Below, in pieces: positions 1-64,000 of a DNA stretch of 64,000 nt. The position numbers and the translations under genes were made by a program. The stretch is taken from positions 2,587 to 66,586 of the forward strand of contig CAKUCX010000002.1 in assembly GCA_934643865.1 (NCBI GenBank). Reading direction: 5' to 3'. The DNA comes from an uncultured Kiritimatiellota bacterium (GTDB lineage: Bacteria > Verrucomicrobiota > Kiritimatiellia > RFP12 > UBA1067). The notes beneath the pieces are model-generated. The model saw nothing but the letters and a program-made list of their open reading frames with translations. It was not told the origin of the DNA and ran no database searches. How positions within the stretch are numbered: position 1 is the stretch's first letter; each line of letters opens with the position of its first letter.

Positions 1-1332
1 ATGCGGCATGTCATCGACCGTGAAATCAACGCGCACGACAACATAGGCGCCCCCGGACAGCTCATGGGCGTGTATGACGCGAAGGAAGAGGAGAACATCG
101 TCGCACGCGCCTACCAGGCTGTGAAGAATGGCGCAGAGACCATTGCGGCCCTCGATTCGGCCATTGGCGAGGAGCGCGGCGGGACAGAGCCCGCCGCACA
201 GCACTCGGATGGTGAGGATAACGACTTCGACATCTTCTCTCTCGTAGGCGCTGGAGCTACGGCATTCGGCAACGATGAAAGTGTGAAGGATTCCGCGAAG
301 GCGCAGAAGAGCGAGCCGACGACGATATTCGCCTCCGAAAGCGACTATCTCGCCGCTGGCCTTGAGTTCATGCAGGGCGTGTCGCATTACAGATACGGGA
401 CGCTTCTCCGCGATGAACGCACAGGACTTCTTTCGCTCCCGATGACGGACGCTCTCAAATCATGGTGCAGACATGTCTTGCCTTACGAGCTGAGACGGCA
501 GATAGGCGACTCGAATGAGCTCAAGTTCACGACCGACGCCGTGGCGATGCAACGCGAGACACAATTTGCCCGTAGCCTGGCGGTGGCAGACTCTGATGAT
601 GAAGGCTCCGTTCCCGAAGAGGCCTGGCCGACAGTCTCCTACCTCTGGCCCCTCAATCCTGTCTCGCGCTGGATAACGGAGAACATTAACGCCACGTTTG
701 GATCGCTCTCCGCTCCTGTTCTTAGAATCGCCGGTCTCTCAAATCCCGTGTTCCTGATTTATGCGCAAGCCCCGAATGAACACGGTGAGCCCTTGGTTCA
801 GCAATGGTTTGTTGTTTCTTTCAAATGTGGCCGGACAGGGCCGGCCACACAAAACTCTTATCTGAGTGAAGTGTTGCCCGCTCCATCTGGCAACATCGCC
901 GCATTGCTTTCGCCATACGGGTTGGATACCCCTAAATTCTCCAATACCGCAGGGACGGATGAAACTCTTGGGTCAGATGAGATGGCCGTTCTCAATTCGC
1001 TGCGGCTTCCTGCAATAGAGGCGGTTAAGCCGCGTCTCGAGGAACTTGTTGCTGCATACGAAGCGGAGAATGCCCCTCGAAATGCGACACTTATGGAAAA
1101 GCTGAAGATCCGTCTCCGGGGTGCAATGGAGCAGCTGGAGTTTGTATTCGACGGCTACGATGAAGGCGTAAAGCGCATGCGCAGAAGATCGTTCGACAAC
1201 GCCAAGCGCAACAGACAGGACGCATATGACAACTTCAAGACGTGGACAGAGACGCACTGCACGCCGTCCCCGTACAGGCTATGCCAGATCATCGCAGTCC
1301 TGACGGGGAAGAAAGGAGGCGTCAATGGCTGA
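1..1332 (+). CDS. Hypothetical protein, 5'-truncated at the window edge. Its stop overlaps the start of the downstream methyltransferase (ATGGCTGA), so the two are translationally coupled. It carries an in-frame copy of the REP-like palindrome (aa segment KCGRTGPATQNSYLSEVLPAPSGNI).
   Basis: Long ORF in the supplied track running off the 5' edge. Start/stop overlap at 1325-1332. Palindrome tgtggccggacagggccggccaca at ~826-849 lies inside the ORF without breaking the frame. Confidence 0.5.
   Translation: MRHVIDREINAHDNIGAPGQLMGVYDAKEEENIVARAYQAVKNGAETIAALDSAIGEERGGTEPAAQHSDGEDNDFDIFSLVGAGATAFGNDESVKDSAKAQKSEPTTIFASESDYLAAGLEFMQGVSHYRYGTLLRDERTGLLSLPMTDALKSWCRHVLPYELRRQIGDSNELKFTTDAVAMQRETQFARSLAVADSDDEGSVPEEAWPTVSYLWPLNPVSRWITENINATFGSLSAPVLRIAGLSNPVFLIYAQAPNEHGEPLVQQWFVVSFKCGRTGPATQNSYLSEVLPAPSGNIAALLSPYGLDTPKFSNTAGTDETLGSDEMAVLNSLRLPAIEAVKPRLEELVAAYEAENAPRNATLMEKLKIRLRGAMEQLEFVFDGYDEGVKRMRRRSFDNAKRNRQDAYDNFKTWTETHCTPSPYRLCQIIAVLTGKKGGVNG
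824..895 (+). repeat. REP/MITE-like element, copy 1. Core 24-nt hairpin tgtggccggacagggccggccaca (9-bp stem, 6-nt loop), a conserved tail cacaaaactcttat, and a second module gtgttgcccgctccatctggcaaca. It sits in-frame inside the 1..1332 ORF.
   Basis: Direct sequence reading. The same core recurs at ~5754 and ~12783 in the same orientation. Confidence 0.8.
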
Positions 1333-4300
1333 GTTTATTGGCATCAGAAACGAGAACGAGTTTTACTTCGCCCATTACCTTTCGTCGCTCATGGACGACG
1401 AACTGAAGGAGATATGCTCGTCCGACGAGATGAAGGCCGCCTGCGACAAGCTCTACAAGCTCCAGCAGGAGTACCATGACTTGCAGGAGGCTCGGGAACT
1501 TGTCAAGCGTCGCCGCCCGGCTGCGTTTAGCGAGGACAGGACGGATTACTTTTCTAGACTCAGGGCGTTCCACTCCCATATTGCCGACATCCTTGGCTAT
1601 GCTGCTGACTGGATTTCACCAGGAACTCGTCTCTTCCCAGGCGCAAAGTTGACGGTCCCCGTCTCTGGCATTCTTGCCGGAAAGGATGGCAACGTACAAG
1701 CCGTCCTCATTGAATCCTGCTACGACTATGCGGCGAGCGTCCGTTTTTCAACTGAGGGCATTCTCGAGAATTTCCTGACATCGGAGCAGACAGCCGTCGA
1801 GGGCCTCCCCGAAGTCTCCAGGCAGATGCTTGCGGACAGGATATGCCTTGGCAAGTCAAAATCGGAAAAGCCGACCTGGGAGAACATCATCTCAAATGAG
1901 ATATTCTCCTCGGAAACTTCTCCCCGGTTCATAGTCGTATTGGGTGAGGATTCGATTCTGCTTGCAGATCAGAAAAAATGGCCAGAGAAGCGCACCCTCA
2001 TCTTCGAGCTGGATGAGATATATTCGCGGGGCGAACGAGCGACATTCAGGGCGATGGCAAGTCTTCTTTCCAAGACGGCTCTTGCGCCCGACGGCGCGAC
2101 GCCGCTTCCAGACAGGCTCGACGAGAACTCCCACAAGAACGCCTTTGGTGTCTCCAAGACGCTGCGCTATGCGATGCGTGAGGCGATTGAACTCCTTGGA
2201 AATGCGATATTGAGGGGAATGGGGAACGGGGAAGAGGGAGGGCGGCTGCCCTCAGCCGCCGAAGTATCGGCCCCTGCTCTTTCCAAAGAGTGCATCATTG
2301 TGATGTACCGCTTCCTGTTTGTGCTTTTCCTGGAGTCGCGCAAGGATCTCGGGTATTTCGAGACAACTCAGAATGTGGACGACATGTTCTGGAGTGCATA
2401 CGGCTTCGACCATCTTCGCGATCTCGAGACAGTGCCGCTCATGACAGACGCCGATAAAAGCGGGCACTACTTCGACCGCTCCATCAAGCAGCTGTTCGCA
2501 AAGATATGGTGGGGCATAGGAGAGAGGAAACAGGGAATAGGGAATAGGGAACAGGGGATAGCGAATGGGGAACAGGGAACTGGGAACAGGGAGGGTGTTG
2601 ATGCATTTAGAATCTTGCCATTGAAAGCACATCTCTTCGATCCAGAACGAACACCCTTGTTCAACGATGCAGAGATACCGAACGATGTTTGGCAGAGAAT
2701 CGTCTATTCGCTTTCCATTGGCGAGGCGGGAACGGGACGCCGCAAGCGCAAGGGCCGTATTTCGTATGCGCAACTCGGAATCCAACAGCTTGGCGCGGTC
2801 TATGAGGCGCTCCTGAGCTACACGGGCTTCAATGCGAAAACCGATCTCTATGAAGTCGCGGCGGCGGGTTCGGACATCTTCGACACCGGCTACTTCGTGA
2901 CAGCTGAAGACCTCAAGGACTACACGAACGAAGAAAAGGTCGCGAATTCAGACGGAACTCTCGTATGCCACCCAAGAGGGGCGTTCATCTACCGCATGGC
3001 TGGACGCGACCGCGAACGTTCGGCTTCATACTATACGCCGGAAGTCCTTACTCGCTGTCTCGTGCGTCTCGCCCTCAAGGAGCGCATCCCGGACGAAATG
3101 CCAGCGGACGAGGTGATGCAGCTTACCGTGTGCGAGCCAGCAATGGGGTCCGCCGCATTCTTGAACGAGGCAATCGACCAGCTCGCCGACATCTACCTCA
3201 AGAAGAAGCAGAAGGAGCTGAAGCGCACCATCCCCGTCGAGAGGTACGCGGCAGAAAAGGCTCGCGTAAAGATGGTGATAGCCGACAACAACGTCTTCGG
3301 CGTTGACCTGAACCCGACCGCCGCAGACCTCGCTGAAGTCTCGCTCTGGCTCGGCTCCATCGGTGGCGAGAGATTGCCGACCGGACAGGATTGCGACGAG
3401 CCGTACATCCCGTGGTTCGGCACCCAACTCAAGTGCGGCAACTCCATCATCGGATGCCGCCGTGAGGTCGTGTTCCGCGACGGAACGCGCAAGGCCGTTG
3501 GCTTCGGCGAGGATTTCCCGAAGAACGCCGTTTGGCACTTCCTCATACCCGACGAGGGCATGGCCATTAACCTTGACGCCGTCGTAAAAGGCATCGTAGG
3601 AGATGAAGTTGCCGAGCGGCTCAAGAAGTGGAAAAAGGCGTTTGCTCTCCCCGACAAAAAGCGACAGTACGAGAATTACGACAGAACCTGGAAGCGGATG
3701 AGCACGCTGTCTGAGGCGATTGACAAGATATGGAGAAGCGCGGCGGATGACATCGCCTCGCTCGACGAACGGACACGGGATGACGTGGCGTACTTTGGAC
3801 ACGAACCGAAGGCCAATGCAATCTCCGACTTGAAGACAAAAGACCGACAACTCTGGACGGAGCTTTCGCGTGACGAATACGGCAATATCGACTACTCGAA
3901 GTCGCTTGGTTCCGTATCTGACTATTTCCGCCTCAAGACGATCCTCGATCTTTGGTGTTCCCTTTGGTTTTGGCCGCTCGACAAGACGGAACGTCTGCCG
4001 ACTTGGGCTGATTTCGAGGCGGCCGTCAGGGTGCTGACAAGAAGCGACTTCGACGAGAAGGAACAGATGGAGCTGGACCTTGGCATCGGCGAGTTGCGCC
4101 TTACCACCGCCGGAACCGAGCTGGAAAAGGAATTCAAGAGGAACCCGACCCTTGGCAACCTTTACAAACTGTTCCCGTTCATCGAGACGTCCGAGGCAAT
4201 AGCCGAGCGTCATCACTTCCTGCACTGGGAGCTGGAGTTCGCGCCGGTGTTCAAGAATCGCGGCGGTTTCGACTTGATAATCGGAAACCCGCCGTGGGTG

Positions 4301-6181
4301 AATGTAGAATTTGATGAAGGTGGATTATTATCCGAATATGAGCCGAAGATCGCGGTACGCAATTATTCCGCTTCAGAAGTGGTGGCCGCAAGGAGGGGAT
4401 TGATATCAGATGAGACTGTCCATGATGGGTATTTAGACGAATATTCATGTGTTAACGGTCAACAGCATTTCCTAACATCTTCTAATAATTATCCTGATTT
4501 AGAGGGGATGAAGGCAAATCTGTTTCAGAATTTTGTCCCTTTAGCAATGAGGTTAATGAATCCTGACGCCATAACGGCATATGTCCATCCTGAAAATTTA
4601 TATTTGGATGCGAAAGGGGATAAAATTCGCCAAATGATTTATCCTAGGTTACTTTTACATGCGCAATTCAGAAATGAATTAAAGCTATTTGATATTGGGA
4701 ATACGCGTGTGTTTAGCCTCAATGTGTATGGACAGATAAAAGACCATGTCAAATTTAAGAATATCTCGACATTGTTCCACCCTTGTACGTTGGAGCAGTC
4801 TTTGAGTATGAGCGATTCAAGCGCTCCAATTCCGCTTGAGAAGACAAATGATGGTCATTGGAATTTGTGTGGTCATTGTGATAGGGTTGTAGATATTTCT
4901 AACGATGAATTGGCCTTGTTTGCAAAGTTTATTGATGGTGAAGGCGTTTCCCCATTGCAAACTAGATTACCTTCGATTTATTTGCGGCAGATAATAGGAA
5001 AGTTATTTCATGCATTTACAAATGTCCAATGCAAATTTGCTTCTAAAAACTTTGAGACTACTGAGTGTTGGGACCCTTCTGCTCACAATGAAGTTGGATT
5101 GATTGGAGGGAAAGCGACATTTCCATCAAATAGCTGTGATGAAATTTATTCTGGCCCGACCATCTTTGTCGCTAATCCAGTATATCAGACACCTCGCAAG
5201 AATTGTTCATCTCATCGCGATTATGAGATGGTTGACCTTACAGCAGTCAATGAAAGTTATCTTCCACGTTCGATTACAAATCGGAAAAGTGATTCAACTA
5301 CATATAGGGCCCATGTACCTGTTTGCCTTGGTAAGTGCATAAGTGATCAATTTAGAATTATTTGTAGATGTCGAATCGATCCCAAGGGGGAGCGAACATT
5401 GATACCGAGCATTTCCGCCAAAGAGTATTTGCATATAAATGGGATTATCTCTTATTGCTTTGACGATTTATCTGAATTGATCAATTCTTCAGGAACATGG
5501 TCTTCGATTCCATATGATTGGTTTATTCGTACGACCCAAAAAACTCATTTCCGAAAGGATATTGCACAATATCTTCCAGCCCTTCCTGACAACCCGATGA
5601 TTCGGGCACGTTCGCTTCTTTTGAATTGCGTGAACCGCGATTATGCTGATTTGTGGCGCGAGGCTTGGGATGATGCGTATTTGACTGATGGCTGGCTGTC
5701 GAGCGATCCAAGATTGACGAAGTGGGCTGATCATTTTGGGGGATGTGGCCGGACAGGGCCGGCCACACAACACTCTCATGAATGGCGGTGGGAGACGCCG
5801 CTTCGCACGCAACTCGACCGCCGTCAGGCGCTCGTTGAGCTTGATGTGATTGTGACGAAGGCACTGGGGTTGTCGCTTGATGATTTGCTGTTGATGTATC
5901 GCGTGTCGTTCCCAGTCCTGCGCAAGTACGAGGCCGACACCTACTACGATCAGAACGGACGGTGTGTGTTCTCGGCGAAGAGTGGCGAGTCGTATCTCTC
6001 GCGGCAGGAGTGGGAGTCAATCAAGGACATGAAGGAGGGCGAGTTCAAGAAGACGATCACCGAGACCGTCTTCAGCGACACGCTCACCGAGCGCACGATC
6101 ACCTACACGGCCCCGTTCTTCAAAAAGGATCGCGAGGCCGACTACAAAGAAGCCTGGGAAATGCTGGAGAAAAGGGATTGA
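1325..6181 (+). CDS. Large gamma-class N6-adenine DNA methyltransferase (PglX / Type IIG-IIL-like), 1618 aa, with a long N-terminal extension and a C-terminal TRD-like region.
   Basis: Motifs read from the translation: YTPE (motif X-like), CEPAMGSAAFL (motif I, FxGxG-like), GVDLNPTAADLAEVSLWL, CGNSIIG, HHFLHWELEFAPVF....GGFDLIIGNPPW (motif IV NPPW at nt ~4286-4297). The region after NPPW (nt ~4300-5750) is much more A+T-rich, as expected for a target-recognition domain. Confidence 0.75.
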   Translation: MAEFIGIRNENEFYFAHYLSSLMDDELKEICSSDEMKAACDKLYKLQQEYHDLQEARELVKRRRPAAFSEDRTDYFSRLRAFHSHIADILGYAADWISPGTRLFPGAKLTVPVSGILAGKDGNVQAVLIESCYDYAASVRFSTEGILENFLTSEQTAVEGLPEVSRQMLADRICLGKSKSEKPTWENIISNEIFSSETSPRFIVVLGEDSILLADQKKWPEKRTLIFELDEIYSRGERATFRAMASLLSKTALAPDGATPLPDRLDENSHKNAFGVSKTLRYAMREAIELLGNAILRGMGNGEEGGRLPSAAEVSAPALSKECIIVMYRFLFVLFLESRKDLGYFETTQNVDDMFWSAYGFDHLRDLETVPLMTDADKSGHYFDRSIKQLFAKIWWGIGERKQGIGNREQGIANGEQGTGNREGVDAFRILPLKAHLFDPERTPLFNDAEIPNDVWQRIVYSLSIGEAGTGRRKRKGRISYAQLGIQQLGAVYEALLSYTGFNAKTDLYEVAAAGSDIFDTGYFVTAEDLKDYTNEEKVANSDGTLVCHPRGAFIYRMAGRDRERSASYYTPEVLTRCLVRLALKERIPDEMPADEVMQLTVCEPAMGSAAFLNEAIDQLADIYLKKKQKELKRTIPVERYAAEKARVKMVIADNNVFGVDLNPTAADLAEVSLWLGSIGGERLPTGQDCDEPYIPWFGTQLKCGNSIIGCRREVVFRDGTRKAVGFGEDFPKNAVWHFLIPDEGMAINLDAVVKGIVGDEVAERLKKWKKAFALPDKKRQYENYDRTWKRMSTLSEAIDKIWRSAADDIASLDERTRDDVAYFGHEPKANAISDLKTKDRQLWTELSRDEYGNIDYSKSLGSVSDYFRLKTILDLWCSLWFWPLDKTERLPTWADFEAAVRVLTRSDFDEKEQMELDLGIGELRLTTAGTELEKEFKRNPTLGNLYKLFPFIETSEAIAERHHFLHWELEFAPVFKNRGGFDLIIGNPPWVNVEFDEGGLLSEYEPKIAVRNYSASEVVAARRGLISDETVHDGYLDEYSCVNGQQHFLTSSNNYPDLEGMKANLFQNFVPLAMRLMNPDAITAYVHPENLYLDAKGDKIRQMIYPRLLLHAQFRNELKLFDIGNTRVFSLNVYGQIKDHVKFKNISTLFHPCTLEQSLSMSDSSAPIPLEKTNDGHWNLCGHCDRVVDISNDELALFAKFIDGEGVSPLQTRLPSIYLRQIIGKLFHAFTNVQCKFASKNFETTECWDPSAHNEVGLIGGKATFPSNSCDEIYSGPTIFVANPVYQTPRKNCSSHRDYEMVDLTAVNESYLPRSITNRKSDSTTYRAHVPVCLGKCISDQFRIICRCRIDPKGERTLIPSISAKEYLHINGIISYCFDDLSELINSSGTWSSIPYDWFIRTTQKTHFRKDIAQYLPALPDNPMIRARSLLLNCVNRDYADLWREAWDDAYLTDGWLSSDPRLTKWADHFGGCGRTGPATQHSHEWRWETPLRTQLDRRQALVELDVIVTKALGLSLDDLLLMYRVSFPVLRKYEADTYYDQNGRCVFSAKSGESYLSRQEWESIKDMKEGEFKKTITETVFSDTLTERTITYTAPFFKKDREADYKEAWEMLEKRD
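5752..5789 (+). repeat. REP/MITE-like element, copy 2 (core hairpin plus cacaacactctcat tail only). It is in-frame inside the methyltransferase gene, at the junction between the low-GC TRD-like segment and the C-terminal region.
   Basis: atgtggccggacagggccggccacacaacactctcat read directly. It translates as GCGRTGPATQHSHE within the MTase ORF. Confidence 0.8.
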
Positions 6182-6199
6182 AACATAGGAGGTTTTTGT

Positions 6200-7435
6200 A
6201 TGTGGAATAAAGCAGAGGCTATAGACTCGTTGACGGTGTTTTACGGGACAATAGAACGCACGGTTGAAGACCCCACTACAACCACAAAGACATGGCGAAG
6301 GTTATGGATGGGCAAAGATAAGGAAATGGAGACCGTGTTCTATGCTCAAGATAAGTTAGATGTGGCTGTGGATTATCTGTTACAGAATAAGTCAATCGAT
6401 GGCAATTTTACGCGTAGTGGACTTTCAGCGTTAGTAGCAGAGCGCCTAGGTGTTGATTTTATTTCCTCTGCGAATTCTCCAAGGGAAAATGTTGAGACAT
6501 TGGTGAGTGAACTCGTCAATAAGAAACCAGAATTGATGAACGTGTACATGGTAATTCATGGTCTCGTGGTGCAACAACGGACAAGTATTGGAGAGTTTGA
6601 GTTTATCCCGGCTAAAGCCTATTCGAGCTTGGGCGTGAAATGTTTTCATCCACAGATGGAAACAAGTATCAAGGAACAGATGTGGCAGAATCAAGATCAT
6701 GTTAAGGTTCCAGTTCTAGCGTGTGAAGCAGCAAAAGCTAGGGAGAAAGCATACGCGGAATTCCAATGGCTTGAGAGCGCCGTGAGATTGTTCGTTGATT
6801 CTGACTTTTATGATATTGGAATAACGTCCTTCAACTATTCGCATGTTGAGAATTCTCTTGTTACGGCTGAAGATGGGCAGATGCGGGGAACGTCAGCCTC
6901 TCTGAAAGGATCGCCTGTGCCACTTCCGTTTGCACGGGTGTTTGCACCCGGAAATTGTCTATGCCGGGTCATCGATAGGCTGGGACGACAGGAGCGTGAT
7001 TTGTCGCAACTTCAGCAGAAAATACGACATGCTGTTTATCTTGGTGGATTATCTGTTAGGGAAACGACTCCTGGCGTGGCGTATTTTCTCTGTGTATCGG
7101 CAATGGAAGCATTGTTTCAGGCAGACACGAGTAAGTACGTTAGCCCTTCAATCGCGCAACAGATCGTTGAGGCGTTTTGTTATCTGATTGCGGACGAGGC
7201 AAAGCGTCGTGACGTGTTTGAACAAATGCGTTCTTTTTATGGTAAACGTTCCGCTTTTGCGCACGGAGGAAAGTCTGAAGTTACTGTCGAGGATGTGCAA
7301 TTGGTTCGCGCGTATCTGCGGGGTGCGATTTTAAAAATGATTGACGATCCGATTCTGTCTAAGTTAAGATCGTCTGAAGACGTGGCTACAAGAGTACGTG
7401 ATATTAAGTTTGGAGAGAAGGAGGCGGTGAAATGA
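6200..7435 (+). CDS. Hypothetical protein (411 aa) with a C-terminal HEPN-like Rx4H motif (YGKRSAFAHGG). It is the first gene of the PHP-ATPase/RT operon.
   Basis: ORF with RBS aggagg 8 nt upstream of the ATG at 6200. Its stop overlaps the start of the next gene (ATGA at 7432-7435). The motif R-S-A-F-A-H near the C-terminus matches the HEPN Rx4-6H signature (Abi_2/AbiD-F style R[SN]xxAH). Confidence 0.55.
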   Translation: MWNKAEAIDSLTVFYGTIERTVEDPTTTTKTWRRLWMGKDKEMETVFYAQDKLDVAVDYLLQNKSIDGNFTRSGLSALVAERLGVDFISSANSPRENVETLVSELVNKKPELMNVYMVIHGLVVQQRTSIGEFEFIPAKAYSSLGVKCFHPQMETSIKEQMWQNQDHVKVPVLACEAAKAREKAYAEFQWLESAVRLFVDSDFYDIGITSFNYSHVENSLVTAEDGQMRGTSASLKGSPVPLPFARVFAPGNCLCRVIDRLGRQERDLSQLQQKIRHAVYLGGLSVRETTPGVAYFLCVSAMEALFQADTSKYVSPSIAQQIVEAFCYLIADEAKRRDVFEQMRSFYGKRSAFAHGGKSEVTVEDVQLVRAYLRGAILKMIDDPILSKLRSSEDVATRVRDIKFGEKEAVK

Positions 7436-10095
7436 AGTATCCGAATGGTTCAGAATGGCGCAAATGGGATTTGCACATTCATACGACGGCTTCGGACGGG
7501 AAGGCGACGCCGTCCGACGTCGTTGAACAGGCACTTGCCGCTGGCGTGAGTGTTATTGCTATTACAGATCACCATACGGCGGCGAATGTCGATGAAGTGA
7601 AGAGTTTGGCGAAAGCCACAGGAGGGCGGCTGTCTGTAATTTCTGGAATTGAATTTCGGACGGAACTTGGTAAAAGTTCAGTTCATATGATTGGTTTGTT
7701 TCCAGATGTGTATCAGGGACAGCTATTGACGGCCTCGGCGTTACATGACCTTGTATTGTGCCCGTTGGGATTGTCGCGTACGGCGATTATTGCCGAGGGT
7801 AGAAAGTATTCGGATTCGGTTGATGAAGTACAACTCTTTAAGACCGGGATGTTTAAACTGCAGGTCAATTTCCAGACGGCTGCGGAACTTATTCGTAAGT
7901 ATGGGGGATTGGTGTCGGTTCATAATGGAACAAAGACGAACGGAATAGATGATCAGATGCGGCATGATGGTCGTGGAATAAGGGATGTGCCCTTATCGGA
8001 GAGTTTGGGACCATTGAAGGAGGAACTTTTACAAAAGTATGTTGATATTTGTGAAGTGAAAAAATCCGTTGAGGCGCCGTTTTATTTGACTGGATTTGGC
8101 CGCGCGTCAATTGTGGCTTCGGATGCTCATGAAATAAATGAGATCGGGACGAAGCCTGTTTGGATTAAAGCCGATCCTACATTTGATGGTCTACGTCAGA
8201 TTCTGTTTGAGCCTGCTGATCGGGTTCGAATTCAGGACGATATGCCAGAACAAAAAGCACCATATCAAACCCTGAGCCATGTTTGCTTGAAAGAAGCCGG
8301 TTTTTGGGATCATCCGCTTCCGCTGAATCCAAGTCTGGTTACCATTATAGGAGGACGTTCTTCCGGCAAGTCAAATCTTCTGTCGGCAATCGCTTGTAAA
8401 GTCGGTTACGCTGATTTGCAGGCTGGTTACGACAGCGAAGAATCATCCTCATTACGTTTTGTTAAAGATCATCTTTCTGCTGTGAGTGTTGCGTGGGCGG
8501 ATGGAGTTGAGGGCCCTGACAAGATGGTTGAGTATTTCCCTCAAGGATATATGATTGGTATTGCGGATAATCCTGGAAGAATTATGCCTATAGTGTGGGA
8601 CATACTTAAAGAGAATCCCGACAATCAACGATTGAGAGAAGAATTTGATCGACAGTTGAATGATTTGAAAAGCACCATTGCGACTGAGTGTTCAAATCTT
8701 TTCACTCAACGGGAAGCACTCCGAAAACTTGATGCAGAAATTAAAGAGAGAGGCGGGATTAAGAGTCATGAACTTGAAGTAAAACGGCTTAGGGATGAAA
8801 TGTCGCAACTTAAAAAACAGCATATGAATATGACTGATGATGAGTTGCGCGAATTTGAGGCTTTGCAGGAACAAGAACGCGAACTGCTGGCTAAACTGCA
8901 AGAGGTGGATGATGATCAGATAGCGTTGAAGTCAATAGAAGATATGCCTGAGATTGATTTCTTCCCAAATATTGACATACCGCTATTCTCTGCTGGTGTC
9001 CAAGATAAGATCGATAAAAAGATCAGTGAAATTAGACGGCAAGGGCTTGTCGCTTGGCAGAGGTTAGTTTCCGATGTTGGGCAGTCGTTGAAGTCGCAAC
9101 AAGACCTCTATGTTAAGAAGCTGAAGGAATTGCGTGAGGGAAACTTGTACAAGAAAGGTGCAGCACATATCGCGGAGAATAGTCAGCTTAAAGCCATTGA
9201 GCAACGTATTCGTCATGAAGAGGACTTGCTGGCGGACGTCAAGAAGATCGTTGATCGTAAACATGATTTGGCGCAACGAAATCGCACTACGATTGAAAAC
9301 TTGGCGAGTCATCACTATGAGCTTTATAAGGTTTCGTGCAAGTTTGCAGATGCTGTAAAGCTTGAGAAGAACGGGCTTTCCATAGCTGGTAGTGTTGCCA
9401 TAAGACAAGATGATTTGAGTCGGTATATCGACGGTCGTATGACGCGAGTTTCTAAGGAACAAAAAGAGTTATATGATAAGATTCTTGCGCATGACTCTTT
9501 CGATGGTGATAAGGTAAATAGCTTTTTGAATCAGACAATGCAGGGAGCAGTGCAATACAATAAAGATGTTGACGAAAAGACAGTTGTTATTGAGCTCTTG
9601 TCGACATGCTGGTTTAAAGTGAATTACGATATTGTTTATCAAAATGATCGACTATCGCAAATGTCACCAGGCAAGCGCTCCTTTGTTATTTTGCAGCTCT
9701 TGCTCGAATTTAGCAACAAGAAATGTCCTATTCTCATTGATCAACCGGAGGATAATCTTGATAACCGCGCAATCTTCAGGGACCTTGTGACATATCTACG
9801 CGCCAAGAAAAGGGAACGTCAGATCATTCTAGTGACGCACAATCCCAATGTTGTTGTTGGAGCTGATGCGGAGCAGGTGATTGTTGCTAATCAGCATGGT
9901 AACGATAGCGTTAATGCAGACAATATGCGATTTGCATATGTTTCTGGTTCGTTGGAAGCGTCGTGGCCGAAAATTTCGCCGACAGCGCCAATACTTGAGT
10001 CGCAGGGCATCCGTGAGCATGTTTGCGAGATTCTTGAAGGCGGTGAAGACGCCTTTAGAAAGAGGGAATCCAAGTATGGCTTGTGGCACAAGTGA
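7432..10095 (+). CDS. PHP-family phosphoesterase domain fused to an SbcC/SMC-like ABC ATPase with a central coiled-coil (887 aa). It resembles the single-gene 'ppl' defence protein architecture.
   Basis: N-terminus carries PHP motifs WDLHIHTTASDG, ITDHHT, GIEF, ASDAH. Walker A is GGRSSGKSNLL (aa ~300). A ~300-aa charged heptad-rich region is rich in K/E/L/Q (LRKLDAEIKERGG...ELLAKLQEVDD...). The C-terminal lobe has the signature-like SPGKRS, Walker B/D-loop ILIDQPEDNLD and H-loop ILVTHNPNV. Confidence 0.75.
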   Translation: MKYPNGSEWRKWDLHIHTTASDGKATPSDVVEQALAAGVSVIAITDHHTAANVDEVKSLAKATGGRLSVISGIEFRTELGKSSVHMIGLFPDVYQGQLLTASALHDLVLCPLGLSRTAIIAEGRKYSDSVDEVQLFKTGMFKLQVNFQTAAELIRKYGGLVSVHNGTKTNGIDDQMRHDGRGIRDVPLSESLGPLKEELLQKYVDICEVKKSVEAPFYLTGFGRASIVASDAHEINEIGTKPVWIKADPTFDGLRQILFEPADRVRIQDDMPEQKAPYQTLSHVCLKEAGFWDHPLPLNPSLVTIIGGRSSGKSNLLSAIACKVGYADLQAGYDSEESSSLRFVKDHLSAVSVAWADGVEGPDKMVEYFPQGYMIGIADNPGRIMPIVWDILKENPDNQRLREEFDRQLNDLKSTIATECSNLFTQREALRKLDAEIKERGGIKSHELEVKRLRDEMSQLKKQHMNMTDDELREFEALQEQERELLAKLQEVDDDQIALKSIEDMPEIDFFPNIDIPLFSAGVQDKIDKKISEIRRQGLVAWQRLVSDVGQSLKSQQDLYVKKLKELREGNLYKKGAAHIAENSQLKAIEQRIRHEEDLLADVKKIVDRKHDLAQRNRTTIENLASHHYELYKVSCKFADAVKLEKNGLSIAGSVAIRQDDLSRYIDGRMTRVSKEQKELYDKILAHDSFDGDKVNSFLNQTMQGAVQYNKDVDEKTVVIELLSTCWFKVNYDIVYQNDRLSQMSPGKRSFVILQLLLEFSNKKCPILIDQPEDNLDNRAIFRDLVTYLRAKKRERQIILVTHNPNVVVGADAEQVIVANQHGNDSVNADNMRFAYVSGSLEASWPKISPTAPILESQGIREHVCEILEGGEDAFRKRESKYGLWHK

Positions 10096-10110
10096 GGAAG
10101 TTTGTTGGTT

Positions 10111-11616
10111 ATGACTGTGCTTGAATTGTCAAATGAAAAGGCGTTGCAGTTCTTTATGGATCCGCAGAGTTACGGATCTACGGAGTTGCCGCCTTATTTT
10201 GATTTTTCAAGGACTTTGAATGTTGCTGAGTCATATATTGGACGCGTACGGGTTTCAAAGACACTTCTGCGCAAGGCGAGTGACGTTGAGGGGGTGAATT
10301 ATACCCTCGTGGATAATAAAGATGGCAAATATGCATGGCGACCGTTGCAATTTATTCATCCATTTCTCTATGCAAAACTTTGCCATGAGATAACTGCACC
10401 CGAAAATTGGGTCTTAATTTGTTCCAGATTCAAAGAGTTCGCTGGGATTCCGGCTATTCGATGCGCAAGTTATCCGTTGGTTAAGACTGTGAAGCCAAAA
10501 ATCAAGGCGGAACAGATCCTTGGCTGGTGGTCGAAGTTTGAGCAAGAATCGTTGGTGTCGGCGATGCGATATCGTTCCATGATTGTTACAGATGTGACAG
10601 ATTGCTATGGCTCAATTTATACGCATTCAATCGCTTGGGCATTACATGGAAAGGACGTTGCGAAGCAGAACAGGGATGGCTCTTTGCTCGGTAATACGAT
10701 AGATCGGTATATTCGTGCCATGCGATATGGCCAGACGAATGGCATCCCGCAGGGGTCAGTGTTGATGGATTTTATAGCTGAGATCGTTCTAGGAAGCATT
10801 GATGAGTGCCTCTATAAGAAACTGGAAGAGGAGAATATTCACGGATATGAGATACTGAGATATCGTGATGATTATCGCATTTTTGTCAACGATACTTCGA
10901 TCGGCGAAAAGGTCTTAAAGACATTGACGATTGTTCTTGCTGAATATGGCATGCGGCTCAATTCGGCGAAAACAAAGATGTCTGTCGATATAGTACGGGA
11001 TTCGGTTAAGGCCGATAAGGTTGCCTGGTTCTCGATTGAAAAGAATTATGAAACGTTGACAGCGGAAAAGAAGTTGTTGCTGCTATACGATCATGCGTCA
11101 CGGTTCCCCAACGCGGGCAGTGTGATGAAACCATTGGTTGATCTGCCAGAGGCGATTAAGTCTGCCTACTTTGGTGATCGGAATCAGATATCGGCCTGTA
11201 TATCAATCGCGACGGAGTTGGCCTATCGTAATCCACGTTGTTATCAATTGTGCATGGCTGTTGTGGCTCAGTTGTTGGACAGAATGGATGTTGTGACGCG
11301 CAGAGAAGTCGCAGGGGACATCTTGACTAAGTTTGGCCATTTGCCGAATACTGGTAGCTTGCAACTGTGGCTTCAGAGAATTATGATTCCATGTGGAATA
11401 TCTCTGGATTATCCTGAGGCGCTGTGTAAACGTGTTGAGAATGTGCCATGTAAGATATGGGAGAATGGATGGCTGGTAGAAGAGCCGGAGCTCGCTAATG
11501 CATTGGAAAGTGCGGAGATTGTGAACAATGAAGTTTTGCGTAACATCAATCCAACGATGTCGGATGATGAGATCAATCTCTTCATCATGCATTATCAGGA
11601 AAATTATCAGGGATAA
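10111..11616 (+). CDS. Reverse transcriptase of the defence-associated Abi/UG type (~500 aa, RT domain plus alpha-helical C-terminal region). No intron or retron RNA structure is evident.
   Basis: RBS GAGGAAG ~10 nt upstream of ATG 10111 (the track start at 10102 is a TTG). RT motifs: A = IVTDVTDCYGSIYTHSI, B' = NGIPQGSVLMDFIAEIVLG, C = ILRYRDDYRIFVN (YxDD), D = GMRLNSAKTKM. It begins 15 nt after the PHP-ATPase stop. Confidence 0.75.
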   Translation: MTVLELSNEKALQFFMDPQSYGSTELPPYFDFSRTLNVAESYIGRVRVSKTLLRKASDVEGVNYTLVDNKDGKYAWRPLQFIHPFLYAKLCHEITAPENWVLICSRFKEFAGIPAIRCASYPLVKTVKPKIKAEQILGWWSKFEQESLVSAMRYRSMIVTDVTDCYGSIYTHSIAWALHGKDVAKQNRDGSLLGNTIDRYIRAMRYGQTNGIPQGSVLMDFIAEIVLGSIDECLYKKLEEENIHGYEILRYRDDYRIFVNDTSIGEKVLKTLTIVLAEYGMRLNSAKTKMSVDIVRDSVKADKVAWFSIEKNYETLTAEKKLLLLYDHASRFPNAGSVMKPLVDLPEAIKSAYFGDRNQISACISIATELAYRNPRCYQLCMAVVAQLLDRMDVVTRREVAGDILTKFGHLPNTGSLQLWLQRIMIPCGISLDYPEALCKRVENVPCKIWENGWLVEEPELANALESAEIVNNEVLRNINPTMSDDEINLFIMHYQENYQG

Positions 11617-11634
11617 GTTTCAGAGGGGATTAAC

Positions 11635-12306
11635 ATGCGAAAATTTCGTAAAGGAATAAATCTGGAAGCGAGAATCAAATCGCTGGAGTTGACAAGGCGT
11701 TGGCTTGTGTTATGTGGTGGCTTACTGTCGTTGTTTGGTCTATCTCTTGGCGGTATGCTTTACAATGGATACTGCTTGTTGAAGGAGCGTGAAGCGGAGT
11801 TGAGGTCGGATTTTTCAAGGGTCACGATGGAATATATTTCGGCGACAAATGATTTGGCGGCGGTGCGAGCGGAGAGTCAATCTACGGCAATGACGGTCGC
11901 AAAGAAATGCGAAGAGCTGACGGGGCTGTGTTCTGAGATTGTGAGAAAAGCAGAAACAGCGAATGAGCTGGTGGAAGAGATCGGGTCGGATTGTCGTCTT
12001 GCACAAGACATGATTCGTAATCTTGATGAGTATGTTGCCAAGAGCTTAAAGACGTCTCCGCAAAGGTTTACAGTTGATGTGTCAGGGACCATGGCAAAAT
12101 GTACGCTTGTTGATGGTGTTGGCGTTCCATATTCAAGAACGGTGGCGGGGACGAGGGCAAACGCGTTGGTTGTTGTTCCTTCTGGATGTGTCTGCGTTGT
12201 GAGGCTTTCTGGGAAGATGTGTCGTGTCAGAATTCAATCTAAGATTCGCGACCGTGTTATTGTGGAGAATGGCGGTAAGATGGGTAAGGTTGAGTACTTT
12301 GATTAA
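11635..12306 (+). CDS. Small protein (223 aa) with a single N-terminal transmembrane helix (WLVLCGGLLSLFGLSLGGMLY) and a beta-rich Cys-containing C-terminal part. It is the last gene of the operon.
   Basis: ORF 18 nt downstream of the RT stop, with RBS-like gagggga. Hydrophobic stretch at aa ~22-43. Confidence 0.45.
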   Translation: MRKFRKGINLEARIKSLELTRRWLVLCGGLLSLFGLSLGGMLYNGYCLLKEREAELRSDFSRVTMEYISATNDLAAVRAESQSTAMTVAKKCEELTGLCSEIVRKAETANELVEEIGSDCRLAQDMIRNLDEYVAKSLKTSPQRFTVDVSGTMAKCTLVDGVGVPYSRTVAGTRANALVVVPSGCVCVVRLSGKMCRVRIQSKIRDRVIVENGGKMGKVEYFD

Positions 12307-12378
12307 GACAGAAAAGGCAAGCGTATGGTAATCCGCGGACATTGATAGTACTCGGGAGAAGAGAGCGGTTTAGACAAC

Positions 12379-13527
12379 ATGAAGACGCAAACGGCAACAG
12401 TAAAGATGACGAAAGCCACCATGAAGCGGCTGAAGGGCTTTGATTACAAGAAGCTCTATTTCTACATGGTGACGCTGAAACGCCGGAAAGGCCTGCGGCC
12501 ATTTTGCGAGATTACGAAGGTGAAAGAGCCGCCAAAAGACGCAAAGGGAAGACCGCGCTATCTAATCGCCAACGAGTTGACCGAGGCTTTTTCGCGTGTG
12601 ATCAGCGAGTTTCACACGAAGTGGTGGGGTATTTGGCCGATCGAATGCTTCATTATCATGCCCGATCATCTTCACCTACTGATCCACATCAAAGATACTG
12701 GCGATCAGATGGCGCTTGGGAAGTATGTTTACCAGTTGATGAAGGCGCTTGCGGTGGAATACTGGCGCTTGACGGGGCAGGATGTGGCCGGACGGGGCCG
12801 GCCACACAACACTCTTATCGAAGAGAAAGGGGGCTCTTTTAATCAGAGTGGTGTGTTGCCCGCTCCATCGTGCAACATTCCCCAGCCCGCTCCATCGGGC
12901 AACACCTTCCAGTCCGCTCCATCGGGCAACAATGCGAAGCTCGCCCCCATCTTCGAGCGCGATTGGCATGATTGGATTGTTAAGAAAGACGGGCAGCTTG
13001 CGGCCTTTACGCGCTACATTCGCGAAAACCCCGAGCGGGCTTGGCTCAGGCAACAGAACCGGCAGTATTTCGGCACGGTTCTGAAAGTTTCCTTTCTCGG
13101 GCGTGAGTGGTTCGCCTACGGCAATCTGGCGATTCTTGAGTTGCCGGTCTTGAAGGCAGTGAAGGGCCATCGCGCCACGAAGCCTGGTTCGCCCGAATGG
13201 CAGGCGCTCGTTGATGAATGTGCGCGCATCGGGCCGGGCGGCGCAGGCGTGGGCACGTTCATGAGCCCGCTGGAGAAAGAATGCGGCAACGCCATCGCCG
13301 CAGCCGGCGGCAAGTGGGTGGTCCTCTCGCCTGAGGGCTTCCATGAACGTTGGCATCCAGTGCGGCAATACGAAAAGTATTGCGCCGAAGGGCGAATGCT
13401 CTTCCTCTCGCTTTATCCGGTGATGGATCGCCAGCCGACCAAGCAGGAGCTTTACCATCGCTGCCACGAGATGGGTGATATCGCGGTGGCAGGGCTAGGT
13501 GGTAGTGACTGCGGAAATGTTGTATAA
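12379..13527 (+). CDS. IS200/IS605-family Y1 (HUH) transposase, RAYT-like, carrying an in-frame ~55-aa REP/tandem-repeat insertion between its HUH motif and its catalytic Tyr motif.
   Basis: KLYFYMVTLKRRKGL (first beta-strand, cf. YHxVWxxKYRR), IMPDHLHLLIHI (HUH) at aa ~94-104, FTRYIRENPERAW (YIxxNP Tyr motif) at aa ~210-220. HUH-to-Tyr spacing is ~114 aa, which becomes ~60 aa (canonical) once the repeat-encoded segment is removed. Confidence 0.65.
   Translation: MKTQTATVKMTKATMKRLKGFDYKKLYFYMVTLKRRKGLRPFCEITKVKEPPKDAKGRPRYLIANELTEAFSRVISEFHTKWWGIWPIECFIIMPDHLHLLIHIKDTGDQMALGKYVYQLMKALAVEYWRLTGQDVAGRGRPHNTLIEEKGGSFNQSGVLPAPSCNIPQPAPSGNTFQSAPSGNNAKLAPIFERDWHDWIVKKDGQLAAFTRYIRENPERAWLRQQNRQYFGTVLKVSFLGREWFAYGNLAILELPVLKAVKGHRATKPGSPEWQALVDECARIGPGGAGVGTFMSPLEKECGNAIAAAGGKWVVLSPEGFHERWHPVRQYEKYCAEGRMLFLSLYPVMDRQPTKQELYHRCHEMGDIAVAGLGGSDCGNVV
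12781..12934 (+). repeat. REP/MITE-like element, copy 3. The core hairpin variant tgtggccggacggggccggccaca and tail are followed by three tandem ~27-bp units (c[ca]g[ct]ccgctccatcgggcaaca-like). All of it is in-frame inside the RAYT-like transposase gene.
   Basis: Direct reading. It translates as AGRGRPHNTLIEEKGGSFNQSGVLPAPSCNIPQPAPSGNTFQSAPSGNN, which sits between the HUH motif and the catalytic Tyr motif of the transposase. Confidence 0.8.
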
Positions 13528-13544
13528 TTTTAACGGAGGCTCTT

Positions 13545-15200
13545 ATGTCATTACCAGTAAACATTGACGACCTGATCAACCACCGCAAGGTGGAGTGGGC
13601 TCGTATCGAGTACAAGGAAGGGTGGAATCCAGAGCGGATTGTCCACACGATCTGCGCTTTTGCCAATGACATCGATAACTGGGGCGGCGGATATGTCATT
13701 ATCGGCATTGCCGAGGAAAACGGGCGTCCCGTGTTCCCGGTAAAGGGGATTGGGCCGAATGAGGTGGATCATATTCAGAAGGAGTTGCTGAACGTCTGTC
13801 ATCTCATCGAGCCGGTCTATATGCCGGTCGTCGAGCCGTGCGTGTACGAGGGCAAGCATCTACTGATCGTCTGGGTGCCGGGTGGGTGTGAGCGTCCGTA
13901 TAAATGCCCAGAGCATATTGTCAAGGACGTCAAGTCGCCAAAGGCTTACTATATCCGCAAACTAGCGAGCACCGTCAAGGCGACACGTCAGGACGAGAAA
14001 GAACTCTTTGAGCTGACTGGGGATGTGCCGTTTGATGACCGCCCGAATGTTCATGCCGACATTACCGACCTCAAGATGAATCTGCTGGTCGAGTATCTAC
14101 ATGAGGTCGGAAGTGATCTCGCGAGCAATGCCGAGGACATGTCGGTCGCCGATGTAGCCCGTAACATGCAGATTGCGGCCGGACCGGCTGAATGCTTCAA
14201 GCCGAAGAATGTGGGACTTATGTTCTTCAATCCGCATCCTGAGAATTTCTTCCGTTGCGCATGGATTGATGTCGTTGACAAACCAGATCCGACCGGCGAG
14301 GGTATGGTCGAGCAAACGTTCCGGGGGCCGCTTCATGTGCAGCTCCGCTCGGCGCTTGACTACATCAGGAACCGCTTTCTGCGTGAAAAGATATTCAAAT
14401 ACGATGATCGGCCAGAGGCTGGCCGATTCTGGAACTACCCCTATCGTGCCATCGAAGAGGTGCTTGCAAACGCCGTCTATCACAAGTCGTATCGAATTGC
14501 AGAGCCTATTACCGTCGTGGTGACACCCGAGGCGATGACGATTTCAAGTCTGCCCGGGCCAGAACGGTCAATAACGGATGCCGATCTCGCTGCTTGTCGT
14601 ATGATTGGCCTCCACTATCGCAACCGTCGTATCGGAGACTTCCTCAAGGAACTCGACCTGGTTGAAGGGCGTAATACGGGCATTCCTGTTGTCGTGAATG
14701 TCATGCGTGAGAACGGGTCGCCGCCGCCAGTCTTTTCGTCTCCCGAAAATCGAGATTGGCTCACCGTCACGTTGCCGGTCAATCCTCATTTCTGTGAAAT
14801 GGAGAGTTCCATTTCACAGAGAACTGCATTGAAAACTGCATTAACTTCGCATAGAGAAACAAACAACGATAATGACGAAGAAAGTGGTGAATTGGCGGAT
14901 CATGGGCGCATTGCCGAAGTTATGACGGCTGAAGAGGAGTTGGAGCATATAAAAGTTGCGCTGAAAACTGCGCTGAAAACTGCGCTGATACACCGCCCTG
15001 CCAAGGTAGTTGAAAGAATGGGAATTTTGCTACAACAATTGCTTAGGGATAAAGATATCACGATCGTTGCGTTGGCGAGTTTTCTTGGTGCTTCCAGGAG
15101 AACTGTTCAGGAGGATATTGCCGTTTTGAAGAACCTCAAGGTTCTAAATCGCATCGGCCCAGACAATGGTGGTGAATGGGTTGTTCTTCTCCGTTTCTGA
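13545..15200 (+). CDS. AlbA_2 (Schlafen-like) domain, HATPase_c-like domain and a C-terminal winged-HTH: a putative regulator of the type common in defence islands.
   Basis: N-terminus HRKVEWARIEYKEGW (AlbA_2 E..EFK-type motif). Mid/C region LHYRNRRIGDFLKELDLVEGRNTGIPVVVNVMRENGSPPPVF (HATPase_c_4-like). ALKTALKTAL repeat, then ...ASFLGASRRTVQEDIAVLKNLKVLNRIG (wHTH). Confidence 0.6.
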   Translation: MSLPVNIDDLINHRKVEWARIEYKEGWNPERIVHTICAFANDIDNWGGGYVIIGIAEENGRPVFPVKGIGPNEVDHIQKELLNVCHLIEPVYMPVVEPCVYEGKHLLIVWVPGGCERPYKCPEHIVKDVKSPKAYYIRKLASTVKATRQDEKELFELTGDVPFDDRPNVHADITDLKMNLLVEYLHEVGSDLASNAEDMSVADVARNMQIAAGPAECFKPKNVGLMFFNPHPENFFRCAWIDVVDKPDPTGEGMVEQTFRGPLHVQLRSALDYIRNRFLREKIFKYDDRPEAGRFWNYPYRAIEEVLANAVYHKSYRIAEPITVVVTPEAMTISSLPGPERSITDADLAACRMIGLHYRNRRIGDFLKELDLVEGRNTGIPVVVNVMRENGSPPPVFSSPENRDWLTVTLPVNPHFCEMESSISQRTALKTALTSHRETNNDNDEESGELADHGRIAEVMTAEEELEHIKVALKTALKTALIHRPAKVVERMGILLQQLLRDKDITIVALASFLGASRRTVQEDIAVLKNLKVLNRIGPDNGGEWVVLLRF

Positions 15201-15210
15201 GGTGACTAAC

Positions 15211-18200
15211 ATGATGCCATCTATCGTAGGCAGAGAATTGGAAGAGCGCTTCGCGTGCCTCTTGAAGACACAGTTTTGTGTTCGGGAGGATGGTGGATTT
15301 CGCCATCTCTGGGAGGACTTTTTCTCACGTGGCGAGAAACTCATCAAGGGACCATATCTTGAGCTGCCGCTACCATACCGGAAGTCCACCGATGCCGCAG
15401 CGCTTACCCGATTTTCGCCTGCGATAGAAAAGCTGCCGTTTCCGCCATACAAACATCAGGTTCGGGCATTCGACAGGATCGGGGCCTTCAAGTCGACGCT
15501 TGTCGCGACAGGCACGGGTTCCGGCAAGACGGAATGCTTCTCGTTGCCGATCCTCGCGCACTGTGCAAAGTACGCTGGCGAGAATGGCATAAGGGCGATA
15601 TTGATCTACCCGATGAATGCGCTCGCCACAGACCAGGCAAAACGCCTCGCGGAGCTTATTTGCAAGAATGCAGGGCTTAAGGGCGTCCGAGTCGGCTTGT
15701 ATATTGGCGAGGGCAAGTCGAGACGCGGCGGGGCGCGGGCATCGCGCCCTGCCACGTGGCGCGAGGTTGGTTATGACGCAGCAACGCAGTCGTACCATGT
15801 CATCACTGACCGAGGGACTATTCTAAACGAACCGCCGCACATACTGCTTACCAACTACAAGATGCTGGACTACCTCCTTCTCCGGCCGAAGGAGAGGATA
15901 CTCTGGCGGTTCAACAAGAATCCGGACATTTTTAAGTTCCTGGCCGTCGACGAGCTTCACACATTTGACGGTGCGCAGGCCGCAGACCTTGCCTGCTTGC
16001 TGAGGCGTCTGAAGGAATACCTCAGGCTACCGGATGAGAACCTTTGCTGCATTGGAACATCCGCAACTCTCGGTTCGTCCGACAAGGCGTCCGACGGCAT
16101 AAGGAAATACGCAGAAAAAGTATTCAGCTCGTCCTTCCCGCCAGAATCGCTCGTCACGGAAGACAGATACACTTTTGACGAGATGGCCGCCGGGACCAAA
16201 GATCCGATTTTTGCCATGCCGGTGGCAAGGACGCTCTTCGGGGCACTAAAGGGTCCGTCGAAAACCCCGGACTCACTGTCGGACATCGTAGTCAAGGCGG
16301 CGGACGACGAACTCTGGGACAATGCCCCTAAGACCAAGCATGAGGCCAGCGAAATGATACTGGACTTCTGCGGCAAGCTTTCTAAGCTGCGTGCTGATAA
16401 AGGCAGGGACTACCCGGACGTCAAGTTCCAGTACTGGATTCGGGAAATGGCCAGACTCGTGGCAAACGTTCCGTACGAGTTGAGCGACGGTGGATTGCGG
16501 CCCCAGCTGCGCTTTGCCGACGACCTGGAAGACCCTGACAGGATGATAGACGGCAAGGTTCGCCACTTTCCGCTCGACAACTGCAACGTCTGCGGTGCAA
16601 CGGCATGGATCGGGCTTATCGGCCGCGACGGAGCTCATGTCGAAGGAACTCGTCGTCAGATATACAACGAGTATTTTGCGCATCACGGCGGAGAGGACGT
16701 CAGGTTCCTTTATCCGCTTGCAGGGGGCGGCGGTCACGCGGGACGCGTGACCCTACCAATCAAGAAGCTTTGCGGAAAGTGCTGCCGCCTGAACCCTGAT
16801 TCTGCCGAGAAGTGTGAATGCGGGAACGACAAGCTTATTCGCGTCGCGGTGGCCAAGAATGGCGACGCTTGCCCCTGGTGCGGTCATGACCACGGAAACA
16901 GGCTGCTCGTCGGCATGCGATCTGCAACCATGCTTTCGACATGCATATCCACGCTGACCACTTCTCCGCACAACGGCGACAAGAAGATACTGACGTTCAG
17001 CGACAATGTGCAGGACACGTCGCAACGCGCCGGATTCTTCGGAGGTCGGACGTGGGCGGCGACGTTTCGGGCGCACCTCGCGCAGTATTTCACTTCGCTT
17101 GGGGTGGAAGAAGTCGGCTACAGTAAGTTTATCGACGGCTTTTACGCCTATCTAAAGAAACGACTTTCAGACGACAGGGATATTCTTGCCGAGCTGATCC
17201 CACAGGATTTGAAATGGCTCAATGCGTGGCGCGCGCTCAAGGGGAACGATCCTCCAGTTCCCGATGCACGTACCATGAAGGCGTTGATGGCGCGCCTCAG
17301 GTGGGAGATCGCGATGGAGCTTGGCTGCGGCCAGCACCTTGGCAGAACACTTGAACGTATGGGTGTTCTGCGGCTAGAGATGGCGATCCCTGACTCTCTT
17401 GCTGAGGAGGAGCGGCGCTTTCTTGAACGGATCACCCCAGACATGGTAAAGGCTGGGGCATTTGAGGACCTGGCGTTGCTGAACTCCAAGGGCGATGCCT
17501 GGTCATCAATCCTTACGACCGCCCTGAATCGTGGCGGCATAAAGTTCATTAATGGACTTGATGCGGCTGGAATCCCCGTGTACAAGTCCAAGCGTTCCGC
17601 GGAACCTCGCGTTCCAGGCACAACCTTAGGCAAGAAGAAGTATGCCATACTGAGTGAGATAGCCGATCCGCGCGATGCAGAGATGCTTGCGCTGCTGGCG
17701 AAGAAAGGTATCGTTCGCGAGTTCACGCACACGGACGGCACTACAAAGTATTGGTATCTGTCCATAGGGTCCCTTGTCGTCCGAAAGCATCCTGATGCGT
17801 GCGCGTGCGCCGAGAATCCTTTTCACAAGCAGTATCTCAGTGGCGACATACACAGGGTTAACCCCGCTGAGCATACAGGTCTCTTGAAAAGAGAAGAACG
17901 CGAGGCCCTCGAGACCCGGTTCAAGGCAAAGGACTCGCGCAAGTGGGACCCGAACCTCATTTCCGCTACGCCGACGCTTGAGATGGGCGTGGACATCGGC
18001 GATCTTTCGAGCGTTCTTCTTTGCAGTGTCCCGCCGACGCAGTCGAAGTTCATTCAGCGTGTAGGCCGTTCCGGGCGCAGGAACGGAAGTGCGCTCAACA
18101 TCACGGTCGCGGCTTCCTCGCCGCACGACCTATACTTCTTCCGGGACCCGGCGGCGATGATCTCCGGCAGCGTGACCTCGCCTGGTGTGTTTCTTGACGC

Positions 18201-21200
18201 CAGCGCCATACTTGAGCGCCAATACCTTGCGTTCGCGCTGAGCGAATGGATGCTGGCCTCACCCGAGTGCGTGCTGCCCGATTCTATGGGCAGGATGTTC
18301 AAGGCCATTGACGACAATGGCGCATCGGCGTTTCCCAATAACTTCTTCGCCTGGTATTCCGAGGTTAAGGGAGACTTGTTTGATCGTTTCAGGGAACGGC
18401 TGGGGAACTTCAACCAGATCAAATCCCACACGCTCGATGTCCTAAACGAAGACGTCTATCACAATCCGCAGGGCAAAGCGGGTGTCTGCGGCCGGATTCA
18501 AGATGCCGTTGCCTCCGCCAAGACACTGCTAAAAAACTATGAGAACAAGAAGCGCGACCTGGCAAAGCTCAAGAAGGAAGTGTCGAAAGACCCTGGGCTT
18601 ACGGAAGAGCTCAGGAGTCAGCGAATAGAAGATGTCGACCGCGAACTGAAGGCGTATTATCAGCTGACAAGGACACTGCTTAAGAAGCCGGTCATAGAAT
18701 GGCTTTGCGACACGGCCGGGCTCCTGCCCAACTATGCGTTCCTTGAGCCGGGAGTCTCCTTGCAGACGATCCTCTGGCGCAGGGAATCGCAGGCAGGAAC
18801 CGGGAAGCTCAAGTTCGACAAGTTCGAGGTGCTGCGTCCTGCGTCATCCGGCATCACGGAACTCGTCCCCGGCTCGACATTCTACACACACGCGCACCAC
18901 ATGCTCATCGACCAGGTCGATCTTCAGAGCTACAGTGACGACGAGATTGCCGCGTGTGAATGGCGGCTATGCCCGGAATGCGACCACATCGAAAAGAACG
19001 GCACCCTCAACGCGGTCAAGTGCCCTGTCTGCGGCGCAGACTGGAGCAACAATGCTCAGGTTAGGAAACTTCTGCCCGCAAGGCAGTTCGTGACGGTCTG
19101 CCCAGACAGAAGCACCTTGAACGACGACAGCAACGATAACCGCGACAAAGAGCGCTATGAATGTCGGAAGTTCTTCGAGAGGGATGCCGGAGGTGGAAAG
19201 ATAGAGGGCTTCCGTTGCGAGGGCGAAGGGATACCGTTCGCTTTCGAGTATGTGCCGCATCTCGTTATGCGCGAGGTGAATTTCGGAAAGCGTGCCGTGA
19301 GGCGTGAGGGAGAGGTCGATGCAGTTTCCAATGGAGAACCGTTGACGGGACTCGGATTTGATGTGTGCCGAGAGTGCAACAAGGCTGTTTCCGTCGAGCC
19401 TTCAGGGGGAGCGGGCATCAGGCACGTGTCCACATGCAAGACACTGCTGTCGCCCGGCAGTGAGCCCTCGACGCCTCCGCTCAATCTGTCGTTCTATCGC
19501 GAGTACCACACGGAAGCGCTCAGGATATTCGCGCCGTTTCTCGGCGAAGACGGCGATGTGCGCATCGTGAGCTTCATGGCGGCCATACAGTTGGGACTCA
19601 AGGAGTACTTCAAGGGCGAGGTGGACCACCTCCAGATGGAGACGCAGAGCATCCCATTGCCGGGAAAGAGCATCCGCCAGCACTTCCTTATTCTCTATGA
19701 CGCTGTCCCTGGCGGCACAGGATATATCCGCCAGTTTGCAGATGGAGACCGCCCGCGACTTATCTTCGACATCTTCGAGACGGCGCTGAAGAAGCTGAAA
19801 GCGTGCTCGTGCGCTTCCGATCCAACAAAGGATGGATGCTATGAATGCCTTTACAGGTACAGGAACCAGTCGAGCCAGGGGAAGATTTCGAGGCGGGAGG
19901 CCATCAAGGTTCTTGAGGAACTTCTCCCGAGGCGAAAGCAGCTGGTCCGTGTCGCCGGTGAGGCGACCGCCGGGCTTTCAATGGCAAGCCTGATCGACAG
20001 CGAGCTTGAAAAACAGTTCGTTCTTCGGCTTGAATCTTTCTGCGCGGCAGAAACGGAGAAGGGCGCGCATATTGAAGAGGCCACCGTCAGAGGGTATGTC
20101 AAAGGCTGGCGTATGCGGCTTTCTAGAGCGTTCAGACTTGGGGCTGACCAGCAACTGCACGAGTGGGAGATCGTCCCGCAGAAAGACATGGGGCCGAGTG
20201 ACGGAGTTCTTGTCCCGTCGCGTCCTGATTTCGTGTTTTATCCGCTCGCATCGAATGGTGTCGAGAATGCGAAACCTGTGGCTGTGTTCTTGGACGGATG
20301 GGAATACCACCAGGCGACAATTGCGCTTGATGTCATAAAGCGCAAGGCGCTCATGGAGGCGGGTTATCGTGTCTGGTCGCTTGGCTGGGACGATGTGGTG
20401 GCTGCAAAGCAAGTGAAACCAGACGGGCAAGAGCCCCCTGAGTGGAGAAAGAATCTCGCTGATCCCGTTTGCCGCAAGAAGCTCGGGGCGGCTTTTTACG
20501 CAGACAGCGGGGATCGGGCTGAGGCTTGGCATGAAATCTACAACACGCCGGCGCAGGAGATGGAGAGATTCCTTGCTTATCTGGGTGTTGCGGATGACAC
20601 GCTCTTTGTTCGTCATGCGGAATTTGAGTTGGCGATGCTGCTTGTTTCGGGTGTGGACAAGTCTATGACACCGTCGATCAAAGGAATCCTTCCGCATGTC
20701 CTCTCGGCACATCTGGACGGCGACATTGAAGTCACCATAAATGAGTCCCTGTTTGCTGCGGGGGTTGGAATTGTCAAAGACGAAACGCGATTTGGGAAGA
20801 TGAAAGCGAAAATTGCGGCGGCTCTTGACGACAACGATGTCCCGGAGAAAAAGGCTTGGGAAGCGTTCGTTGGCTTCATGACGTATTTCCAGTTCTTGGA
20901 TGACGATTTGCTGGCTTTCACGTTCAAGTCACGCGACGATCAATTCTGGAGCAACCTGAAGACGGCAAAGTCCGCCGCAGGTGCCGAGTGCAATCCGGAA
21001 TGGAACGCCGCAATGGAACTGGCTGAAGGAGAGGCGCTCATAACCGGCGTTCTCCAAAAGCTCAGAGATCTATCGTTCCCTCCGCCTCTTGTGTTCGAGG
21101 ACATAACGGCGGCGGATGGGTCGGTGCTGTGCAATGCATGGCTGAAATGGCCTGACAAGAAGATAATTGTGCTTGGTGCGGATGACGCGCCTGCAGAAGT

Positions 21201-21288
21201 ATTGAAAGGCTGGCGCATCCTCCCCGTTGCCGACGGTGCGAGTCCAGAAACAGTAGCAAATCTTATCAAGGAGGCATTCAATGTCTAA
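15211..21288 (+). CDS. Giant (~2025 aa) SF2 DEAD/DEAH-type helicase (YprA/MrfA-COG1205-like) with Cys-cluster insertions, a DUF1998-like Cys region and a C-terminal DUF559/Vsr-like PD-(D/E)xK nuclease domain.
   Basis: Start taken at ATG 15211 (RBS GGTGA after the upstream stop; the track ORF begins at 15166). Motif I ATGTGSGKTECF, motif II DELHTFDG, motif III TSATLGS, RecA2 motifs ...GVDIGDLSSVLLCSVPPTQSKFIQRVGRSGRR. Cys clusters CNVCGATAW, CGKCCRLNPDSAEKCECGND, CPWCGHDHG (inserted between the RecA lobes). CPECDHIEKNGTLNAVKCPVCGADW, CRECNK...STCK, DGCYECLYRYRNQ. C-terminus PVAVFLDGWEYHQATIALDVIKRKALMEAGYRVWSLGWDDVV (DUF559 pattern VxxDGxxH...D..R..L...G..V.R....DV). Confidence 0.7.
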   Translation: MMPSIVGRELEERFACLLKTQFCVREDGGFRHLWEDFFSRGEKLIKGPYLELPLPYRKSTDAAALTRFSPAIEKLPFPPYKHQVRAFDRIGAFKSTLVATGTGSGKTECFSLPILAHCAKYAGENGIRAILIYPMNALATDQAKRLAELICKNAGLKGVRVGLYIGEGKSRRGGARASRPATWREVGYDAATQSYHVITDRGTILNEPPHILLTNYKMLDYLLLRPKERILWRFNKNPDIFKFLAVDELHTFDGAQAADLACLLRRLKEYLRLPDENLCCIGTSATLGSSDKASDGIRKYAEKVFSSSFPPESLVTEDRYTFDEMAAGTKDPIFAMPVARTLFGALKGPSKTPDSLSDIVVKAADDELWDNAPKTKHEASEMILDFCGKLSKLRADKGRDYPDVKFQYWIREMARLVANVPYELSDGGLRPQLRFADDLEDPDRMIDGKVRHFPLDNCNVCGATAWIGLIGRDGAHVEGTRRQIYNEYFAHHGGEDVRFLYPLAGGGGHAGRVTLPIKKLCGKCCRLNPDSAEKCECGNDKLIRVAVAKNGDACPWCGHDHGNRLLVGMRSATMLSTCISTLTTSPHNGDKKILTFSDNVQDTSQRAGFFGGRTWAATFRAHLAQYFTSLGVEEVGYSKFIDGFYAYLKKRLSDDRDILAELIPQDLKWLNAWRALKGNDPPVPDARTMKALMARLRWEIAMELGCGQHLGRTLERMGVLRLEMAIPDSLAEEERRFLERITPDMVKAGAFEDLALLNSKGDAWSSILTTALNRGGIKFINGLDAAGIPVYKSKRSAEPRVPGTTLGKKKYAILSEIADPRDAEMLALLAKKGIVREFTHTDGTTKYWYLSIGSLVVRKHPDACACAENPFHKQYLSGDIHRVNPAEHTGLLKREEREALETRFKAKDSRKWDPNLISATPTLEMGVDIGDLSSVLLCSVPPTQSKFIQRVGRSGRRNGSALNITVAASSPHDLYFFRDPAAMISGSVTSPGVFLDASAILERQYLAFALSEWMLASPECVLPDSMGRMFKAIDDNGASAFPNNFFAWYSEVKGDLFDRFRERLGNFNQIKSHTLDVLNEDVYHNPQGKAGVCGRIQDAVASAKTLLKNYENKKRDLAKLKKEVSKDPGLTEELRSQRIEDVDRELKAYYQLTRTLLKKPVIEWLCDTAGLLPNYAFLEPGVSLQTILWRRESQAGTGKLKFDKFEVLRPASSGITELVPGSTFYTHAHHMLIDQVDLQSYSDDEIAACEWRLCPECDHIEKNGTLNAVKCPVCGADWSNNAQVRKLLPARQFVTVCPDRSTLNDDSNDNRDKERYECRKFFERDAGGGKIEGFRCEGEGIPFAFEYVPHLVMREVNFGKRAVRREGEVDAVSNGEPLTGLGFDVCRECNKAVSVEPSGGAGIRHVSTCKTLLSPGSEPSTPPLNLSFYREYHTEALRIFAPFLGEDGDVRIVSFMAAIQLGLKEYFKGEVDHLQMETQSIPLPGKSIRQHFLILYDAVPGGTGYIRQFADGDRPRLIFDIFETALKKLKACSCASDPTKDGCYECLYRYRNQSSQGKISRREAIKVLEELLPRRKQLVRVAGEATAGLSMASLIDSELEKQFVLRLESFCAAETEKGAHIEEATVRGYVKGWRMRLSRAFRLGADQQLHEWEIVPQKDMGPSDGVLVPSRPDFVFYPLASNGVENAKPVAVFLDGWEYHQATIALDVIKRKALMEAGYRVWSLGWDDVVAAKQVKPDGQEPPEWRKNLADPVCRKKLGAAFYADSGDRAEAWHEIYNTPAQEMERFLAYLGVADDTLFVRHAEFELAMLLVSGVDKSMTPSIKGILPHVLSAHLDGDIEVTINESLFAAGVGIVKDETRFGKMKAKIAAALDDNDVPEKKAWEAFVGFMTYFQFLDDDLLAFTFKSRDDQFWSNLKTAKSAAGAECNPEWNAAMELAEGEALITGVLQKLRDLSFPPPLVFEDITAADGSVLCNAWLKWPDKKIIVLGADDAPAEVLKGWRILPVADGASPETVANLIKEAFNV

Positions 21289-23443
21289 TCAGATAATAAT
21301 CAGCCGCAAGTTCGCGGAGAAGCTCTCGGCTCTATCCCGCCCCATACAGAAGGGAGTGAACGGGATATACAGCAAGCTCGCAAAGAACGCAGACGGGGCT
21401 GGTCTAAACCTTGAGCCAATCCAAGGGGCGGCATCACCCTCGATGAAGTCCGTCAGGGTAAACGACAACTACAGGATCGTGCTTCATCAGGACTCCAAGG
21501 GAACGTTCACATTCCTGCACATCGACACGCATGACGCGGCATACGCTTGGGCGAGGCGCAACAAGTTCGAGGTGAACCCCTACACTGGCGAAGTCCAGCT
21601 TTACGTAGTTGATATCCCGGAGGTGCGGGTTGACGGATTGGCCCCAGCCACCCACGGTGAGCAGGAAGGCGCTACCACGGCAGCTGCGCCAGGCCCATTT
21701 GCGAATACGCCTTCCGATGAAGACCTCAAGCGCCTTGGCGTCCCGGAATCGCAGATTCCGCTGGTTCGCTCGCTCAAGGACGATGAAGACATCCTTGCGC
21801 ATGAAGAGGGATTCTCTCAGGGTGTGTTTGATGCTCTCTTGCTTGCGTTTGACGGGAAGAACGCAGACGAGATAATCAAGGAACTCGGCATCACTCCCAA
21901 GGGCGCGAACATCGACGACGTCGCAAAAGCCGTCGAGTCGAGCGATGCGTCCCAGGCGAACTTCGCCTTCGCGTCTTCGGAGGAGGAGCTGAACGAAATC
22001 CGCAAGGCGGCTTTGGCAAAGTGGCGAATCTTCCTTCATCCGTCGCAGCGCAAGATTGTTAAGAAAAACGCAAATGGTCCGATGAAAGTTCTCGGGGGGG
22101 CCGGAACTGGCAAGACGGTCGTCGCCATGCACAGGGCCAAGTACCTTCTTGAAAAAGTCTTTATAGCGCCTTCCGAGCGATTGCTATTCACAACCTTCAC
22201 GAAGAATCTCTGCGATGATATCGAGGCACTTCTCAAGACGATCTGCTCCGACTCCATCATGTCTCGAATTGACATACGCAATCTTGACGCATGGGCGCTG
22301 GAGTATGTACGCTCTCTTGGGATCGACGTCAATCCCCTGGTTGAGGAGAAGGATAAGACGGATCTGATGGAGGAGGCGATGGCGCTTGTTGAAGGTTCAG
22401 ATGCCTTCAAGGCCGCATTTTACCTGAGGGAACGTTCGTTGGTTATGCTTCCGAATGGAATCGACAGCATAGGTGCGTACCTCAAAGCTTCGCGTGCGGG
22501 CCTTGGCGTGCGTCTTTCGGCAGCACAGAAGCGGAATGTCTGGCAGGTGCTCGAGGCGTACAGGTCGATTTTGGCCCGCAAGGGGATGATGGATTTCGAC
22601 GAGATCGCAATCATGGCTGCCAACGAAATCAAAGCAAGGGGCAATGAGCCGTATGCTTCCGTCATAGTTGACGAAGCGCAGGACTTCAGCGCACCTGCGC
22701 TAAGACTTGTGGCGGCGCTCTCAGGCAATACGCGTGAAGCTCCCCAACCTAATTCGCTTCTTATCGTCGGAGACGCCCATCAGCGAATCTACGGCAAGAA
22801 GGCGACGCTTGGCAAATGTGGTATCAATGTCATGGGACGGTCTTCCAAGCTGAAGCTCAACTATCGTACTACGGAAAAGATTCGCAAGCGCGCAGTGGCG
22901 CTTCTTGAGGGGGTGTCTGTTGACGACCTTGACGGGGCGACAGATGACAACAAGGGATTCCGCTCGCTCGTAGTGGGCGTTGAGCCAAACGAGACGAGGT
23001 TCAAGTCGTTTGCCAAGGAGATGGACGCTGTTGTCGAAGCGATCCTCGGCTGGCAGAAATCCGACGGACGCGACTTTGCCGACTATGCGGTTCTCGTGCG
23101 CCGCAGAAATGACGTGAAGGCGGTCAAAGAGGCCCTGCGCGAACGGGGAATGAAATGCTGCGAGGTCAAGAAGGACATAACGGTGCGCGAGTCCGACAAG
23201 GACTCCGTCCGCATCGCGACCATGCATCGCTCAAAGGGCCTTGAGTTCGCGGGGGTAGTCGTGGCGGAGGTTAACGAAGGCGTGTGGCCCCTCAGACCGA
23301 AAGGCTACGACGATTTCGATCCCGTGGCAAAGAAGATAGCGGACGATTCCGAGCGTAGCCTGCTGTACGTTGCGCTCTCGCGTGCGATGAACCATGTAAT
23401 GCTTACGGGGGTTGGTACGGCACCGGCAGAGTTGGGAGCGTGA
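21281..23443 (+). CDS. UvrD/Rep-family SF1 helicase (720 aa) with an N-terminal RelE/ParE-like domain. Translationally coupled to the giant helicase (ATG at 21281 overlaps its TAA at 21286-21288).
   Basis: N-terminal ~100 aa: IIISRKFAEKLSALS...SMKSVRVNDNYRIVLHQDSKGTFTFLHIDTHDAAY (RelE/ParE fold pattern). Q-motif WRIFLHPSQRKIV, Walker A VLGGAGTGKTVVAMH, motif II VIVDEAQDFS, motif VI-like IATMHRSKGLEFAGVVV. RBS aaggagg upstream. Confidence 0.7.
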   Translation: MSNQIIISRKFAEKLSALSRPIQKGVNGIYSKLAKNADGAGLNLEPIQGAASPSMKSVRVNDNYRIVLHQDSKGTFTFLHIDTHDAAYAWARRNKFEVNPYTGEVQLYVVDIPEVRVDGLAPATHGEQEGATTAAAPGPFANTPSDEDLKRLGVPESQIPLVRSLKDDEDILAHEEGFSQGVFDALLLAFDGKNADEIIKELGITPKGANIDDVAKAVESSDASQANFAFASSEEELNEIRKAALAKWRIFLHPSQRKIVKKNANGPMKVLGGAGTGKTVVAMHRAKYLLEKVFIAPSERLLFTTFTKNLCDDIEALLKTICSDSIMSRIDIRNLDAWALEYVRSLGIDVNPLVEEKDKTDLMEEAMALVEGSDAFKAAFYLRERSLVMLPNGIDSIGAYLKASRAGLGVRLSAAQKRNVWQVLEAYRSILARKGMMDFDEIAIMAANEIKARGNEPYASVIVDEAQDFSAPALRLVAALSGNTREAPQPNSLLIVGDAHQRIYGKKATLGKCGINVMGRSSKLKLNYRTTEKIRKRAVALLEGVSVDDLDGATDDNKGFRSLVVGVEPNETRFKSFAKEMDAVVEAILGWQKSDGRDFADYAVLVRRRNDVKAVKEALRERGMKCCEVKKDITVRESDKDSVRIATMHRSKGLEFAGVVVAEVNEGVWPLRPKGYDDFDPVAKKIADDSERSLLYVALSRAMNHVMLTGVGTAPAELGA

Positions 23444-23446
23444 ATC

Positions 23447-23764
23447 ATGGCATGCCAGTCTAATCCGGAAACATACGCAATCGTGATAAGGCTCCCTCTT
23501 GAGGAGGGTGCGGCGCTGAAGTCGTTGGCTGACTCGGACGGGGTCGCGGTTAGCGCATTTGTCGCCGGAATGATTCACGAAAAGGTCAAGGGCCACAAAC
23601 TTGACGTTGCAGAACGGGCCTGGATTGCCAAGCACCTGGAGATGAATTTGATCCGCCGTGCCAAGGCCGATGCCAAGACGGCGGCCGGTTACTACAAACG
23701 CAAACGACGCGGCCGTCCGCGCAAGCCAGGTCCTAAAGGGAAGAAGCGAAAGGCAGGAAAATGA
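23447..23764 (+). CDS. Small ribbon-helix-helix (CopG/antitoxin-like) DNA-binding protein with a lysine/arginine-rich AT-hook tail (RGRPRK).
   Basis: Begins 4 nt after the helicase stop. YAIVIRLPLEEGAALKSLADSDGVAVSAFVAGMIHEKV fits the beta-strand/helix/helix RHH pattern. C-terminus KRKRRGRPRKPGPKGKKRKAGK. Confidence 0.5.
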   Translation: MACQSNPETYAIVIRLPLEEGAALKSLADSDGVAVSAFVAGMIHEKVKGHKLDVAERAWIAKHLEMNLIRRAKADAKTAAGYYKRKRRGRPRKPGPKGKKRKAGK

Positions 23765-24068
23765 ACAAGACGTTGATTCTGACAGGATGGTCGAAAACGG
23801 TCTACATGACGGCTGCTGCTGCCGCGCTTGAGGCCCTGAAGTGGGATACCGAATATTTGAAGCAGAGAAATTAGGCGTCGTGAGAATTGACTTGCGATCT
23901 TACATTGCGGAGAGGAGACAGCAGGAGGTGAATTGTGGTTGAAATTTCAGATGACGAACTTTCGCGCATTGAACGGAGAATCGTTTGGCCGTGCGAACAG
24001 GCGTTGGAAAAGAATGGTTGGGTAGTGACATGGTTCCCTGCGGATAGCGACAGGATGCTTGTCGAGAA

Positions 24069-25307
24069 GTGTTCCCCGTTTTTCTCAATGTGAATGAGCA
24101 GGATGAAGAGTTGGCACTTGTACGAGACTATCTGATAAATGTCTTTGGGATGTCGGCAGAGTGCTTGGAGTCTGCAATTACGCCATATAAAGAGAAGGTA
24201 GAAGGTGACCTTCCGTATGTCTTTGGTTTAGCAGAATGTGACGGGCGACATTTTGTCTTTGTGCACGGGTACAATGTCAACTACCGGTCTGCGCGCGGGT
24301 GGTCTGCCGAAATGTTCAAGCGTCTTTGGCAGGCGGGATCGCAGTCTATGTTTACCGCAGTCGATTGGTATGGCAACGAGTCGCAGATATGGGCAGGCGT
24401 TCCTTTCCTTGGAGGAGAATCGCTCGATTACTACATCAATGTACGCCACGCGCTTGATTCAGCGCCTAATTTCTCGCCTGCGGTAAATGCATTGCCTGGC
24501 GACAAGGTCATGCTTGCCCACTCGCTTGGCAACATGCTCGTTTCCGAGGCCGCGAAATCCTATCTGCTCAACTATACAAAATACTATATGCTGAATGCCG
24601 CCGTGCCAATTGAAGCATATGATGGAACATCTATGGCGCGAGAAATGATAGAACATGGCTGGACTGACATTTCTCCAGAAAAATGGGCCGCGAGGTGGTA
24701 CGAAAACTTCCATGACCCTGCGGACTTAAGGCGAGACCTAAAATGGAAAGGCCGTTTTGCAGGAATACATCATGCGGTAAACTGCTATTCACTTACGGAA
24801 GAAGTCCTTAATAATGCGACAACAAACGGATGGGGAGGTGTCTGGTCCGTGCAGGAGCTATTCAAGGGAACGTCCGCACTTCATTTAGCGCCGGGGAATT
24901 ATGAAGGCGGATGGGGATATAATGGCGAACGCACTAATTTGGCAGGACTTCTAACGGACTTCGCAAAGACAAACGTTTTCTCTGACACGGAATTGATTAT
25001 GAGTCCGATTTTCAGGAAGTTTGACAATGCAACGCTTCATCAGACAAATCTCATATCAATAGCTCAGACGGAGTTGAACAAGGTCATGGGAGATGGAATT
25101 CCGGCGGTAAGTTTTGCCGCTGGAGCGAATCCGATTCAGAATGTACTTGCTGGAAGTATTGAGTTATCCCCTGACGGATTGCCGTATTGGCCATCAAAAC
25201 GAATCGCCAGTCAGCGTCGTCAATGGCATCACTCTGACATTTGCAATGTTGCTTTCTTTTATGTCAATTTCATATTCAACAAAATCGTAAAAGGAGAAAA
25301 CCAATGA
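24069..25307 (+). CDS. Alpha/beta-hydrolase fold protein (lipase/esterase-like). GTG start in the track; the true start is uncertain.
   Basis: Nucleophile-elbow GxSxG variant in KVMLAHSLGNMLVSEA. FVHGYNVNYRSARGW N-terminal block typical of alpha/beta hydrolases. Lower G+C than the core. Confidence 0.55.
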   Translation: MFPVFLNVNEQDEELALVRDYLINVFGMSAECLESAITPYKEKVEGDLPYVFGLAECDGRHFVFVHGYNVNYRSARGWSAEMFKRLWQAGSQSMFTAVDWYGNESQIWAGVPFLGGESLDYYINVRHALDSAPNFSPAVNALPGDKVMLAHSLGNMLVSEAAKSYLLNYTKYYMLNAAVPIEAYDGTSMAREMIEHGWTDISPEKWAARWYENFHDPADLRRDLKWKGRFAGIHHAVNCYSLTEEVLNNATTNGWGGVWSVQELFKGTSALHLAPGNYEGGWGYNGERTNLAGLLTDFAKTNVFSDTELIMSPIFRKFDNATLHQTNLISIAQTELNKVMGDGIPAVSFAAGANPIQNVLAGSIELSPDGLPYWPSKRIASQRRQWHHSDICNVAFFYVNFIFNKIVKGENQ

Positions 25308-26356
25308 GAAAGACAATGATAATGATCGGCATCGTGCTGGTATGTTGCCTTGCAAAAGCTGACAAGGCATATCTGGGCATATGTGTCGAGGATGCCGTTA
25401 GTCATGTGCCTTTGCAGGGCGTAAAGGTGATCGCAAACTTTGAAGACGACATTGGATGGCGCGCTTGGTCGGAATCGGCTAATCCTGACATAGCAGAGGG
25501 ATTCACGGATAAACATGGTTTCTGCCGGCTTTCAGGGAAGACAAACTGCGGCAGAAGCAGTGTTTGGGTTGATAAAGCACCGAAAGGATATTACGAAGCG
25601 GCGTATGGCGGAGACGCGAAATATACGAGAAAGTCTTTGTTTGGGACTTGGCAGCCAGAGGATATTGTCGTCACGGTGGCTCTTCAACGCGTGGAGCATC
25701 CTATACCCTTATATGTTCGCCATGCCGATATAAGAGACGACAAGGGGCAGCTCGGTGGATTCGATGGCACTAATGCGGTGCTGCGGTATGATTTCGTCAA
25801 GGGGGATTGGCTTCCGCCTGTGGGAGCGGGAAGTTTTGCCGACATGACGATTCGCACACGCTATGATCTTTGGTCTGTCATTTCCAATCGCACCGATGTG
25901 CTATACTTCTATGATTTCATAAACGAGATCGAGTTTTCTGGTGAAGGTAATGGCATATATGAGGAATCATTTGCTGGCAAAAACTGCGGCATAAAGTTTC
26001 GTAACGCGCCAGAATCAGGCTATGCGCACTCAAAGACATTACGCTTCGGCAGTAAGAAGGACATATTTGGCAAGAACGGAGTGAATGTCTTTATGAAGTA
26101 CTATTCGGAAAGCGACAAGGAGCGTTGCTATTGCTTTCGCATCCGTTCAAGATATAACGACAAAAGAGAGCTGATAGAAGCGTATTATGGGAAAATATAT
26201 GGCGACATCAACTTTGAGGGTTCATTCATGACGGGATTTAAGCGAGTGAAGTTTCTGTACTACTTCAACCTCGAATCCCTTGACAGGAACCTTGAATGGG
26301 ACATGAAGAACAACCTTTGTCCGACGTCTGGCAACATAGGGCAACCGAAGCCCTGA
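25304..26356 (+). CDS. Secreted protein or lipoprotein of unknown function (start at MRKTMIMIGIVLVCCLA, with RBS aaaggag).
   Basis: In-frame ATG at 25304 preceded by aaaggagaaaacc. Hydrophobic signal-like N-terminus. The track ORF starts earlier at 25241. Confidence 0.5.
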   Translation: MRKTMIMIGIVLVCCLAKADKAYLGICVEDAVSHVPLQGVKVIANFEDDIGWRAWSESANPDIAEGFTDKHGFCRLSGKTNCGRSSVWVDKAPKGYYEAAYGGDAKYTRKSLFGTWQPEDIVVTVALQRVEHPIPLYVRHADIRDDKGQLGGFDGTNAVLRYDFVKGDWLPPVGAGSFADMTIRTRYDLWSVISNRTDVLYFYDFINEIEFSGEGNGIYEESFAGKNCGIKFRNAPESGYAHSKTLRFGSKKDIFGKNGVNVFMKYYSESDKERCYCFRIRSRYNDKRELIEAYYGKIYGDINFEGSFMTGFKRVKFLYYFNLESLDRNLEWDMKNNLCPTSGNIGQPKP

Positions 26357-26440
26357 TTGACGAAGAGGCAATACGAAGAAGGTTTCGCTATTTCAAAGAC
26401 CGACATGGAGAAGAAACAGAATGAGTCTGGCGCAGACCAG

Positions 26441-26632
26441 CGATATGACTACCCAATGCTACGATATGACTACCCAATGCTATAGGTTGAGGGCGTATGC
26501 CAACCCCGTCCGAAAACGGCCCGAAATGATAAGCACATGGGCTTCAACCCCAAGCATGGGGTATGCTTATCCCCGTCCGACAGCTCAAATCGTCAAATCG
26601 CGACCCCAACCTATAGGTTGAGGCGTATGCAA
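26441..26632. repeat. A+T-rich island-boundary segment containing a 21-bp tandem duplication (gatatgactacccaatgcta x2) and a ~24-bp direct repeat (ctataggttgagg[g]cgtatgc[c]aac) ~130 bp apart.
   Basis: Direct reading of 26441-26481 and of 26478-26502 versus 26608-26632. G+C rises sharply from ~26.7 kb onward. Confidence 0.5.
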
Positions 26633-27118
26633 ACTCGAAAAACAGAGACATCGAAAAACCATGAAAACACCGGTCGAAAACATCTCAGTCATTGTCCGCC
26701 CCCGCATAAACAGTGGGGGAAATCACCGTGTGGCGTCATAGTTTGACAGACCGCAACCTCCACCAGTCAAAAAGCGCGTTTCGCCCAGCAACGTCAAGGG
26801 GAGGCGCGCTTTTCGTTTTTCCGCATAGGACTTGGAGAGGTGGGCGGCGATTTCCGCCTCGGGCGCGGCGGGCGCAGACCTGCTGGCATGAGGGCCGTGT
26901 CGTAAGTGGCGCAGGCGAGACGCGCTGCGTCGAGCTGACGATGGCACCGCAGCTCTTCGAGCTGACAAGCGCGAGGAATGTCGTCTTCCGCGGGCTTGTG
27001 TTCGAGACCTGTCGCGCTTCAGCCATCCGCATGAAGGACTGCGCGCACTGCCTCGGCGCGTTTACGTGTTTTTGCAGTTGCGCGGTGAATCCTGTTTTGG
27101 TAAACTGTTCTCTCGTTC

Positions 27119-27193
27119 GGCGAGATAGCTCAACGGTAGAGCATCAGAATCATAATCTGCTGGTTGAGGGTTCGAATCCCCCTCTCGCCACCA
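27119..27193 (+). tRNA. tRNA with anticodon CAU (Met elongator or Ile2/lysidine type), 75 nt including the encoded CCA.
   Basis: Manual fold: acceptor GGCGAGA/TCTCGCC, D-arm GCTC-AACGGTA-GAGC, anticodon arm TCAGA-ATCATAA-TCTGC (one mismatch), T-arm GAGGG-TTCGAAT-CCCCC, discriminator A, CCA. G1-C72 is paired, so this is not a classical initiator. Confidence 0.7.
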
Positions 27194-27242
27194 TGCAATG
27201 GCCACCGCTTGTGCGGTGGCTTTTGTTCTGCGGAGCATCCCT

Positions 27243-28025
27243 ATGAACTTCGAGCCGATCGGCATCTTCCACGGCGGGGCCGCGCGCAAGTACGAGGCGC
27301 CGCGACAGGGCGCGTTCGCCGGCGGGGAAGGGCGCGTCGTGTTGGCGGCGGGCCGCAATTTCGAGACGGCGCTGAGAAACCTCGACGGCTTTGCGCGCAT
27401 CTGGCTCGTGTTCGTGTTCGACCGCAACGGCGAAGGCTGGCGGCCGACGGCGCATCCGCCCGTCACGGCGTCGGGCCTCCCCCGCGTGGGCGTCTTCGCG
27501 TCGCGCGCGCCGTACCGCCCCAACCCCATCGGGCTTTCGTGCGTGCGGCTCGTCGCCGTTCGGGGGTGCGTCGTCGAGGTCGCGGAGGCAGACCTTCTGG
27601 ACGGGACGCCGGTTCTCGACATCAAGCCGTACATCCCGGCGGCGGACGCCTTCCCCGGCGTGAAGGCGGGCTGGGTGGACGACCAGGACCACTGGCGCGT
27701 CGTCGCCACGCCGGCGTTCGCGGCGCAGGCCGCGTGCGTGCGCGCGCAGGGCGGGCAGGACCTTCTTGCAACGGCGCGCGTGCAGCTTGCGGGCGAGCCG
27801 TTTGACGCCTCCCGCAAGCGCGTCGCCCGCACCGGACCGGAGACGGGGACGTTCTCGGTGCGGATGTTCCGGCTCGATTTCGCGGTCGACGCGGCCGCGC
27901 GCACGGTGACGCTGCTTGCCGTCCGAAGCGGCTATACGGCGGCGGCGCTCGCCGCAGACGACGACCCCTACGCGGACAAGGCCGTCCATCGGGCGTTCGT
28001 CGCGGCGGGCGGGCGGCACAGCTGA
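27243..28025 (+). CDS. tsaA: TsaA/YaeB-family (UPF0066) tRNA m6t6A37 methyltransferase-like protein.
   Basis: MNFEPIGIFHGG...RPNPIGLSCVRLVAV...LLDGTPVLDIKPYIPA, the family-typical PNPIGLS and DGTP(V/L)LDIKPY blocks. Start chosen at ATG 27243 (the track ORF starts at 27198, overlapping the tRNA 3' end). Confidence 0.6.
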   Translation: MNFEPIGIFHGGAARKYEAPRQGAFAGGEGRVVLAAGRNFETALRNLDGFARIWLVFVFDRNGEGWRPTAHPPVTASGLPRVGVFASRAPYRPNPIGLSCVRLVAVRGCVVEVAEADLLDGTPVLDIKPYIPAADAFPGVKAGWVDDQDHWRVVATPAFAAQAACVRAQGGQDLLATARVQLAGEPFDASRKRVARTGPETGTFSVRMFRLDFAVDAAARTVTLLAVRSGYTAAALAADDDPYADKAVHRAFVAAGGRHS

Positions 28026-28031
28026 CGCGCG

Positions 28032-29344
<1,313 letters not shown>

Positions 29345-29359
29345 GGAACAGAGACGAAC

Positions 29360-29782
29360 ATGAACACACCGATGATCTTCGCACAGGCGGCCGCCCCTGC
29401 GGCCCCGGCCGTCCAGGCCGCCGCGCCGTCCGCCCCCGCCACGCCCGCGACGGCGACCGAGGTCCAGAGCGCCGACGCCCCGCAGGGCGCGCCGCAGCAG
29501 CCGCAGGGCAACTTCATGATGCCCGTCATGATGCTGCTCCTCCTCGCGCTCTTCTACGTGATGATGATCCGCCCGCAGCAGCGCAAGGAGAAGGAGCGCC
29601 GGAAGATGATCGACGAACTCCGCGCGGGCAAGAAGGTCGTCTTCGCGGGCGGCCTCATGGGCACGATCGTCGAGGCGAAGGAGAAGACCTTCAAGATCGA
29701 GATTGCGGGCGACGTCGTCATCGAGGTGGCGCGCGCCGCCGTGCAGGGCGTCGTCGAGGAGACGCCCGAGGCCGGCAAGTAG
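29360..29782 (+). CDS. yajC: Preprotein translocase subunit YajC.
   Basis: Single TM segment MMPVMMLLLLALFYVMMIRPQQRKEKERRKMIDELRAGKKVVFAGGLMGTIVE..., typical YajC layout. Located downstream of tgt as in many bacteria. Confidence 0.8.
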   Translation: MNTPMIFAQAAAPAAPAVQAAAPSAPATPATATEVQSADAPQGAPQQPQGNFMMPVMMLLLLALFYVMMIRPQQRKEKERRKMIDELRAGKKVVFAGGLMGTIVEAKEKTFKIEIAGDVVIEVARAAVQGVVEETPEAGK

Positions 29783-29794
29783 GGCGGGACGCGC

Positions 29795-30745
29795 ATGGGC
29801 TACGCGCGCGGACGGTTCGGGGTGGAATACCATCCCCGCGGCGACGCGGAGACGCACCGTCTCCGCTGGTTCGCGGGGATCGTCGTCCTGCTCGTCCTCG
29901 CCGCGTTCGCCTGGTATCGCTTCACGCATCGCGTCCGCGCGCCGAAGCGGGAGCGGCCGGCGCCCCGTCCGCCCGCCGCCGTGCGGGCGAAGGCCCCGCC
30001 CGCGACGCCGCCCGCCGTGCAGACGCCCGCCCGGCCGGCGCCTGCGGCGACGAACGCCCTGCGCCGCGCCGTCGTCCCCCCGCCGCCGAAGACGCGGCAG
30101 CAGCCGCAGGTGCTGCGCCTCGTCGAGACGTGGCTCGCGACGGCCTCCACGCGCACCGAGAAGGAGCAGGTGCTTCTCCAGCGCCTCGCCGAGGCCGAGC
30201 GCCAGTGCAACGTGCCGCTTGCCATCGACGCGATCCGGAAGCTCTACGAGCGTCCGACGATGGCGGACATCCGCGACCCCCTCATGCGCCGCCTCGGCGA
30301 CCTCAACGTGGCGCACCTCTTCTCCGACAAGACGACGCCCTGGACGGCCGTCGTCGAGGTGAAGCGCGGCGACAGCCTCAACCGCATCGCGCGCGAGCAC
30401 CGCTCCACGCCTGCCGTCGTCGCGAAGCTCAACCCGCGCGTCAGGTGGGAGCGGCTCAAGCCCGGCGACGCCGTCCGCGTGCTGGACTTCCCCAACGCCG
30501 TCCTCGTGATCTACAAGCAGCGCGGCTATGCGGACCTCTCGCTCAAGAACGGGCAGTTTTTCCGCCGCTACGTCCTCGCAATCGCGCCGACGACGCCCTG
30601 CTCCGTCTACCCTGTCGCCCAGGAGGCCGGCGCGACCGTCCATGCGCGCCTCCGCGAACTCGGCGTCAGGGCTTCGGCCGCCGACCGCGCGGAGCTCGAC
30701 CTCTTCCTCGCCCCCGGCTCGCGCATCACCGTCGCCGAGCAGTGA
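29795..30745 (+). CDS. Membrane-anchored protein with a C-terminal LysM domain.
   Basis: TM helix FAGIVVLLVLAAFAWY, Pro/Ala-rich linker, then KRGDSLNRIAREHRSTPAVVAKLNPRV...LKPGDAVRV (LysM pattern). Confidence 0.5.
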   Translation: MGYARGRFGVEYHPRGDAETHRLRWFAGIVVLLVLAAFAWYRFTHRVRAPKRERPAPRPPAAVRAKAPPATPPAVQTPARPAPAATNALRRAVVPPPPKTRQQPQVLRLVETWLATASTRTEKEQVLLQRLAEAERQCNVPLAIDAIRKLYERPTMADIRDPLMRRLGDLNVAHLFSDKTTPWTAVVEVKRGDSLNRIAREHRSTPAVVAKLNPRVRWERLKPGDAVRVLDFPNAVLVIYKQRGYADLSLKNGQFFRRYVLAIAPTTPCSVYPVAQEAGATVHARLRELGVRASAADRAELDLFLAPGSRITVAEQ

Positions 30746-30793
30746 CTTTTTGATATACTGGCATCACGTTTTCCAAAGGAAAGAAGCAAGAAA

Positions 30794-32095
30794 ATGATCG
30801 ACATCAAGAAGATCCGCGACGACTTCGACACGACGGCCGCGCAGCTCGCGCGCCGCGGCGTCGAGCGGGAGACGGTCGCGAAGGCGCGCGACCTCGACGC
30901 GGCGCGGCGCGCCCTCCTCGCCGAGACCGAGACCCTCAAGGCGAAGCGCAACGCCGCCTCCAGGGAGATCGGCGTGCGCGCGAAGGCCGGTGAGGACGTC
31001 TCCGCCGTCAAGGCCGAGATGCGCGCCGTGGGCGACCGCATCGCCGAGATCGACAGGGAACTCGCCCAGGTCGAGGCGGATCTGCGCGAGACGCTGCTCA
31101 TGATCCCGAACGTCCCGGCGCCCGAAATCCCCACCGGGCCCGACTCCAGCGCGAACGAGGTCATCCGCCACGTCGGCGAGTGGAAGGACCCCGCCTACCC
31201 GATTCCCGACCACATGCAGATCGGCGAGAAGCTCGGCATCTTCGACTTCCCGCGCGGCGTCAAGCTCACGGGCACGGGCTTCCCGGTCATCCTCGGGCAG
31301 GGCGCGAAGCTCCAGCGCGCGCTCATCCAGTACATGCTCGACCTCCACTGCCGGAAGCAGGGCTACACCGAGATGCTGCCGCCCTTCATGGTGAACAGCG
31401 CCTCGATGACGGGCACGGGCCAGCTCCCCAAGTTCGCCGAAGACCTCTACCACTGCAACGTGGACGACTTCTGGATGATCCCGACGGCCGAGGTGCCCGT
31501 CACGAACTTCTACCGCGACGACGTCTTCGACGGCGTGAAGCTGCCGAAGATCACGCCCGAGGCCCCCGTCAAGCTCACCGCCTACACGCCCTGCTTCCGC
31601 CGCGAGGCGGGCTCGGCCGGCAAGATGACGCGCGGCATGCTGCGCGTCCACCAGTTCGACAAGGTCGAGATGGTGAACTTCGTCCACCCCTCCACGAGCT
31701 TCCGGCAGCTTGAAACGCTCGTGAAGGAGGCGGAGGACGTCCTCACCGGCCTCGGCCTCGCCTTCCGCGTCATCCTGCTCAGCTCCGGCGACATGGGCTT
31801 CTCGGCCGCCAAGTGCTACGACCTCGAACTCTGGGCGCCGGGCGAGCGGCAGTGGTTGGAGGTGAGCTCCTGCAGCTGCTTCACCGACTACCAGGCCCGC
31901 CGCCTGAACTGCCGCTTCAAGGACGCGGACGGCAAGACGAAGCTCGTCCACACGCTCAACGGCTCGGGCGTCGCCCTGCCGCGCCTCATGGTTGCGCTCC
32001 TCGAACAGCACCTCCAGGCCGACGGCTCGGTCCTCCTCCCCGAGGCCCTCCGCCCCTACATGGGCGACGTGGACCGCCTCGTCCCCGTGAAGTAG
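30794..32095 (+). CDS. serS: Seryl-tRNA synthetase.
   Basis: N-terminal coiled-coil MIDIKKIRDDFD...; class II core with ...FRREAGSAGKMTRGMLRVHQFDKVEMV... and GSGVALPRLMVALLEQH. Confidence 0.9.
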   Translation: MIDIKKIRDDFDTTAAQLARRGVERETVAKARDLDAARRALLAETETLKAKRNAASREIGVRAKAGEDVSAVKAEMRAVGDRIAEIDRELAQVEADLRETLLMIPNVPAPEIPTGPDSSANEVIRHVGEWKDPAYPIPDHMQIGEKLGIFDFPRGVKLTGTGFPVILGQGAKLQRALIQYMLDLHCRKQGYTEMLPPFMVNSASMTGTGQLPKFAEDLYHCNVDDFWMIPTAEVPVTNFYRDDVFDGVKLPKITPEAPVKLTAYTPCFRREAGSAGKMTRGMLRVHQFDKVEMVNFVHPSTSFRQLETLVKEAEDVLTGLGLAFRVILLSSGDMGFSAAKCYDLELWAPGERQWLEVSSCSCFTDYQARRLNCRFKDADGKTKLVHTLNGSGVALPRLMVALLEQHLQADGSVLLPEALRPYMGDVDRLVPVK

Positions 32096-32180
32096 GGCGC
32101 CCCGTGCGCGGCGGCTTCAAGTGGGAAGGGCGCGCGCCCGCGCGTCCGGGCCGCCCTTCTCCTTGTCCGGAAGCGGGGGG

Positions 32181-32191
32181 TGTGCTATAAT
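32181..32191 (+). promoter_or_regulatory. Extended -10 promoter element TGTGCTATAAT ~18 nt upstream of tRNA-Met.
   Basis: Direct reading. The same TG-n-TATA(A/C)T motif recurs upstream of several + strand genes in the high-GC part. Confidence 0.45.
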
Positions 32192-32209
32192 CCGCCCTGT
32201 TTCCTTTTC

Positions 32210-32286
32210 GGACCCGTAGCTCAGTCGGTCAGAGCGGGGGACTCATAATCCCTTGGTCCTGGGTTCAAGTCCCGGCGGGTCCACCA
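32210..32286 (+). tRNA. tRNA-Met (anticodon CAU) with a GGG/CCC anticodon stem (initiator-like feature), although G1-C72 is paired. 77 nt including CCA.
   Basis: GGACCCG TA GCTC AGTCGGTCA GAGC G GGGGA CTCATAA TCCCT TGGTC CTGGG TTCAAGT CCCGG CGGGTCC A CCA. Confidence 0.8.
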
Positions 32287-32354
32287 GATCACGTCCCCGG
32301 CGTCGCGCGACCGTCCGCTGAACGTCCGGCCTGGCAAGGGATGAGAGACGATCG

Positions 32355-33314
32355 ATGGACAAAACGGATCCCTACGAATTGACGCGCGCCCTCGCGGCGC
32401 TGGACGCCTGGGAACAGGCGGCGAAGCACAACTGGGCGCTCGTGCCGCAGACGAGCGCGGAGCCTTTCGTTGTGATGTCCGTCGACGAACGCAAGAACCC
32501 CGGCCCCGTCGCCGGACGCCTCTTGATCTTTCCCGGCTTCGCGACGTTCCGCGATTTCGCGATCGCGCGGCAGGTCCGCGACTTCGGCGTCGAGACGGGG
32601 CCGGTCGACTTCCGCCACTACGAGGCGGTCGGCCTGAAGAACGGCGAGGCGGAGCTCTTCGTGTACGAACCCGGCTTCGTGCCGCTGCCGCCGACGTCGG
32701 AGCAGCGGAAGATGCTCGCGCCCCTGCTCGCGGAGTGCTACGGCTTTCTGCTGCGGCTGGAGGAGAAGCCGGACCTGCCGCTCGCCTACGCGGACAAGAA
32801 GGCGATGTTCGCGCGCAAGGAGGTCGTGGAGGGCGTATGGGTGGACGGCCCGTTCATGCTTCCGCAGGAGGAGGTCGTGCGGCAGGCCGAGCAGGTGGTT
32901 CTGACGCGGAGCGTCTGCGCGAAGGCGAAAGCGCTGCCGGTCTTCCCGAAGGAGGTCTGGGAGGTCGATTTTGCGCTTGTGCCGGCCTACCACACGCCGG
33001 GGCCGCGCCCGCGCTTCCTCTACCTTCTGGCGGCGGTGAACGCCGAGTCGGGCGAGCGGATGGCCTGGGAGCGGCTGTCGGTGGACGGACGGGAAGGGGG
33101 CCTGAAGCGCCTCTGGGAAGGGCACGCGCAGCGCCTCCTCGACGCGGTTGTCAAATGGGGGCGCGTGCCGGGCGAGATTCACGTGCGCTCCGGGCGCATG
33201 GCGCGTTTCCTGCGTCCGCTCGGGCTCCAACTGCCGTTCAAACTGGTCCAGCACGCCAAGCTCCCCGCGCTCGACGCCGTCGTCGACGTCGCCGTCCACA
33301 CGCGGAACGTCTAG
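32355..33314 (+). CDS. Hypothetical protein (319 aa).
   Basis: The + strand ORF has ordinary amino-acid composition. The overlapping minus-strand ORF 32289..33341 is Arg/Gly/Asp-rich, as expected for a GC-rich antisense artefact. Confidence 0.4.
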   Translation: MDKTDPYELTRALAALDAWEQAAKHNWALVPQTSAEPFVVMSVDERKNPGPVAGRLLIFPGFATFRDFAIARQVRDFGVETGPVDFRHYEAVGLKNGEAELFVYEPGFVPLPPTSEQRKMLAPLLAECYGFLLRLEEKPDLPLAYADKKAMFARKEVVEGVWVDGPFMLPQEEVVRQAEQVVLTRSVCAKAKALPVFPKEVWEVDFALVPAYHTPGPRPRFLYLLAAVNAESGERMAWERLSVDGREGGLKRLWEGHAQRLLDAVVKWGRVPGEIHVRSGRMARFLRPLGLQLPFKLVQHAKLPALDAVVDVAVHTRNV

Positions 33315-33345
33315 GCCGCGCCCGGCGTTCCCGCCGCCCATGATC

Positions 33346-33356
33346 TGTGCTATACT
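33346..33356 (+). promoter_or_regulatory. Extended -10-like element TGTGCTATACT ~75 nt upstream of the DapA-like gene.
   Basis: Direct reading. Confidence 0.4.
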
Positions 33357-33430
33357 CTCCGCGTGGAGGCAGAGGTGGGCGGCGCGTGCCCGTCTGCGAT
33401 GCCGCCTTCACGTGTTCAGTCAAAAGGAGA

Positions 33431-34555
33431 ATGGCGATGCAGAGACGAGACTTCCTCACGATGGGGCTTGCGGCGGCGGCGCTCGCGGGCTGCCAGGCGA
33501 CGGCGGCGAAGAAGGCGACGACGGCGGTCGTGAAGGCGCCGGGCGGCGGCGACCCGCGCATGCGCGGGCCCTTCCCGATCCTTTCGACGCCGTACCATGC
33601 GGACGGCTCGGTGGACTACGCCTCGCTCGCGCGCGGCTGCGTCTTCACGGCGGACGGCGGCTGCCCCGGCGTGATCTGGTGCCAGTCGAACGACGCCGTC
33701 GACCTGCTGACCTTCGAGGAGAAGGTGAAGGGGTACGAGGCGTGCGCGAAGGCGCTGGAGGGGCGCGACTGCGTGTGCTGCCTCGGCTGCAACGGGCCGA
33801 CGTGGGAGCAGATGATCAAGGAGGCGAAGGCCATCGAGGAGGTGGCGAAGCGCCACCCGAAGACGTTCGTCGCGATGATCTCGCGCCCGCCGGACACGGG
33901 CAAGACGCAGGCCGACATCCGCGACTACTTCGAGCGCCTCGGCGCGGTGGCGACGCGCCCCGTCATCATCCAGACGGCCGTCAACGCGACGTGCCCCGCG
34001 CCGGAGGTCAAGCTGCTGATCGACCTCGCGCGGAAGTGGCCGAAGACGTTCGGCTACATCAAGGAGGAGAGCGGCGGGGCGCAGGCGAACGAGCGCATGA
34101 AGCAGGAGAATGCCGCCAAGCCCGTCATCCACACCGTCTTCAGCGCCTGGGGCGGCTGGCAGTGGCTGCACCAGAGCCGGCGCTGCGGCAGCGAGGGGCT
34201 CGTCACGGAGCGCTGCGCCTACGCGCCGCTCCTCGGGTACATCTGGCGGCAGATGGAGGACCGCGACCCGAAGGGGACGCTCACGGCGGCCTACGCGCTC
34301 CTGCGCCTCCTCATCGACCAGCGGAACTATCCGGGCGGCCTGCGCGGCTATTCGCTCTACTACCTCAAGCGCCAGGGCGTCTTCGAGACGACCGTCTCGC
34401 GCGAGTACCTGAAGGCCGAGAAGAAGGAGCAGGGCACGGTGGCCGTGGGCGACAGCAAAAAGTGGAAGCTCGTGGACGTGACGCTGACGACCGACCAGAA
34501 GGCCGAGCTCGACGAGTGCTACGACGACATGCTCCGCTTCATCCGCACGCACTAG
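33431..34555 (+). CDS. DapA/N-acetylneuraminate-lyase-family (dihydrodipicolinate synthase-like) TIM-barrel protein with a TAT signal. A paralog of the C-terminal domain of the 59876..62344 protein.
   Basis: RBS aaggaga before ATG 33431. MQRRDFLTMGLAAAALAGC (TAT RR motif). GPFPILSTPYHADGSVDY...PVIIQTAVNAT...FGYIKEES aligns block-by-block with GPFPLLCTPWTAEGALDG...PVIIQTYNGKS...YGYVKEES of the later gene. Confidence 0.6.
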   Translation: MAMQRRDFLTMGLAAAALAGCQATAAKKATTAVVKAPGGGDPRMRGPFPILSTPYHADGSVDYASLARGCVFTADGGCPGVIWCQSNDAVDLLTFEEKVKGYEACAKALEGRDCVCCLGCNGPTWEQMIKEAKAIEEVAKRHPKTFVAMISRPPDTGKTQADIRDYFERLGAVATRPVIIQTAVNATCPAPEVKLLIDLARKWPKTFGYIKEESGGAQANERMKQENAAKPVIHTVFSAWGGWQWLHQSRRCGSEGLVTERCAYAPLLGYIWRQMEDRDPKGTLTAAYALLRLLIDQRNYPGGLRGYSLYYLKRQGVFETTVSREYLKAEKKEQGTVAVGDSKKWKLVDVTLTTDQKAELDECYDDMLRFIRTH

Positions 34556-34574
34556 GCCCGCGCGGCGCGCGCGT

Positions 34575-35774
34575 TCAGCCGAACGTCGTCGGGTCCCGGT
34601 CGGGGCCGAACGGCGAGAGGTCGCGCAGGGCCTTGATGATCGGCGGAAGCCTTTCGAGGACGTCGTCGACGTCCTCGCGCGTGTTGTAGCGCGAGAGGGA
34701 GAAGCGCACCGAGCCGTGGACGGCGATGAAGGGCACGCCCATCGCGCGGATGACGTGGGAGGGGTCGAGCGAGCCGGACGCGCAGGCGGAGCCGGTCGAG
34801 ACGCAGATGCCGGCGTCCGAGAGGCGGTAGGCGATCGCCTCGCCCTCGATGTACTCGAAGGAGACGTTGAGCGTGTTGGGGAGGCGGTGCGCGCGGTCGC
34901 CGTTCACGCGCACGTTCGGGCAGGCGGCGAGGATGCCGGCCTCCAGCCGGTCGCGGAGCGGCGCGAGCGCGCGGGCCTCGTCCGCCATGTGGGCGGCGGC
35001 GAGTTCGCAGGCCTTGGCGAGGCCGACGATGTAGGGGACGTTCTCCGTTCCGGCGCGGCGGCCGCCCTCCTGGTGGCCGCCGAGCATGAACGGCTTGACC
35101 TTCGTGCCCCGGCGCAGATAGAGGACGCCGACGCCCTTGGGGGCGTGGAACTTGTGGCCCGAAATCGCGAGCATGTCGACGGGGACCTTCTGGACGTCGA
35201 TCGGGATCTTGCCCGCCACCTGCACGGCGTCCGTGTGCATCGTCGCGCCGTATTCCTTCGCGATCTCCGCGATCTCGCGGATGGGGAAGACGACGCCCGT
35301 CTCGTTGTTCGCCCACATGGCGGAGACGAGCGCGCCCTTCGTCCCCTTGAGCGCGGCGCGCAGCGCGTCGAGGTCGATCTGGCCGACGCCGTCCACGGGC
35401 AGCTCGACGACCTCGTGCCCGAGGGCCTTGAGGCGGCGCGCGGGCTGGAGGACGGCGGGGTGCTCGACGGCGGTCGTGACGACCTTCATCGACGGGCCGT
35501 ACCAGTCGGCGGCGCCGCGGATCGCGGCATTGTCGCTCTCCGTCGCGCAGGAGGTGAAGACGACCTCGTCGGGCGCACAGTTCAGGAACGCGGCAACGTC
35601 CTCGCGCGCCTTCGCCACGTGCCGCGCAACTTGCCCGCCGAAGGCGTGCATGGAGGACGGGTTGCCGTAGAGGTCGCAGAAGAAGGGCATCATCGCCTCG
35701 CGCACCTCCGGCGCGACCTGCGTGGTGGCGTTGTTGTCGAAGTAGATCGTTCTGTTCGTCGCATTCGTGTTCAT
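34575..35774 (-). CDS. Cysteine desulfurase, NifS/IscS family (class V aminotransferase).
   Basis: MNTNATNRTIYFDNNATTQVAPEVREAMMPFFCDLYGNPSSMHAFGGQ... plus ...ISGHKFHAPKGVGVLYLRRG (PLP-Lys region) and ...STGSACASG (active-site Cys loop). Confidence 0.85.
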   Translation of the reverse strand: MNTNATNRTIYFDNNATTQVAPEVREAMMPFFCDLYGNPSSMHAFGGQVARHVAKAREDVAAFLNCAPDEVVFTSCATESDNAAIRGAADWYGPSMKVVTTAVEHPAVLQPARRLKALGHEVVELPVDGVGQIDLDALRAALKGTKGALVSAMWANNETGVVFPIREIAEIAKEYGATMHTDAVQVAGKIPIDVQKVPVDMLAISGHKFHAPKGVGVLYLRRGTKVKPFMLGGHQEGGRRAGTENVPYIVGLAKACELAAAHMADEARALAPLRDRLEAGILAACPNVRVNGDRAHRLPNTLNVSFEYIEGEAIAYRLSDAGICVSTGSACASGSLDPSHVIRAMGVPFIAVHGSVRFSLSRYNTREDVDDVLERLPPIIKALRDLSPFGPDRDPTTFG

Positions 35775-35931
35775 GGCGTCAAATCCTCAAGGCGGATAGT
35801 TTAGCATATTTGGCGCCGCCGGGCGGCGGCCTTCGCCGCACGGGAAGGAAGTGGATGGGTGCAGTGCGGTTTCGTTTCATGAAGCGGGGGAGATTTGCTA
35901 TCATGAAATCCGATTAGGAGACCCAGTGGGC

Positions 35932-37077
35932 ATGACCGACCCAAAATACCGGACGCTCGTCGAGGCGCTGAAGCGCGGCATCCTCGACGGGAAGTACGGC
36001 ATCGATGCGCCGTTCCCGAGCGAACGGGCGCTGATCCGCCGTTCCGGCCTCTCCCGCAACACCGTGCAGCATGCCCTCGCGGAGCTGGAACGGGCGGGAT
36101 TCGTCTCCCGCCAGCAGGGGCGCGGCACGTTCGTCACGAAGCGCGGGGCGTCGCGCAAGCTAGGGCTGATCGTCCACGGTTCCGGCTACTGCGAGATCTT
36201 CTCGCCCATCGCGCGCGCCATTTCCCACCTCTGCCAGACGCACGACTACACGCTCCTCTTCGCCGACGTGGGTGGGACCGACGACCGCGCGCGGGTCGAA
36301 CAGGTCATCCGCCAGGCGCGCGAATTCGCCTGGGGCGGCGTGGACGGCGTCATCTTCCAGCCCGTCGAGCTTGTGCGGGAGGCGGGGGATGTCAACCGCG
36401 AGATTGCCTCCCTCTTCGATGCGGCGGGCGTGCCGCTCGTCCTCCTCGACAGCGACATCGTCAACGCCCCGGAGCGGAGCGGCTACGACCTCGTCGCCGT
36501 CAACCACTTCGACGCCGGCCGCCGCCTCGGGGCCCATCTGCGCGCGACGGGGGCGAAGCGCATCGCCTACCTCATGCAGGCGGACCGCGCGCCCTGCGTC
36601 CAGGAACGCTACCTCGGCGTGCGGACCGCCTGCGAAGGGCTGGCCCTCGCGGGGCAGGCCCTCCTCGCCGAGCCCGACGACGCGGCCGCCGTCCGGCGCT
36701 TCCTGCGCCGGTACCGTCCGGACGCCCTCGCCTGCTACAACGACCGCCAGGCGGTCCTCCTGATGAAGACCCTTGCGGCGCTCGGCGTGCGCGTGCCGGA
36801 CGACGTGGCGGTGGCGGGGTTCGACGACGTGAACTACGCCGCGCTCGCGACGCCGCGCCTCACCACGATGCACCAGCCCTGCGAGGAGCTGGCCGCCCTC
36901 GCCTTCGAGACGCTCCTCTTCCGCATGGCCCATCCCGACGCGCCCGCGCGCGAATCGTTCCTCAACGCGCCGCTCGTCGTGCGCGAAAGCACGCGGCCCC
37001 TTCCGGCGGCGCGGCGGAAGGGCAGATCCCCATCCCAGGAGGAAGAACCCCGAAGAAAGAAACAGGAGAGACCATGA
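35932..37077 (+). CDS. Transcriptional regulator with a GntR-type N-terminal HTH and a LacI/PBP-like sugar-binding C-terminal domain.
   Basis: YRTLVEALKRGILDGKYGIDAPFPSERALIRRSGLSRNTVQHALAELERAGFVSRQQGRGTFV (GntR HTH), then a periplasmic-binding-protein-like region (...LGLIVHGSGY...VLLDSDIV...). RBS aggaga before ATG 35932. Confidence 0.65.
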   Translation: MTDPKYRTLVEALKRGILDGKYGIDAPFPSERALIRRSGLSRNTVQHALAELERAGFVSRQQGRGTFVTKRGASRKLGLIVHGSGYCEIFSPIARAISHLCQTHDYTLLFADVGGTDDRARVEQVIRQAREFAWGGVDGVIFQPVELVREAGDVNREIASLFDAAGVPLVLLDSDIVNAPERSGYDLVAVNHFDAGRRLGAHLRATGAKRIAYLMQADRAPCVQERYLGVRTACEGLALAGQALLAEPDDAAAVRRFLRRYRPDALACYNDRQAVLLMKTLAALGVRVPDDVAVAGFDDVNYAALATPRLTTMHQPCEELAALAFETLLFRMAHPDAPARESFLNAPLVVRESTRPLPAARRKGRSPSQEEEPRRKKQERP

Positions 37078-38594
37078 AGATGAACGGCATGAAGACGATG
37101 GTGGCGGGATGCGCCCTGCTCGCGGGCGCGTGGATGTCGGCGGCGGGGGCGTCCGCGCAGGGGCCGGCCTACAGGCCGGTGCCGCCGGAGCGCCTCCACA
37201 AGCAGGAGAAGCCGTCCGTCGTCTGGCGGCAGTTCTGCTGGCTTGAGAGCGGCCTCGCCCCCCTCGGGCGCCTTGCGACGCGCACCACGTTCGACATCCC
37301 CTCGTCGACCTGGTCGATCGGCTGCGAGACGATGGACCGCGACTACGCCGTCTGGGACGCCTACAAGGACTACCTGCCCTATCTCGGCGCGAAGCGCGGC
37401 CGCCTCCTCAGCGGCTGGGCGAAGACGGAGCGGGAGAAGGGCGTCTACGACTTCGCCTGGCTCGACGTGCAGGTGCGCGAGATGGCGGCGATGGGCATGA
37501 AGCCCTGGATCTGCCTCTCCTACGGCAACCCCGTGTGGGGAAGCGGGCGGCGCATCGGCCAGTCGCTGAAGCTCATCACGGACCGCCCCGAGGCGTTCGA
37601 GGCGTGGCTGCGCTACTGCGCGGCGTGCGTCGCGCGTTACAAGGACGTCGTCGACGAGTGGGAGATCTGGAACGAGCCCTTCAAGGAACCGCACGCCTAC
37701 GCCGAGCTCTTCTACCGCACCGCGAAGGCCGTCCGCGCCGTGCAGCCGCACGCGAAGTGCTACGTGACGTCGCTGGGGATGGAGGTGGCGAAGGAGGGGC
37801 AGGCGCCCGTCGAGGGCCCCTACGGGATCGTGCTCGAAAAGCTCAGGCGGGAGAACGCGCTTGACCTCGCGAGCCTCTTCATCTACCACCCCTACACGCC
37901 GAACCCCGACACGTCCTACGAGACGTTCGCGGAGCCGCTGCGCGCGCTCGTGAAGAGCTATTCGCCGGCCTTCGACATCTTCCAGGGCGAGGTGGGCTGC
38001 CCGTCGCAGCTCGAATACGATCACGCGATCCACAGCATCGGGTGGACGGAGTACTCCCAGGCGAAGTGGAACCTCCGCCGCACGGTCGGCGACGCGGTGC
38101 GCGGCATCCCGTCGAGCGTGTTCACCTGCGTCGACCTCCAGTACCCGAACATGCTCCAGAGCTTCGGCCTCCTGCGCTGCAACCTCCTCAAGAAGGTCGT
38201 CTACCGCCGCCCGAACTTCTACGCGATGCAGCACGTCTTCTCCTACTTCGACGCGGACGTCCGCCCCGTCGGCGTCTCGAAGCAGCTTGTGAACGGGAAG
38301 GAGCTGACGGTGGCGACGTTCGAGCGGCAGTCGCAGCGGGTCTACGCGCTGTGGTTCTCGGGGGCGCGTCCGGGCGACGCGATGGCCTACGAGCGCGGCG
38401 ACGTCGCGCTAGAGGGCTTCGCGGCCGCCCGGCCCGCGTGGGCGGACCTCCTCACGGGCAAGGTCTGCGCCTTCCCGAAGGGGAACGTCGCGGAGCGGCC
38501 CGGCGCGCGGACGGTGCTGAAGGACGTGCCGCTCTGGGATTCGCCCGTCCTGCTCGCCGACGGCGCGGCGATCCCGCTTGGGGGCGCCGAATGA
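37074..38594 (+). CDS. Secreted clan GH-A glycoside hydrolase (GH5/GH39-like).
   Basis: Signal peptide MKMNGMKTMVAGCALLAGAWMSAAGASA. Catalytic-type block WEIWNEPF (NEP acid/base motif). ATG overlaps the upstream stop (ATGA). Confidence 0.6.
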   Translation: MKMNGMKTMVAGCALLAGAWMSAAGASAQGPAYRPVPPERLHKQEKPSVVWRQFCWLESGLAPLGRLATRTTFDIPSSTWSIGCETMDRDYAVWDAYKDYLPYLGAKRGRLLSGWAKTEREKGVYDFAWLDVQVREMAAMGMKPWICLSYGNPVWGSGRRIGQSLKLITDRPEAFEAWLRYCAACVARYKDVVDEWEIWNEPFKEPHAYAELFYRTAKAVRAVQPHAKCYVTSLGMEVAKEGQAPVEGPYGIVLEKLRRENALDLASLFIYHPYTPNPDTSYETFAEPLRALVKSYSPAFDIFQGEVGCPSQLEYDHAIHSIGWTEYSQAKWNLRRTVGDAVRGIPSSVFTCVDLQYPNMLQSFGLLRCNLLKKVVYRRPNFYAMQHVFSYFDADVRPVGVSKQLVNGKELTVATFERQSQRVYALWFSGARPGDAMAYERGDVALEGFAAARPAWADLLTGKVCAFPKGNVAERPGARTVLKDVPLWDSPVLLADGAAIPLGGAE

Positions 38595-38625
38595 ACGCAA
38601 GGTTAAAGACGGGAAGGGTCGGCAC

Positions 38626-41457
38626 ATGAAGACGAAGGCGAAAATGGCTGCGGCGGGCCTTGCCCTGCTCGCGGGCGCGTGGGCGCGGGCGGCGACCCTG
38701 CACGTGGAGGCGGAAAGCTTCGCGACGCTCGGCGGGTGGACGGTCGAGACGCAGTCCATTCGCCAGGAGGGGTCGAGCTATCTGATGGCCCACGGGTACG
38801 GCGTGCCCGTGGCGGACGCCGAGACGACGGTGCAGATCCCGTCGGACGGCACCTACGCCGTCTGGGCGCGGACGCGCAACTGGAACGCGCCCTGGACGGG
38901 CGGCGCGGCCGGCCGCTTCCAGGTCGTCTTGCGCGGGGCGGGGACACCCGCGTGGACGAGCGCGGAACTGGGGACGGAGGGGGCGGACTGGCACTGGCAG
39001 CGCGCCGGCGAGGCGGCGCTCAAGGCGGGGGCCTGCCGCGTCGTCCTCCACGACCGCACGGGCTTCAACGGCCGCTGCGACGCGCTCTTCTTCGCCTCCG
39101 CCGGGGAGCGACCGCCCGCGCGCACGCCGCTGGGCGTCGTCCGCGACGACCCGAAGGAATGGGGCCTCGTCGTCGTGGGCGGCGGCTTCGCGGGGTGCTG
39201 CACGGCGCTCGCCGCCGCGCGCGAGGGCGTGCCGACCCTCCTGCTGCAGGACCGCGAGGTGCTGGGCGGCTGCAATTCGAGCGAGGTGCGCGTGGGCCTC
39301 GGCGGACGCATCCACGCCGGGCCCTACCCGAAGCTCGGCGAGGTCGTCGCCGAGATCCAGCCGCTCTTCGGCGGGGGGCGTCCGCTCGACAAGCGCTTCT
39401 ACGAGGACGACCGCAAGGACACGGCCTTCCTCATCCCCACGCTCTGGCGCGGCGTCGCCGGCGTCGCCCCCGCGCGCCGCTACCGCCAGCACGTCTTCGC
39501 CGTCGAGATGGACCCCGTGCAGACGAACCGCATCGCCGCCGTCCTCGCCCGCGACACGCGCTCGGGCGCGGTGACGCGCGTCAGGGCGCGCCTCTTCTGC
39601 GACGCGACGGGCGACGCCATCGTCTCGCGCCTCGCCGGCTGCGAGACGATGTACGGGCGCGAGGCGCGGGCGCGCTTCAACGAGATCAGCGCCCCCGTCG
39701 CCGCCGACCGCCGCGTGATGGGCATGAGCGTGCAGTGGCTGACCGAATGGCGGAAGGAGAAGGCGCCGTTCCCGGACATCTCGGAATGGACGCTGCCGAT
39801 CGACGAGACGACGGGCTACTACCAGACGTCCGGCTCGTGGGAACAGGAGTCCGGCTTCTATCATGACATGGCGGACGAGACGGAACGCATCCGCGACTAC
39901 GCGCTTCTCGCGATCTTCTCGAACTGGCACTGGCTCAAGAACCGTTCCGCCCGCCGCGCGAACTACGCCAACGTCGCGTTCTCGTGGATCTCCCCCATCG
40001 GCGGCAAGCGCGAGAGCCACCGCACCGTGGGCGCGTACGTCCTCAACCAGAACGACCTCGAAAACCACGTCGCCCACCCCGACGGCACGGCGGCGGTCAC
40101 GTGGGACATCGACCTCCATTTCCCCGACCCGGAGAACGCGCGGAAGTTCAAGGAGCCGTTCCGCAGCGCGGCCTACCATCGCGGCTTCGGCGCGGACTAC
40201 CCGGTGCCCTACCGCTGCCTCTACGCCCGCGACTGCCGGAACCTCTTCCTCGCCGGGCGCGACATCAGCTGCTCGCACGTCGCGTTCGCCGCCGTGCGCG
40301 TCCAGCGGACGCTCGGGATGCTGGGCGAGGTCGTGGGCCTTGCGGCGGGCATCTGCCACCGCCGCGCGTGCCTGCCGGCGGACGTCTCCGCGACGGGGCT
40401 CGACGAGCTGAAGGCCGCGATGGCGCGCGGCGTCACGCCGCTCCCGCAGTTCCACGGCTACCACAACGGCATGGGCGAGAAGTACGACTTCAACCGGCGC
40501 GGCTGGGCGCACGTCTATCCCCAGGGGCGCACGAACAACCTGCCGGACGCCCTCGCGGCGGACATCCGGGGGCTTGGCTTCATCCACCGGAACGAACACC
40601 CCGCGCTCGCGGACCGCCGCCGCCGCCTCGTCCTCGTGGACGAATCGCGCGCGCGCCTCCACTCCTACGATTCAGCCGACCCGTCCGCCGGCTTCGCCGT
40701 CCCGATCCGCAAGCCCGGCTGGGACCTGAAGGCCGTGGGCGGCACGCGCTACCGCACCGTCTGCCGGGGCGGCTTCCAGGTCACGGACCTCGCGGCGCGG
40801 AAGGTCGTGGACACCTTCGACTTCCCGATCTTCCACTCCGCCGAACCGACCGCCTGCTGCGACCTCCCGGACGGCGGGTTCGTGTTCTCGGTCAACCCCG
40901 TCGGCCCCGACAAGGGGAAGGCCATCCACTTCTGCGTCTTCTCGCCGGACCGCACGATGACCCGCATCATCCGCCTGCGCGGGTTCGTGAACGCGCGCTC
41001 CTTCGCGCCCGGACGGGACGGCGAATGGCTCGTCGCCCACGAACACGGCTTCGCGCGCGTGTACTTCCCGGACGAGGGACGGGACGTCGCGGCGGTCCTC
41101 GTGAAGGACTACCCGCAGCCGGCCGGCCGCAACTCCTTCGACGTGCGCCCCGCCGCGCACGGGACGGGCTTCTGGACGACGACGGGCTACGGCGCGGAGC
41201 TGCTGCGCGTCGCGGCGGACGGGACGGTCGTCCGGCGCATCCGCGCCGAACAGGGCGGGAAGGCGAACGTCTTCTACGCCCAGCTCACGGAGCGCGCGGA
41301 CGGCAACGTCTACGTGGCGAACTGGACGGGGCACGGGGCGCAGGACTCGTATCGCGGCTGGCAGGTCGTCGAGTTCGCGCCGTCCGGCGAGGTCGTCTGG
41401 CGGCTTGATTCGCCGGAGCGGTATGGATCCATCTCGGGCGTCCTGGAAATCGAGTGA
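38626..41457 (+). CDS. Large secreted FAD-dependent oxidoreductase-domain protein.
   Basis: Signal peptide MKTKAKMAAAGLALLAGAWARA. Dinucleotide-binding GG motif GLVVVGGGFAGCCTALAAAREGVPTLLLQD. Confidence 0.6.
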   Translation: MKTKAKMAAAGLALLAGAWARAATLHVEAESFATLGGWTVETQSIRQEGSSYLMAHGYGVPVADAETTVQIPSDGTYAVWARTRNWNAPWTGGAAGRFQVVLRGAGTPAWTSAELGTEGADWHWQRAGEAALKAGACRVVLHDRTGFNGRCDALFFASAGERPPARTPLGVVRDDPKEWGLVVVGGGFAGCCTALAAAREGVPTLLLQDREVLGGCNSSEVRVGLGGRIHAGPYPKLGEVVAEIQPLFGGGRPLDKRFYEDDRKDTAFLIPTLWRGVAGVAPARRYRQHVFAVEMDPVQTNRIAAVLARDTRSGAVTRVRARLFCDATGDAIVSRLAGCETMYGREARARFNEISAPVAADRRVMGMSVQWLTEWRKEKAPFPDISEWTLPIDETTGYYQTSGSWEQESGFYHDMADETERIRDYALLAIFSNWHWLKNRSARRANYANVAFSWISPIGGKRESHRTVGAYVLNQNDLENHVAHPDGTAAVTWDIDLHFPDPENARKFKEPFRSAAYHRGFGADYPVPYRCLYARDCRNLFLAGRDISCSHVAFAAVRVQRTLGMLGEVVGLAAGICHRRACLPADVSATGLDELKAAMARGVTPLPQFHGYHNGMGEKYDFNRRGWAHVYPQGRTNNLPDALAADIRGLGFIHRNEHPALADRRRRLVLVDESRARLHSYDSADPSAGFAVPIRKPGWDLKAVGGTRYRTVCRGGFQVTDLAARKVVDTFDFPIFHSAEPTACCDLPDGGFVFSVNPVGPDKGKAIHFCVFSPDRTMTRIIRLRGFVNARSFAPGRDGEWLVAHEHGFARVYFPDEGRDVAAVLVKDYPQPAGRNSFDVRPAAHGTGFWTTTGYGAELLRVAADGTVVRRIRAEQGGKANVFYAQLTERADGNVYVANWTGHGAQDSYRGWQVVEFAPSGEVVWRLDSPERYGSISGVLEIE

Positions 41458-41468
41458 GGGAACGAGGC

Positions 41469-42317
41469 ATGAAGAACATGATGCGGCGGGCCGTTCTGGT
41501 CCTGGGCGTCTGCGTGGCGGGCGCGGCGGCGGGAGAGGCGACGAATCTCGTCGAGCAGGTGCGCGACTGGGTGGCCGTGAGCGCCTTCGCGGACGTGGAG
41601 AGCGCCTACTGGGCGCGCGGCAAGATCGTGGACGCGCGGCCCTACTCGGCCCAGTTCGCGGACGTCGACCTCAAGCTCGGCGCGTTCGGGCGCGTGGGCG
41701 CGCAGGCGTGGAGCGTCAGCTCGCTTTCGACGGGCGGGCAGTCCGCCCGGCGCCGGAACGCCTACAACGAGGTGGACTGGAACCTCCACTACGAATACGA
41801 GTGGGCGTTCGCGGAGGACTGGTCGCTCTGGAACCGCGTGGCGCGGCAGTGGGTCACGTTGCCGGGCTACTTCCCGGACTGCAAGACGACGCTCGAATGG
41901 CACGTCGCCCAGGCGCTCCGCAACCCCTACCTGACGCCCTACTACCTGCTGCGCCACGCCACGGCGCCCGAACGGTGGAACTACTGGGAGATCGGGGCCT
42001 ACCGCACGTTTGCCCTCGCGAAGGACCTGTCGCTCACGGCCAAGCTCTTCGGCGACTGCGGCGACGCGGACCACTTCCGCTCGCAGTACGGCCCGCGCGT
42101 CGGCCGCCCGAACGCGCGCTACCACGGCGGCCTGATGGCGCTGAACCTCGTCCTGCGCCTCGACTACGCGCTCACGGAGAACTGGAGCCTCTTCACCTAC
42201 GTGCAGCAGTTCGACATCGTGGACGCCGACGCCCGCGAGGCCGTCAAGGCGTCGCCGGCCCCCGAGGCGAAGCGCGACCTCACGCTCTTCGGCGTGGGCA
42301 TGGCGCTCGCGTTCTGA
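41469..42317 (+). CDS. Outer-membrane beta-barrel (porin-like) protein.
   Basis: Signal peptide MKNMMRRAVLVLGVCVAGAAAG. Alternating amphipathic strands. C-terminal ...LTLFGVGMALAF ends in Phe, as is typical of OMPs. Confidence 0.5.
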   Translation: MKNMMRRAVLVLGVCVAGAAAGEATNLVEQVRDWVAVSAFADVESAYWARGKIVDARPYSAQFADVDLKLGAFGRVGAQAWSVSSLSTGGQSARRRNAYNEVDWNLHYEYEWAFAEDWSLWNRVARQWVTLPGYFPDCKTTLEWHVAQALRNPYLTPYYLLRHATAPERWNYWEIGAYRTFALAKDLSLTAKLFGDCGDADHFRSQYGPRVGRPNARYHGGLMALNLVLRLDYALTENWSLFTYVQQFDIVDADAREAVKASPAPEAKRDLTLFGVGMALAF

Positions 42318-42362
42318 CGCGCCCGGGAAAAGAAGCAAAAACGAAGGAGAAAGGGAAGAAGG

Positions 42363-44666
42363 ATGAATACACGGATGCATCGGCTCTTGGCGGGCCTTCT
42401 CGGCGCCGCGCTCTGCCTCGGCGGGGGCGTCGTGCCGGCGGCGGGCGCCTCGGACCCCCTGCGGGGTGTCCTGTGCGGGAAGGGCGACGCGATCCCGGAC
42501 GGCTACGTGCCGCCAATCCTCGCGAACGGCAACATCTCGATGACGCTCGACTGGATGTGCGGCATGCGCGAACACAAGCGGGTGAAGCGCGAGGGGATGG
42601 CGGGTGTCTTCCTCGCCGGGCGACGCCACTCGGCCCCCTGGTGGAACCTCTTCAACTTCGCGCGCCTCGCCTCGCCGCTCCAGGTCGACGGCGTGGAGAT
42701 GGGCTACCCCGACACGTGGGAGCAGACGCTTGACACGGCGCAGGGCCTGCAGCGCTTCGTCCACCGCTACGCGAACGGCGTGGAGGTGTCCACGGAGGCG
42801 TTCGTGATGTTTGCGCGCGACGTCGTCGTCTTCCGGCGCGAGGTGCGAAACGCGGGCGCGGCGCGGCGGCGCATCGCCGTGCGCCTCGACGTGGACGTGC
42901 CGGAGGACCCGCAGCTGCAGGGCGCGTGGCAGACGGTCGGCGGCGACGCCCAGCGGCGCGTGCGCTTCGACTACAAGTGCCTGACCGAGTGGCTGTTCGG
43001 GAGCGCCGGCGCGACGACGCTGTGGGGGCGTGCCGAGCGCGGCACGTGTACGTATGCGCACTCCAACCGCTTCGCGCGGGCCGAGGCCGCCTTCTCGCTC
43101 GGGCCGGGCGAGGCCACGCGCGTGGACGTCCTCGTCGGTTTCATGAACTGGAGCGGCACGTTCCCCTGGCAGGCGCAGAGCCGCCCGTTCCCCGCCGACA
43201 CGATCTGCACGGCCGCGAAGGCCCCGGGGCTCGCGGGCGTGGACGCCCTGCGGCGGGAACACGTGAAGGGCTGGGGCGACTACTACGCCGAGGGGTACGT
43301 GCGCGTGCCGGATCCCCGGCTTCAGCGCCTCGTGGACGTGGCGAACTACCATGTGCGCTGCGACCGCACGCACTGGAGCTTCCCCGTCGGCATCTTCCCG
43401 TCGCACTGGAACGGGCGCTACTTCGGCTTCGACGAGATGTACATCCACCAGGGCATGATCTCGGCGGGCCATCTCGCCGACGCGCGGCGCTGCCCTGACT
43501 TCCGCTTCAGGACGCTGCCCGACGCCGAGCGGCGCGTGGGTCACTACGGGCGCAACGGCGGGCGCGACGGCGCGCAGTGGATGTGGGAGTCCGTGGAGAC
43601 GGGCAACACGGAAGGCTGCCCCGTCGGCTTCTGGCAGCAGCACTACTTCCACATGGCCGCGATCTGCCGCACGGCGTGGACGCAGTACCTCTACGAGGAC
43701 GATCTCGCCTGGCTGCGGGAGCGGGGCTACCCCGTCATCACGGGCTGCGCGCGCTTCTTCTCGAAGAACATGATCTACCGCGACTCGAACGGGTCGATCT
43801 ACCTCGGGAAATGCACCGACCTGGAGCGCCTGGGGCCGTCGCGCGAGAACGCCTACATGACGACGGTCGGGGCGATGTACGCGATGCAGTCCTTCGCGGC
43901 GGCGTCCGACGTCCTGAAGACGAACGCGGTGGAGGCGGCGGAGATGCGGCGTCTCGCGGAGGGCCTGCGCGCCTCGCTGCCCGTCGACGGCGCGCGCTTC
44001 GTCGGCTACAGGGGATGCAAGGAGGAGACGGTCGCGACGCTCGCGGGCGGCTTCCCGTTCCCCGTCTTCGGCCGCCACGACGCGATGCACGCCCGCACGT
44101 GCCGCCACTTCATCACGAAGGGGACGAAGACGGGCGGGAACATGTACCCGATGGGCTCGCACGTCTGCCCGTGGTACGCGGGCAAGATGGCCCTTTCGAT
44201 GATCTGGCTCGCCGACGACGTGGAGCCCTACCGCTGGATGAAGGACGCCGCGCAGGCGATCGGGCATTTCGGCGAGACGTTCGAGATCAACGAGCCGGGG
44301 CTGCGCCACACGCCGTGGTTCACGACGGGGGCCGGCACCTGCCTGTTCGCCGTGAACCAGATGCTCCTGTGCGACGCGGAGGGCGAGCTGTGGCTTGGCA
44401 TGGGCGTGCCGAAGGACTGGACGGACTACGCCTTCCGCCTGCCGGCCTACGGCGGGCTGTGCGTGGAGGCGCGGGTCGCCGGAGGCCGTCTGACGGCGCT
44501 CGCGGTCACGCCCCGCCACCCCCGGGCGGAGCGGACGGTGCGCCTGCGCCTGCGCGAGAAGCTGCTCGGCGCGTGTCCCCTGGAGGGGCCGGGATGCCGC
44601 CTGCTGGCGCGCGCGGGCGGCGAGGCCCTGTTCGAGATCCGGCCGGAAGGCGGCTGGTCCCGCTGA
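42363..44666 (+). CDS. Large secreted protein (767 aa), possibly an (alpha/alpha)6-barrel glycoside hydrolase.
   Basis: Signal peptide MNTRMHRLLAGLLGAALCLGGG. Coherent codon usage across the ORF. The overlapping 1617-aa minus-strand ORF is an artefact. Confidence 0.45.
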   Translation: MNTRMHRLLAGLLGAALCLGGGVVPAAGASDPLRGVLCGKGDAIPDGYVPPILANGNISMTLDWMCGMREHKRVKREGMAGVFLAGRRHSAPWWNLFNFARLASPLQVDGVEMGYPDTWEQTLDTAQGLQRFVHRYANGVEVSTEAFVMFARDVVVFRREVRNAGAARRRIAVRLDVDVPEDPQLQGAWQTVGGDAQRRVRFDYKCLTEWLFGSAGATTLWGRAERGTCTYAHSNRFARAEAAFSLGPGEATRVDVLVGFMNWSGTFPWQAQSRPFPADTICTAAKAPGLAGVDALRREHVKGWGDYYAEGYVRVPDPRLQRLVDVANYHVRCDRTHWSFPVGIFPSHWNGRYFGFDEMYIHQGMISAGHLADARRCPDFRFRTLPDAERRVGHYGRNGGRDGAQWMWESVETGNTEGCPVGFWQQHYFHMAAICRTAWTQYLYEDDLAWLRERGYPVITGCARFFSKNMIYRDSNGSIYLGKCTDLERLGPSRENAYMTTVGAMYAMQSFAAASDVLKTNAVEAAEMRRLAEGLRASLPVDGARFVGYRGCKEETVATLAGGFPFPVFGRHDAMHARTCRHFITKGTKTGGNMYPMGSHVCPWYAGKMALSMIWLADDVEPYRWMKDAAQAIGHFGETFEINEPGLRHTPWFTTGAGTCLFAVNQMLLCDAEGELWLGMGVPKDWTDYAFRLPAYGGLCVEARVAGGRLTALAVTPRHPRAERTVRLRLREKLLGACPLEGPGCRLLARAGGEALFEIRPEGGWSR

Positions 44667-44774
44667 ACGCCGCCGCGTGAACAAGAACGCGAACGAGAAC
44701 AAGGAGGCGACGAGGATGGACATCAAGAAAAGGCAAGTCGGCATGGGCAGGAGTTCCAAGATGGAGGACAGAAG

Positions 44775-46439
44775 ATGATGATGCATGGACAGGCTGGCCG
44801 GACGACCCGGCGGGCGTTTCTGGGCGGATGCGCCGGTTTCGGCGGCCTTGCCGCGCTGGGCGGGTGCGCGGGGCTGCGTGCGGACCGCTGCGCCCCGTCG
44901 GCGCCGCCGAACTACTGGTGTACGTGGGCGACGCAGGCGCGCCTCGTCGACGCGAACGTGAAGAGCGGGGTGCTGACGGTGCCGGGCGACCAGGGGCTTC
45001 CCGGCGTGCGGGACAACCTGACGGAGGCGGTGCTCTTCGGCAAGGACGGCTGGGCGCATACGCAGTATCCGTCTGTGCGCGGGAACCTGTACCTTGTCCT
45101 GGACGACGGCTGGGACGTGCCGTTCGGCTGCGCCCCCGGAAAGGACATCGGCGCCTTCGCCTCCTGCGTACTCGACGCGCGGCGGTTTCCGTCCTTCACC
45201 GGCACGCCGGCCGCGCGCCTGCGCGCGCTGGACGCGCGCATCCGCGCCTGCGGCTGGCGCGGCACGGGCCTGTGGATCGCCTGCCAGGCCTTCGGGGAGA
45301 ACGGGCGGAACAAGTTCCCGGAAGAACGGCTGCGCGAGGAGCTGAAGCGCAAGCTCGCGGCGAGCGCCGAGGCGGGCGTCGCCTACTGGAAGGTCGATTG
45401 GGGCGTGCGGGGCGGCGAGATCGCCTACCGCCGGATGATGAGCGAGCTGCGCGCCGCCTATGCGCCCGGCCTCCAGATCGAGCACTGCTGCCCGCCGGAC
45501 GTTCCGCTCAACGGCGTCTCGTTCGGGAAGGGGACGTCCGTCTCCGGCACGGGCCGCCTCCTCGGCGACCCGGCGTTCGAGACGCGCCTGCGCGCGCGGA
45601 CGGAGGACGTCCTCGCGTTCAGCGACGTCTTCCGCATCTACGACACGATCACGCCGATCAACAACGCGACCGACCTCGAACGCGCCGCCGTCTACGGACA
45701 GATGGCCGAGCGCGTCGGCTCGCGCGCGTTCATCAACGTGGAGGACAACGTCTACATCGCCGCGTGCCTCGGGCACACGGCGGGCGTGATGCGCTCGCCC
45801 TCCTGGCCGAAGCCCGACGTGGAGGATCCCGTCTACCGGCGCGACCGCGCGGCGGAGGTGACGCGGGCGGTGGCGTGGCAGCGCACGGCGCCGGCCTTCA
45901 CGGCGCAGAGCGGGCTCAGGACGTTGACGTCCGAGGCCGTGCTGACGGACCGCTGGCTGTTCGCGCCCGGCTGCACGTGGTGGACGCCGGTCTTCGGGCG
46001 CACGATCGAGCAGCGCGCGCCGGCCGTCGTGGCGCGCGGCCTGCCCCTGCCGACCGTCGCGCCGCAGGGGGGCGACGTGCCCTTTGTCCTCGCTTCGCGC
46101 AATCCGAACGGCGCCCTGACGGTTGGCGCGTTGCCGCGCCTCTCGGTCGAGAAGGGCTTCCACACGCCGTTGGCCTCCGTTGCGCTCGACGCGGATCTGG
46201 CGCCGGACGTGCCGCTTGCCGTCTTCGGCACGTTCGCGTCCGTGTCCGTGCGCATCCCGCCGTCGTGTCCGCGCCGCGTCTACGCCTGCGATCTGGCGGA
46301 CGGAAGGGAGCGGGATGTCACGGGGTGCTGCCGCTTTGACGGGGGCCGCCTCGTCATCGACGGCGAGGCGTTCCGCCTGCCGCCGCGCGCGGCGGGCGAC
46401 CGGTCACTCCCCGGCGTCCGGCTGACGCTCGGCGCGTGA
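44775..46439 (+). CDS. TAT-exported glycoside-hydrolase-like protein (GH27/GH36-type DDGW block).
   Basis: TRRAFLGGCAGFGGLAALGGCAG (TAT signal). YLVLDDGWDVPFGC. Confidence 0.5.
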   Translation: MMMHGQAGRTTRRAFLGGCAGFGGLAALGGCAGLRADRCAPSAPPNYWCTWATQARLVDANVKSGVLTVPGDQGLPGVRDNLTEAVLFGKDGWAHTQYPSVRGNLYLVLDDGWDVPFGCAPGKDIGAFASCVLDARRFPSFTGTPAARLRALDARIRACGWRGTGLWIACQAFGENGRNKFPEERLREELKRKLAASAEAGVAYWKVDWGVRGGEIAYRRMMSELRAAYAPGLQIEHCCPPDVPLNGVSFGKGTSVSGTGRLLGDPAFETRLRARTEDVLAFSDVFRIYDTITPINNATDLERAAVYGQMAERVGSRAFINVEDNVYIAACLGHTAGVMRSPSWPKPDVEDPVYRRDRAAEVTRAVAWQRTAPAFTAQSGLRTLTSEAVLTDRWLFAPGCTWWTPVFGRTIEQRAPAVVARGLPLPTVAPQGGDVPFVLASRNPNGALTVGALPRLSVEKGFHTPLASVALDADLAPDVPLAVFGTFASVSVRIPPSCPRRVYACDLADGRERDVTGCCRFDGGRLVIDGEAFRLPPRAAGDRSLPGVRLTLGA

Positions 46440-46638
46440 GAGGCGCGCCGCCTCCGCCCCGGCCCGGCGCGTGCCGACCTGTCACGTTTTCTTGACGGAT
46501 TCGTGGCGCTTCTTTGCAGATCGCGCGAACGGTCACGGATTTTTGACTTTTCTAGGGCTGTTGTCCTTGCCACTCTTCTGCTATTCTTTCCATGTGGCGC
46601 GGCGTGCGCCGAAACAGAAAGGAAAGCGAGGAGAGCGG

Positions 46639-48174
<1,536 letters not shown>

Positions 48175-48176
48175 CG

Positions 48177-49715
48177 GTGCCGTTCCTGGAAGAGAAGGGG
48201 TCTTCGCTGCGCCTTGCGTGGGCGGCGGGGCTGTTCATCGCGGGCGAGGCGGCGGGCTTCGCGCTTGCGCCGCGCGGCGGTGCGGGGCTGTGGGGATGGG
48301 GGGCCTTCCTCCTTCTGGCGGGCGGCCTTGCCGCCTGCGGCTGGGGCGTCCGGCACGTCGGCTGGGCGGCGCTTTTCGCCGTTGGCGCCCTCCTTGCGCT
48401 CCGCACGGAAGCGGAGCTGAAGACGGTGCTCGACGGGAACGCGGGCCTCCTTGGCCCGCGTCCGGCCCTGTGCCTTCCCGTGGAGGATGCGGCGACGCGG
48501 CACGACGGGACGAAGGCGGGCGGCGGACGCATCGCCTTTTCTTCGCGCATCGGCCCCCTGCCGCTCAGGGTCGTCCTGCCGGCCGCTGCGGACGGACGGC
48601 TGCCGCAGGTGGGCGAGACGTGGCGGGTGGAAGGCTATCTCGCGCGGACAAAGGAGGTGGCGCGGCGCTATCGGCGGCGGGTGCTGTGGGTCCCTGCGGG
48701 CGGACGGGCGGCCTGCGTGGCCGGGCCCGGCGGTGCGCGCGCGGGCTGGGCGGCGCTCGGGGACGCGCTTGCGCGCTGTGTCGGCGCGGGGCTGTCGTGG
48801 TGCCCTGAGCTTGCAGACCTCAACCGCGCGATTCTGCTGGGGCGGCGCGGCGATCTCCCGCGCGAGCGGAAACGGCAGTTCGCGGACGCGGGGACGCTCC
48901 ATGTCTTCGCGATTTCGGGCCTCCATGTGATGGTGGTGGCCTGGCTTCTTCAGGCGGCGCTCGCGAAGTTCGGCGTCGCGGCCTCGCAGCGCGGCCTCGT
49001 CGCGCTGCCGCTCGTCTGGGCATACGTCGTTCTCACGGGCGCGCGCGCGAGCGCCCTGCGCGCGGCGCTCATGGCGACGCTCCTTCTTCTGGCGCCCGTC
49101 TTCGGGCGGCGGCCGGACGCGCTCGCGGCCTGGTCGGCGACGGCGCTCATCGTCTACGGCCTTGCGCCGGAGCGCCTGTTCGACCTCGGATGCGCGCTCT
49201 CGTTCGCCGTCATGCTCGGCATCGCGCTCTGGTGCGACTGTACGCGGCATGTCGAGCCGTGGTTCGGCGCGAAGAGCCGTTGGCGCGGCTGGGCGGGGGA
49301 CTTCGGCGTCTCCTGCGCGGCGTGGGCGGCGGGCGTGCCGATTATGGCGCATGCGTTCGGGCGCTTCACGCCGGGCGGGCTTCTCGCGAACGTGGCCGTG
49401 CTCGTCTGCGCGAAGTGGATGGTGCGCTTCGGCGTCGGCGGGCTTCTCGCCAGCTTCGTCTGCCTGCCGCTCGCGGCCCTCGTCAACAACCTCGCGGCCG
49501 CGTGTACATGGGCGATGACCGTCGTTTCGGCCGGCGTCGCCGCGCTGCCGTTCTCGAATTTCACCGTGGTGCCCTGGCCGTCCCACGTCTGCGCGCTCTG
49601 GTATCTCGGCTGCCTGCTCGCACTTCTTCTCGCGCCGCGCCTCCTCCCGCGCCGCGGCGTGCGCGCGCGCCGCTGGTGGCCGCGCCGCCGCGCCGAACAT
49701 TCTCAATTGCCGTAG
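48177..49715 (+). CDS. comEC: ComEC/Rec2-like competence membrane protein (DUF4131 plus the competence domain), with no C-terminal metallo-beta-lactamase domain in this ORF.
   Basis: GTG start immediately after the comM stop. Polytopic membrane protein. Competence-domain signature TLHVFAISGLHV. Confidence 0.55.
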   Translation: MPFLEEKGSSLRLAWAAGLFIAGEAAGFALAPRGGAGLWGWGAFLLLAGGLAACGWGVRHVGWAALFAVGALLALRTEAELKTVLDGNAGLLGPRPALCLPVEDAATRHDGTKAGGGRIAFSSRIGPLPLRVVLPAAADGRLPQVGETWRVEGYLARTKEVARRYRRRVLWVPAGGRAACVAGPGGARAGWAALGDALARCVGAGLSWCPELADLNRAILLGRRGDLPRERKRQFADAGTLHVFAISGLHVMVVAWLLQAALAKFGVAASQRGLVALPLVWAYVVLTGARASALRAALMATLLLLAPVFGRRPDALAAWSATALIVYGLAPERLFDLGCALSFAVMLGIALWCDCTRHVEPWFGAKSRWRGWAGDFGVSCAAWAAGVPIMAHAFGRFTPGGLLANVAVLVCAKWMVRFGVGGLLASFVCLPLAALVNNLAAACTWAMTVVSAGVAALPFSNFTVVPWPSHVCALWYLGCLLALLLAPRLLPRRGVRARRWWPRRRAEHSQLP

Positions 49716-49782
49716 GTTCGTAAAAACGCTATACTACGTCTTCACTTTGCCCCGGTCGGGGCGGACAAACGAAGGAACGAAC

Positions 49783-50523
49783 ATGAAGAAGACGATGATG
49801 CTCGCGCTTGGCGCGGCGATGGCGGTGGTGTGCGGTTGCGGCGAGAAGGACAACTCGCTCAAGATGATCACGGAGGCGACGTTCCCGCCCTACGAGTTCC
49901 TGCGCGGGAACGAGATCGTCGGCATCGACGTGGAGATCTGCAAGGCCGTCGCGGCGAAGCTCGGGAAGACGTTCGCCGTCGAGAATGTCGACTTCGACTC
50001 CGTCATCCCCTCGGTCATGTCGGGGAAGGCCGACATCGCGGCCGCCGGCATCACGGTCACGGAGGACCGCAAGAAGAACGTCGACTTCTCCGACGTCTAC
50101 GCGAAGACGGAGATCGTCCTCATCTACAAGAAGTCCGCGCCGGTCCTCACGGCCGAGGACTGCAAGGGCAAGCGCATCGGCGTGCAGGGCGGCAACACCG
50201 CCGAGACGATCGTGATCGAGAAGTTCAAGCAGGAGCCCGAGCGCTTCCGCTCCGCCGCCGAGGCGTGCGCCGCGCTGAAGGCGGGCCGCTGCGACGCCGT
50301 GCTCGTGGACGTGGAGCCGGCGAAGAACTGCGTCCTCGGCGAGGCCGAACTCGCAATCGCCCCCAAGCCGGTCAACCTCGAAGAGTACGCCGTCGCGATC
50401 AAGAAGGGCCGCCCCGCGCTGCTGAAGGCGATCAACGAGACGATCGCCGAGCTCAAGGCGAGCGGCAAGATGGCCGCGATCCGCGCGCAGTACACGAAGG
50501 AAGCCGACGCGCTGAAGAAGTAG
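49783..50523 (+). CDS. Amino-acid ABC transporter substrate-binding protein (family 3 SBP), lipoprotein-like.
   Basis: MKKTMMLALGAAMAVVCGC (lipobox). ITEATFPPYEF...IVGIDVEI...SGKADIAAAGITVTEDRKKNVDFS. Confidence 0.75.
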   Translation: MKKTMMLALGAAMAVVCGCGEKDNSLKMITEATFPPYEFLRGNEIVGIDVEICKAVAAKLGKTFAVENVDFDSVIPSVMSGKADIAAAGITVTEDRKKNVDFSDVYAKTEIVLIYKKSAPVLTAEDCKGKRIGVQGGNTAETIVIEKFKQEPERFRSAAEACAALKAGRCDAVLVDVEPAKNCVLGEAELAIAPKPVNLEEYAVAIKKGRPALLKAINETIAELKASGKMAAIRAQYTKEADALKK

Positions 50524-50577
50524 GTTTTAGGTTTTAGGTTTTAGGTTTCAGGTTTTAGCTGTTAGGTTTTAGGTTTT
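50521..50577 (+). repeat. Heptanucleotide tandem repeat (TAGGTTT) x ~8 (units 5-6 imperfect) in the 63-bp gap between the two paralogous SBP genes. The first unit includes the TAG stop of the upstream gene.
   Basis: taggttttaggttttaggttttaggtttcaggttttagctgttaggttttaggttttagagg read directly. Confidence 0.8.
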
Positions 50578-50586
50578 AGAGGAGAG

Positions 50587-51327
50587 GTGGACATGAGGAA
50601 ACTGATGGTTGCGCTGGCGGCGGCGGTTCTGCTTGCGGGATGCACGGAGAAGAACCCGTCCCTCAAGATGATCACGGAGGCGACGTTCCCGCCGTATGAG
50701 TTCCTGCGCGGGCAGGAGATCGTCGGCATCGACGTGGAGATCTGCCGGGCCGTCGCGGCGAAGCTCGGCCGGCCGTTCTCGGTCGAGTCGGTCAACTTCG
50801 ACTCCGTCATCCCGACGGTCATCTCCGGGAAGGCCGACCTCGCGGCCGCCGGCATCACGATCACGGAAGACCGCAAGAAGAACGTCGACTTCTCGGTCCC
50901 CTACGTGAAGACGGGCGTCATCTTCGTCTACAAGAAGGGGACTTCCTACGCGAAGGGCGCGGACGCGAAGGGCAAGAAGGTCGGCGTGCAGAGCGGCACG
51001 ACGAGCGAGGCGTTCGTGACGGAGACGCTCAAGCAGCAGCCCGAGCGCTTCGACTCGCCGGCGGCGGCCGTCGCGGCCCTCAAGGCGGGCCGGGTCGACG
51101 TCGTCATCGCCGACATCGATCCCGCGAAGAACTGCGTGAAGGGCGAGGCCGACCTCGCGCTCTCCGGCTTCATCACGTCCGAGGAGTACGCCGTCGCGAT
51201 CCGCAAGGGCCAGCCCGCGCTCCTGAAGGCGATCAACGAGACGATCGCCGAGGTGAAGGCCGACGGTCGGCTCGCGAAGTGGGTCGAGGCCTACACGGCC
51301 GAGGCGGACAGGCTGAAGGAAAAATAA
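50587..51327 (+). CDS. Amino-acid ABC transporter substrate-binding protein, tandem paralog of 49783..50523.
   Basis: ITEATFPPYEFLRGQEIVGIDVEICRAVAAKLG...SGKADLAAAGITITEDRKKNVDFS is near-identical to the upstream gene in its N-terminal half. Confidence 0.75.
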   Translation: MDMRKLMVALAAAVLLAGCTEKNPSLKMITEATFPPYEFLRGQEIVGIDVEICRAVAAKLGRPFSVESVNFDSVIPTVISGKADLAAAGITITEDRKKNVDFSVPYVKTGVIFVYKKGTSYAKGADAKGKKVGVQSGTTSEAFVTETLKQQPERFDSPAAAVAALKAGRVDVVIADIDPAKNCVKGEADLALSGFITSEEYAVAIRKGQPALLKAINETIAEVKADGRLAKWVEAYTAEADRLKEK

Positions 51328-51337
51328 TCTCCGCCGC

Positions 51338-52045
51338 ATGGTCCAGTCCTTGCTAGACGACTTCCAGCTCTGCTTCGTCAAGAACGGACGCTGGCGCTAC
51401 CTCTGGGAGGGCCTCGGCGTCACGCTGGAGGTCGCGCTGACGGCGATCGCGCTCGGTCTCGTGATCGGGTTCCTCGTCGCCATCGTCCGCTCGTCGCACG
51501 ACAAGTACGGGCGCTTCTTCGTCCTGAACGCGCTCGCGAAGGTCTATCTCACGATCATCCGCGGCACGCCGATGGTGGTGCAGCTCCTGATCTGCTACTT
51601 CATCATCATGAAGTCGCTCGACAAGGTCGCCGTCGCGATTCTCGCCTTCGGCATCAATTCGGGCGCCTACCAGGCGGAGATCCTGCGCGCGGGCATCATG
51701 TCCATCGACCCCGGGCAGATGGAGGCCGGGCGCGCACTCGGCCTCGGCTACTGGAAGACGATGCTCCGGATCGTCCTGCCGCAGGCGGTGCGCAACGTCC
51801 TGCCCGCGCTCGGCAACGAGTTCATCGTCCTCATGAAGGACACGTCCATCGTCGGCTACATCGCGCTCAGGGACCTCGCCAAGGGCGGCGACATCATCCG
51901 CTCCCAGACGTATTCCGTCTACACGCCCTACCTCACGGTCGCGGCGATCTACCTCGTTCTGGTGATGACGTTCACCTGGCTTCTCGGGAAGCTGGAGCGC
52001 CATCTCCGCAACACCGGCGCGGACGTCGTCCACAACGACTCGTAG
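51338..52045 (+). CDS. Polar amino-acid ABC transporter permease (His/Glu/Gln/Arg/opine family).
   Basis: Five TM segments. Conserved EAA-loop-like IMSIDPGQMEAGRALGLGYWKTMLRIVLPQA. Confidence 0.8.
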   Translation: MVQSLLDDFQLCFVKNGRWRYLWEGLGVTLEVALTAIALGLVIGFLVAIVRSSHDKYGRFFVLNALAKVYLTIIRGTPMVVQLLICYFIIMKSLDKVAVAILAFGINSGAYQAEILRAGIMSIDPGQMEAGRALGLGYWKTMLRIVLPQAVRNVLPALGNEFIVLMKDTSIVGYIALRDLAKGGDIIRSQTYSVYTPYLTVAAIYLVLVMTFTWLLGKLERHLRNTGADVVHNDS

Positions 52046-52188
52046 CCTGGACAGAGGTGCGGGGGCGGCCGGCGGCGCGTTTGCACGTTCTTCGGATTCG
52101 TGCTTGCGCGACGGGCAACGAGATGGTAAACTACCACGACTTTTTTGGAGTCCGAAGATCCGAAAGCTTGAAAGTGAGGTGACATGGC

Positions 52189-52389
52189 ATGGCGATTCAG
52201 CTGAAGCTGAAAAAGGGCGAAACCGTCGAGCGCGGCCTTAAGCGCTTGAAGAAGATCCTCGACAAGGAGGGCGTCATCAAGACGCTGCGCGATCAGCGCT
52301 ACTTCGAGAAGCCCTGCGTGAAGGCGCGCAAGAAATCTGCGCGCGCGCGCATCCGGGCGCGGTCCCGCCGTCGTTCGCAGGAATTCTGA
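52189..52389 (+). CDS. rpsU: 30S ribosomal protein S21.
   Basis: MAIQLKLKKGETVERGLKRLKKILDKEGVIKTLRDQRYFEKPCVKARKKSARARIR... Confidence 0.85.
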   Translation: MAIQLKLKKGETVERGLKRLKKILDKEGVIKTLRDQRYFEKPCVKARKKSARARIRARSRRRSQEF

Positions 52390-52414
52390 TTCCTGTAGGC
52401 CGACATGCCGAAAC

Positions 52415-52444
52415 GAAGCGCCGCAACGTCCGTTGCGGCGCTTC
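52415..52444. terminator. GC-rich hairpin (14-bp stem gaagcgccgcaacg / cgttgcggcgcttc, 2-nt loop) between the convergent rpsU and hpt genes, with no clear U-tract.
   Basis: Direct reading. Located 26 nt after the rpsU stop. Confidence 0.35.
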
Positions 52445-52513
52445 GTCATTAAGTCGCTTCGCTTTAAGTGGTTAAGTCGTTAAGTTCTGCCATTACACTG
52501 AAAACCACAGTTT

Positions 52514-52540
52514 CCAGAATTAGGTCAGACCTAATTCTGG
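52514..52540. repeat. 27-bp perfect palindrome CCAGAATTAGGTC-A-GACCTAATTCTGG. Its 22-bp core aggtcagacctaattctggagg is repeated directly at ~52608-52629.
   Basis: Direct reading. Both copies lie in an unusually A+T-rich ~240-bp gap in a high-GC genome. Confidence 0.7.
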
Positions 52541-52602
52541 AGGTTGGTTGATGATTTTTGCCACGATTGCCGAAACAATGACCAAACCTCCAAAATCAGG
52601 TC

Positions 52603-52629
52603 AGACCTAATTCTGGAGGTCAACTTAAT
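52603..52629. repeat. Second, slightly degenerate copy of the 27-bp palindrome (CCAAAATCAGGTC-A-GACCTAATTCTGG).
   Basis: Direct reading. 2 mismatches in the left arm relative to copy 1. Confidence 0.65.
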
Positions 52630-52636
52630 CACTTAA

Positions 52637-53200
52637 CTACTTAATCTTCATCAGCGCGGCGAGGACTTCGTCCTTCTCGGCGATTTCGGCGGGGGTGAGG
52701 CCCTCGATTTCATGGGGAAAGACAATCCAGCTTTCGAGCGTGCGCACGTGGAAGTCGGGCTTGTAGGCGGTGAGGTTCTTCTCGGGCTTCCAGTAGACGC
52801 ATGCCATGCGCATGTCGCAGCCGCAGGCGACGAGGCGCTCGTGGACGGCGACGGCCGTGCGGCCCGTGTCGAAGACGTCATCGACGACGAGCACCTTCGT
52901 GCCGGGCTTGAGCTGTGCCAAGACGCCGTCGGCATGCTCGAACGTCACCTTGGCGCAGCGTGTGCCGATGCCGGTGTAGCTGGAGCACTTGATGGGCATA
53001 TGGCGCACCGAAACGCCCTGCACCTTGAGGTATTCGTGGACGGCGACGCCGACTTCCGCGCCTCCGCGCCAGAGGGCGAGCAGCACGTCGGGCCGCCAGC
53101 CGGAGTCGAGAACCTGGCGCGCGAGGCGCCACATGTCGCGCAGGTAGTCGCGCGCGTCGAGATAGACTTTCTTTTCTTTTGGCATAGGAAGATGGAGCAT
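52637..53200 (-). CDS. hpt: Hypoxanthine/guanine phosphoribosyltransferase-like PRTase.
   Basis: PRPP-binding motif VLVVDDVFDTGRTA; overall ~185 aa, the typical Hpt size. Confidence 0.75.
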   Translation of the reverse strand: MLHLPMPKEKKVYLDARDYLRDMWRLARQVLDSGWRPDVLLALWRGGAEVGVAVHEYLKVQGVSVRHMPIKCSSYTGIGTRCAKVTFEHADGVLAQLKPGTKVLVVDDVFDTGRTAVAVHERLVACGCDMRMACVYWKPEKNLTAYKPDFHVRTLESWIVFPHEIEGLTPAEIAEKDEVLAALMKIK

Positions 53201-53277
53201 ACCATTTCCCGTCGTGCGCGTCCATGGAAAGCGATTCCCCTCCGCCGTGCGTCGCCGCCGTGTGGACGCGGCGGGGA

Positions 53278-53288
53278 TATGCTATACT
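53278..53288 (+). promoter_or_regulatory. Extended -10-like TATGCTATACT followed by GGCGGCGTGAAAACGTCAAATCGG, a near-duplicate of the promoter/leader at 55022.
   Basis: Direct comparison of 53278-53320 with 55022-55064. Confidence 0.4.
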
Positions 53289-53419
53289 GGCGGCGTGAAA
53301 ACGTCAAATCGGGCAGTCGGCGCGGGCGGCGAGACGGTGGCCTCCGTGGCCGGCCGGTCGCACGCCGGGGTGCGCGTATGCCCAACGGCCCAACGCCGCA
53401 TGAACGAAGGAAAACGGAG

Positions 53420-55021
53420 ATGACCATGAAACGGATGTTGCTCCCCCTTGTGACGCTCTTTGCCGGAACGGTTCCGGCGATGGACTTCATCAATCTGACG
53501 GCGCCCGACGCCGTGCAGGTCGACGGACAACCCGCCGGCGCGCGCGTCGTCCTGGCGGACGACGGCACGCTCACCCTGAACGGCGGGACGGCGTCGTGCG
53601 TCGAACTCGTCTGGCGGGGGCGCCTCGGGGCGGAGACGAAGGTCCTCGGCGGCATGTGGGAGCGCACCTACGGCGACAGCGCCTGGCGGCGCGTCGACGC
53701 GCCGAAGGCGCCGCGCGGCGGGGCGATGGCGTGGTATGTCCTCGCGACGGACGGCACGCGCACCGACGGCTACGGCGTGAAGGTGCAGCCGAACGCCTTT
53801 GCGTGCTGGCGGGCCTTCCCGGATCGCCTGACGCTGCGCCTCGACGTGCGGGCCGGCGCGTCGCCCGTGGCGCTGGGGGACCGCGCGCTCGCGCTCTGCA
53901 CGCTCGTCTCCCGCAAGGGCGCGGAAGGGGAGCGTCCGTTCGCGGCGGGGCGCGCGTTCTGCCGCGCGATGTGCCCCGCGCCGCGCCTCCCGTCCGCGCC
54001 GGTCTACGGCTACAACGACTGGTACTGCGCCTACGGGAAGAACACGGCGACGAACTTCCTGGCCGACGCGAAGTTCCTCGTCGAGGCAATGGACGCCCAG
54101 CCGGGCGCGCCCGTGGCGAACCGTCCGTTCGTCGTCGTGGACGACGGCTGGCAGAACGCGCTCAAGCGCGGCGGCGACCCCTCGAAGCCGGGCGGACAGT
54201 GGGGTGCGGTCAACCCGCACTGGGGCATGCCGATGGAGGAGTTCGCGCGGCGCGTGAAGGCGCTCGGCGCGCGGCCGGGCCTCTGGTACCGTCCCTTCGA
54301 CCCGGACGAGGGCAAGGAGGCCCTGCCCGTCGACCCGACCGACCCCAAGTGGGAGCGGCGCCTGCGCGCCGAGCTCGCCCGCTTCGCCGACTGGGGCATG
54401 GCGCTCGTCAAGATCGACTTCATCACCTACGACTGGGGGTTCACCTGGGGCTTCGAGCTTGAGGACTCGCCCGTGAAGAAGCCGCTCGCGGCGTGGCGTG
54501 ACCGTTCGCGGACGTCGGCGGAGGTCGTGCGCGGCCTCTACCGGGCGATGCGCGAGGCGGCGGGCGAGCGGATGCTGATCATCGGCTGCAACGCGATCGA
54601 CCATTTCGCCGCCGGGCTCTTCGAGCTGCAGCGCACGGGCGACGACACGAGCGGCCGCGAGTGGGCGCGCACGCGGAAGATGGGGCCGAACACGCTCGGC
54701 ATGCGCGCCATCCACAACGGCACGTTCTACCTGAACGACGGCGACTGCGTGGGCCTCGTGAACGCGGGCGACGTCCCGTGGCACCTGAACCGCCAGTGGC
54801 TCGACCTCGTCGCGCGCAGCGGCACGGCGCTCTTCACGAGCTGGAAGCGGAGCCTCGCGGCGGATCCCGAGGTCGCGCGCGCGCTGGGGGCGGCGTGGAA
54901 GACCGCCTCACGTCCGGCGGCGACGGGCGAACCGCTCGACTGGCTGGAGACGCCGCGTCCGCAGCGGTGGCGCTTCGGCGACGGGGACACCGTGACGTAC
55001 GATTGGGACGAGCGGCGGTGA
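53420..55021 (+). CDS. Secreted glycoside hydrolase, alpha-galactosidase-like (GH27/GH36-type).
   Basis: RBS aaggaaaacggaga. Signal peptide MTMKRMLLPLVTLFAGTVPA. FVVVDDGWQNALKRGGDP block. Confidence 0.55.
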   Translation: MTMKRMLLPLVTLFAGTVPAMDFINLTAPDAVQVDGQPAGARVVLADDGTLTLNGGTASCVELVWRGRLGAETKVLGGMWERTYGDSAWRRVDAPKAPRGGAMAWYVLATDGTRTDGYGVKVQPNAFACWRAFPDRLTLRLDVRAGASPVALGDRALALCTLVSRKGAEGERPFAAGRAFCRAMCPAPRLPSAPVYGYNDWYCAYGKNTATNFLADAKFLVEAMDAQPGAPVANRPFVVVDDGWQNALKRGGDPSKPGGQWGAVNPHWGMPMEEFARRVKALGARPGLWYRPFDPDEGKEALPVDPTDPKWERRLRAELARFADWGMALVKIDFITYDWGFTWGFELEDSPVKKPLAAWRDRSRTSAEVVRGLYRAMREAAGERMLIIGCNAIDHFAAGLFELQRTGDDTSGREWARTRKMGPNTLGMRAIHNGTFYLNDGDCVGLVNAGDVPWHLNRQWLDLVARSGTALFTSWKRSLAADPEVARALGAAWKTASRPAATGEPLDWLETPRPQRWRFGDGDTVTYDWDERR

Positions 55022-55032
55022 TGTGCTATACT
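55022..55032 (+). promoter_or_regulatory. Extended -10 promoter TGTGCTATACT with the ATG 7 nt downstream (leaderless-type start for the Gfo/Idh/MocA gene).
   Basis: Direct reading: tgtgctatactcgcggcATG. Confidence 0.45.
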
Positions 55033-55038
55033 CGCGGC

Positions 55039-56538
55039 ATGAAAACGTTGAATCGGTCGGTCAGCCGCCGCGCGTTCGTGACGGGCGGCCTCTTCGCCGC
55101 CGCCGCGTTCCCGTTCATCGGGCACGGACGGAACGCCGTCGGCAAGGCGACGCTCGCGCTCATCGGCGCGGGCAAGCAGGGGCGCGACCTCCTGCATGCG
55201 TTTCTGGGGCAGCCGAACCTCGTCGTGACGGCGGTGTGCGACTGCGACCGCGTGCGCCGCGAGGACCGTGCGCGCGTGGTGAACGACTACTACGCGGCCA
55301 ACCCGCAGCTCGGCGTGCCGGGGACGGCGTGCCGCGCGGTGGCCGACTTCCGCGCCGTCTTCGCCGACCCCTCCTTCGACATGGTGTGCATCGCGACGCC
55401 GGACCACTGGCACGCCTACATGGCCGTGGAGGCGATGAAGGCCGGGAAGGACGTCTACTGCGAGAAGCCGCTCACCCACACCGTGGAGGAGGCGAAGGCC
55501 GTGATGGCGGCGGCCGCGAAGTACGGGCGCATCCTCCAGACGGGCGCGATGCAGCGCTCGGGGATCGAGTTCCGCACGGCGTGCATGGTCGTGCGCAACG
55601 GCGGCATCGGGCGCGTCTCGCTTGTGGACGTGAACTACGGCGGGCCGTCCCGCCCCCACCGCGACTTCGAGAACCCCGCGAACGCGGCGGCGGAGGGGGC
55701 GCCGAACCCGGACGTCGACTTCGACATGTGGTGCGGCGGCGCGCCGCGCGTCAAATATTCGGACTGCCTGGCGCCGCGCGGCGTCCACGACTTCTTCCCG
55801 ATGTTCTGGCGCTTCGACGACTACTTCGGCCTCGGCATGTGCGGGGACTGGGGGGCGCACCACCTCGACATCGCCCAGTGGGGCCTGGGGCTCGACGGGA
55901 GCGGCCCCGTCAAGGTCGTCAAGTCGGCGCTCGCGTCCTCGCGCAACCCCTTCGACGGCGGACGCCGCCAGCGCGGCATGTCGTTCGTCTGCGCAGACGG
56001 CTGCGTCATCCGCCACAATCCCTACGGCGGCTCCGTCTGGGGTGTGATCTTCTACGGCACGGAGGGCGTCGTGGCGGTGAACCGCGGGCGGCTCGCCGTG
56101 TGGCGCGGCGCGGGCGTCGCGCCCGACGCGGCCCTGCAGGCGCGGCTCAACGAGGGGACCTTCGACGCGATGCCGCGCGTCGCCTTCTGGCATGCCCCGC
56201 GCGCGGGTGAACCGCCGCGCCCGGCAAACGACCGCAGTCTCCTCGACGCGGTGAACAGGGCGACGAAGGCGTTCGGGCTCAAGAAGGCGAAGGTGCAGCT
56301 CTACAAGGCGAACGGGCATCCGTCGGACTTCGTGTCCTGCGTCCAGACGCGCCGGCAGCCCTGCTCGCCGGCGGAGGTCGGCGCACGCGCGTCGATCCTC
56401 TGCAACCTCTGCAACCTGAGCTACGTCCACGACGCGGGCTTCGACTGGGATCCCGTGCGGAATGTCTTCGCGAACGGCACGGGCGACGCCGCCTGGCTCA
56501 CAAAGGCCTACCGGGCGCCGTGGGCGGTGAGGCCGTAG
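55039..56538 (+). CDS. Gfo/Idh/MocA-family NAD(P)-dependent oxidoreductase with a TAT signal peptide.
   Basis: MKTLNRSVSRRAFVTGGLFAAAAFPF (RR motif). ...LALIGAGKQGRDLL (Rossmann GxGxxG). Confidence 0.8.
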   Translation: MKTLNRSVSRRAFVTGGLFAAAAFPFIGHGRNAVGKATLALIGAGKQGRDLLHAFLGQPNLVVTAVCDCDRVRREDRARVVNDYYAANPQLGVPGTACRAVADFRAVFADPSFDMVCIATPDHWHAYMAVEAMKAGKDVYCEKPLTHTVEEAKAVMAAAAKYGRILQTGAMQRSGIEFRTACMVVRNGGIGRVSLVDVNYGGPSRPHRDFENPANAAAEGAPNPDVDFDMWCGGAPRVKYSDCLAPRGVHDFFPMFWRFDDYFGLGMCGDWGAHHLDIAQWGLGLDGSGPVKVVKSALASSRNPFDGGRRQRGMSFVCADGCVIRHNPYGGSVWGVIFYGTEGVVAVNRGRLAVWRGAGVAPDAALQARLNEGTFDAMPRVAFWHAPRAGEPPRPANDRSLLDAVNRATKAFGLKKAKVQLYKANGHPSDFVSCVQTRRQPCSPAEVGARASILCNLCNLSYVHDAGFDWDPVRNVFANGTGDAAWLTKAYRAPWAVRP

Positions 56539-56579
56539 ACTCCGAGGACCGCGAACCCCGATCATCGCGGGCGGGGGAT

Positions 56580-56590
56580 TGTGGTATAAT
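56580..56590 (+). promoter_or_regulatory. Extended -10 promoter TGTGGTATAAT, 6 nt upstream of the ATG of the AAA-ATPase gene (leaderless-type).
   Basis: Direct reading: tgtggtataatgcgggcATG. Confidence 0.45.
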
Positions 56591-56596
56591 GCGGGC

Positions 56597-58390
56597 ATGG
56601 AGAAGATGAAGCAGATCATGTACGGCGTGACGGACTTCGCGCGGATCCGCGCGGAGAACGGCTACTTCGTTGACCGCACCGCGCTCATCCGCGAGCTGGA
56701 GAAGACCTCCTACGCGATGTTCCTGCGCCCGCGCCGCTTCGGGAAGTCGCTCCTCTGCGCGATTCTCCAGGCCTACTACGACATCGACTACGCGGACCGC
56801 TTCGAGGCGTTCTTCGGCGGCCTCGACATCGGGCGCGATCCGACGGGCGAGCAGGGGAAGTACCTCTGGCTCGGCTTTAACTTCTCGGCGGTCGAGAAGC
56901 GCGCCGACCGCGTGGAGGCGAGCTTTGACGCCTACTGCCGGGACATCATCGACGAGTTTGCCGCGCGCCATGCCGCGCTGCTCCCGGAAGGCGCGGCGGA
57001 GGCGATCCGCGCCAAGCGGACGTGCCACGAGAAGCTCAACGCCCTCACGACCCGGCTGATGGGCTCGGGCGCGAGGCTCTACGTCTGCATCGACGAGTAC
57101 GACAACTTCACGAACACGATCCTCGCCGGATCGCGCGAGAGCTACGAGGCCCTCTGCCACGGCGAGGGCTTCTTCAAGCAGTTCTTCAACGAGCTCAAGC
57201 TCGCGACGACGGGCATCGGCGCGCCCATCACGCGCCTCTTCGTGACGGGCGTGACGCCCGTGACGATGGACGACGTGACGAGCGGCTTCAACATCGCGAC
57301 GAACATCTCGCTGAACCCGGCCTTCGCCGCGCTCACGGGCTTCACGCACGGCGACGTCCGCGAGATGCTCGCCTACTACCGCGCGCACGCCGGCTTCGCG
57401 TTCGACGAGGCGGCCGTCTTCGAGACGATGCGCCGGTGGTACGACAACTACCGCTTCTCGCCCGAGACGGGGCCGGACGGGAAGGAGCCGCCGCGCGTCG
57501 CGAACCCGACGCTCGTCCTCTACTACATGCAGTACTTCCTGCAGAACCACAAGCCGCAGCCGGAGCTCGTGGACCGCAACCTGCGCACCGACTACATGAA
57601 GATCCGCCACGTCATCACGGAGGGGCGGAGGATCAACGGCAACTTCCACCGGCTGGAGGACCTGCTCGCGCGCCTCGGCGCGACGGCGACGCTGCGGGAC
57701 TCCTTCCAGGCGAAGGAGCTCGGCGTCGCGGACAACTTCGTCTCGTTCCTCTTCTACAACGGGCTCGTCACGGTGACAGGGGAGGACCTCGGGCAGTCGC
57801 GGCTCGGCATCCCGAACCTGACGGTCGGGGAGTTCCTGCACGACTTCGTGCCGAAGGCGTACCAGGACCTGAACGGCATCGACCCGCGCCTCTTCGACGT
57901 CGCGAACGCGATGACGGACTTCGCGCGGCACGGCGACTGGCGCGCGCCGCTGGAGACGGCGGCCTCGGTCGTCTCGCGCTACTGGAAGGTGCGCGACGCC
58001 GTCGAGGGCGAGCGCGTCGTGCAGACGGCGCTCTGCGCGCTCCTCTACGTGGGGCACGGGCCGTACATCGTCCGCCACGAGCGGGAGTCGGCGGGCGGGT
58101 TCATCGACATCGCCTTCGAGCCGCAGCTCGCGCGCTGGCCGGAGATCGGCCACGCCGCCCTCGTCGAGCTGAAGTACCTCAAGGCGTCGGACGACGCCTC
58201 GCCCGCCGCGCTCGCGAAGATCCGCGACGCGGCGGCGGCGCAGCTCGCGCGCTACGCGGCCGACCACGACCTCGCGCGGGCCTGGAACCTGAAGGAGCAG
58301 GGCGGCACGGTCACGCTCCACCGCGTCGTCCTCGTCTTCCACGGCGGCGACGTGGCGCTCTGCGAGGCGATCGGGACTGCTGAATCGTGA
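56597..58390 (+). CDS. AAA-ATPase-like domain (PF09820-type) plus PD-(D/E)XK (DUF1703) family protein.
   Basis: N-terminus MEKMKQIMYGVTDFARIRAENGYFVDRTALIRELEKTSYAMFLRPRRFGKSLLCAI is the hallmark of this family. C-terminal ...FIDIAFEPQ...LVELKYLK (PD-(D/E)XK-like). Confidence 0.75.
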   Translation: MEKMKQIMYGVTDFARIRAENGYFVDRTALIRELEKTSYAMFLRPRRFGKSLLCAILQAYYDIDYADRFEAFFGGLDIGRDPTGEQGKYLWLGFNFSAVEKRADRVEASFDAYCRDIIDEFAARHAALLPEGAAEAIRAKRTCHEKLNALTTRLMGSGARLYVCIDEYDNFTNTILAGSRESYEALCHGEGFFKQFFNELKLATTGIGAPITRLFVTGVTPVTMDDVTSGFNIATNISLNPAFAALTGFTHGDVREMLAYYRAHAGFAFDEAAVFETMRRWYDNYRFSPETGPDGKEPPRVANPTLVLYYMQYFLQNHKPQPELVDRNLRTDYMKIRHVITEGRRINGNFHRLEDLLARLGATATLRDSFQAKELGVADNFVSFLFYNGLVTVTGEDLGQSRLGIPNLTVGEFLHDFVPKAYQDLNGIDPRLFDVANAMTDFARHGDWRAPLETAASVVSRYWKVRDAVEGERVVQTALCALLYVGHGPYIVRHERESAGGFIDIAFEPQLARWPEIGHAALVELKYLKASDDASPAALAKIRDAAAAQLARYAADHDLARAWNLKEQGGTVTLHRVVLVFHGGDVALCEAIGTAES

Positions 58391-58405
58391 ACGGCAAGGA
58401 GAACG

Positions 58406-59857
58406 ATGAAGATGAAGAGACGTGCATTTTTGAAACTCGCGGCGGGGACGGCGGCGCTGCCCCTCTTTTCCATCGGCGCGGCGGCGAACGGGCCGGGCGG
58501 CGCGCGGAAGATCCGCCTCGGCCTCATCGGCTGCGGCGGGCGCATGGGGCTCTCGACGGGCTACGGCATCCTCAACAGCATGTGCGGGCCGGACGAGGAG
58601 ATCGTCTGCCTCGCCGAGCCGGATCCCTCGCACTGGGACAAGGTGCGCGCCGTCGTCAAGGCGCACCAGCCGCAGACGGACACCTCGAAGATCCGCGCCT
58701 ACTACGACTACCGCGAGATGCTGGAGAAGGAGGCGAAGAACCTCGACGCCGTTGCGATCGCGACGCCGAACCACCACCACGCCCCGGCGGCCCTGCGCGC
58801 GATGGCGAAGGGTCTGCACGTCTACGTGGAGAAGCCGATGGCGCTCACGGTGGAGGAGGTGCGCCTCATGCACGCGATGCAGAAGCGGACGGGCATCGTC
58901 GCGCAGGTCGGGAACCACGGCCACAGCGAGGAGGGGATGCGCCGCCTCGTGGAGTACATCCGCGCGGGGACGATCGGGCAGGTGCGGGAGGTGTGGAGCT
59001 ACGACGACCGCCTCAACGCGATGCTCTACCGTCCGCCGAAGGCCGAGCCGCCGAAGGGCATGGACTGGGACAGCTGGTGCGGCCCCGCGCCGGTGTGCGA
59101 CTACTATGCGCCCACCCAGGACCACAACGGCCTCCATCCGCATGACTGGCACGACTGGATCGGCTACGGCAATGGCTCGATCGGCAACATGGGCACGCAC
59201 ATCATCGACCCCGTCTTCTGGGCGCTTGACCTGGGGACGGTGGTGCCGGAGAGCGTGGAGACGAAGCGCGCCGAGTGGGGCTGCGCGGGCAGCTGGACGT
59301 GGGCGACCGAGATCGAGTGGAAGTATCCGGCGCGCGCCGGCATGGATCCTGTGACGCTCCGCTGGTTCGACGGCGTGAAGCCGGGCGTGCCCTACGACAA
59401 GGACCATGTGGACAAGATCGGCGTCTGCCGCCAGCGCGCCTACCAGAACCTGCCGCCCGTCGTCGAGGAACTGGAGAAGAAGTACGGGCAGTCGCTCGGC
59501 TGCCTCGGCTCGATCTTCGTGGGCGAGAAGGGGATCATCCGCATCGGGCCGCACGGGGACGGCCTCGTCTTCGGCCCGAAGGACCTCTACAAGAAGCGTC
59601 CGCCGAAGCTCTTCCCGCGCGAGAAGGGGATGGACCACCCGACGGACTGGCTGCGCGCGATCCGCAACCCGGGCCGTCCCTGCGGGTGCAACTTCGACTA
59701 CTCCGCGCCGCTTGCGACGACGGTGCTGCTCGGCAACGCCGCCCCGCGCGCGGGCGTGAAGAGGCTCCTCTGGGACGGCCGGCGGTTCACGAACGACGAC
59801 GCGGCGAACCAGTATCTCCGCGCGACCTACCGTCCCGGCTGGGAACTGATGGGATAA
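58406..59857 (+). CDS. Gfo/Idh/MocA-family oxidoreductase with a TAT signal peptide (second copy).
   Basis: MKMKRRAFLKLAAGTAALPLF. LGLIGCGGRMG (GxGxxG). RBS aaggagaa. Confidence 0.8.
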   Translation: MKMKRRAFLKLAAGTAALPLFSIGAAANGPGGARKIRLGLIGCGGRMGLSTGYGILNSMCGPDEEIVCLAEPDPSHWDKVRAVVKAHQPQTDTSKIRAYYDYREMLEKEAKNLDAVAIATPNHHHAPAALRAMAKGLHVYVEKPMALTVEEVRLMHAMQKRTGIVAQVGNHGHSEEGMRRLVEYIRAGTIGQVREVWSYDDRLNAMLYRPPKAEPPKGMDWDSWCGPAPVCDYYAPTQDHNGLHPHDWHDWIGYGNGSIGNMGTHIIDPVFWALDLGTVVPESVETKRAEWGCAGSWTWATEIEWKYPARAGMDPVTLRWFDGVKPGVPYDKDHVDKIGVCRQRAYQNLPPVVEELEKKYGQSLGCLGSIFVGEKGIIRIGPHGDGLVFGPKDLYKKRPPKLFPREKGMDHPTDWLRAIRNPGRPCGCNFDYSAPLATTVLLGNAAPRAGVKRLLWDGRRFTNDDAANQYLRATYRPGWELMG

Positions 59858-59875
59858 AGGGAAAGGGAGAAGACG

Positions 59876-62344
59876 ATGCGGTATGCGCGGTTCGGAGTGG
59901 CGGCGTGCGCTGGGCTCCTGTGGGCGGCGGCGTGGGCTGGGGGCGAGAACTGGAAGCTCGGAAAGCACGCGACGCGCACGGGCGACGTCGTGACGGTGGA
60001 CATCCCGGCGGGGAAGGTGGATTCCGGCTCGGCGACGTGCGCCTACGACTTCTCGCGCCACAACGGGAAGGTCTTCCGGGCGTCGATCCGGGCGCGCGGC
60101 TTCGGCGTCTCGCGTCCTGAGCCGCGCTACCTCGGCTTCAAGTTCATGGGAACGTACCGCGACGATGCCTCGGGGGCGCTGAACTATCCCGGCGCGGCGC
60201 AGGTCGGCGGCGACTTCCCCTGGCAGACCGTCTTGTTCACCGACGGCAACGTGGGCGTCAAGCGCGCGCCGGGCACGTTCACGCTTGGTCTGCAGGACGC
60301 CTGCGGGCGCGTTGAGTTCGACCTCTCGACCTTCAAGGTGGAGGAGCTACCCCCGCTCTGGCCGGAGACGAACCAGACCCACCGCTGCGTCTACACGCCG
60401 CGCGTGAAGGACGCGCCCGCGCGGCGCGGCGTCATGCTCGGGCTCGGCCTCTCGGAGGAGGACTTCAAGGCGCTCCACCGCTGGGGCGTCACGCTCGCGC
60501 GCTTCCAGATGACGCGCCAGTGGAACACGACGGGCGGCAACCGCGACCTCGCCGACTTCGACCGCTACATCGACGGCCAGCTCGACCTCCTGGAGAAGCA
60601 CCTCGCCTGGGCGAAGAAGTACGGCATCCAGATCGTCGTCGACCTCCACGCCGCCCCCGGTGCGCGCGACGAGCGGAAGGACCTCTACATGTGCCACGAC
60701 GCGACGTACGCGGAGGCGTTCATCGTGACGTGGCGGAAGATCGCGACGCGCTTCAGGGCACGCCCGGAGATCTTCGGCTTCGACCTCGTCAACGAGCCCC
60801 AGCAGCTCGCGCCCGCGCTGCCGGGCTGCGACTACTGGTCGCTCCAGAGCCGCGCCGCCGAGGCGATCCGCGCCATCGACCCCGAGACGCCCGTCATCGT
60901 CGAGTCGAACTGCTACGACGGCCCGGCGACGTTCAGCTACCTGAAGCCGCTCGCGCTCACGAACATCATCTACCAGGTCCACATGTACGTGCCCCACGCC
61001 TTCACGCACCAGGGCGTCGGCGGCCCGACGTGGACGCGCACGAAGTACCCCGACGCCGCGAAGGGCTGGAACCGCGACTTCCTGCGGCGGACGCTGAAGC
61101 CGGTGCGCGACTTCCAGGCGCGCCACGGCGCGCGCATCTACGTGGGCGAGTTCTCGGCCATTGCCTGGGCCGAAGGCGCGGCGGACTACCTGCGCGACTG
61201 CATCGACCTCTTCGAGGAGGAGGGCTGGGACTGGACGTACCACGCCTTCCGCGAATGGACGGGGTGGAGCGTCGAGCACGAGGCGGAGAAGCCGGGCGCG
61301 CAGAGGCCCTCCTTCGACAATCCGCGCAAGCGCGCGCTCCTCGACGGCTTCCGGCGCGGCAGGCCGACGGCGCTCCGGGGACCGTTCCCGCTCCTCTGCA
61401 CGCCGTGGACGGCGGAGGGCGCGCTCGACGGCGCGGTCCTCGCGAAGGAGGCCGCGTTCGTGGGCGCGTGCGGCGCGGCGGGCGTCGTGTGGCCGACGGC
61501 GGGCGAGGTGGCGGATCTCGTGGCGGAGGGCGAATACGTGAAGGGGCTTGACGCGCTCGCGGCGCGGGCGGCGCAGCCGGACTTCACGGCGTGCCTCGTG
61601 GCGGTCTGCCCGGGGCCGACCTCGGCGGCGGCGCTCGCCCGGGCGCGCGAGGCGGCGGCGGCGTTCGCGCGCCACGGCGTGAAGAAGGCGGCGATCCTCG
61701 CGCGCCCGCCGGACGACGCGAAGACGCAGGCCGACATCGAGGCGCACTACCGCGCGCTCGCGCAGATCGCGACAGGCCCCGTCATCATCCAGACGTACAA
61801 CGGGAAGAGCCCGCAGCCCGACGTGAAGCTGCTCGTGCAGCTCGCGAAGGACTACCCGGAGGTCTACGGGTACGTGAAGGAGGAGTCCCCGGGGAGCGCG
61901 GTCAACGCGCGCATCGCGCAGCTCGTCGCGGCGAAGCCGGCGATCCGAACCGTCTTCAGCGGCTGGGGCGCGAAGGGGTGGCTCTACCAGGGACGCGCGC
62001 TCGGCACGGAGGGAATGATCACGCAGCGCCCGGCGTATGCGGACCTCCTCGCGCGGATGTGGGCGGCGGAGCAGCGGGGCGACCCGGACGGAACGCTCGC
62101 GGACCTCTACGCGAAGTTCCTCCTCATGGTCAACCTGGGCGAGAACTTCGGCGGCTCCGACGACCAGATGCGCGGCCCGCACCTCTACGTCCTCCAGCGG
62201 CGCGGCGTCTTCACGAACACCTACACGCGGCGGCGCGCGCCGAAGGGCGGCGCGCGGAAGTGGCTCGTGGACGAGGTGAAGCTCTCATCCGCCGAGAAGG
62301 CCGAGATCGACCGCCGCCTCGCCTTCTGCGGCCTCCTCCCGTAG
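59876..62344 (+). CDS. Secreted GH5-like glycoside hydrolase fused to a DapA/NAL-family lyase-like C-terminal domain (822 aa).
   Basis: Signal peptide MRYARFGVAACAGLLWAAAWAG. GH5-type FDLVNEPQ (NEP) block. The C-terminal ~330 aa are paralogous to 33431..34555. Confidence 0.6.
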   Translation: MRYARFGVAACAGLLWAAAWAGGENWKLGKHATRTGDVVTVDIPAGKVDSGSATCAYDFSRHNGKVFRASIRARGFGVSRPEPRYLGFKFMGTYRDDASGALNYPGAAQVGGDFPWQTVLFTDGNVGVKRAPGTFTLGLQDACGRVEFDLSTFKVEELPPLWPETNQTHRCVYTPRVKDAPARRGVMLGLGLSEEDFKALHRWGVTLARFQMTRQWNTTGGNRDLADFDRYIDGQLDLLEKHLAWAKKYGIQIVVDLHAAPGARDERKDLYMCHDATYAEAFIVTWRKIATRFRARPEIFGFDLVNEPQQLAPALPGCDYWSLQSRAAEAIRAIDPETPVIVESNCYDGPATFSYLKPLALTNIIYQVHMYVPHAFTHQGVGGPTWTRTKYPDAAKGWNRDFLRRTLKPVRDFQARHGARIYVGEFSAIAWAEGAADYLRDCIDLFEEEGWDWTYHAFREWTGWSVEHEAEKPGAQRPSFDNPRKRALLDGFRRGRPTALRGPFPLLCTPWTAEGALDGAVLAKEAAFVGACGAAGVVWPTAGEVADLVAEGEYVKGLDALAARAAQPDFTACLVAVCPGPTSAAALARAREAAAAFARHGVKKAAILARPPDDAKTQADIEAHYRALAQIATGPVIIQTYNGKSPQPDVKLLVQLAKDYPEVYGYVKEESPGSAVNARIAQLVAAKPAIRTVFSGWGAKGWLYQGRALGTEGMITQRPAYADLLARMWAAEQRGDPDGTLADLYAKFLLMVNLGENFGGSDDQMRGPHLYVLQRRGVFTNTYTRRRAPKGGARKWLVDEVKLSSAEKAEIDRRLAFCGLLP

Positions 62345-62382
62345 CGCCCGGAAGGGCCACGCTCCCGCGCCGACGCGCGAAA

Positions 62383-62393
62383 TGTGCTATACT
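62383..62393 (+). promoter_or_regulatory. Extended -10-like TGTGCTATACT upstream of the DUF481-like OMP gene.
   Basis: Direct reading. Confidence 0.4.
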
Positions 62394-62426
62394 GTCCGCC
62401 ATCTTTCAAGCGGAAAGGATGAACGG

Positions 62427-63449
62427 ATGATGTCGATGAGAACTGTCGCGGCGTGCGCGTGCGCGGTGGCGTGTGCGTGGGCCGTTTCGGCCGATACGGT
62501 CGTCTTCAAGAGCGGGGCCCGCCTGACGGGCGAGGTCGTGCGGATCGTGGGGGACGAGATCACGTTCAAGTCGGACGACGTGGGCGAGGTGAAGATCGCC
62601 GCCGGCAAGGTCGCGACGCTGGAGACGGCCAAGACGAACACAGTCCAGTACGTCGACCGGACGACGGCGGAGGGCGTCGTGGCCCTCAAGGACGGCGCCT
62701 ACACCCTCACGGGCCGGCCGCTTGACATGAAGCGCGTCAAGGCCGTCAACCCCGAGCCCGAGGCCTGGCACGGCGCCGTCAACTTCAGCGGCACGGCCGC
62801 GCGCGGCAACACGACGAGCGAGAAGGTCGCCCTCACGGCGGACGCGGCCCGCCGCTGGGAGAAGGACCGCTACGCGGGCAGCTTCGGCTACTACTTCGCC
62901 CAGAGCGGCACGACGCGCGACAGCAAGGAGAAGACCGAGGACCGCATCGAACTCGGCTCGCAGTTCGACCACTTCTGGGCGACCAAGGTCTACTCCTACC
63001 TGAACGGCAAGTACGAGCGCGACGGCATCAACGACCTCCAGTACCGCTACCGCCTCGGCACCGGCTTCGGCTACCAGTGGCTGGACGGCGCCGAGCACGA
63101 CCTCACGGGCAAGTGGTCCTTCAACCAGGAGGCCGGCCTCACCTACATCAAGGAGAAATACGAACACGCGAAGGACGACGACCGCTGCACGGTGCGCTAC
63201 GCCCACCACCTCTCGTGGAGTCCGCGCTGGATCGGCGGCCTCGCCTTCACCCACAACCTCGAATACCTGCCCGACGTGGGCGACTGGGCGGACGCCTACC
63301 TGATCGACGCGGACGTGGGCTTCACCTACGCCCTGTCGGCCGCCTGGCAGCTGATGGGCAAGATCGACTGGGACTACAACGCGAACCCCGGCCCGCACAC
63401 GAAGTCGAGCGACTTCCGCTACATGCTCGGCCTCGGTTACAAGTGGTAA
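62427..63449 (+). CDS. DUF481/YdiY-like outer-membrane beta-barrel protein.
   Basis: Signal peptide MMSMRTVAACACAVACAWAVSA. Repeated Y/G/F-rich beta-strands (YAGSFGYYFAQ..., YRYRLGTGFGYQW). C-terminal ...LGLGYKW. Confidence 0.55.
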   Translation: MMSMRTVAACACAVACAWAVSADTVVFKSGARLTGEVVRIVGDEITFKSDDVGEVKIAAGKVATLETAKTNTVQYVDRTTAEGVVALKDGAYTLTGRPLDMKRVKAVNPEPEAWHGAVNFSGTAARGNTTSEKVALTADAARRWEKDRYAGSFGYYFAQSGTTRDSKEKTEDRIELGSQFDHFWATKVYSYLNGKYERDGINDLQYRYRLGTGFGYQWLDGAEHDLTGKWSFNQEAGLTYIKEKYEHAKDDDRCTVRYAHHLSWSPRWIGGLAFTHNLEYLPDVGDWADAYLIDADVGFTYALSAAWQLMGKIDWDYNANPGPHTKSSDFRYMLGLGYKW

Positions 63450-63464
63450 GCGGGCCCCGGCGCC

Positions 63465-64000
63465 ATGCGCATCGCGATCTGCTATCCGCCGCTGCCGAGC
63501 GAGAAGGGCGTGCCGCTCCTCTCGCAGAACCGCCAGTTCCAGTGGTTCTCGCGCCCCACCTACATCTTCCCCGTCGTGCCCGCGACGGCGGCGACGATGC
63601 TGAAGAAGGCCGGGCACGAGGTTGCGTGGCTGGACGGCATCGCCGAGGAATGGTCGCCCGAGACGTTGAGCGACCGCCTTGCGGCCTTCGCGCCGGATGT
63701 CGTGGTGCTGGAGACGAAGACCCCCGTCGTCAAGCGCCACTGGGCGTGGATCGCCGCCTTCAAGGCGACCCATCCGGCGCGCGCCGCGAAGGTCGTCCTC
63801 GTGGGCGACCACGTGACCGCGCTCCCCGACGAGACGATGGAAAACTGCCCCGTCGACTACGTCCTCACCGGCGGCGACTGGGACTTCCTCCTCCTCAACC
63901 TCGTCTCCTCGGGCTTCGACCCCGCCCGCTTCGAGCCCGGCATCTGGTACCGGGGCGGCAACACGGGGCGCTTCCGGCTCGACCACGACCTCAAGACGAC
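63465..64000 (+). CDS. B12-binding-domain radical SAM family protein, N-terminal part (3'-truncated at the window edge).
   Basis: MRIAICYPPLPSEKGVPLLSQNRQFQW...VVVLETKTPVVK... matches the N-terminal cobalamin-binding-like domain layout. It is absent from the ORF track because no stop lies within the window. Confidence 0.45.
   Translation, partial: MRIAICYPPLPSEKGVPLLSQNRQFQWFSRPTYIFPVVPATAATMLKKAGHEVAWLDGIAEEWSPETLSDRLAAFAPDVVVLETKTPVVKRHWAWIAAFKATHPARAAKVVLVGDHVTALPDETMENCPVDYVLTGGDWDFLLLNLVSSGFDPARFEPGIWYRGGNTGRFRLDHDLKT

What the first reader, a model, noticed from the sequence alone, without database searches (positions are those of the whole stretch)
824..12934. GC-rich palindromic element inserted in-frame into three different protein-coding genes (RPE-like behaviour)
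Seen in sequence: the hairpin tgtggccgg-ac[ag]ggg-ccggccaca plus the conserved tail cacaa[ac]actct[ct]at occurs at ~826, ~5754 and ~12783. All three copies are in the same orientation and each sits inside a long ORF without interrupting the reading frame (peptide ..CGRTGPATQ[NH]S..). Copies 1 and 3 share a second module (gtgttgcccgctccatc[tg]gcaaca). Copy 3 adds three tandem ~27-bp units encoding PAPSGN-like peptide repeats. Established: REPs and MITEs are normally intergenic. In-frame genic insertion of palindromic elements is a hallmark of a few families (Rickettsia RPEs, some Correia/NEMIS cases). Inference: an RPE-like mobile palindrome that creates small peptide insertions in defence proteins, possibly tolerated in surface loops.
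Basis: seen in the sequence. Interest (0 to 1): 0.75.

Follow-up and report, generated by a model that had tools for sequence, protein, structure and literature searches.

The report
In-frame REP-like hairpins near RAYT gene
A GC-rich hairpin repeat sits in frame inside three genes of a bacterial anti-phage island; it is a REP/REPIN-type element whose ancestral position is inside a REP-transposase-like (RAYT-like) gene next door, a behaviour already described in other bacteria.

Summary
The repeat is real. The 24-nt palindrome occurs at 826, 5744 and 12783, all on the + strand and inside ORFs. A fourth, degenerate copy lies at 169-241. Copy 3 is read in a different frame from copies 1 and 2.

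The palindrome is arm P1 of a roughly 70-82-nt three-hairpin unit. P3 is approximately the reverse complement of P1, so the unit resembles a REPIN doublet. Stems covary strongly across relatives.

The host of copy 3 is a two-domain protein: a HUH-Y1 nuclease fold closest to E. coli TnpA_REP, fused to a DprA-like domain. More than 1000 homologues, apparently Kiritimatiellia, were found. In the 109 of the best 120 that could be measured, the loop between the HUH and Tyr motifs varies in length, and every locus read at DNA level carries variants of the element in that gene.

Copies 1 and 2 are secondary. Close orthologues lack them (net +39 and +30 nt). They replace linker sequence, with no target-site duplication.

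No copy was found in about 190 kb outside the RAYT-like gene and island genes. A 6.9-kb circular metagenomic contig closes exactly at the element.

In-frame REPs inside RAYT genes and other genes are published. I rate this a new member of a known kind, of moderate interest.

The parts
820..901 (+). Copy 1, a full three-hairpin unit inside the DrmD-like SNF2 helicase ORF (1-1332). P1 is 827-848, P2 is 849-872, P3 is 873-894.
   Evidence: Covariance model hit of 90.9 bits. The DNA fold shows three hairpins, z = -4.2. The empty allele L020 has 32 nt where the window has 71 nt, with identical flanks.
169..241 (+). Degenerate, 3'-truncated copy in the same helicase ORF. P1 (176-197) has a different but perfectly paired stem, GCGGCGGG/CCCGCCGC, followed by the tail ACAGCACTC.
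   Evidence: 26.1 bits. At the orthologous site L016 1874-1955 carries a full copy (89.9 bits), and L007 is decayed or empty.
5738..5779 (+). Copy 2, a truncated unit (P1 5744-5767 plus the 5' half of P2) inside the type IIG / DrmMI-like methyltransferase ORF (1325-6181).
   Evidence: 36.4 bits. It is absent from orthologues L002 and L010, net +30 nt.
12777..12885 (+). Copy 3, a full unit with an expanded P2 loop. P1 is 12784-12805, the P2 arms are 12806-12814 and 12846-12854, and P3 is 12855-12876. It lies between the HUH and Tyr motifs of the RAYT-like gene.
   Evidence: (86.9 bits). The same site is occupied in L003, L008, L016, L017, L018, L019, L011 and L013.
12860..12931 (+). Three units with a 27-nt period. 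Each repeats the loop and 3' arm of P3 (CCGCTCCATCGGGCAACA) and encodes PAPSGN-like repeats.
   Evidence: The same kind of repeat occurs in the distant relative L011 and varies in number between orthologues.
12379..13527 (+). RAYT-like HUH-Y1 nuclease fused to a DprA-like domain (382 aa). It is the ancestral host and the candidate mobilising enzyme of the element.
1..1332 (+). C-terminal part of the DrmD-like SNF2 helicase, host of copies at 169 and 820. The ORF is cut by the start of the window.
   Evidence: The full-length orthologue in L007 matches PADLOC DrmD at E = 7e-79 and Pfam SNF2 and Helicase_C.
1325..6181 (+). Type IIG restriction-modification / DrmMI-like N6-adenine methyltransferase (1618 aa), host of copy 2.
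   Evidence: Pfam Eco57I and N6_Mtase. PADLOC REase_MTase_IIG E = 6e-208 and DrmMI E = 4e-43.
6200..12306 (+). Segment between copies 2 and 3: a 411-aa ORF, a Ppl-like PHP-ATPase, an AbiP2-type reverse transcriptase and a 223-aa ORF. Relatives carry different genes here.
   Evidence: L016 has only a 601-aa ATPase here. L002/L003 and L009 have that ATPase plus a 304-317-aa ORF and three further ORFs of 280, 116 and 582 aa, which I judged SIR2-like and HerA-like by reading the translations only.

Best explanation
The palindrome is one arm of a REP/REPIN-type element. A full unit is about 70-82 nt and has three adjacent hairpins. P1 is GTGGCCGG-ACRGGG-CCGGCCAC followed by the conserved tail ACAAMACTC. 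P2 is formed by that tail and has a loop of variable length. P3 is GTTGCCCG-CTCCAT-CGGGCAAC, which is essentially P1 in inverted orientation.

The ancestral position of the element is inside the coding sequence of a RAYT-like HUH-Y1 nuclease fused to a DprA-like domain. It sits in the surface loop between the HUH and catalytic Tyr motifs.

From there, full copies or 3'-truncated copies (P1 plus tail) have been copied locally and strand-specifically into length-variable linker regions of neighbouring genes of this island. Only copies that keep the reading frame open survive.

Shown:
- the anatomy of the element;
- covariation of the stems;
- presence/absence polymorphism at several sites;
- the HUH-Y1 fold of the host protein;
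- conservation of the insert site across the family;
- confinement of copies to the RAYT-like gene and island genes.

Inferred:
- the RAYT-like enzyme nicks and joins the single-stranded hairpin, as E. coli TnpA_REP does with REPs, and so seeds the copying;
- copying is completed by microhomology-guided repair or template switching rather than precise transposition;
- the encoded peptides are by-products.
For: Anatomy and structure:
- The core occurs three times against 0 expected by chance.
- About 25 instances share the P1-P2-P3 layout. Single-strand DNA folds reproduce it, with z from -2.6 to -5.6.
- In 19 top-strand copies, 95.5% of cells are paired. 14 of 24 pairs show double compensatory changes, and 0 of 1000 shuffles reach these values.
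- P1 stems differ between loci but stay paired: GTGGCCGG, GCGGGGCT, GGTGCCGG, AATGGCCG and GCGCCGGG.
- The model also hits the reverse strand about 25 bits lower, as expected for an inverted doublet.

Enzyme:
- HUH and Tyr are invariant in 62 homologues.

Ancestral position in the RAYT-like gene:
- 1152 homologues were found. In 109 of the best 120, the HUH-to-W distance ranges from 41 to 139 residues and carries element-encoded peptides in two frames.
- Unrelated genomic contexts (L011, L013, L017-L019) carry their own variant only in or next to that gene.

Secondary copies:
- Empty alleles exist for copy 1 (L020), copy 2 and the DruE-like site. L016 has 7 copies.
- All 7 independent sites have the same orientation, although 2 of 3 frames are open in either orientation.

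Precedent:
- In-frame REPs inside tnpA_REP genes between HuH and Y, and in unrelated genes, are published (PMC6006769, PMC3733652).
Against: - No biochemical link between the protein and the hairpin was or could be tested.
- Pfam Y1_Tnp matches are below threshold (E = 0.016-0.09), and the PDB sequence-profile hit has E = 0.17. The assignment rests on the predicted fold and the motifs.
- Filled sites replace 24-32 nt of host sequence and use microhomology, with no clean insertion. This is not the signature of IS200/IS605 peel-and-paste transposition and could arise without any HUH enzyme.
- No complete genome was available, so the low-copy, local distribution rests on about 190 kb of flanking DNA and one strict pattern scan of species-representative genomes.
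- All island genes lie on the same strand. The orientation bias therefore cannot be assigned to replication, transcription or the enzyme.
Confidence: 0.6

Rival explanations
1. The copies spread by enzyme-independent mechanisms: microhomology-mediated gene conversion or replication template switching between hairpin-forming sequences. The RAYT-like gene is merely the oldest and most tolerant host, and its nuclease plays no part.
For: - Copy 1 replaces 32 nt with 71 nt. Its right junction lies in a 10-of-11-nt match between host TCTGGCAACAT and element TCGGGCAACAT.
- The DruE-like copy also replaces linker sequence.
- No target-site duplication or fixed target sequence was seen.
- Tandem 27-nt units and duplicated P1 peptides indicate slippage.
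Against: - It does not explain why every lineage keeps a paired hairpin with a conserved loop and tail at the same loop of a HUH nuclease whose closest structural relative binds such hairpins.
- It does not explain why copies up to 12 kb away all have one orientation.
Confidence: 0.2
2. The element copies are cis sites for programmed excision or exchange of DNA segments. Same-orientation copies in the methyltransferase and the RAYT-like gene bracket a variable cassette of defence genes. The HUH enzyme joins two copies to release a circle, as IS200/IS605 TnpA does with transposon ends.
For: - L009 is a circular contig with a 55-nt terminal overlap. It equals the segment between the copy-2 site and the copy-3 site and is closed exactly at the element. 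The junction gives an in-frame chimeric ORF.
- The shared repeat is only about 40 nt, shorter than k = 55. Junction reads must therefore exist (inference from how de Bruijn assemblers work).
- Gene content between the two sites differs among relatives.
Against: - There is one contig from one sample. A tandem duplication or a rare recombinant would give the same contig.
- L002/L003 carry the same cassette without any element at the methyltransferase site, so the element is not needed to hold the cassette.
- Most family members sit among housekeeping genes with no second copy outside the gene.
Confidence: 0.08
3. The hairpins are selected for a function in the mRNA or the protein, for example translational pausing, transcript stability or flexible Pro/Gly-rich linkers. 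Their similarity reflects convergent or concerted selection.
For: - Stems are maintained by compensatory change.
- Copies sit in linkers.
- Published REPs can act as RNA elements (PMC3733652).
Against: - The same site is read in different frames, giving unrelated peptides, and varies from near zero to about 100 extra residues.
- Close alleles lack the insert with otherwise identical flanks.
- There is no excess of G-T over C-A mismatches on the sense strand (3 versus 6).
- The Rfam scan found nothing.
Confidence: 0.07
4. The copies are made by the island's reverse transcriptase (AbiP2-type, 10102-11616) through RNA-templated copying.
For: - A reverse transcriptase gene lies between copies 2 and 3.
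- Partial copies are truncated on one side only.
Against: - Relatives with as many or more copies have no reverse transcriptase in the island (L016, L002/L003).
- Family members in housekeeping contexts carry multiple copies without any reverse transcriptase nearby.
Confidence: 0.02

Closest known systems
REP / REPIN elements with their RAYT (TnpA_REP) genes. The closest case is TnpA_REP subclass 2.4 (Bertels RAYT group 4), whose REPs are inserted in frame inside the tnpA_REP gene (Quentin et al. 2018, PMC6006769; Bertels & Rainey 2011, PMC3116915).
   Same: - A HUH-Y1 nuclease with the TnpA_REP fold.
- Short GC-rich hairpins with a conserved unpaired or tail sequence.
- Two hairpins in inverted orientation with a short spacer, forming a REPIN-like doublet.
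- P1 in this lineage starts GTGG and ends CCAC, like the published 'double foot' REPs.
[quoted passage not shown]
   Different: - Motifs are DH[LI]H, WHDW and YIRENP rather than NH[IFV]H, WQ and YIxNNP.
- The insert lies between helix alphaC and strand beta4, not between beta3 and alphaC.
- The protein carries a C-terminal DprA-like domain.
- No sign of a high-copy, extragenic, genome-wide population was seen. Copies were found only in the gene and in neighbouring island genes.
- The foot sequence is not conserved across the family.
Intragenic in-frame REPs of Opitutus terrae and other bacteria (Di Nocera et al. 2013, PMC3733652).
   Same: - REP singlets and dimers encode about 10-30 residues inside ORFs without breaking them, often in helicase, repair and replication-type proteins.
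- O. terrae is a verrucomicrobium. Its closeness to Kiritimatiellia within the PVC group rests on my own knowledge.
- A second, GTAG-tagged REP is also in frame in this window (16732-16757).
   Different: Those families are abundant and mostly intergenic, with GTAG or CGTC tags. Here, intragenic copies are all that was found.
Rickettsia palindromic elements (RPEs; cited in PMC3733652 and PMC1779305).
   Same: Palindromic repeats are inserted in frame in protein-coding genes and presumably tolerated in surface loops.
   Different: - Different sequence family and taxon.
- RPEs are dispersed genome-wide, and no associated transposase is known (my own knowledge).
- Here there is a candidate enzyme gene that itself hosts the element.
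IS200/IS605 transposition (ISHp608, ISDra2 TnpA) and its derived hairpin-ended miniature elements.
   Same: - A Y1 HUH fold.
- Recognition of sub-terminal hairpins on one DNA strand.
- Excised circular junctions, compare the L009 circle.
   Different: Those elements insert precisely 3' of a fixed tetra- or pentanucleotide with clean empty sites. Here host sequence is replaced and no fixed target is seen.

Membership tests
REP/REPIN-RAYT system (REPtron) | Associated protein is a Y1 HUH nuclease of the TnpA_REP/IS200 superfamily with HUH and catalytic Tyr motifs | tested here: met
REP/REPIN-RAYT system (REPtron) | Repeat unit is a 20-40-nt imperfect palindrome with a conserved tag or foot (GTAG/GT[AG]G) | tested here: inconclusive
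   P1 is a 22-24-nt palindrome. In the window lineage it begins GTGG and ends CCAC ('double foot'). Other lineages have GCGG, GGTG, AATG or GCGC. The conserved unpaired part is the loop AYRGNN and the 3' tail ACAAMACTC.
REP/REPIN-RAYT system (REPtron) | REPIN: two REPs in inverted orientation separated by a short spacer | tested here: met
   P3 is approximately the reverse complement of P1, and the P1 and P3 loops are complementary. The covariance model hits both strands, 102 versus 78 bits.
REP/REPIN-RAYT system (REPtron) | High copy number, dispersed, predominantly extragenic | tested here: not met
   The model search of 242,860 nt found no hit outside the RAYT-like gene (plus or minus about 300 nt) and island genes. 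A strict pattern scan of 185,579 species genomes found only the orthologous island or gene copies plus three unrelated hairpins. No complete genome was available.
REP/REPIN-RAYT system (REPtron) | REPs flank the RAYT gene | tested here: inconclusive
   L015 has copies at both gene ends, one spanning the stop codon, and L019 has one just upstream. In most loci the copies are inside the ORF.
REP/REPIN-RAYT system (REPtron) | The RAYT binds, cleaves and rejoins its REP as single-stranded DNA | not testable with these tools
   This needs biochemistry with the purified protein and hairpin oligonucleotides.
TnpA_REP subclass 2.4 (PMC6006769) | [quoted passage not shown] | tested here: met
TnpA_REP subclass 2.4 (PMC6006769) | Subclass motifs NH[IFV]H / WQ / YIxNNP and the insert between beta3 and alphaC | tested here: not met
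   The family has DH[LI]H, WHDW and YIRENP. The insert lies between helix 114-131 and strand 148-157 of the model, that is alphaC to beta4.
Rickettsia palindromic elements (RPE) | Palindromic repeat inserted in frame in ORFs that stay open | tested here: met
   with empty alleles.
Rickettsia palindromic elements (RPE) | Member of the RPE sequence families (CGTC-tagged, Rickettsia) dispersed across the genome | tested here: not met
   The sequence and tag differ. The loci are Kiritimatiellia. The distribution is local.
IS200/IS605-type miniature element | Precise insertion next to a fixed short target, leaving clean empty sites | tested here: not met
   Copy 1 puts 71 nt in place of 32 nt. The DruE-like copy puts 81 nt in place of 24-29 nt. 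No common target sequence was seen.

The most novel reading that the evidence does not exclude
The hairpin doublet is the cis-acting site of a previously undescribed RAYT-DprA fusion enzyme. The enzyme works locally, nicking same-orientation copies and joining them. This both seeds new in-frame copies in neighbouring genes and excises the DNA between two copies as a circle. That would make it an HUH-driven way of exchanging defence-gene cassettes between a methyltransferase gene and the nuclease gene.
Probability: 0.1. Interest if true: 0.8.

Novelty: new member of a known kind. Interest (0 to 1): 0.42.

Why it matters
How REP-type repeats are copied is still unsettled. This family offers unusually clean material for that question:
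- a low-copy element whose copies lie within a few kilobases of the candidate enzyme gene;
- recent filled and empty alleles with identical flanks;
- junctions that point to replacement by microhomology rather than classical transposition.

It also shows that anti-phage genes (a DISARM-like helicase, a type IIG methyltransferase and a DruE-like helicase) can be remodelled in frame by such repeats. Recombination between copies can rearrange the island.

The fusion of a RAYT-like nuclease with a DprA-like single-strand-DNA-binding domain is a testable lead for what domesticated Y1 nucleases do.

Tried and rejected
- Rfam scan of 1-27000 at E <= 1 found no known RNA family.
- The viral contig scan gave no match.
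- Three of the six genome pattern hits (Permianibacter, a Pseudomonadota MAG, an Armatimonadota MAG) are unrelated intergenic hairpins that share only the stem.
- DGR, retron or reverse-transcriptase copying was rejected, because relatives without a reverse transcriptase have as many copies or more.
- A clean transposon insertion with a target-site duplication was sought at three filled/empty pairs and not found.
- I considered whether the L009 junction is an assembly artefact. The shared repeat (about 40 nt) is shorter than the 55-nt terminal overlap. I therefore treat the junction as real but of unknown form (circle or tandem duplication).
- Pfam and PDB sequence searches alone could not place the copy-3 host. 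Structure prediction was needed.
- The helicase homologue search returned only six proteins, but one of them gave the key empty allele.
- The first MAFFT alignment of element copies misregistered P1 of the L015 and L018 variants. The covariance model realignment was used instead. Two of its ten seed rows had the long P2 loop trimmed by hand, for model building only.
Full report
OBSERVATION

The 24-nt palindrome TGTGGCCGGACRGGGCCGGCCACA occurs exactly three times in the window, at 826, 5744 and 12783. All three copies are on the + strand, and none is expected by chance. Each is followed by the tail CACAAMACTCTYAT. Each lies inside a long ORF that stays open: 1-1332, 1325-6181 and 12379-13527.

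Two details of the finding are off. The middle copy is at 5744, not about 5754. Copy 3 is read in a different frame (DVAGRGRPHNTLI) from copies 1 and 2 (CGRTGPATQ[NH]S). The second module and the three 27-nt-spaced units after copy 3 are real.

A fourth, degenerate copy lies at 169-241 in the first ORF. Its stem has a different sequence but is perfectly paired.

CONTEXT

The first 27 kb of the window has 45-57% GC, against about 70% for the rest. This low-GC part is an anti-phage island. It contains:
- a DrmD-like SNF2 helicase (ORF 1-1332, cut by the window start; full length in L007);
- a type IIG / DrmMI-like methyltransferase;
- a 411-aa ORF, a Ppl-like PHP-ATPase, an AbiP2-type reverse transcriptase and a 223-aa ORF;
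- the host of copy 3;
- a Schlafen/AlbA_2 protein;
- a DruE-like helicase of 2040 aa.

Related loci come from Kiritimatiellia metagenome-assembled genomes from the goat omasum and elsewhere.

ANATOMY OF THE ELEMENT

About 25 instances from the window and relatives show that the palindrome is arm P1 of a three-hairpin unit:
- P1 is an 8-9-bp stem with the loop AYRGNN.
- P1 is followed directly by ACAAMACTC, which pairs with GAGTGGTGT to form P2. The P2 loop ranges from 4 nt to about 90 nt.
- P2 is followed directly by P3, GTTGCCNG-NYCCRT-CNGGCAAC.

P3 is essentially P1 in reverse complement, and the two loops are complementary. The unit is therefore an inverted doublet with a palindromic spacer, which is the REPIN layout. 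Single-strand DNA folding reproduces the three stems, with z from -2.6 to -5.6.

A covariance model was built from ten copies. It hits both strands, with the reverse strand about 25 bits lower. In 19 top-strand copies, 95.5% of cells are paired. 14 of 24 pairs show double compensatory changes, and no shuffle out of 1000 reaches these values. This alignment was fitted to the model, so it leans towards the structure. The P1 stems listed (GTGGCCGG, GCGGGGCT, GGTGCCGG, AATGGCCG, GCGCCGGG) are nevertheless unambiguous.

Sense-strand G-T mismatches (3) do not exceed C-A mismatches (6). This speaks weakly for a DNA-level palindrome rather than an mRNA structure.

Partial copies keep P1 plus the tail and are cut on the 3' side. 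Examples are window copy 2, the window 169 copy, L016 4278 and the copy after the NPPW motif in L002, L010 and L016.

THE HOST OF COPY 3

Pfam and PADLOC gave nothing significant for this protein. Short-linker homologues give sub-threshold Y1_Tnp matches. A family profile hits ISDra2 TnpA at E = 0.17, aligned on the MPDHVHLL motif.

The HUH histidines and the Tyr of YIRENP are invariant. The protein is therefore a RAYT-like nuclease fused to a DprA-like domain.

THE ELEMENT'S ANCESTRAL POSITION IS THIS GENE

The family has 1152 homologues at E <= 0.001. In 109 of the best 120, the distance from HUH to the conserved W ranges from 41 to 139 residues. The intervening segment encodes variants of the P1 and P3 peptides in two frames, tandem duplications, and other hairpin types. 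Only a few sequences are nearly empty. One of those, L015, still retains the 3' end of the unit.

The gene sits in many unrelated neighbourhoods, mostly among housekeeping genes. In each of these loci the model finds the locus's own stem variant only inside or immediately next to this gene:
- L011 has three or four copies in the gene.
- L015 has one at each gene end.
- L019 has one upstream, one mid-gene and one near the C-terminus.

The insert lies in the loop between helix 114-131 and strand 148-157 of the model.

COPIES 1 AND 2 ARE SECONDARY

Copy 1:
- L020 (protein P0122) has flanks 100% identical to the window for 115 nt upstream and 120 nt downstream.
- It carries 32 nt (VECGKSGFKIG) where the window has 71 nt, a net gain of 39 nt in the window.
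- More distant homologues resemble the empty form.
- The right junction lies inside the 3' arm of P3. There the host TCTGGCAACAT matches the element TCGGGCAACAT at 10 of 11 positions. This explains the mismatch in P3 of copy 1.

Copy 2 is absent from L002 and L010, a net gain of 30 nt in the window.

Relatives carry copies at sites that are empty in the window:
- after the NPPW motif of the methyltransferase (L002, L010, L016);
- in the methyltransferase N-terminal linker (L016 and L007), where the window has a different tandem repeat;
- in the DruE-like helicase (L016), where 81 nt replace 24-29 nt, a net gain of 54-57 nt.

L016 has seven copies in 20 kb. No target-site duplication or common target sequence is seen, and host linker sequence is replaced.

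All seven independent sites have the same orientation. The canonical unit is open in two of three frames in either orientation. Stop codons therefore do not force the bias (about p = 0.008 under a 50:50 null). All island genes share that strand, however, so the cause of the bias is unresolved.

DISTRIBUTION

In 242,860 nt searched, no hit lies outside the RAYT-like gene and the island genes. The 51 kb of the window beyond copy 3 has none.

A strict pattern scan of one genome per species found only orthologous copies in two Kiritimatiellia MAGs, plus three unrelated hairpins. The metagenome scan found one orthologous island and L009. The viral scan found nothing.

This does not look like a high-copy dispersed REP family. 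No complete genome could be examined.

RECOMBINATION AT THE ELEMENT

L009 is a 6998-nt contig with a 55-nt terminal overlap, so it is circular in the assembly. It equals the segment between the copy-2 site of the methyltransferase and the copy-3 site of the RAYT-like gene in the L002/L003 arrangement. It is closed exactly at the element. The junction gives an in-frame chimeric ORF: the RAYT-like N-terminal part, then GGCGRTGPATQHS, then the methyltransferase C-terminal part.

The shared repeat is about 40 nt, shorter than 55. Junction-spanning reads must therefore exist; this is an inference from how de Bruijn graph assemblers work. Whether the contig is a free circle, a tandem duplication or a rare recombinant cannot be told.

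The genes between the two sites differ among relatives. L002/L003 hold the same cassette without an element in the methyltransferase, so the element is not required for the cassette.

In L005 the element is joined directly to the DprA-like part of the gene.

COMPARISON WITH WHAT IS KNOWN

- Quentin et al. 2018 (PMC6006769) classify Y1 HUH proteins. For TnpA_REP subclass 2.4 they report REPs inserted in frame inside the tnpA_REP gene between HuH and Y, 'double foot' REPs (GT[AG]G ... C[TC]AC), and REP insertions in unrelated genes.
- Di Nocera et al. 2013 (PMC3733652) list in-frame intragenic REPs in several species. Most are in the verrucomicrobium Opitutus terrae and in Rickettsia conorii (the RPEs), often in helicase and repair genes.
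- RAYTs are typically single-copy and associated with REPINs (PMC5581495).

The window's element fits this kind. It differs in four respects:
- the protein motifs are DH[LI]H, WHDW and YIRENP;
- the insert position is alphaC to beta4;
- the protein carries the DprA-like fusion;
- copies appear confined to the gene and its neighbours.

MECHANISM

The most likely account is that the RAYT-like nuclease recognises the single-stranded P1 hairpin with its loop and tail and nicks there. Copying into nearby single-stranded DNA is then completed by microhomology-guided repair or template switching. Selection keeps only in-frame copies in tolerant linkers.

The structure, the polymorphism and the fold are shown. 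The enzymatic step is inferred.

Rivals, in order of my confidence:
- enzyme-independent gene conversion or template switching (0.2);
- programmed excision or cassette exchange (0.08);
- a selected mRNA or peptide function (0.07);
- reverse-transcriptase copying (0.02).

VERDICT

The phenomenon is documented, so I rate it a new member of a known kind with moderate interest. Its value is as clean material for studying how REP-type repeats are copied, and for the RAYT-DprA fusion.

Noticed in passing
window 16732-16757 (also L016 14538, L008 6319, L013 11938, L014 2673): A second palindromic repeat, GGTCACGC-gggac-GCGTGACC followed by CTACC, is GTAG-tagged on the opposite strand. It lies in frame in the DruE-like helicase ORF. 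The identical 25-mer occurs in an intergenic cluster of GC-rich hairpins just downstream of the RAYT-like gene of an unrelated locus.
   Followed up: partly
L009 (whole contig, 6998 nt): This is a circular metagenomic contig with a 55-nt terminal overlap. It equals the island segment between two element copies and is closed at the element. The junction creates an in-frame chimeric ORF of the RAYT-like N-terminal part and the methyltransferase C-terminal part.
   Followed up: partly
window 6200-12306 versus L016 7980-10000 and L002/L003: The genes between the methyltransferase and the RAYT-like gene differ between relatives. The window has a Ppl-like PHP-ATPase and an AbiP2 reverse transcriptase. 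One relative has a 601-aa ATPase only. Another has that ATPase plus a 304-317-aa ORF and ORFs of 280, 116 and 582 aa. I judged the 280-aa and 582-aa ORFs SIR2-like and HerA-like by eye; they were not domain-searched.
   Followed up: partly
window 1-27000 versus 27000-64000: There is a sharp GC step: 45-57% in the island against about 70% in the rest of the window. The island looks horizontally acquired or compositionally distinct.
   Followed up: no
window about 2516-2640: A tandem repeat of GGGAA(T/C)AGG-type units encodes GIGNREQ-like peptide repeats in a methyltransferase linker. At the same site L016 and L007 carry a copy of the hairpin element instead, and L002 has neither.
   Followed up: partly
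L010 740-800 and L016 6190-6260: Additional GC-rich perfect palindromes (GGCGTGCCGCGCACGCC and GGCGCGCTCGCCGAGCGCGCC) lie in frame directly after the copy that follows the NPPW motif. They are absent from the L002 orthologue.
   Followed up: no
window 14791-14820: A 13-bp perfect hairpin (TCTGTGAAATGGA-gagt-TCCATTTCACAGA) lies inside the 3' part of the Schlafen/AlbA_2 ORF. A related GTGAAATGG hairpin occurs in the L003 orthologue.
   Followed up: no
window 49813-51260 and 50522-50591: Two tandem paralogous segments spaced about 800 nt apart (74-89% identity) are separated by a run of AGGTTTT heptamer repeats.
   Followed up: no
L011 19901-20310: An intergenic cluster holds five copies of the hairpin GGCGCGTTG-tcct-CAACGCGCC. 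This is a conventional REP-like array in a Kiritimatiellia contig.
   Followed up: no
L020 2672-2760: In this close relative the DrmD-like helicase gene is truncated at its 5' end and abuts unrelated genes (Bmp, phosphoribosyltransferase). The island is partly deleted or rearranged there.
   Followed up: no

Follow-up and report, generated by a model that had tools for sequence, protein, structure and literature searches.

Genes of the locus

The window, i.e., the whole 64,000-nucleotide stretch of DNA that was analysed, opens within a gene on the forward strand, where the window genes described below and the repeat in armB also lie. This gene, armA (1-1332), encodes a SNF2/BrxHII/DrmD-like helicase, and only the last 443 codons of its 1018 are present; the 443-aa fragment had no HMM match, and it is due to this cut at the window start that drmD is unrecognisable within the window. 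The full armA was recovered at L001:6952-10008, on contigs with an identical methyltransferase, and its product, a 1018-aa SNF2 helicase, matched the PADLOC DrmD model at 2e-97. The gene that follows, armB (1325-6181), was identified by ORF listing, Pfam and PADLOC as encoding a PglX/DrmMI-like N6-adenine DNA methyltransferase of 1618 aa. A preliminary description of this DNA had noted NPPW and PglX-like blocks in it, and these were confirmed by the ORF listing, the translation (which contains RHHFLHWELEFAPVFKNRGGFDLIIGNPPW) and Pfam. The armB start overlaps the armA stop by 8 nt (ATGGCTGA) and a GGAGG lies 6 nt upstream, which makes the translational coupling already proposed for the two genes plausible.

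Between armB and armC lies a six-gene cassette of ~9 kb (6200-15200), made up of further defence genes. It begins with a 411-aa gene of no assigned family (6200-7435), followed by genes for a TrlF-family PHP-ATPase (7432-10095) and an AbiP2-type reverse transcriptase (RT, 10102-11616), and then by a 223-aa gene (11635-12306), a 382-aa gene (12379-13527) and a gene for a Schlafen/AlbA_2-HATPase_c_4-HTH protein (13545-15200). That PHP-ATPase and RT genes, and no pglZ, lie downstream of the methyltransferase had been seen before and holds, with the 411-aa gene standing first. The cassette is present only in loci L001-L004, which are one element, and none of 80 other ARMADA loci has it; it is an insertion that splits the ARMADA operon. 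The armB-armC junction is occupied in 32 of 55 other loci as well, by unrelated cargo such as Gabija, Zorya II, PDC-M04 and Tiamat. A short palindromic repeat lies in frame within armB (5743-5788), where it adds GCGRTGPATQ, and further copies were observed at 825-870 (in frame in armA) and 12782-12827.

The armC gene (15166-21288) encodes a 2040-aa YprA-like DEAD/DEAH helicase with an MZB/DUF1998 region and a C-terminal Vsr-type nuclease. Its Pfam domains are DEAD, Helicase_C and MZB, its PADLOC matches are DruE (3e-87) and DrmA (8e-17), and it scored 484+367 bits against E. coli ArmC versus 119 bits against E. coli DruE. The Vsr-like nuclease core (20221-20394) reads RPDFVF ... FLDGWEYH ... 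D1722, R1726, D1743; in an alignment of 40 ArmC sequences D1688, D1710, G1711, H1715, D1722, R1726 and D1743 are each the majority residue in at least 93%, the first four being present in all 40, and the Pfam REase_MTES_1575 match was weak (E 0.13). armD (21281-23443) starts 8 nt before armC ends, and its product is a 720-aa UvrD/GajB-like helicase that has an additional N-terminal domain of ~250 aa (Pfam UvrD-helicase and UvrD_C; PADLOC GajB at 8e-32).

A survey of 80 species genomes carrying armB homologues showed that a SNF2 gene adjoins armB upstream in 68 of the 70 loci with enough upstream sequence, that ArmC is downstream of armB in 56 loci, and that ArmD comes immediately after a full ArmC in 27 of the 29 loci with room for it; the order SNF2-MTase-YprA-UvrD recurs across many phyla. 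Here, the 10 kb upstream of armB hold only armA, a tRNA-Ala gene and housekeeping genes, and the tRNA-Ala gene adjoins the low-GC mobile island that carries the system. The methyltransferase had been described as having no recognisable partners, which was right for drmD inside the window, but its partners are the cut upstream ORF (armA), armC and armD.

Size and domains of ArmB

The SAM-binding motif I of ArmB, CEPAMGSAAFL, spans residues 603-613 (3131-3163), where G608 is the counterpart of E. coli ArmB G605, and the catalytic motif IV, NPPW, spans residues 988-991 (4286-4297), where N988 corresponds to N971. The SAM-binding and catalytic motif residues are all invariant in a 16-sequence alignment (39-78% identity to the window protein). 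Pfam matched Eco57I (1e-16), N6_Mtase and MmeI_Mtase; the best PADLOC models were both REase_MTase_IIG, at 6e-208 (residues 733-1615) and 1e-156 (190-1447), with weaker matches to DrmMI (4e-43) and PglX (8e-6).

The SAM motif lies only ~285 residues further in than in the BREX PglX profile (596-676 versus profile positions 311-377), and the protein had been called oversized, with an N-terminal extension of ~600 aa. Its homologues are equally long: more than 570 species genomes have ArmB homologues of ~1550-1700 aa with conservation along their entire length, starting at residue 1, the best 120 of the 1680 database proteins that matched at E<=1e-10 are ~1500-1850 aa, save a few shorter entries, and invariant alignment columns span residues 1 to 1611. 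By this comparison, 1618 aa is the normal size for the ArmB family and the first ~600 aa are no extension.

An HMM scan of the N-terminal region for nuclease folds found none. No Pfam nuclease family matched even at E<=1, the region had no PDB sequence or profile match, and no conserved D...(D/E)xK triad was found in the homologue alignment. An AF2 model of residues 1-570 contains a confident alpha/beta domain at ~60-235, and its best Foldseek PDB matches were to the Type IIL enzyme DrdV (7lvv_D, probability 0.84, TMt 0.51; and 7lo5_C), at the non-significant E-values of 0.27 and 0.4. The invariants of strands 96-130 are G91, P112 and G122, E130 is only usually E, and none of the invariant residues in these strands is acidic or a lysine. 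We found no evidence of an active nuclease in the N-terminal region.

In homologues with an overall identity of 74-90%, residues 1-1000 and 1500-1618 mostly show 76-99% identity, with the exception of a variable low-complexity patch at residues 401-450, whereas residues ~1001-1450 (4325-5674) fall to 25-60%. This hypervariable block is probably the target-recognition domain, a swappable block within an otherwise conserved protein.

Assignment to ARMADA type II

ARMADA type II is a four-gene anti-phage system, armABCD, described in 2025 (Bell et al., bioRxiv, September 2025; PMC12458937; 10.1101/2025.09.22.677730). The window proteins are 39, 35, 32 and 36% identical to E. coli ArmA, B, C and D over nearly their full length (ArmB over residues 4-1611, ArmD over residues 4-712), and all eight of the residues mutated in E. 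coli (K136, D236; G605, N971; K110, D234; K266, D454) are identical here in the same local motifs, with the conserved residues of ArmA being K147 (Walker A) and D247 (Walker B), and those of ArmD K278 and D464. We put at about 90% the probability that the gene at 1325-6181 is armB of ARMADA type II. The ARMADA II systems of E. coli NCTC 12900, ATCC 8739 and EDL933 OI-172 encode these four proteins in an identical order and orientation, and share with the window the DUF1998 and Vsr-type nuclease motif of ArmC, the UvrD/GajB-like ArmD with its extra N-terminal domain, and a tRNA-linked mobile island. In contrast to them, only the window has the 9-kb cassette (TrlF PHP-ATPase, AbiP2 RT, Schlafen-like protein and others) and an in-frame palindromic insertion in each of armA and armB; its locus has no adjoining Zorya II or Druantia III, and its host is an uncultured bacterium of ~70% GC, for which the closest genome match was a Kiritimatiellae MAG. 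Against the assignment stand the identity of only 32-39% to the experimentally tested E. coli proteins, the 9 kb that interrupt an operon for which a strict gene order was described (PMC12458937), and the PADLOC 2.0 label of ArmB, which is Type IIG (6e-208), well ahead of DrmMI and PglX.

That label, like the Eco57I and MmeI_Mtase matches, would suit a stand-alone Type IIG/IIL enzyme whose first ~260 residues form a PD-(D/E)xK nuclease, as in MmeI and DrdV, the helicases being unrelated to it. ArmB resembles these enzymes in that one large polypeptide combines an Eco57I/MmeI-type methyltransferase core with a specificity domain after it, and its N-terminal alpha/beta domain weakly resembles the DrdV nuclease domain in structure; however, the DrdV resemblance is non-significant, no nuclease triad is conserved, and no acidic residue or lysine is invariant in the strands at 96-130. 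ArmB also has three helicases as obligate genomic partners, the predicted active nuclease is in ArmC and not in the methyltransferase, and E. coli defence needs all four genes (PMC12458937). That ArmB is a Type IIG/IIL enzyme with its nuclease at the N-terminus, one of the options first proposed, is very unlikely, and the stand-alone identity was rejected on the near-constant SNF2 neighbour and the lack of any nuclease found in the N-terminus. Little probability also attaches to ArmB being the DrmMI of a class 1 DISARM system with DrmA and DrmB fused and DrmC lost or replaced. The matches to DrmD and DrmMI favour it, as does the gene order, since class 1 DISARM (DrmD, DrmMI, DrmA, DrmB, DrmC), e.g., that of Serratia sp. 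SCBI, likewise pairs a SNF2 helicase with a large N6-adenine methyltransferase and has a YprA-family helicase with DUF1998 after them, and the ARMADA authors call their system DISARM-related (PMC12458937). Canonical DISARM was nevertheless rejected: the helicase and DUF1998 are fused in one polypeptide that is closer to DruE than to DrmA, the NCBIfam DISARM DrmA model scored 20 bits where its cut-off is 999, the nuclease is of Vsr type and part of the same polypeptide, with no separate PLD protein (DrmC) among the ORFs scanned, and a UvrD-like fourth gene, which DISARM does not have, is present. In addition, the published phylogeny sets ARMADA apart from DISARM, and every ARMADA gene is essential (PMC12458937) whereas class 1 DISARM tolerates single deletions.

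It is highly improbable that ArmB is the PglX of a BREX system with its other genes outside the window. PglX, too, is a large N6-adenine methyltransferase of the gamma class whose specificity region is variable; it is needed for defence and, presumably, modification, and its deletion is non-toxic, but the similarity is limited to weak local matches around the SAM motif (PADLOC 8e-6; NCBIfam BREX_1_MTaseX 29.9 bits against a cut-off of 500), and ArmB exceeds PglX by ~400 aa and differs from it in its conserved N-terminal region. No PglZ, BrxC or BrxL was found among the window proteins scanned, and BREX was rejected on the upstream sequence, where there is no canonical operon and only the tRNA-Ala and housekeeping genes precede armA. 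The earlier suggestion of a BREX/DISARM-like system with upstream core genes and an embedded RT operon was close, as there is a DrmD-like SNF2 gene upstream and the RT cassette is inserted, but wrong as to BREX. Druantia type III (DruH, DruE) is related through DruE, a sister of ArmC among YprA-family helicases with DUF1998, and PADLOC calls ArmC 'DruE'; unlike that system, the locus has no DruH, and ArmC has a Vsr nuclease instead of tandem PLD domains (PMC12458937).

A proposed mechanism

In E. coli, ARMADA II protection is direct, not abortive, and requires all four genes; ArmB N971A, in the catalytic NPPW, abolishes defence and G605A, in the SAM site, retains partial defence (PMC12458937). 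Strains deleted for armB, which is reported as the principal variable gene in the E. coli island, are viable, grow normally until infection and are phage-sensitive but not autoimmune (10.1101/2025.09.22.677730). We propose that ArmB, co-made with ArmA via translational coupling, would read a short asymmetric motif through residues ~1001-1450 and methylate host copies of it at N6-adenine, as DISARM DrmMI does at the non-palindromic ACACAG. Like PglX in BREX, ArmB may also be needed for the recognition of unmodified foreign DNA, which would explain why armB loss removes defence and does not kill the cell. ArmC would then load on the invader DNA, translocate and cut with its Vsr-type nuclease, with ArmD helping as a second motor. 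Self-marking by methylation is a step we infer, because G605A keeps partial defence and neither ARMADA paper reports methylation (the word has 0 occurrences in the PMC12458937 main text).

Those same two observations, and the lack of autoimmunity without armB, would fit an ARMADA II in which ArmB is mainly a sequence or DNA sensor and scaffold, with no self-marking, and discrimination relies on another cue that ArmC would recognise, e.g., ssDNA or free DNA ends, in line with reports on DrmAB and DruE. Methylation by class 1 DISARM is only partial and loss of its methylases causes no autoimmunity, and the relative DruE is reported to recognise ssDNA. The loss of defence with N971A, the invariance of all of the SAM-binding and catalytic residues, and a hypervariable block with the signature of specificity under diversifying selection, as in modification-based systems, argue against a sensor without self-marking, which we consider unlikely. 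ArmB as a self-marking methyltransferase is the reading we prefer, and the preliminary idea of a modification arm that uses the downstream helicase-nucleases was essentially correct, except that the system is not new: ARMADA type II is already known (PMC12458937), and this locus is a further example of it.

The armB gene and its partners

The preliminary description of the gene at 1325-6181 proved accurate in what it saw directly, including the sequence string it quoted. ORF calling returned an uninterrupted frame of 1618 codons on the forward strand, its product has a SAM-binding motif CEPAMGSAAFL at residues 603-613 and NPPW at residues 988-991, and the Pfam families it contains are Eco57I, N6_Mtase and MmeI_Mtase. 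The stop codon of the gene upstream (armA) and the armB start codon overlap by 8 nt (ATGGCTGA), GGAGG stands 6 nt 5' of that start, and downstream of armB follow, in order, a gene for a 411-aa protein, a PHP-ATPase and a reverse transcriptase. The protein had also been called oversized, with an N-terminal extension, and this did not survive comparison with its relatives. ArmB has 1680 database relatives at E<=1e-10, the best 120 of which are ~1500-1850 aa long save for a few shorter entries, and in an alignment of 16 sequences (39-78% identity) invariant columns span residues 1 to 1611, the first 570 residues included. The length of ArmB is the norm for its family, of which at least 573 loci were found in a scan with one genome per species.

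The supposition that the methyltransferase lacked partners was likewise overturned. A protein identical to ArmB is encoded on 20 metagenome contigs, and the two of these that reach 10 kb upstream allowed the truncated ORF at the window start (1-1332) to be read as a complete 1018-aa SNF2 helicase, ArmA, with PADLOC profile matches to DrmD (2e-97) and BrxHII (1e-50). Downstream, the gene at 15166-21288 (armC) encodes a 2040-aa protein with DEAD, Helicase_C and MZB(DUF1998) domains in Pfam and PADLOC scores of 3e-87 for DruE and 8e-17 for DrmA; it overlaps by 8 nt the gene at 21281-23443 (armD), whose product is a UvrD/GajB-like helicase (Pfam UvrD-helicase and UvrD_C; PADLOC GajB, 8e-32). The order recurs among 80 genome loci from many phyla, in which ORFs were called and searched with the window's proteins: an SNF2 gene lies directly 5' of the methyltransferase gene in 68 of the 70 loci with enough room, the large helicase ArmC lies downstream of it in 56 loci, and a UvrD-like gene comes next after full-length ArmC in 27 of the 29 loci with room. 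One surveyed locus (L028:~3015-10100) has a 2361-aa ORF spanning the ArmB homologue, no separate upstream SNF2 gene, and an ArmC without an ArmD after it; this locus may represent a fusion of ArmA to ArmB, a variant form, or an artefact of ORF calling.

Identity of the four-gene set

Several known types of system share pieces with this set, and each was weighed against it. BREX type 1 was rejected, since ArmB scores 29.9 bits with BREX_1_MTaseX against a cut-off of 500, and PglZ, BrxC, BrxL, BrxA and BrxB were found neither in the 10 kb upstream nor among the scanned island proteins (~27 kb of the window). A BREX operon upstream, which had been proposed as something to look for, is absent, and in its place are the SNF2 gene, 5' of it a tRNA-Ala(GGC) gene and, further out, unrelated housekeeping genes, not the same ones on each contig. 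DISARM class 1 has in common with the window a DrmD-like SNF2 helicase (2e-97) and a DrmMI-like adenine methylase (4e-43, a weaker score for ArmB than its REase_MTase_IIG scores in PADLOC). DISARM class 1 was rejected too, as drmA and drmB are not separate genes here, the helicase and MZB/DUF1998 sharing one 2040-aa ORF; no PLD family that would represent the drmC nuclease was found in the scanned island proteins (ORFs >=200 aa). Druantia type III fared no better: there is no DruH-like gene, E. coli DruE matches poorly, and whereas DruE of that system has tandem PLD domains, the C-terminus of the window's ArmC has a Vsr motif. The earlier suggestion of a BREX- or DISARM-like system with core genes upstream and an embedded reverse transcriptase cassette was near the mark, the upstream gene being DrmD-like and the cassette an insertion.

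A further proposal was a Type IIG or IIL restriction-modification enzyme with its nuclease at the N-terminus. A stand-alone Type IIG enzyme does not fit a gene with SNF2 adjacent in 68/70 loci and ArmC downstream in 56, and the PADLOC label 'REase_MTase_IIG' is a family name that involves no functional test. The AlphaFold2 (AF2) model of ArmB residues 1-570 has a mean pLDDT of 72.7 (85-94 over most of residues 30-260) and comprises a confident alpha/beta domain followed by helices; its top PDB structural matches in Foldseek were to the Type IIL enzyme DrdV, at non-significant E values of 0.27 and 0.4. An HMM scan of the N-terminus produced no nuclease family, Pfam at E<=1 gave nothing usable for the first 560 or the last 618 aa, sequence searches of the PDB had 0 matches, whether the query was the single protein or one of the profiles A1 and A2, and the 16-sequence alignment has no invariant acidic/lysine triad in the strands of the domain. 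At most, the domain would be what is left of a Type IIL nuclease domain that has degenerated; an active nuclease there finds no support, and the conserved nuclease motif of the system appears to sit in ArmC. The AF2 model of the rest of the protein (residues 541-1618, 9-sequence alignment) had a mean pLDDT of 49.7, too poor for a structure search. The N-terminal half also contains a low-complexity GNxEQG-type repeat (GIGERKQGIGNREQGIANGEQGTGNRE; window 2217-2239 and 2535-2585, residues ~298-305 and ~404-420); it lies in a loop with pLDDT <50 and is the most variable part of this half among close homologues.

Bell et al. (PMC12458937) gave ARMADA type II its name and tested it in E. coli, and the system in EDL933 was the subject of an independent study (10.1101/2025.09.22.677730). 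To link the window to the tested system, an E. coli locus was reached via a Citrobacter locus (L075) that matched 528 E. coli genomes at ~85% identity. ArmA, ArmB, ArmC and ArmD of the window are 39, 35, 32 and 36% identical to their E. coli counterparts over nearly their whole lengths (residues 4-1611 for ArmB), and all eight residues mutated in PMC12458937 correspond to identical residues in identical local motifs of the window proteins; in ArmB, the PglX-like N6-adenine methyltransferase of the set, G608 is E. coli G605 and N988 is E. coli N971, with identical surrounding motifs. The window ArmC matches E. coli ArmC with 484+367 bits, as against 119 bits for DruE of the same E. coli island, and so, judged by match scores, it is nearer to the ARMADA helicase than to those of Druantia or DISARM. 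In the ArmC C-terminus lies a motif, PDF...DGxxxH...D...R...D, of which D1688, D1710, G1711 and H1715 are present in 40/40 aligned ArmC sequences and D1722, R1726 and D1743 each in at least 93% of the 40; this residue pattern we take to be that of Vsr/DUF559. At E<=1 Pfam gave one weak match there (REase_MTES_1575, E 0.13) and nothing else of use. ArmC is predicted to carry a C-terminal Vsr-type nuclease of the PD-(D/E)xK superfamily, as was also predicted in PMC12458937. The alignment of ArmD with its E. coli counterpart begins at residue 4 and so takes in the N-terminal ~250 aa, a domain that is therefore homologous in the two proteins; Pfam returned nothing at E<=1 in this region, where a RelE-like RNase domain is expected in ARMADA II. 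The order armA-armB-armC-armD on one strand, described as strict for ARMADA II (PMC12458937), is kept in the window, with 9 kb of foreign genes separating armB and armC.

On this evidence from sequence and gene order, the four-gene set is an ARMADA type II system, armA to armD. The idea of a modification arm working with the downstream helicases came close, albeit for a system already described in 2025, and a false lead is removed: the supposed 'orphan oversized PglX' is a regular part of a named and tested defence system. For readers of automated annotations it matters that the PADLOC (v2.0) HMMs would split ARMADA II into pieces labelled DrmD, Type IIG, DruE and GajB. ARMADA II-like loci were found in Desulfobacterota, Bacillota, Planctomycetota, Verrucomicrobiota/Kiritimatiellae, Bacteroidota, Cyanobacteriota and others, so that, beyond the main text of both preprints, such loci are common far outside Actinomycetota and Pseudomonadota. 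An ArmB homologue of 40% identity is encoded on a contig of 6.5 kb (PWMI01000037.1) that was assigned to the bin 'Candidatus Iainarchaeum archaeon'; archaea were reported to be without ARMADA II (PMC12458937), and the archaeal assignment may be a binning error.

A variable block in ArmB and a possible mechanism

In homologues with 74-90% overall identity, ArmB residues ~1001-1450 are only 25-60% identical; identity is mostly 76-99% across residues 1-1000 and 1500-1618, the exception being a variable low-complexity patch at 401-450. The edges of the block are sharp, and one homologue (P0001) has the block in common with ArmB while another (P0002) has all the rest in common. Such a pattern is that left by swapping of a target-recognition domain, in agreement with the report that the E. 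coli island varies mainly in armB (10.1101/2025.09.22.677730). These ~450 aa go beyond the main text of the ARMADA preprints and are the obvious place to seek sequence specificity.

Anti-phage protection that depends on all four genes is known from the E. coli systems only (PMC12458937; 10.1101/2025.09.22.677730). There the NPPW asparagine is also required, the SAM-site mutant G605A retains partial activity and defence is non-abortive (PMC12458937), and delta-armB strains grow until infection (10.1101/2025.09.22.677730). DrmMI makes m6A at ACACAG, and its absence causes no autoimmunity. On the model of DrmMI and of PglX in BREX, ArmB would be translated together with ArmA, read an asymmetric motif via its variable block, methylate the host's sites and also be needed for the recognition of unmodified DNA; unwinding and cutting by ArmC would come next, with ArmD assisting. 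Methylation by ArmB is the weakest step of this putative mechanism, and the main text of PMC12458937 reports none by any ArmB.

The island and the armB-armC junction

The first ~27 kb of the window form an island of 43-60% GC in a genome of ~70% GC. The island begins directly 3' of the tRNA-Ala(GGC) gene, upstream of the window (L001:6239-6314, on a longer contig), and GC climbs to host level near a tRNA-Met gene (27119-27193). The same tRNA-Ala gene precedes an identical island in two hosts, on contigs whose flanks have 62-63% and 72-74% GC respectively, and this implies that the island moved between hosts recently. No integrase or att repeat was found at the island, nor did its right side have a 14-mer match to the 3' end of the tRNA-Ala. 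Of two low-GC genes at its right end (24069-26356), one encodes an alpha/beta-hydrolase-like protein of 412 aa (Abhydrolase_6, 8e-7) and the other a protein of 371 aa that matched no family in profile searches; near the border lies a perfect 21-nt tandem duplication (CGATATGACTACCCAATGCTA x2, 26441-26482).

A 24-nt hairpin, TGTGGCCGG-ACRGGG-CCGGCCACA, with a conserved tail, occurs at 826-849, 5744-5767 and 12783-12806, with a weaker copy at 174-219. None is expected by chance; the first three copies lie in frame in armA, armB and a 382-aa gene and encode CGRTGPATQ. In armB the copy is a clean insertion of 10 codons, shared by P0002 alone among the close homologues examined, and the hairpin may be a very small mobile palindrome that is able to reside in coding regions. 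A scan of metagenomes found it on only two more contigs. On one of these, the unrelated contig L086, a homologue of the 382-aa gene (1848-2918) has the same element inside and is followed by a Schlafen/AlbA_2-like gene (2937-4601), and these two genes may form a module.

The cassette between armB and armC (6200-15200) comprises six genes, all on the forward strand with gaps of <=72 nt: these encode, in order, a 411-aa protein with no family named, a TrlF-family PHP-ATPase (NCBIfam, 8e-159), an AbiP2-type reverse transcriptase (PADLOC, 1e-178), a 223-aa coiled-coil-like protein, the 382-aa protein and a Schlafen/AlbA_2-HATPase_c_4-HTH protein. As a set they were found, among the surveyed loci, in L001-L004 alone, all of them the same element, and only the Schlafen-like gene has relatives elsewhere, in L005 and L006; L005, the closest genome relative (61% ArmB identity), has another insert and keeps the Schlafen-like gene before armC. 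Across 55 other loci with both genes, armB and armC are adjacent (gap <=117 nt) in 23 and separated by inserts of 0.7-9.6 kb in 32; hardly any of the inserted proteins are related to each other. Among them are Gabija GajA+GajB (L041, L056), Zorya II ZorA2-B2-E2 (L033, L072), PDC-M04A+B (L009, L013, L065), Tiamat TmtA (L069) and PtuA/AbiL-like ATPases. Between armB and armC, ARMADA II loci have an insertion hotspot whose cargo includes complete known defence systems; no mention of this junction was found in the main text of PMC12458937. The 'strict' operon is, beyond what the main text of the preprints describes, very often split at this point by unrelated defence cargo.

The signals in a promoter and terminator scan of 5500-24500 were not enriched relative to shuffled sequence, and none between armB and armC was a clear terminator; for this host the scan was uninformative. 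It is possible, if rather doubtful, that the junction is a dedicated docking site from which inserted defence systems are expressed as part of the ARMADA operon, a putative coupling. If true, ARMADA would be a carrier that builds in synergy between defence systems, a parallel, within an operon, to the Zorya-Druantia-ARMADA adjacency of E. coli.

What the first reader, a model, noticed from the sequence alone, without database searches (positions are those of the whole stretch)
12379..13527. RAYT-like Y1 transposase interrupted in-frame by its own REP-like element and a tandem repeat
Seen in sequence: the IS200-type HUH motif (MPDHLHLLI) and the Tyr motif (RYIRENP) are separated by ~114 aa instead of the usual ~60. 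The excess corresponds exactly to palindrome copy 3 plus the 3x27-bp tandem array. Established: REP-associated tyrosine transposases mobilise REPs that normally flank them. Finding a REP inside the RAYT catalytic domain is unusual, and it is unclear whether the enzyme remains active. The gene also has ~60 extra N-terminal and ~160 extra C-terminal residues relative to a minimal IS200 TnpA.
Basis: partly seen in the sequence, partly recalled or inferred. Interest (0 to 1): 0.55.

Follow-up and report, generated by a model that had tools for sequence, protein, structure and literature searches.

The report
REP hairpins inside their own transposase-like gene
A bacterial gene for a DNA-hairpin-cutting enzyme (a domesticated transposase fused to a DprA-like DNA-binding domain) carries copies of the small palindromic repeats it most likely handles inside a floppy loop of its own coding sequence, without losing its reading frame; this kind of thing has been described before in other bacteria, but not for this enzyme family or this bacterial group.

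Summary
ORF 12379-13527 (382 aa) has an intact HUH motif (H97-L-H99) and a Tyr motif (Y213-IRENP) 116 residues apart. The excess is a REP-type palindrome (12784-12805), a spacer, an inverted second unit and a 27-bp array (12858-12931). AlphaFold/Foldseek give an IS200/RAYT-like Y1 fold plus a previously unannotated DprA-like C-terminal domain. The insert is a disordered loop between helix alphaC and strand beta4. It is not a one-off interruption. In about 1150 Kiritimatiellae homologues this loop is hypervariable and built from lineage-specific hairpins with an 8-bp stem and 6-nt loop (68 observed against 0.6 in shuffles). Stems co-vary, the loop ACRGGG is conserved, and all three reading frames are used. 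The same hairpins flank the gene in many homologous loci. In this window they sit in frame in two other genes, one insertion being absent from an orthologue. dN/dS of 0.03-0.09 on both sides indicates a working gene. In-frame REP insertions inside RAYT genes (TnpAY1 subclass 2.4) and in unrelated ORFs (Opitutus terrae) are published. This is therefore a new variant of a known kind: a new Y1 subfamily, domain fusion, insertion site and phylum.

The parts
12379..13527 (+). Gene for a 382-aa two-domain protein: a RAYT/IS200-like Y1 HUH nuclease domain followed by a DprA-like Rossmann domain
   Evidence: ORF. 1152 homologues. AF2 mean pLDDT 82.8, pTM 0.74. Foldseek hits to DprA, ISDra2 TnpA and the RAYT-REP complex 4er8. 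dN/dS 0.03-0.09.
12427..13068 (+). Y1 HUH core (aa 17-230): beta1 28-35, alphaA 66-81, beta2/3 91-104, alphaC 113-132, beta4 192-201, Tyr helix 204-226
   Evidence: Secondary structure of the AF2 model. Foldseek 2xm3 E=8.8e-4 and 4er8 E=1.6e-3. Weak Y1_Tnp / REP_Tyr_transpos HMM hits.
12667..12675 (+). HUH motif H97-L98-H99 (within MPDHLHLLI)
   Evidence: Invariant in 63 aligned homologues.
13015..13032 (+). Catalytic Tyr motif Y213-I-R-E-N-P (class-2 'Y---NP' signature)
   Evidence: Y213, I214, E216 and N217 are invariant. Signature as defined in PMC6006769.
12775..12948 (+). Hypervariable, disordered linker (aa 133-190) between alphaC and beta4, encoded by REP-derived DNA
   Evidence: pLDDT below 50 for residues 136-184. 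The HUH-to-WHD distance ranges from 49 to 147 aa among homologues.
12780..12818 (+). Left REP unit: ATGT + hairpin GTGGCCGG-ACGGGG-CCGGCCAC (12784-12805) + ACAACACTCTTAT. It has a GTGG foot and a CCAC counter-foot.
12819..12846 (+). Spacer of the doublet. It includes a 25-nt stretch absent from the L008 orthologue and from the dispersed copy at 827.
   Evidence: DNA alignment.
12847..12880 (-). Right REP unit in inverted orientation: hairpin GTTGCCCG-CTCCAT-CGTGCAAC (12855-12876; loop is the reverse complement of ATGGAG). Together with the left unit it forms a REPIN-like doublet.
12858..12931 (+). 27-bp tandem array (2.7 copies), a partial duplication of the right unit (loop + 3' arm + tail). 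Copy number varies from 1 to 3 among orthologues that are at least 88 % identical.
   Evidence: TRF. Repeat families. P0001-P0010 linkers. DNA alignment.
13081..13512 (+). DprA-like alpha/beta (Rossmann-type) C-terminal domain (aa 235-378), containing the invariant GTFMSPLEK and GRMLFLS motifs
   Evidence: AF2. Foldseek 4ljr E=7.6e-6, 3uqz, 3maj, and ShosA 8zva 4.8e-4. Conservation.
823..895 (+). Dispersed REPIN-like doublet (hairpins 827-848 and 873-894) lying in frame inside ORF 1..1332 (peptide CGRTGPATQNSYLSEVLPAPSGN)
   Evidence: The same insert is present in the L008 orthologue.
5741..5779 (+). Single REP unit in frame inside the type IIG restriction-modification gene 1325..6181. It is a 10-codon insertion absent from the L008 orthologue.
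176..197 (+). Variant REP-type hairpin GCGGCGGG-ACAGAG-CCCGCCGC in frame in ORF 1..1332 (peptide GGTEPAAQHS). The same stem is used in the linkers of other lineages.

Best explanation
The gene encodes a functional, mostly vertically inherited RAYT-like enzyme: a Y1 HUH single-strand DNA nuclease/ligase fused to a DprA-like ssDNA-binding domain. Its cognate substrates are a lineage-specific family of REP/REPIN-type DNA hairpins with an 8-bp G+C-rich stem and a conserved 6-nt loop ACRGGG. As in REPtrons, these hairpins accumulate next to the enzyme's gene. In this Kiritimatiellae clade they have also colonised a permissive, disordered surface loop (alphaC-beta4) inside the coding sequence. The units contain no stop codons in any forward frame. 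Selection therefore acts only on keeping the frame open, not on the peptide. The loop turns over by insertion, tandem duplication, deletion and compensated frameshifts. Shown here: the fold, the intact catalytic motifs, purifying selection, hairpin enrichment and covariation, flanking copies in relatives, and presence/absence of in-frame copies in other genes. Inferred: that this enzyme binds, cleaves and mobilises these hairpins, and that the loop does not affect catalysis.
For: Fold and domains: the AF2 model is confident except for the linker. The N-domain matches ISDra2 TnpA and the E. coli RAYT-REP complex, and the C-domain matches DprA and ShosA. HUH and Y-IxEN-P are invariant in 63 homologues.

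Linker: its length varies from 49 to 147 aa. Its peptides are the three-frame translations of one palindrome.

Hairpin enrichment: perfect 8/6 hairpins occur at 5.5 per kb in linkers against 0.09 per kb far from the gene. In 72 non-redundant linkers there are 68, against a mean of 0.63 (maximum 4) in 200 dinucleotide shuffles.

Covariation: anchoring on the loop motif alone, 31 of 100 occurrences in linkers have perfect 8+8 stems, with 16 different stems and covariation at nearly every pair. Outside the gene the figure is 2 of 830.

Flanking copies: the same stems flank the gene in L002, L009, L016, L018, L070, L074, L076 and others. A distant short-linker member, L091, is flanked by a 122-nt structured repeat on both sides.

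Dispersed copies and function: the window holds in-frame dispersed copies at 176, 827 and 5745, and the ORF2 copy is absent from the orthologue. dN/dS is 0.03-0.09 on both sides of the insert. A compensated frameshift (4-nt and 25-nt indels) around the left REP separates the window from L008.

Inheritance and precedent: synteny is kept between genomes whose Y1 proteins are only 59-70 % identical. Only one copy lies in the 64 kb. The precedent is PMC6006769 and PMC3733652.
Against: There is no biochemical evidence. In this window the gene has no flanking REPs. Only about four REP loci exist in 64 kb, all inside a low-GC island, and none lies in the 36 kb of about 70 % GC DNA. Genome-wide dispersal could not be measured. 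HMM scores to the curated RAYT and Y1_Tnp models are below their cut-offs. The canonical GT[AG]G foot is present in this lineage (GTGG) but not in most other lineages. About 13 of 72 linkers have no detectable hairpin. Another, unseen Y1 enzyme elsewhere in the genome could be the real mobiliser.
Confidence: 0.7

Rival explanations
1. The intragenic hairpins are kept because they act in cis. They could be a binding site through which the enzyme regulates its own gene, an mRNA structure tuning translation or stability, or a protected 'master copy' that keeps the REP population and its enzyme linked. This is not exclusive of the main explanation.
For: Hairpins are present in 59 of 72 non-redundant linkers across a clade whose members are only about 50 % identical. 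The doublet order (forward unit, then inverted unit) and the loop are conserved while the stems co-vary. According to PMC6006769, the alphaC-beta4 region lies next to the REP-recognition surface in the E. coli enzyme.
Against: Thirteen linkers lack hairpins, and the shortest linkers (49-58 aa) are hairpin-free. Distant family members have short linkers. Copy number and spacing vary between near-identical orthologues, as expected for tolerated passengers.
Confidence: 0.15
2. The gene plus its flanking hairpins is an autonomous IS200/IS605-type insertion sequence. The flanking hairpins would be its left and right ends, and the internal ones accidental self-insertions.
For: The Y1 fold resembles ISDra2 TnpA. 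Gene contexts differ between deep lineages. In L091 the two flanking structured repeats are direct, as IS200/IS605 ends are. In this window the gene sits in a compositionally foreign island.
Against: The Tyr motif is Y---NP (class 2), not the Y---Q of IS200 transposases. No tnpB is present. There is one copy in 64 kb. The same neighbours are kept while the Y1 proteins diverge to 59-70 % identity and the neighbours to 49-81 %. Here the hairpins are dispersed without the gene. This copy has no flanking hairpins.
Confidence: 0.07
3. The region is an ordinary low-complexity, G+C-rich disordered linker that grows by replication slippage. The palindromes would be incidental and unrelated to the enzyme.
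For: The linker is disordered and contains tandem repeats. Some distant homologues have unrelated low-complexity linkers (P0124, P0220, P0247).
Against: There is a hundred-fold excess of perfect hairpins over dinucleotide shuffles. The loop is conserved while the stems co-vary. Identical units occur outside the gene, in its flanks and in other genes.
Confidence: 0.05
4. The insertion inactivated the enzyme, and the ORF is a decaying relic.
For: The HUH-to-Tyr spacing is doubled. HMM scores are below their cut-offs.
Against: dN/dS is 0.03-0.09 upstream and downstream of the insert at dS 0.37-0.64. All catalytic and about 75 other positions are invariant in 63 homologues. The two-domain model is confident.
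Confidence: 0.02

Closest known systems
TnpAY1 subclass 2.4 tnpAREP genes with in-frame REP insertions (Quentin, Siguier, Chandler & Fichant 2018, BMC Genomics 19:475, PMC6006769)
   Same: [quoted passage not shown] The inserted region is variable in length and sequence and is predicted to be peripheral. 'Double-foot' REPs (GT[AG]G ... C[TC]AC) exist there, as in this window (GTGG...CCAC).
   Different: Subclass 2.4 proteins have about 194 aa with motifs NH[IFV]H / WQ / YIxNNP. Their insertion lies between beta3 and alphaC, and they occur in Cyanobacteria and Bacteroidetes. Here the protein has 320-480 aa with motifs DH[LI]H / WH / YIRENP. The insertion lies between alphaC and beta4, there is an extra DprA-like C-terminal domain, the host is Kiritimatiellae, and most lineages lack a GTRG foot.
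Canonical RAYT/REP-REPIN systems (E. coli TnpAREP, PDB 4er8; Pseudomonas RAYTs; Nunvar 2010, Bertels & Rainey 2011, Ton-Hoang 2012)
   Same: A single-copy, vertically inherited Y1 HUH enzyme. Its cognate short palindromes are arranged as inverted doublets, cluster around the gene and are dispersed elsewhere. Enzyme and repeat co-evolve.
   Different: The HMM score is far below the family cut-off. There is an extra DprA-like domain. The REPs here lie inside coding sequences rather than in extragenic DNA. Copy number in the genome is unknown.
Intragenic in-frame REPs and RPEs (Di Nocera et al. 2013, PMC3733652: Opitutus terrae GTAG-17..20; Rickettsia palindromic elements)
   Same: Palindromic units and dimers encoding about 10-30 aa are inserted in frame in functional genes. 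O. terrae (the PVC superphylum, like Kiritimatiellae) has the most, with the foot mutated to GTGG as here.
   Different: Those reports concern DNA-repair and other genes. Here the hosts are the enzyme's own gene, a type IIG restriction-modification gene and an unknown neighbouring ORF in a defence island.
DprA / Smf and the DprA-like defence protein ShosA
   Same: The C-terminal domain has the same Rossmann-type fold that binds ssDNA in DprA (Foldseek probability 1.00, E=7.6e-6).
   Different: There is no sequence-level match to Pfam DNA_processg_A. The domain is fused to a Y1 nuclease. There is no SAM or winged-helix DprA accessory domain.
IS200/IS605 TnpA (ISDra2, IS608)
   Same: The HUH/Y1 fold and the recognition of subterminal DNA hairpins.
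   Different: The Tyr motif is Y---NP rather than Y---Q. There is no tnpB. The gene is apparently single-copy and syntenic. The protein is larger and has two domains.

Membership tests
RAYT / TnpAREP (class 2 of the TnpAY1 superfamily) | HUH/Y1 fold with an HuH motif and a Y---NP tyrosine motif | tested here: met
   H97-L-H99 and Y213-IRE-NP are invariant. AF2 and Foldseek match 4er8, 2xm3 and 2ec2.
RAYT / TnpAREP (class 2 of the TnpAY1 superfamily) | Scores above the curated family HMM thresholds (NCBIfam NF047646, Pfam PF01797) | tested here: not met
   NF047646: 32 bits against a cut-off of 80. PF01797: 14 bits against 23. Short-linker relatives reach 22.7-23.3 bits on PF01797.
RAYT / TnpAREP (class 2 of the TnpAY1 superfamily) | Gene flanked by its cognate REPs (REPtron arrangement) | tested here: inconclusive
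   Not met for the window gene, which has no hairpins within 400 nt. Met in many homologous loci (L002, L009, L016, L018, L070, L074, L076, L091).
RAYT / TnpAREP (class 2 of the TnpAY1 superfamily) | Single copy per genome and vertical inheritance | tested here: inconclusive
   One copy in 64 kb. Synteny is kept at 59-70 % Y1 identity. Complete genomes were not available, and this copy lies in a low-GC island.
RAYT / TnpAREP (class 2 of the TnpAY1 superfamily) | The enzyme binds and cleaves its REP | not testable with these tools
   This needs biochemistry.
REP / REPIN repeats | Short (20-40 nt) imperfect palindrome, often paired as an inverted doublet able to form a larger hairpin | tested here: met
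   The units are about 38 nt with an 8-bp stem and a 6-nt loop. Left and right units are inverted, and the spacer arms are complementary. DNA folding z = -3.6 and -3.9.
REP / REPIN repeats | 5' GT[AG]G foot | tested here: inconclusive
   GTGG (with a 3' CCAC) in the window, L001, L008 and L009. It is absent from most other lineages (stems GGTGCCGG, GCGGCGGG, TGTCGCGG and others).
REP / REPIN repeats | Tens to hundreds of dispersed copies per genome, mostly extragenic | not testable with these tools
   Only 4 loci in 64 kb, all intragenic. A peptide-based census failed.
TnpAY1 subclass 2.4 (REP-in-gene RAYTs) | Motifs NH[IFV]H / WQ / YIxNNP, about 194 aa, insertion between beta3 and alphaC | tested here: not met
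   Motifs DHLH / WH / YIRENP, 382 aa, insertion between alphaC and beta4, compared with Table 1 of PMC6006769.
IS200/IS605 transposase (subclass 1.1) | Y---Q motif, about 150 aa core only, multicopy, often with tnpB | tested here: not met
   Y---NP motif, two domains, one copy in the window, no tnpB nearby.
DprA / Smf (Pfam DNA_processg_A) | Sequence match to the family model | tested here: not met
   No Pfam or NCBIfam hit. The similarity is seen only at the fold level.
Diversity-generating retroelement target (considered because an RT gene lies 760 nt upstream) | A DGR-type RT with a template repeat matching the variable region with A-specific mismatches | tested here: not met
   The RT is AbiP2 (PADLOC E=1e-178). 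It is absent from homologous loci. The repeats are palindromes, not a TR/VR pair.

The most novel reading that the evidence does not exclude
Throughout a whole clade of Kiritimatiellae, a REPIN-like replicator is physically nested inside the coding sequence of the enzyme that propagates it, so that repeat and enzyme are inherited as one unit. The hypervariability of the loop would then be the footprint of the enzyme acting on its own gene. The enzyme would represent a new, widespread class of hairpin-processing HUH proteins (about 3000 clusters at 50 % identity) defined by a Y1 + DprA-like fusion. In this class the DprA-like domain would load the nuclease on single-stranded DNA at replication forks or on incoming DNA.
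Probability: 0.2. Interest if true: 0.65.

Novelty: new variant of a known kind. Interest (0 to 1): 0.42.

Why it matters
REP/REPIN-RAYT pairs are the best-studied case of a long-lived, vertically inherited 'replicator plus domesticated transposase' in bacteria. They are known almost only from Proteobacteria and Cyanobacteria. This locus extends the phenomenon to rumen and gut Kiritimatiellae and to an unannotated Y1 + DprA-like protein family that standard HMM cut-offs miss. It also supplies about 80 natural variants of one permissive loop. In these variants the DNA hairpin, not the peptide, is conserved, which is a ready-made data set for deducing the recognition code (loop ACRGGG plus any 8-bp stem). 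The locus further shows REP units being gained and lost in frame inside defence genes. This matters for annotation, because repeat-derived peptides and false N- and C-terminal extensions can mislead gene calls, and it bears on how such genes diversify.

Tried and rejected
(1) A DGR or RT-driven origin of the variable region was rejected. The neighbouring RT is AbiP2 and is not conserved next to homologues.

(2) A known structured RNA was not found. There were no Rfam matches at E<=1 in 1-16000. The promoter/terminator scan was at background level.

(3) The profile search against PDB sequences gave only E=0.18 to ISDra2 TnpA. Fold comparison was needed.

(4) The genome-collection scan with the 26-mer GTGGCCGGACRGGGCCGGCCACACAA found only the orthologous gene in MAG RGIG2765.

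(5) The census of proteins carrying the REPIN-encoded peptide failed. The 27-aa alignment was too short. A 54-aa concatemer found no candidate in the word index.

(6) The first synteny clustering was inflated by antisense shadow ORFs. It was redone with nearest non-overlapping neighbours.

(7) No conserved operon partner was found. The AlbA_2/SLFN gene downstream is shared only with the closest relatives (L001, L008). Other lineages have glycoside hydrolases, ResB, glutamine synthetase and other neighbours.

(8) Source annotations for distant family members gave only 'hypothetical protein'.
Full report
OBSERVATION. The ORF 12379-13527 (+, 382 aa) is real. It contains MPDHLHLLI (H97/H99) and RYIRENP (Y213), 116 residues apart. 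Four elements lie between them. The first is a perfect palindrome, GTGGCCGG-ACGGGG-CCGGCCAC, at 12784-12805. The second is a spacer. The third is a second hairpin, GTTGCCCG-CTCCAT-CGTGCAAC, at 12855-12876. The fourth is a 27-bp tandem array at 12858-12931 (TRF: 2.7 copies, 87 % matches). The 22-nt palindrome occurs exactly three times in the window (827, 5745, 12784), and none of 100 shuffles gives as many matches. The copies share flanking sequence (ATGT...ACAACACTCTTAT). The copy at 827 also shares the second hairpin.

ANATOMY OF THE INSERT. Read on the opposite strand, the second hairpin and its flank (ATGTTGCACGATGGAGCGGGCAACACACCACTCTGAT) is a diverged copy of the first unit (ATGTGGCCGGACGGGGCCGGCCACACAACACTCTTAT). 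The insert is therefore an inverted doublet of a unit of about 38 nt, which is the architecture of a REPIN. The 27-bp array is a partial triplication of the right unit. As single-stranded DNA the region folds much better than shuffles do (z = -3.6; z = -3.9 for the copy at 827).

THE PROTEIN. Sequence models give only weak hits: Pfam Y1_Tnp at E=0.058, and NCBIfam REP_Tyr_transpos at 32 bits against a cut-off of 80. A profile search against PDB sequences gives E=0.18 to ISDra2 TnpA. An AlphaFold2 model built from 63 homologues is confident (mean pLDDT 82.8, pTM 0.74). The exceptions are residues 1-15, 136-184 and 378-382. The order of elements is beta1 (28-35), helix (66-81), beta2/3 with HUH (91-104), helix alphaC (113-132), a disordered linker, beta4 (192-201), and the Tyr helix (204-226). 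An alpha/beta domain follows (235-378).

Foldseek against the PDB matches the C-terminal domain to DprA (4ljr E=7.6e-6; 3uqz; 3maj) and to the DprA-like defence protein ShosA (8zva). It matches the N-terminal domain to ISDra2 TnpA (2xm3, E=8.8e-4), the E. coli RAYT-REP complex (4er8, E=1.6e-3) and a Sulfolobus IS200 transposase. The protein is therefore a Y1 HUH enzyme of the class-2 'Y---NP' type fused to a DprA-like, presumably ssDNA-binding, domain.

This architecture is widespread. A profile search of 1.84 billion representatives finds 3049 clusters at E<=1e-3 and 811 at E<=1e-10, typically of 300-340 aa. Short-linker members reach the Pfam Y1_Tnp threshold across HUH to Tyr (P0270, 23.3 bits).

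THE LINKER IS A CLADE-WIDE FEATURE. The gene has 1152 detectable homologues, almost all from rumen and gut metagenomes and Kiritimatiellae MAGs. The two flanking parts are 60-98 % identical to the query. The stretch between ...EYWR and PIFERDWHDW differs in every lineage, with 49 to 147 residues from HUH to WHD. The linker peptides recur in three forms: GRGRPHNTL, CGRTGPATQHS and (M)ADGTAIDSTRM. These are the three reading frames of one G+C-rich palindrome or its variants. They are followed by S-V-V-L-P-A-P-S-G-N, which is the right-hand hairpin and is often multiplied.

Distant members of the wider family have short linkers of 5-12 residues (P0151, P0157, P0159, P0174, P0199). The long linker is therefore a derived state.

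I fetched 80 homologous loci and scanned them for perfect hairpins with an 8-bp stem and a 6-nt loop. The counts are 72 in 13.1 kb of linker DNA (5.5 per kb), 0.48 per kb in the rest of the gene, 0.42 per kb in the 400-nt flanks, and 0.09 per kb further away. In 72 non-redundant linkers there are 68 such hairpins, against a mean of 0.63 (maximum 4) in 200 dinucleotide-preserving shuffles.

To avoid circularity I also anchored on the loop motif alone. Of 100 ACRGGR occurrences in linkers, 31 are flanked by perfectly complementary 8-mers, with 16 different stems and GC/CG/TA/AT exchanges at nearly every pair. Outside the gene the figure is 2 of 830. The typical order is a forward unit (loop ACGGGG or ACAGGG) followed by an inverted unit (loop CCCCGT or CCTCGT). 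The DNA hairpin is what is conserved, not the peptide.

'ITS OWN' ELEMENT. In many loci the same stems occur just outside the coding sequence.
- L002 has TGTTGCCAG-YYCCGT-CTGGCAACA twice upstream, once in the linker and once at the 3' end, and nowhere else in 21 kb.
- L076 has two copies upstream, a doublet at the 5' end, a doublet in the linker and two copies downstream.
- L009, L016, L018, L070 and L074 are similar.
- This explains why some database proteins (P0038, P0050, P0102) show the same peptides as spurious N- and C-terminal extensions.
- A distant, short-linker member (L091) is flanked on both sides by a 122-nt, 90 % identical, multi-hairpin repeat.
- P0080/L004 carries a further in-frame hairpin in the beta1-alphaA loop.

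The association of enzyme gene and hairpin family is thus a property of the family. The window gene itself has no flanking copies.

DISPERSED, IN-FRAME COPIES IN OTHER GENES. In the window the only other convincing copies are at 176, at 827/873 (a doublet) and at 5745. All lie inside long ORFs, in frame. Two are in the partial ORF 1..1332 and one is in the type IIG restriction-modification gene 1325..6181 (PADLOC E=6e-208).

The syntenic locus L008 (Y1 protein 84 % identical) gives direct presence/absence evidence. The 10-codon unit at 5745 is missing from the L008 orthologue. L008 in turn has a REP-containing insert about 450 codons upstream that the window lacks.

Between the window and L008 the linker differs by a 4-nt indel 5' of the left unit and a 25-nt indel in the spacer. 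The left unit is therefore read in different frames (AGRGRPHNTL against CGRTGPATQHS), and the frame is restored afterwards. L009 shows a compensated stem change (GTGGCTGG...CCAGCCAC). The array has one, two or three copies among orthologues that are at least 88 % identical.

IS THE GENE ALIVE, AND IS IT MOBILE? Nei-Gojobori dN/dS against L001 and L008 is 0.08 for the part upstream of the linker. It is 0.03-0.09 for the part downstream, at dS 0.37-0.64. About 75 positions, including HUH and Y-I-x-E-N, are invariant in 63 sequences. The gene is under strong purifying selection on both sides of the insert.

Only one copy is present in the 64 kb. Neighbouring genes differ between deep lineages. 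They are nevertheless conserved between genomes whose Y1 proteins are only 59-70 % identical (L015/L036, L014/L023, and L045/L051/L075/L078). This fits vertical inheritance of a domesticated gene better than an active insertion sequence.

One caveat applies. In this window the gene sits in a 27-kb stretch of 44-57 % G+C full of defence genes: the type IIG enzyme, a Ppl-like PHP-ATPase, an AbiP2 reverse transcriptase, an SLFN/AlbA_2 protein, a DruE-like helicase and a UvrD-like helicase. This stretch abuts tRNA genes and 36 kb of about 70 % G+C DNA. All REP copies lie in the low-GC part.

COMPARISON WITH WHAT IS KNOWN. Quentin et al. 2018 (PMC6006769) classify Y1 proteins into 12 subclasses. 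[quoted passage not shown] These insertions lie in frame and generally between HuH and Y, in a variable peripheral region. The authors also describe 'double-foot' REPs, and they note that some subclass 2.8 genes carry a REP insertion. Di Nocera et al. 2013 (PMC3733652) list in-frame intragenic REPs in several species. The highest number is in Opitutus terrae (Verrucomicrobia), where the foot is mostly GTGG, as here.

The phenomenon is therefore established. What differs is the following.
- The motifs are DHLH / WH / YIRENP.
- The insertion site is alphaC-beta4. According to that paper, this region neighbours the REP-recognition surface in the E. coli enzyme.
- The protein is larger and carries the DprA-like domain, which none of the described subclasses has.
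- The host phylum is different.
- Most lineages lack a GTRG foot.
- Nearly the whole clade carries the insert.

MECHANISM, WITH STATUS OF EACH STEP. Shown: the Y1 fold with intact catalytic residues, purifying selection, hairpin enrichment and covariation in the linker, identical hairpins flanking the gene in relatives, and gain and loss of in-frame units in other genes. Inferred from the established behaviour of RAYT and IS200/IS605 enzymes: the protein recognises the hairpin on single-stranded DNA (loop ACRGGG plus stem), then cleaves and rejoins it, which spreads units preferentially nearby. The stop-free, G+C-rich units survive inside genes only where they land in frame in tolerant loops, and the alphaC-beta4 loop of the enzyme's own gene is one such place. 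The DprA-like domain probably supplies ssDNA binding. Whether the internal copies have a cis function, such as autoregulation or a protected master copy, is open.

VERDICT. This is a new variant of a known kind, of moderate interest.

Noticed in passing
window 1-27200 versus 28000-64000: There is an abrupt composition change from 44-57 % G+C to 68-71 % G+C. It falls at tRNA-Met (27119-27193), TrmO (27198-28025), tRNA-Leu (28032-28113) and TGT (28127-29344). This is either a low-GC defence island inserted next to tRNA genes or an assembly chimera. All REP copies lie in the low-GC part.
   Followed up: partly
window 1325-6181 (+), 7432-10095 (+), 10102-11616 (+), 13545-15200 (+), 15166-21288 (+), 21281-23443 (+): This is a dense defence island. 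It holds a type IIG RM enzyme (PADLOC E=6e-208), a Ppl-like PHP + ABC-ATPase, an AbiP2 reverse transcriptase (E=1e-178) followed by a 223-aa coiled-coil/TM protein (11635-12306), an SLFN/AlbA_2 + HATPase_c_4 + HTH protein, a 2040-aa DruE-like helicase with an MZB domain but no other Druantia genes, and a UvrD-like helicase.
   Followed up: partly
window about 2520-2600 (ORF2 aa about 400-425): There is a second variable spot in the type IIG gene. The window has 7-aa tandem repeats (GIGNREQ / GIANGEQ / GTGNRE) where the L008 orthologue has TGPTGQDSYAG.
   Followed up: no
L008 3655-3760: The orthologous type IIG gene carries a different in-frame insert that the window lacks. It contains a REP unit (GTGGCCGG-ACGGAA-CCGGCCAC) followed by another G+C-rich palindrome.
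   Followed up: partly
L004 10119-10140 (and L005-L007, L021, L023): A further REP-type hairpin (GGCGCCGG-ATGGGC-CCGGCGCC) is inserted in frame in the beta1-alphaA loop of the Y1 domain (9-aa insert PGWRRMGPA in P0080). This is a second permissive site in the same enzyme.
   Followed up: partly
L091 2862-2983 and 3950-4071: A distant, short-linker member of the Y1 + DprA-like family is bracketed by two direct copies (about 90 % identical) of a 122-nt repeat containing four small hairpins. It lies between glutamate synthase and glutamine synthetase genes. The arrangement could be REPtron-like or IS-like.
   Followed up: partly
window 12676-13467 (-) and L008 7719-10517 (-): Long antisense 'shadow' ORFs (263 and 932 aa) overlap the Y1 gene. 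They are artefacts of G+C-rich coding sequence, and they misled an automatic synteny clustering.
   Followed up: yes
P0038, P0050, P0102 (database proteins): Gene callers extended these homologues through flanking REP copies. This gives false N- and C-terminal extensions rich in VLPAPSGN and GPAHNTL peptides.
   Followed up: partly
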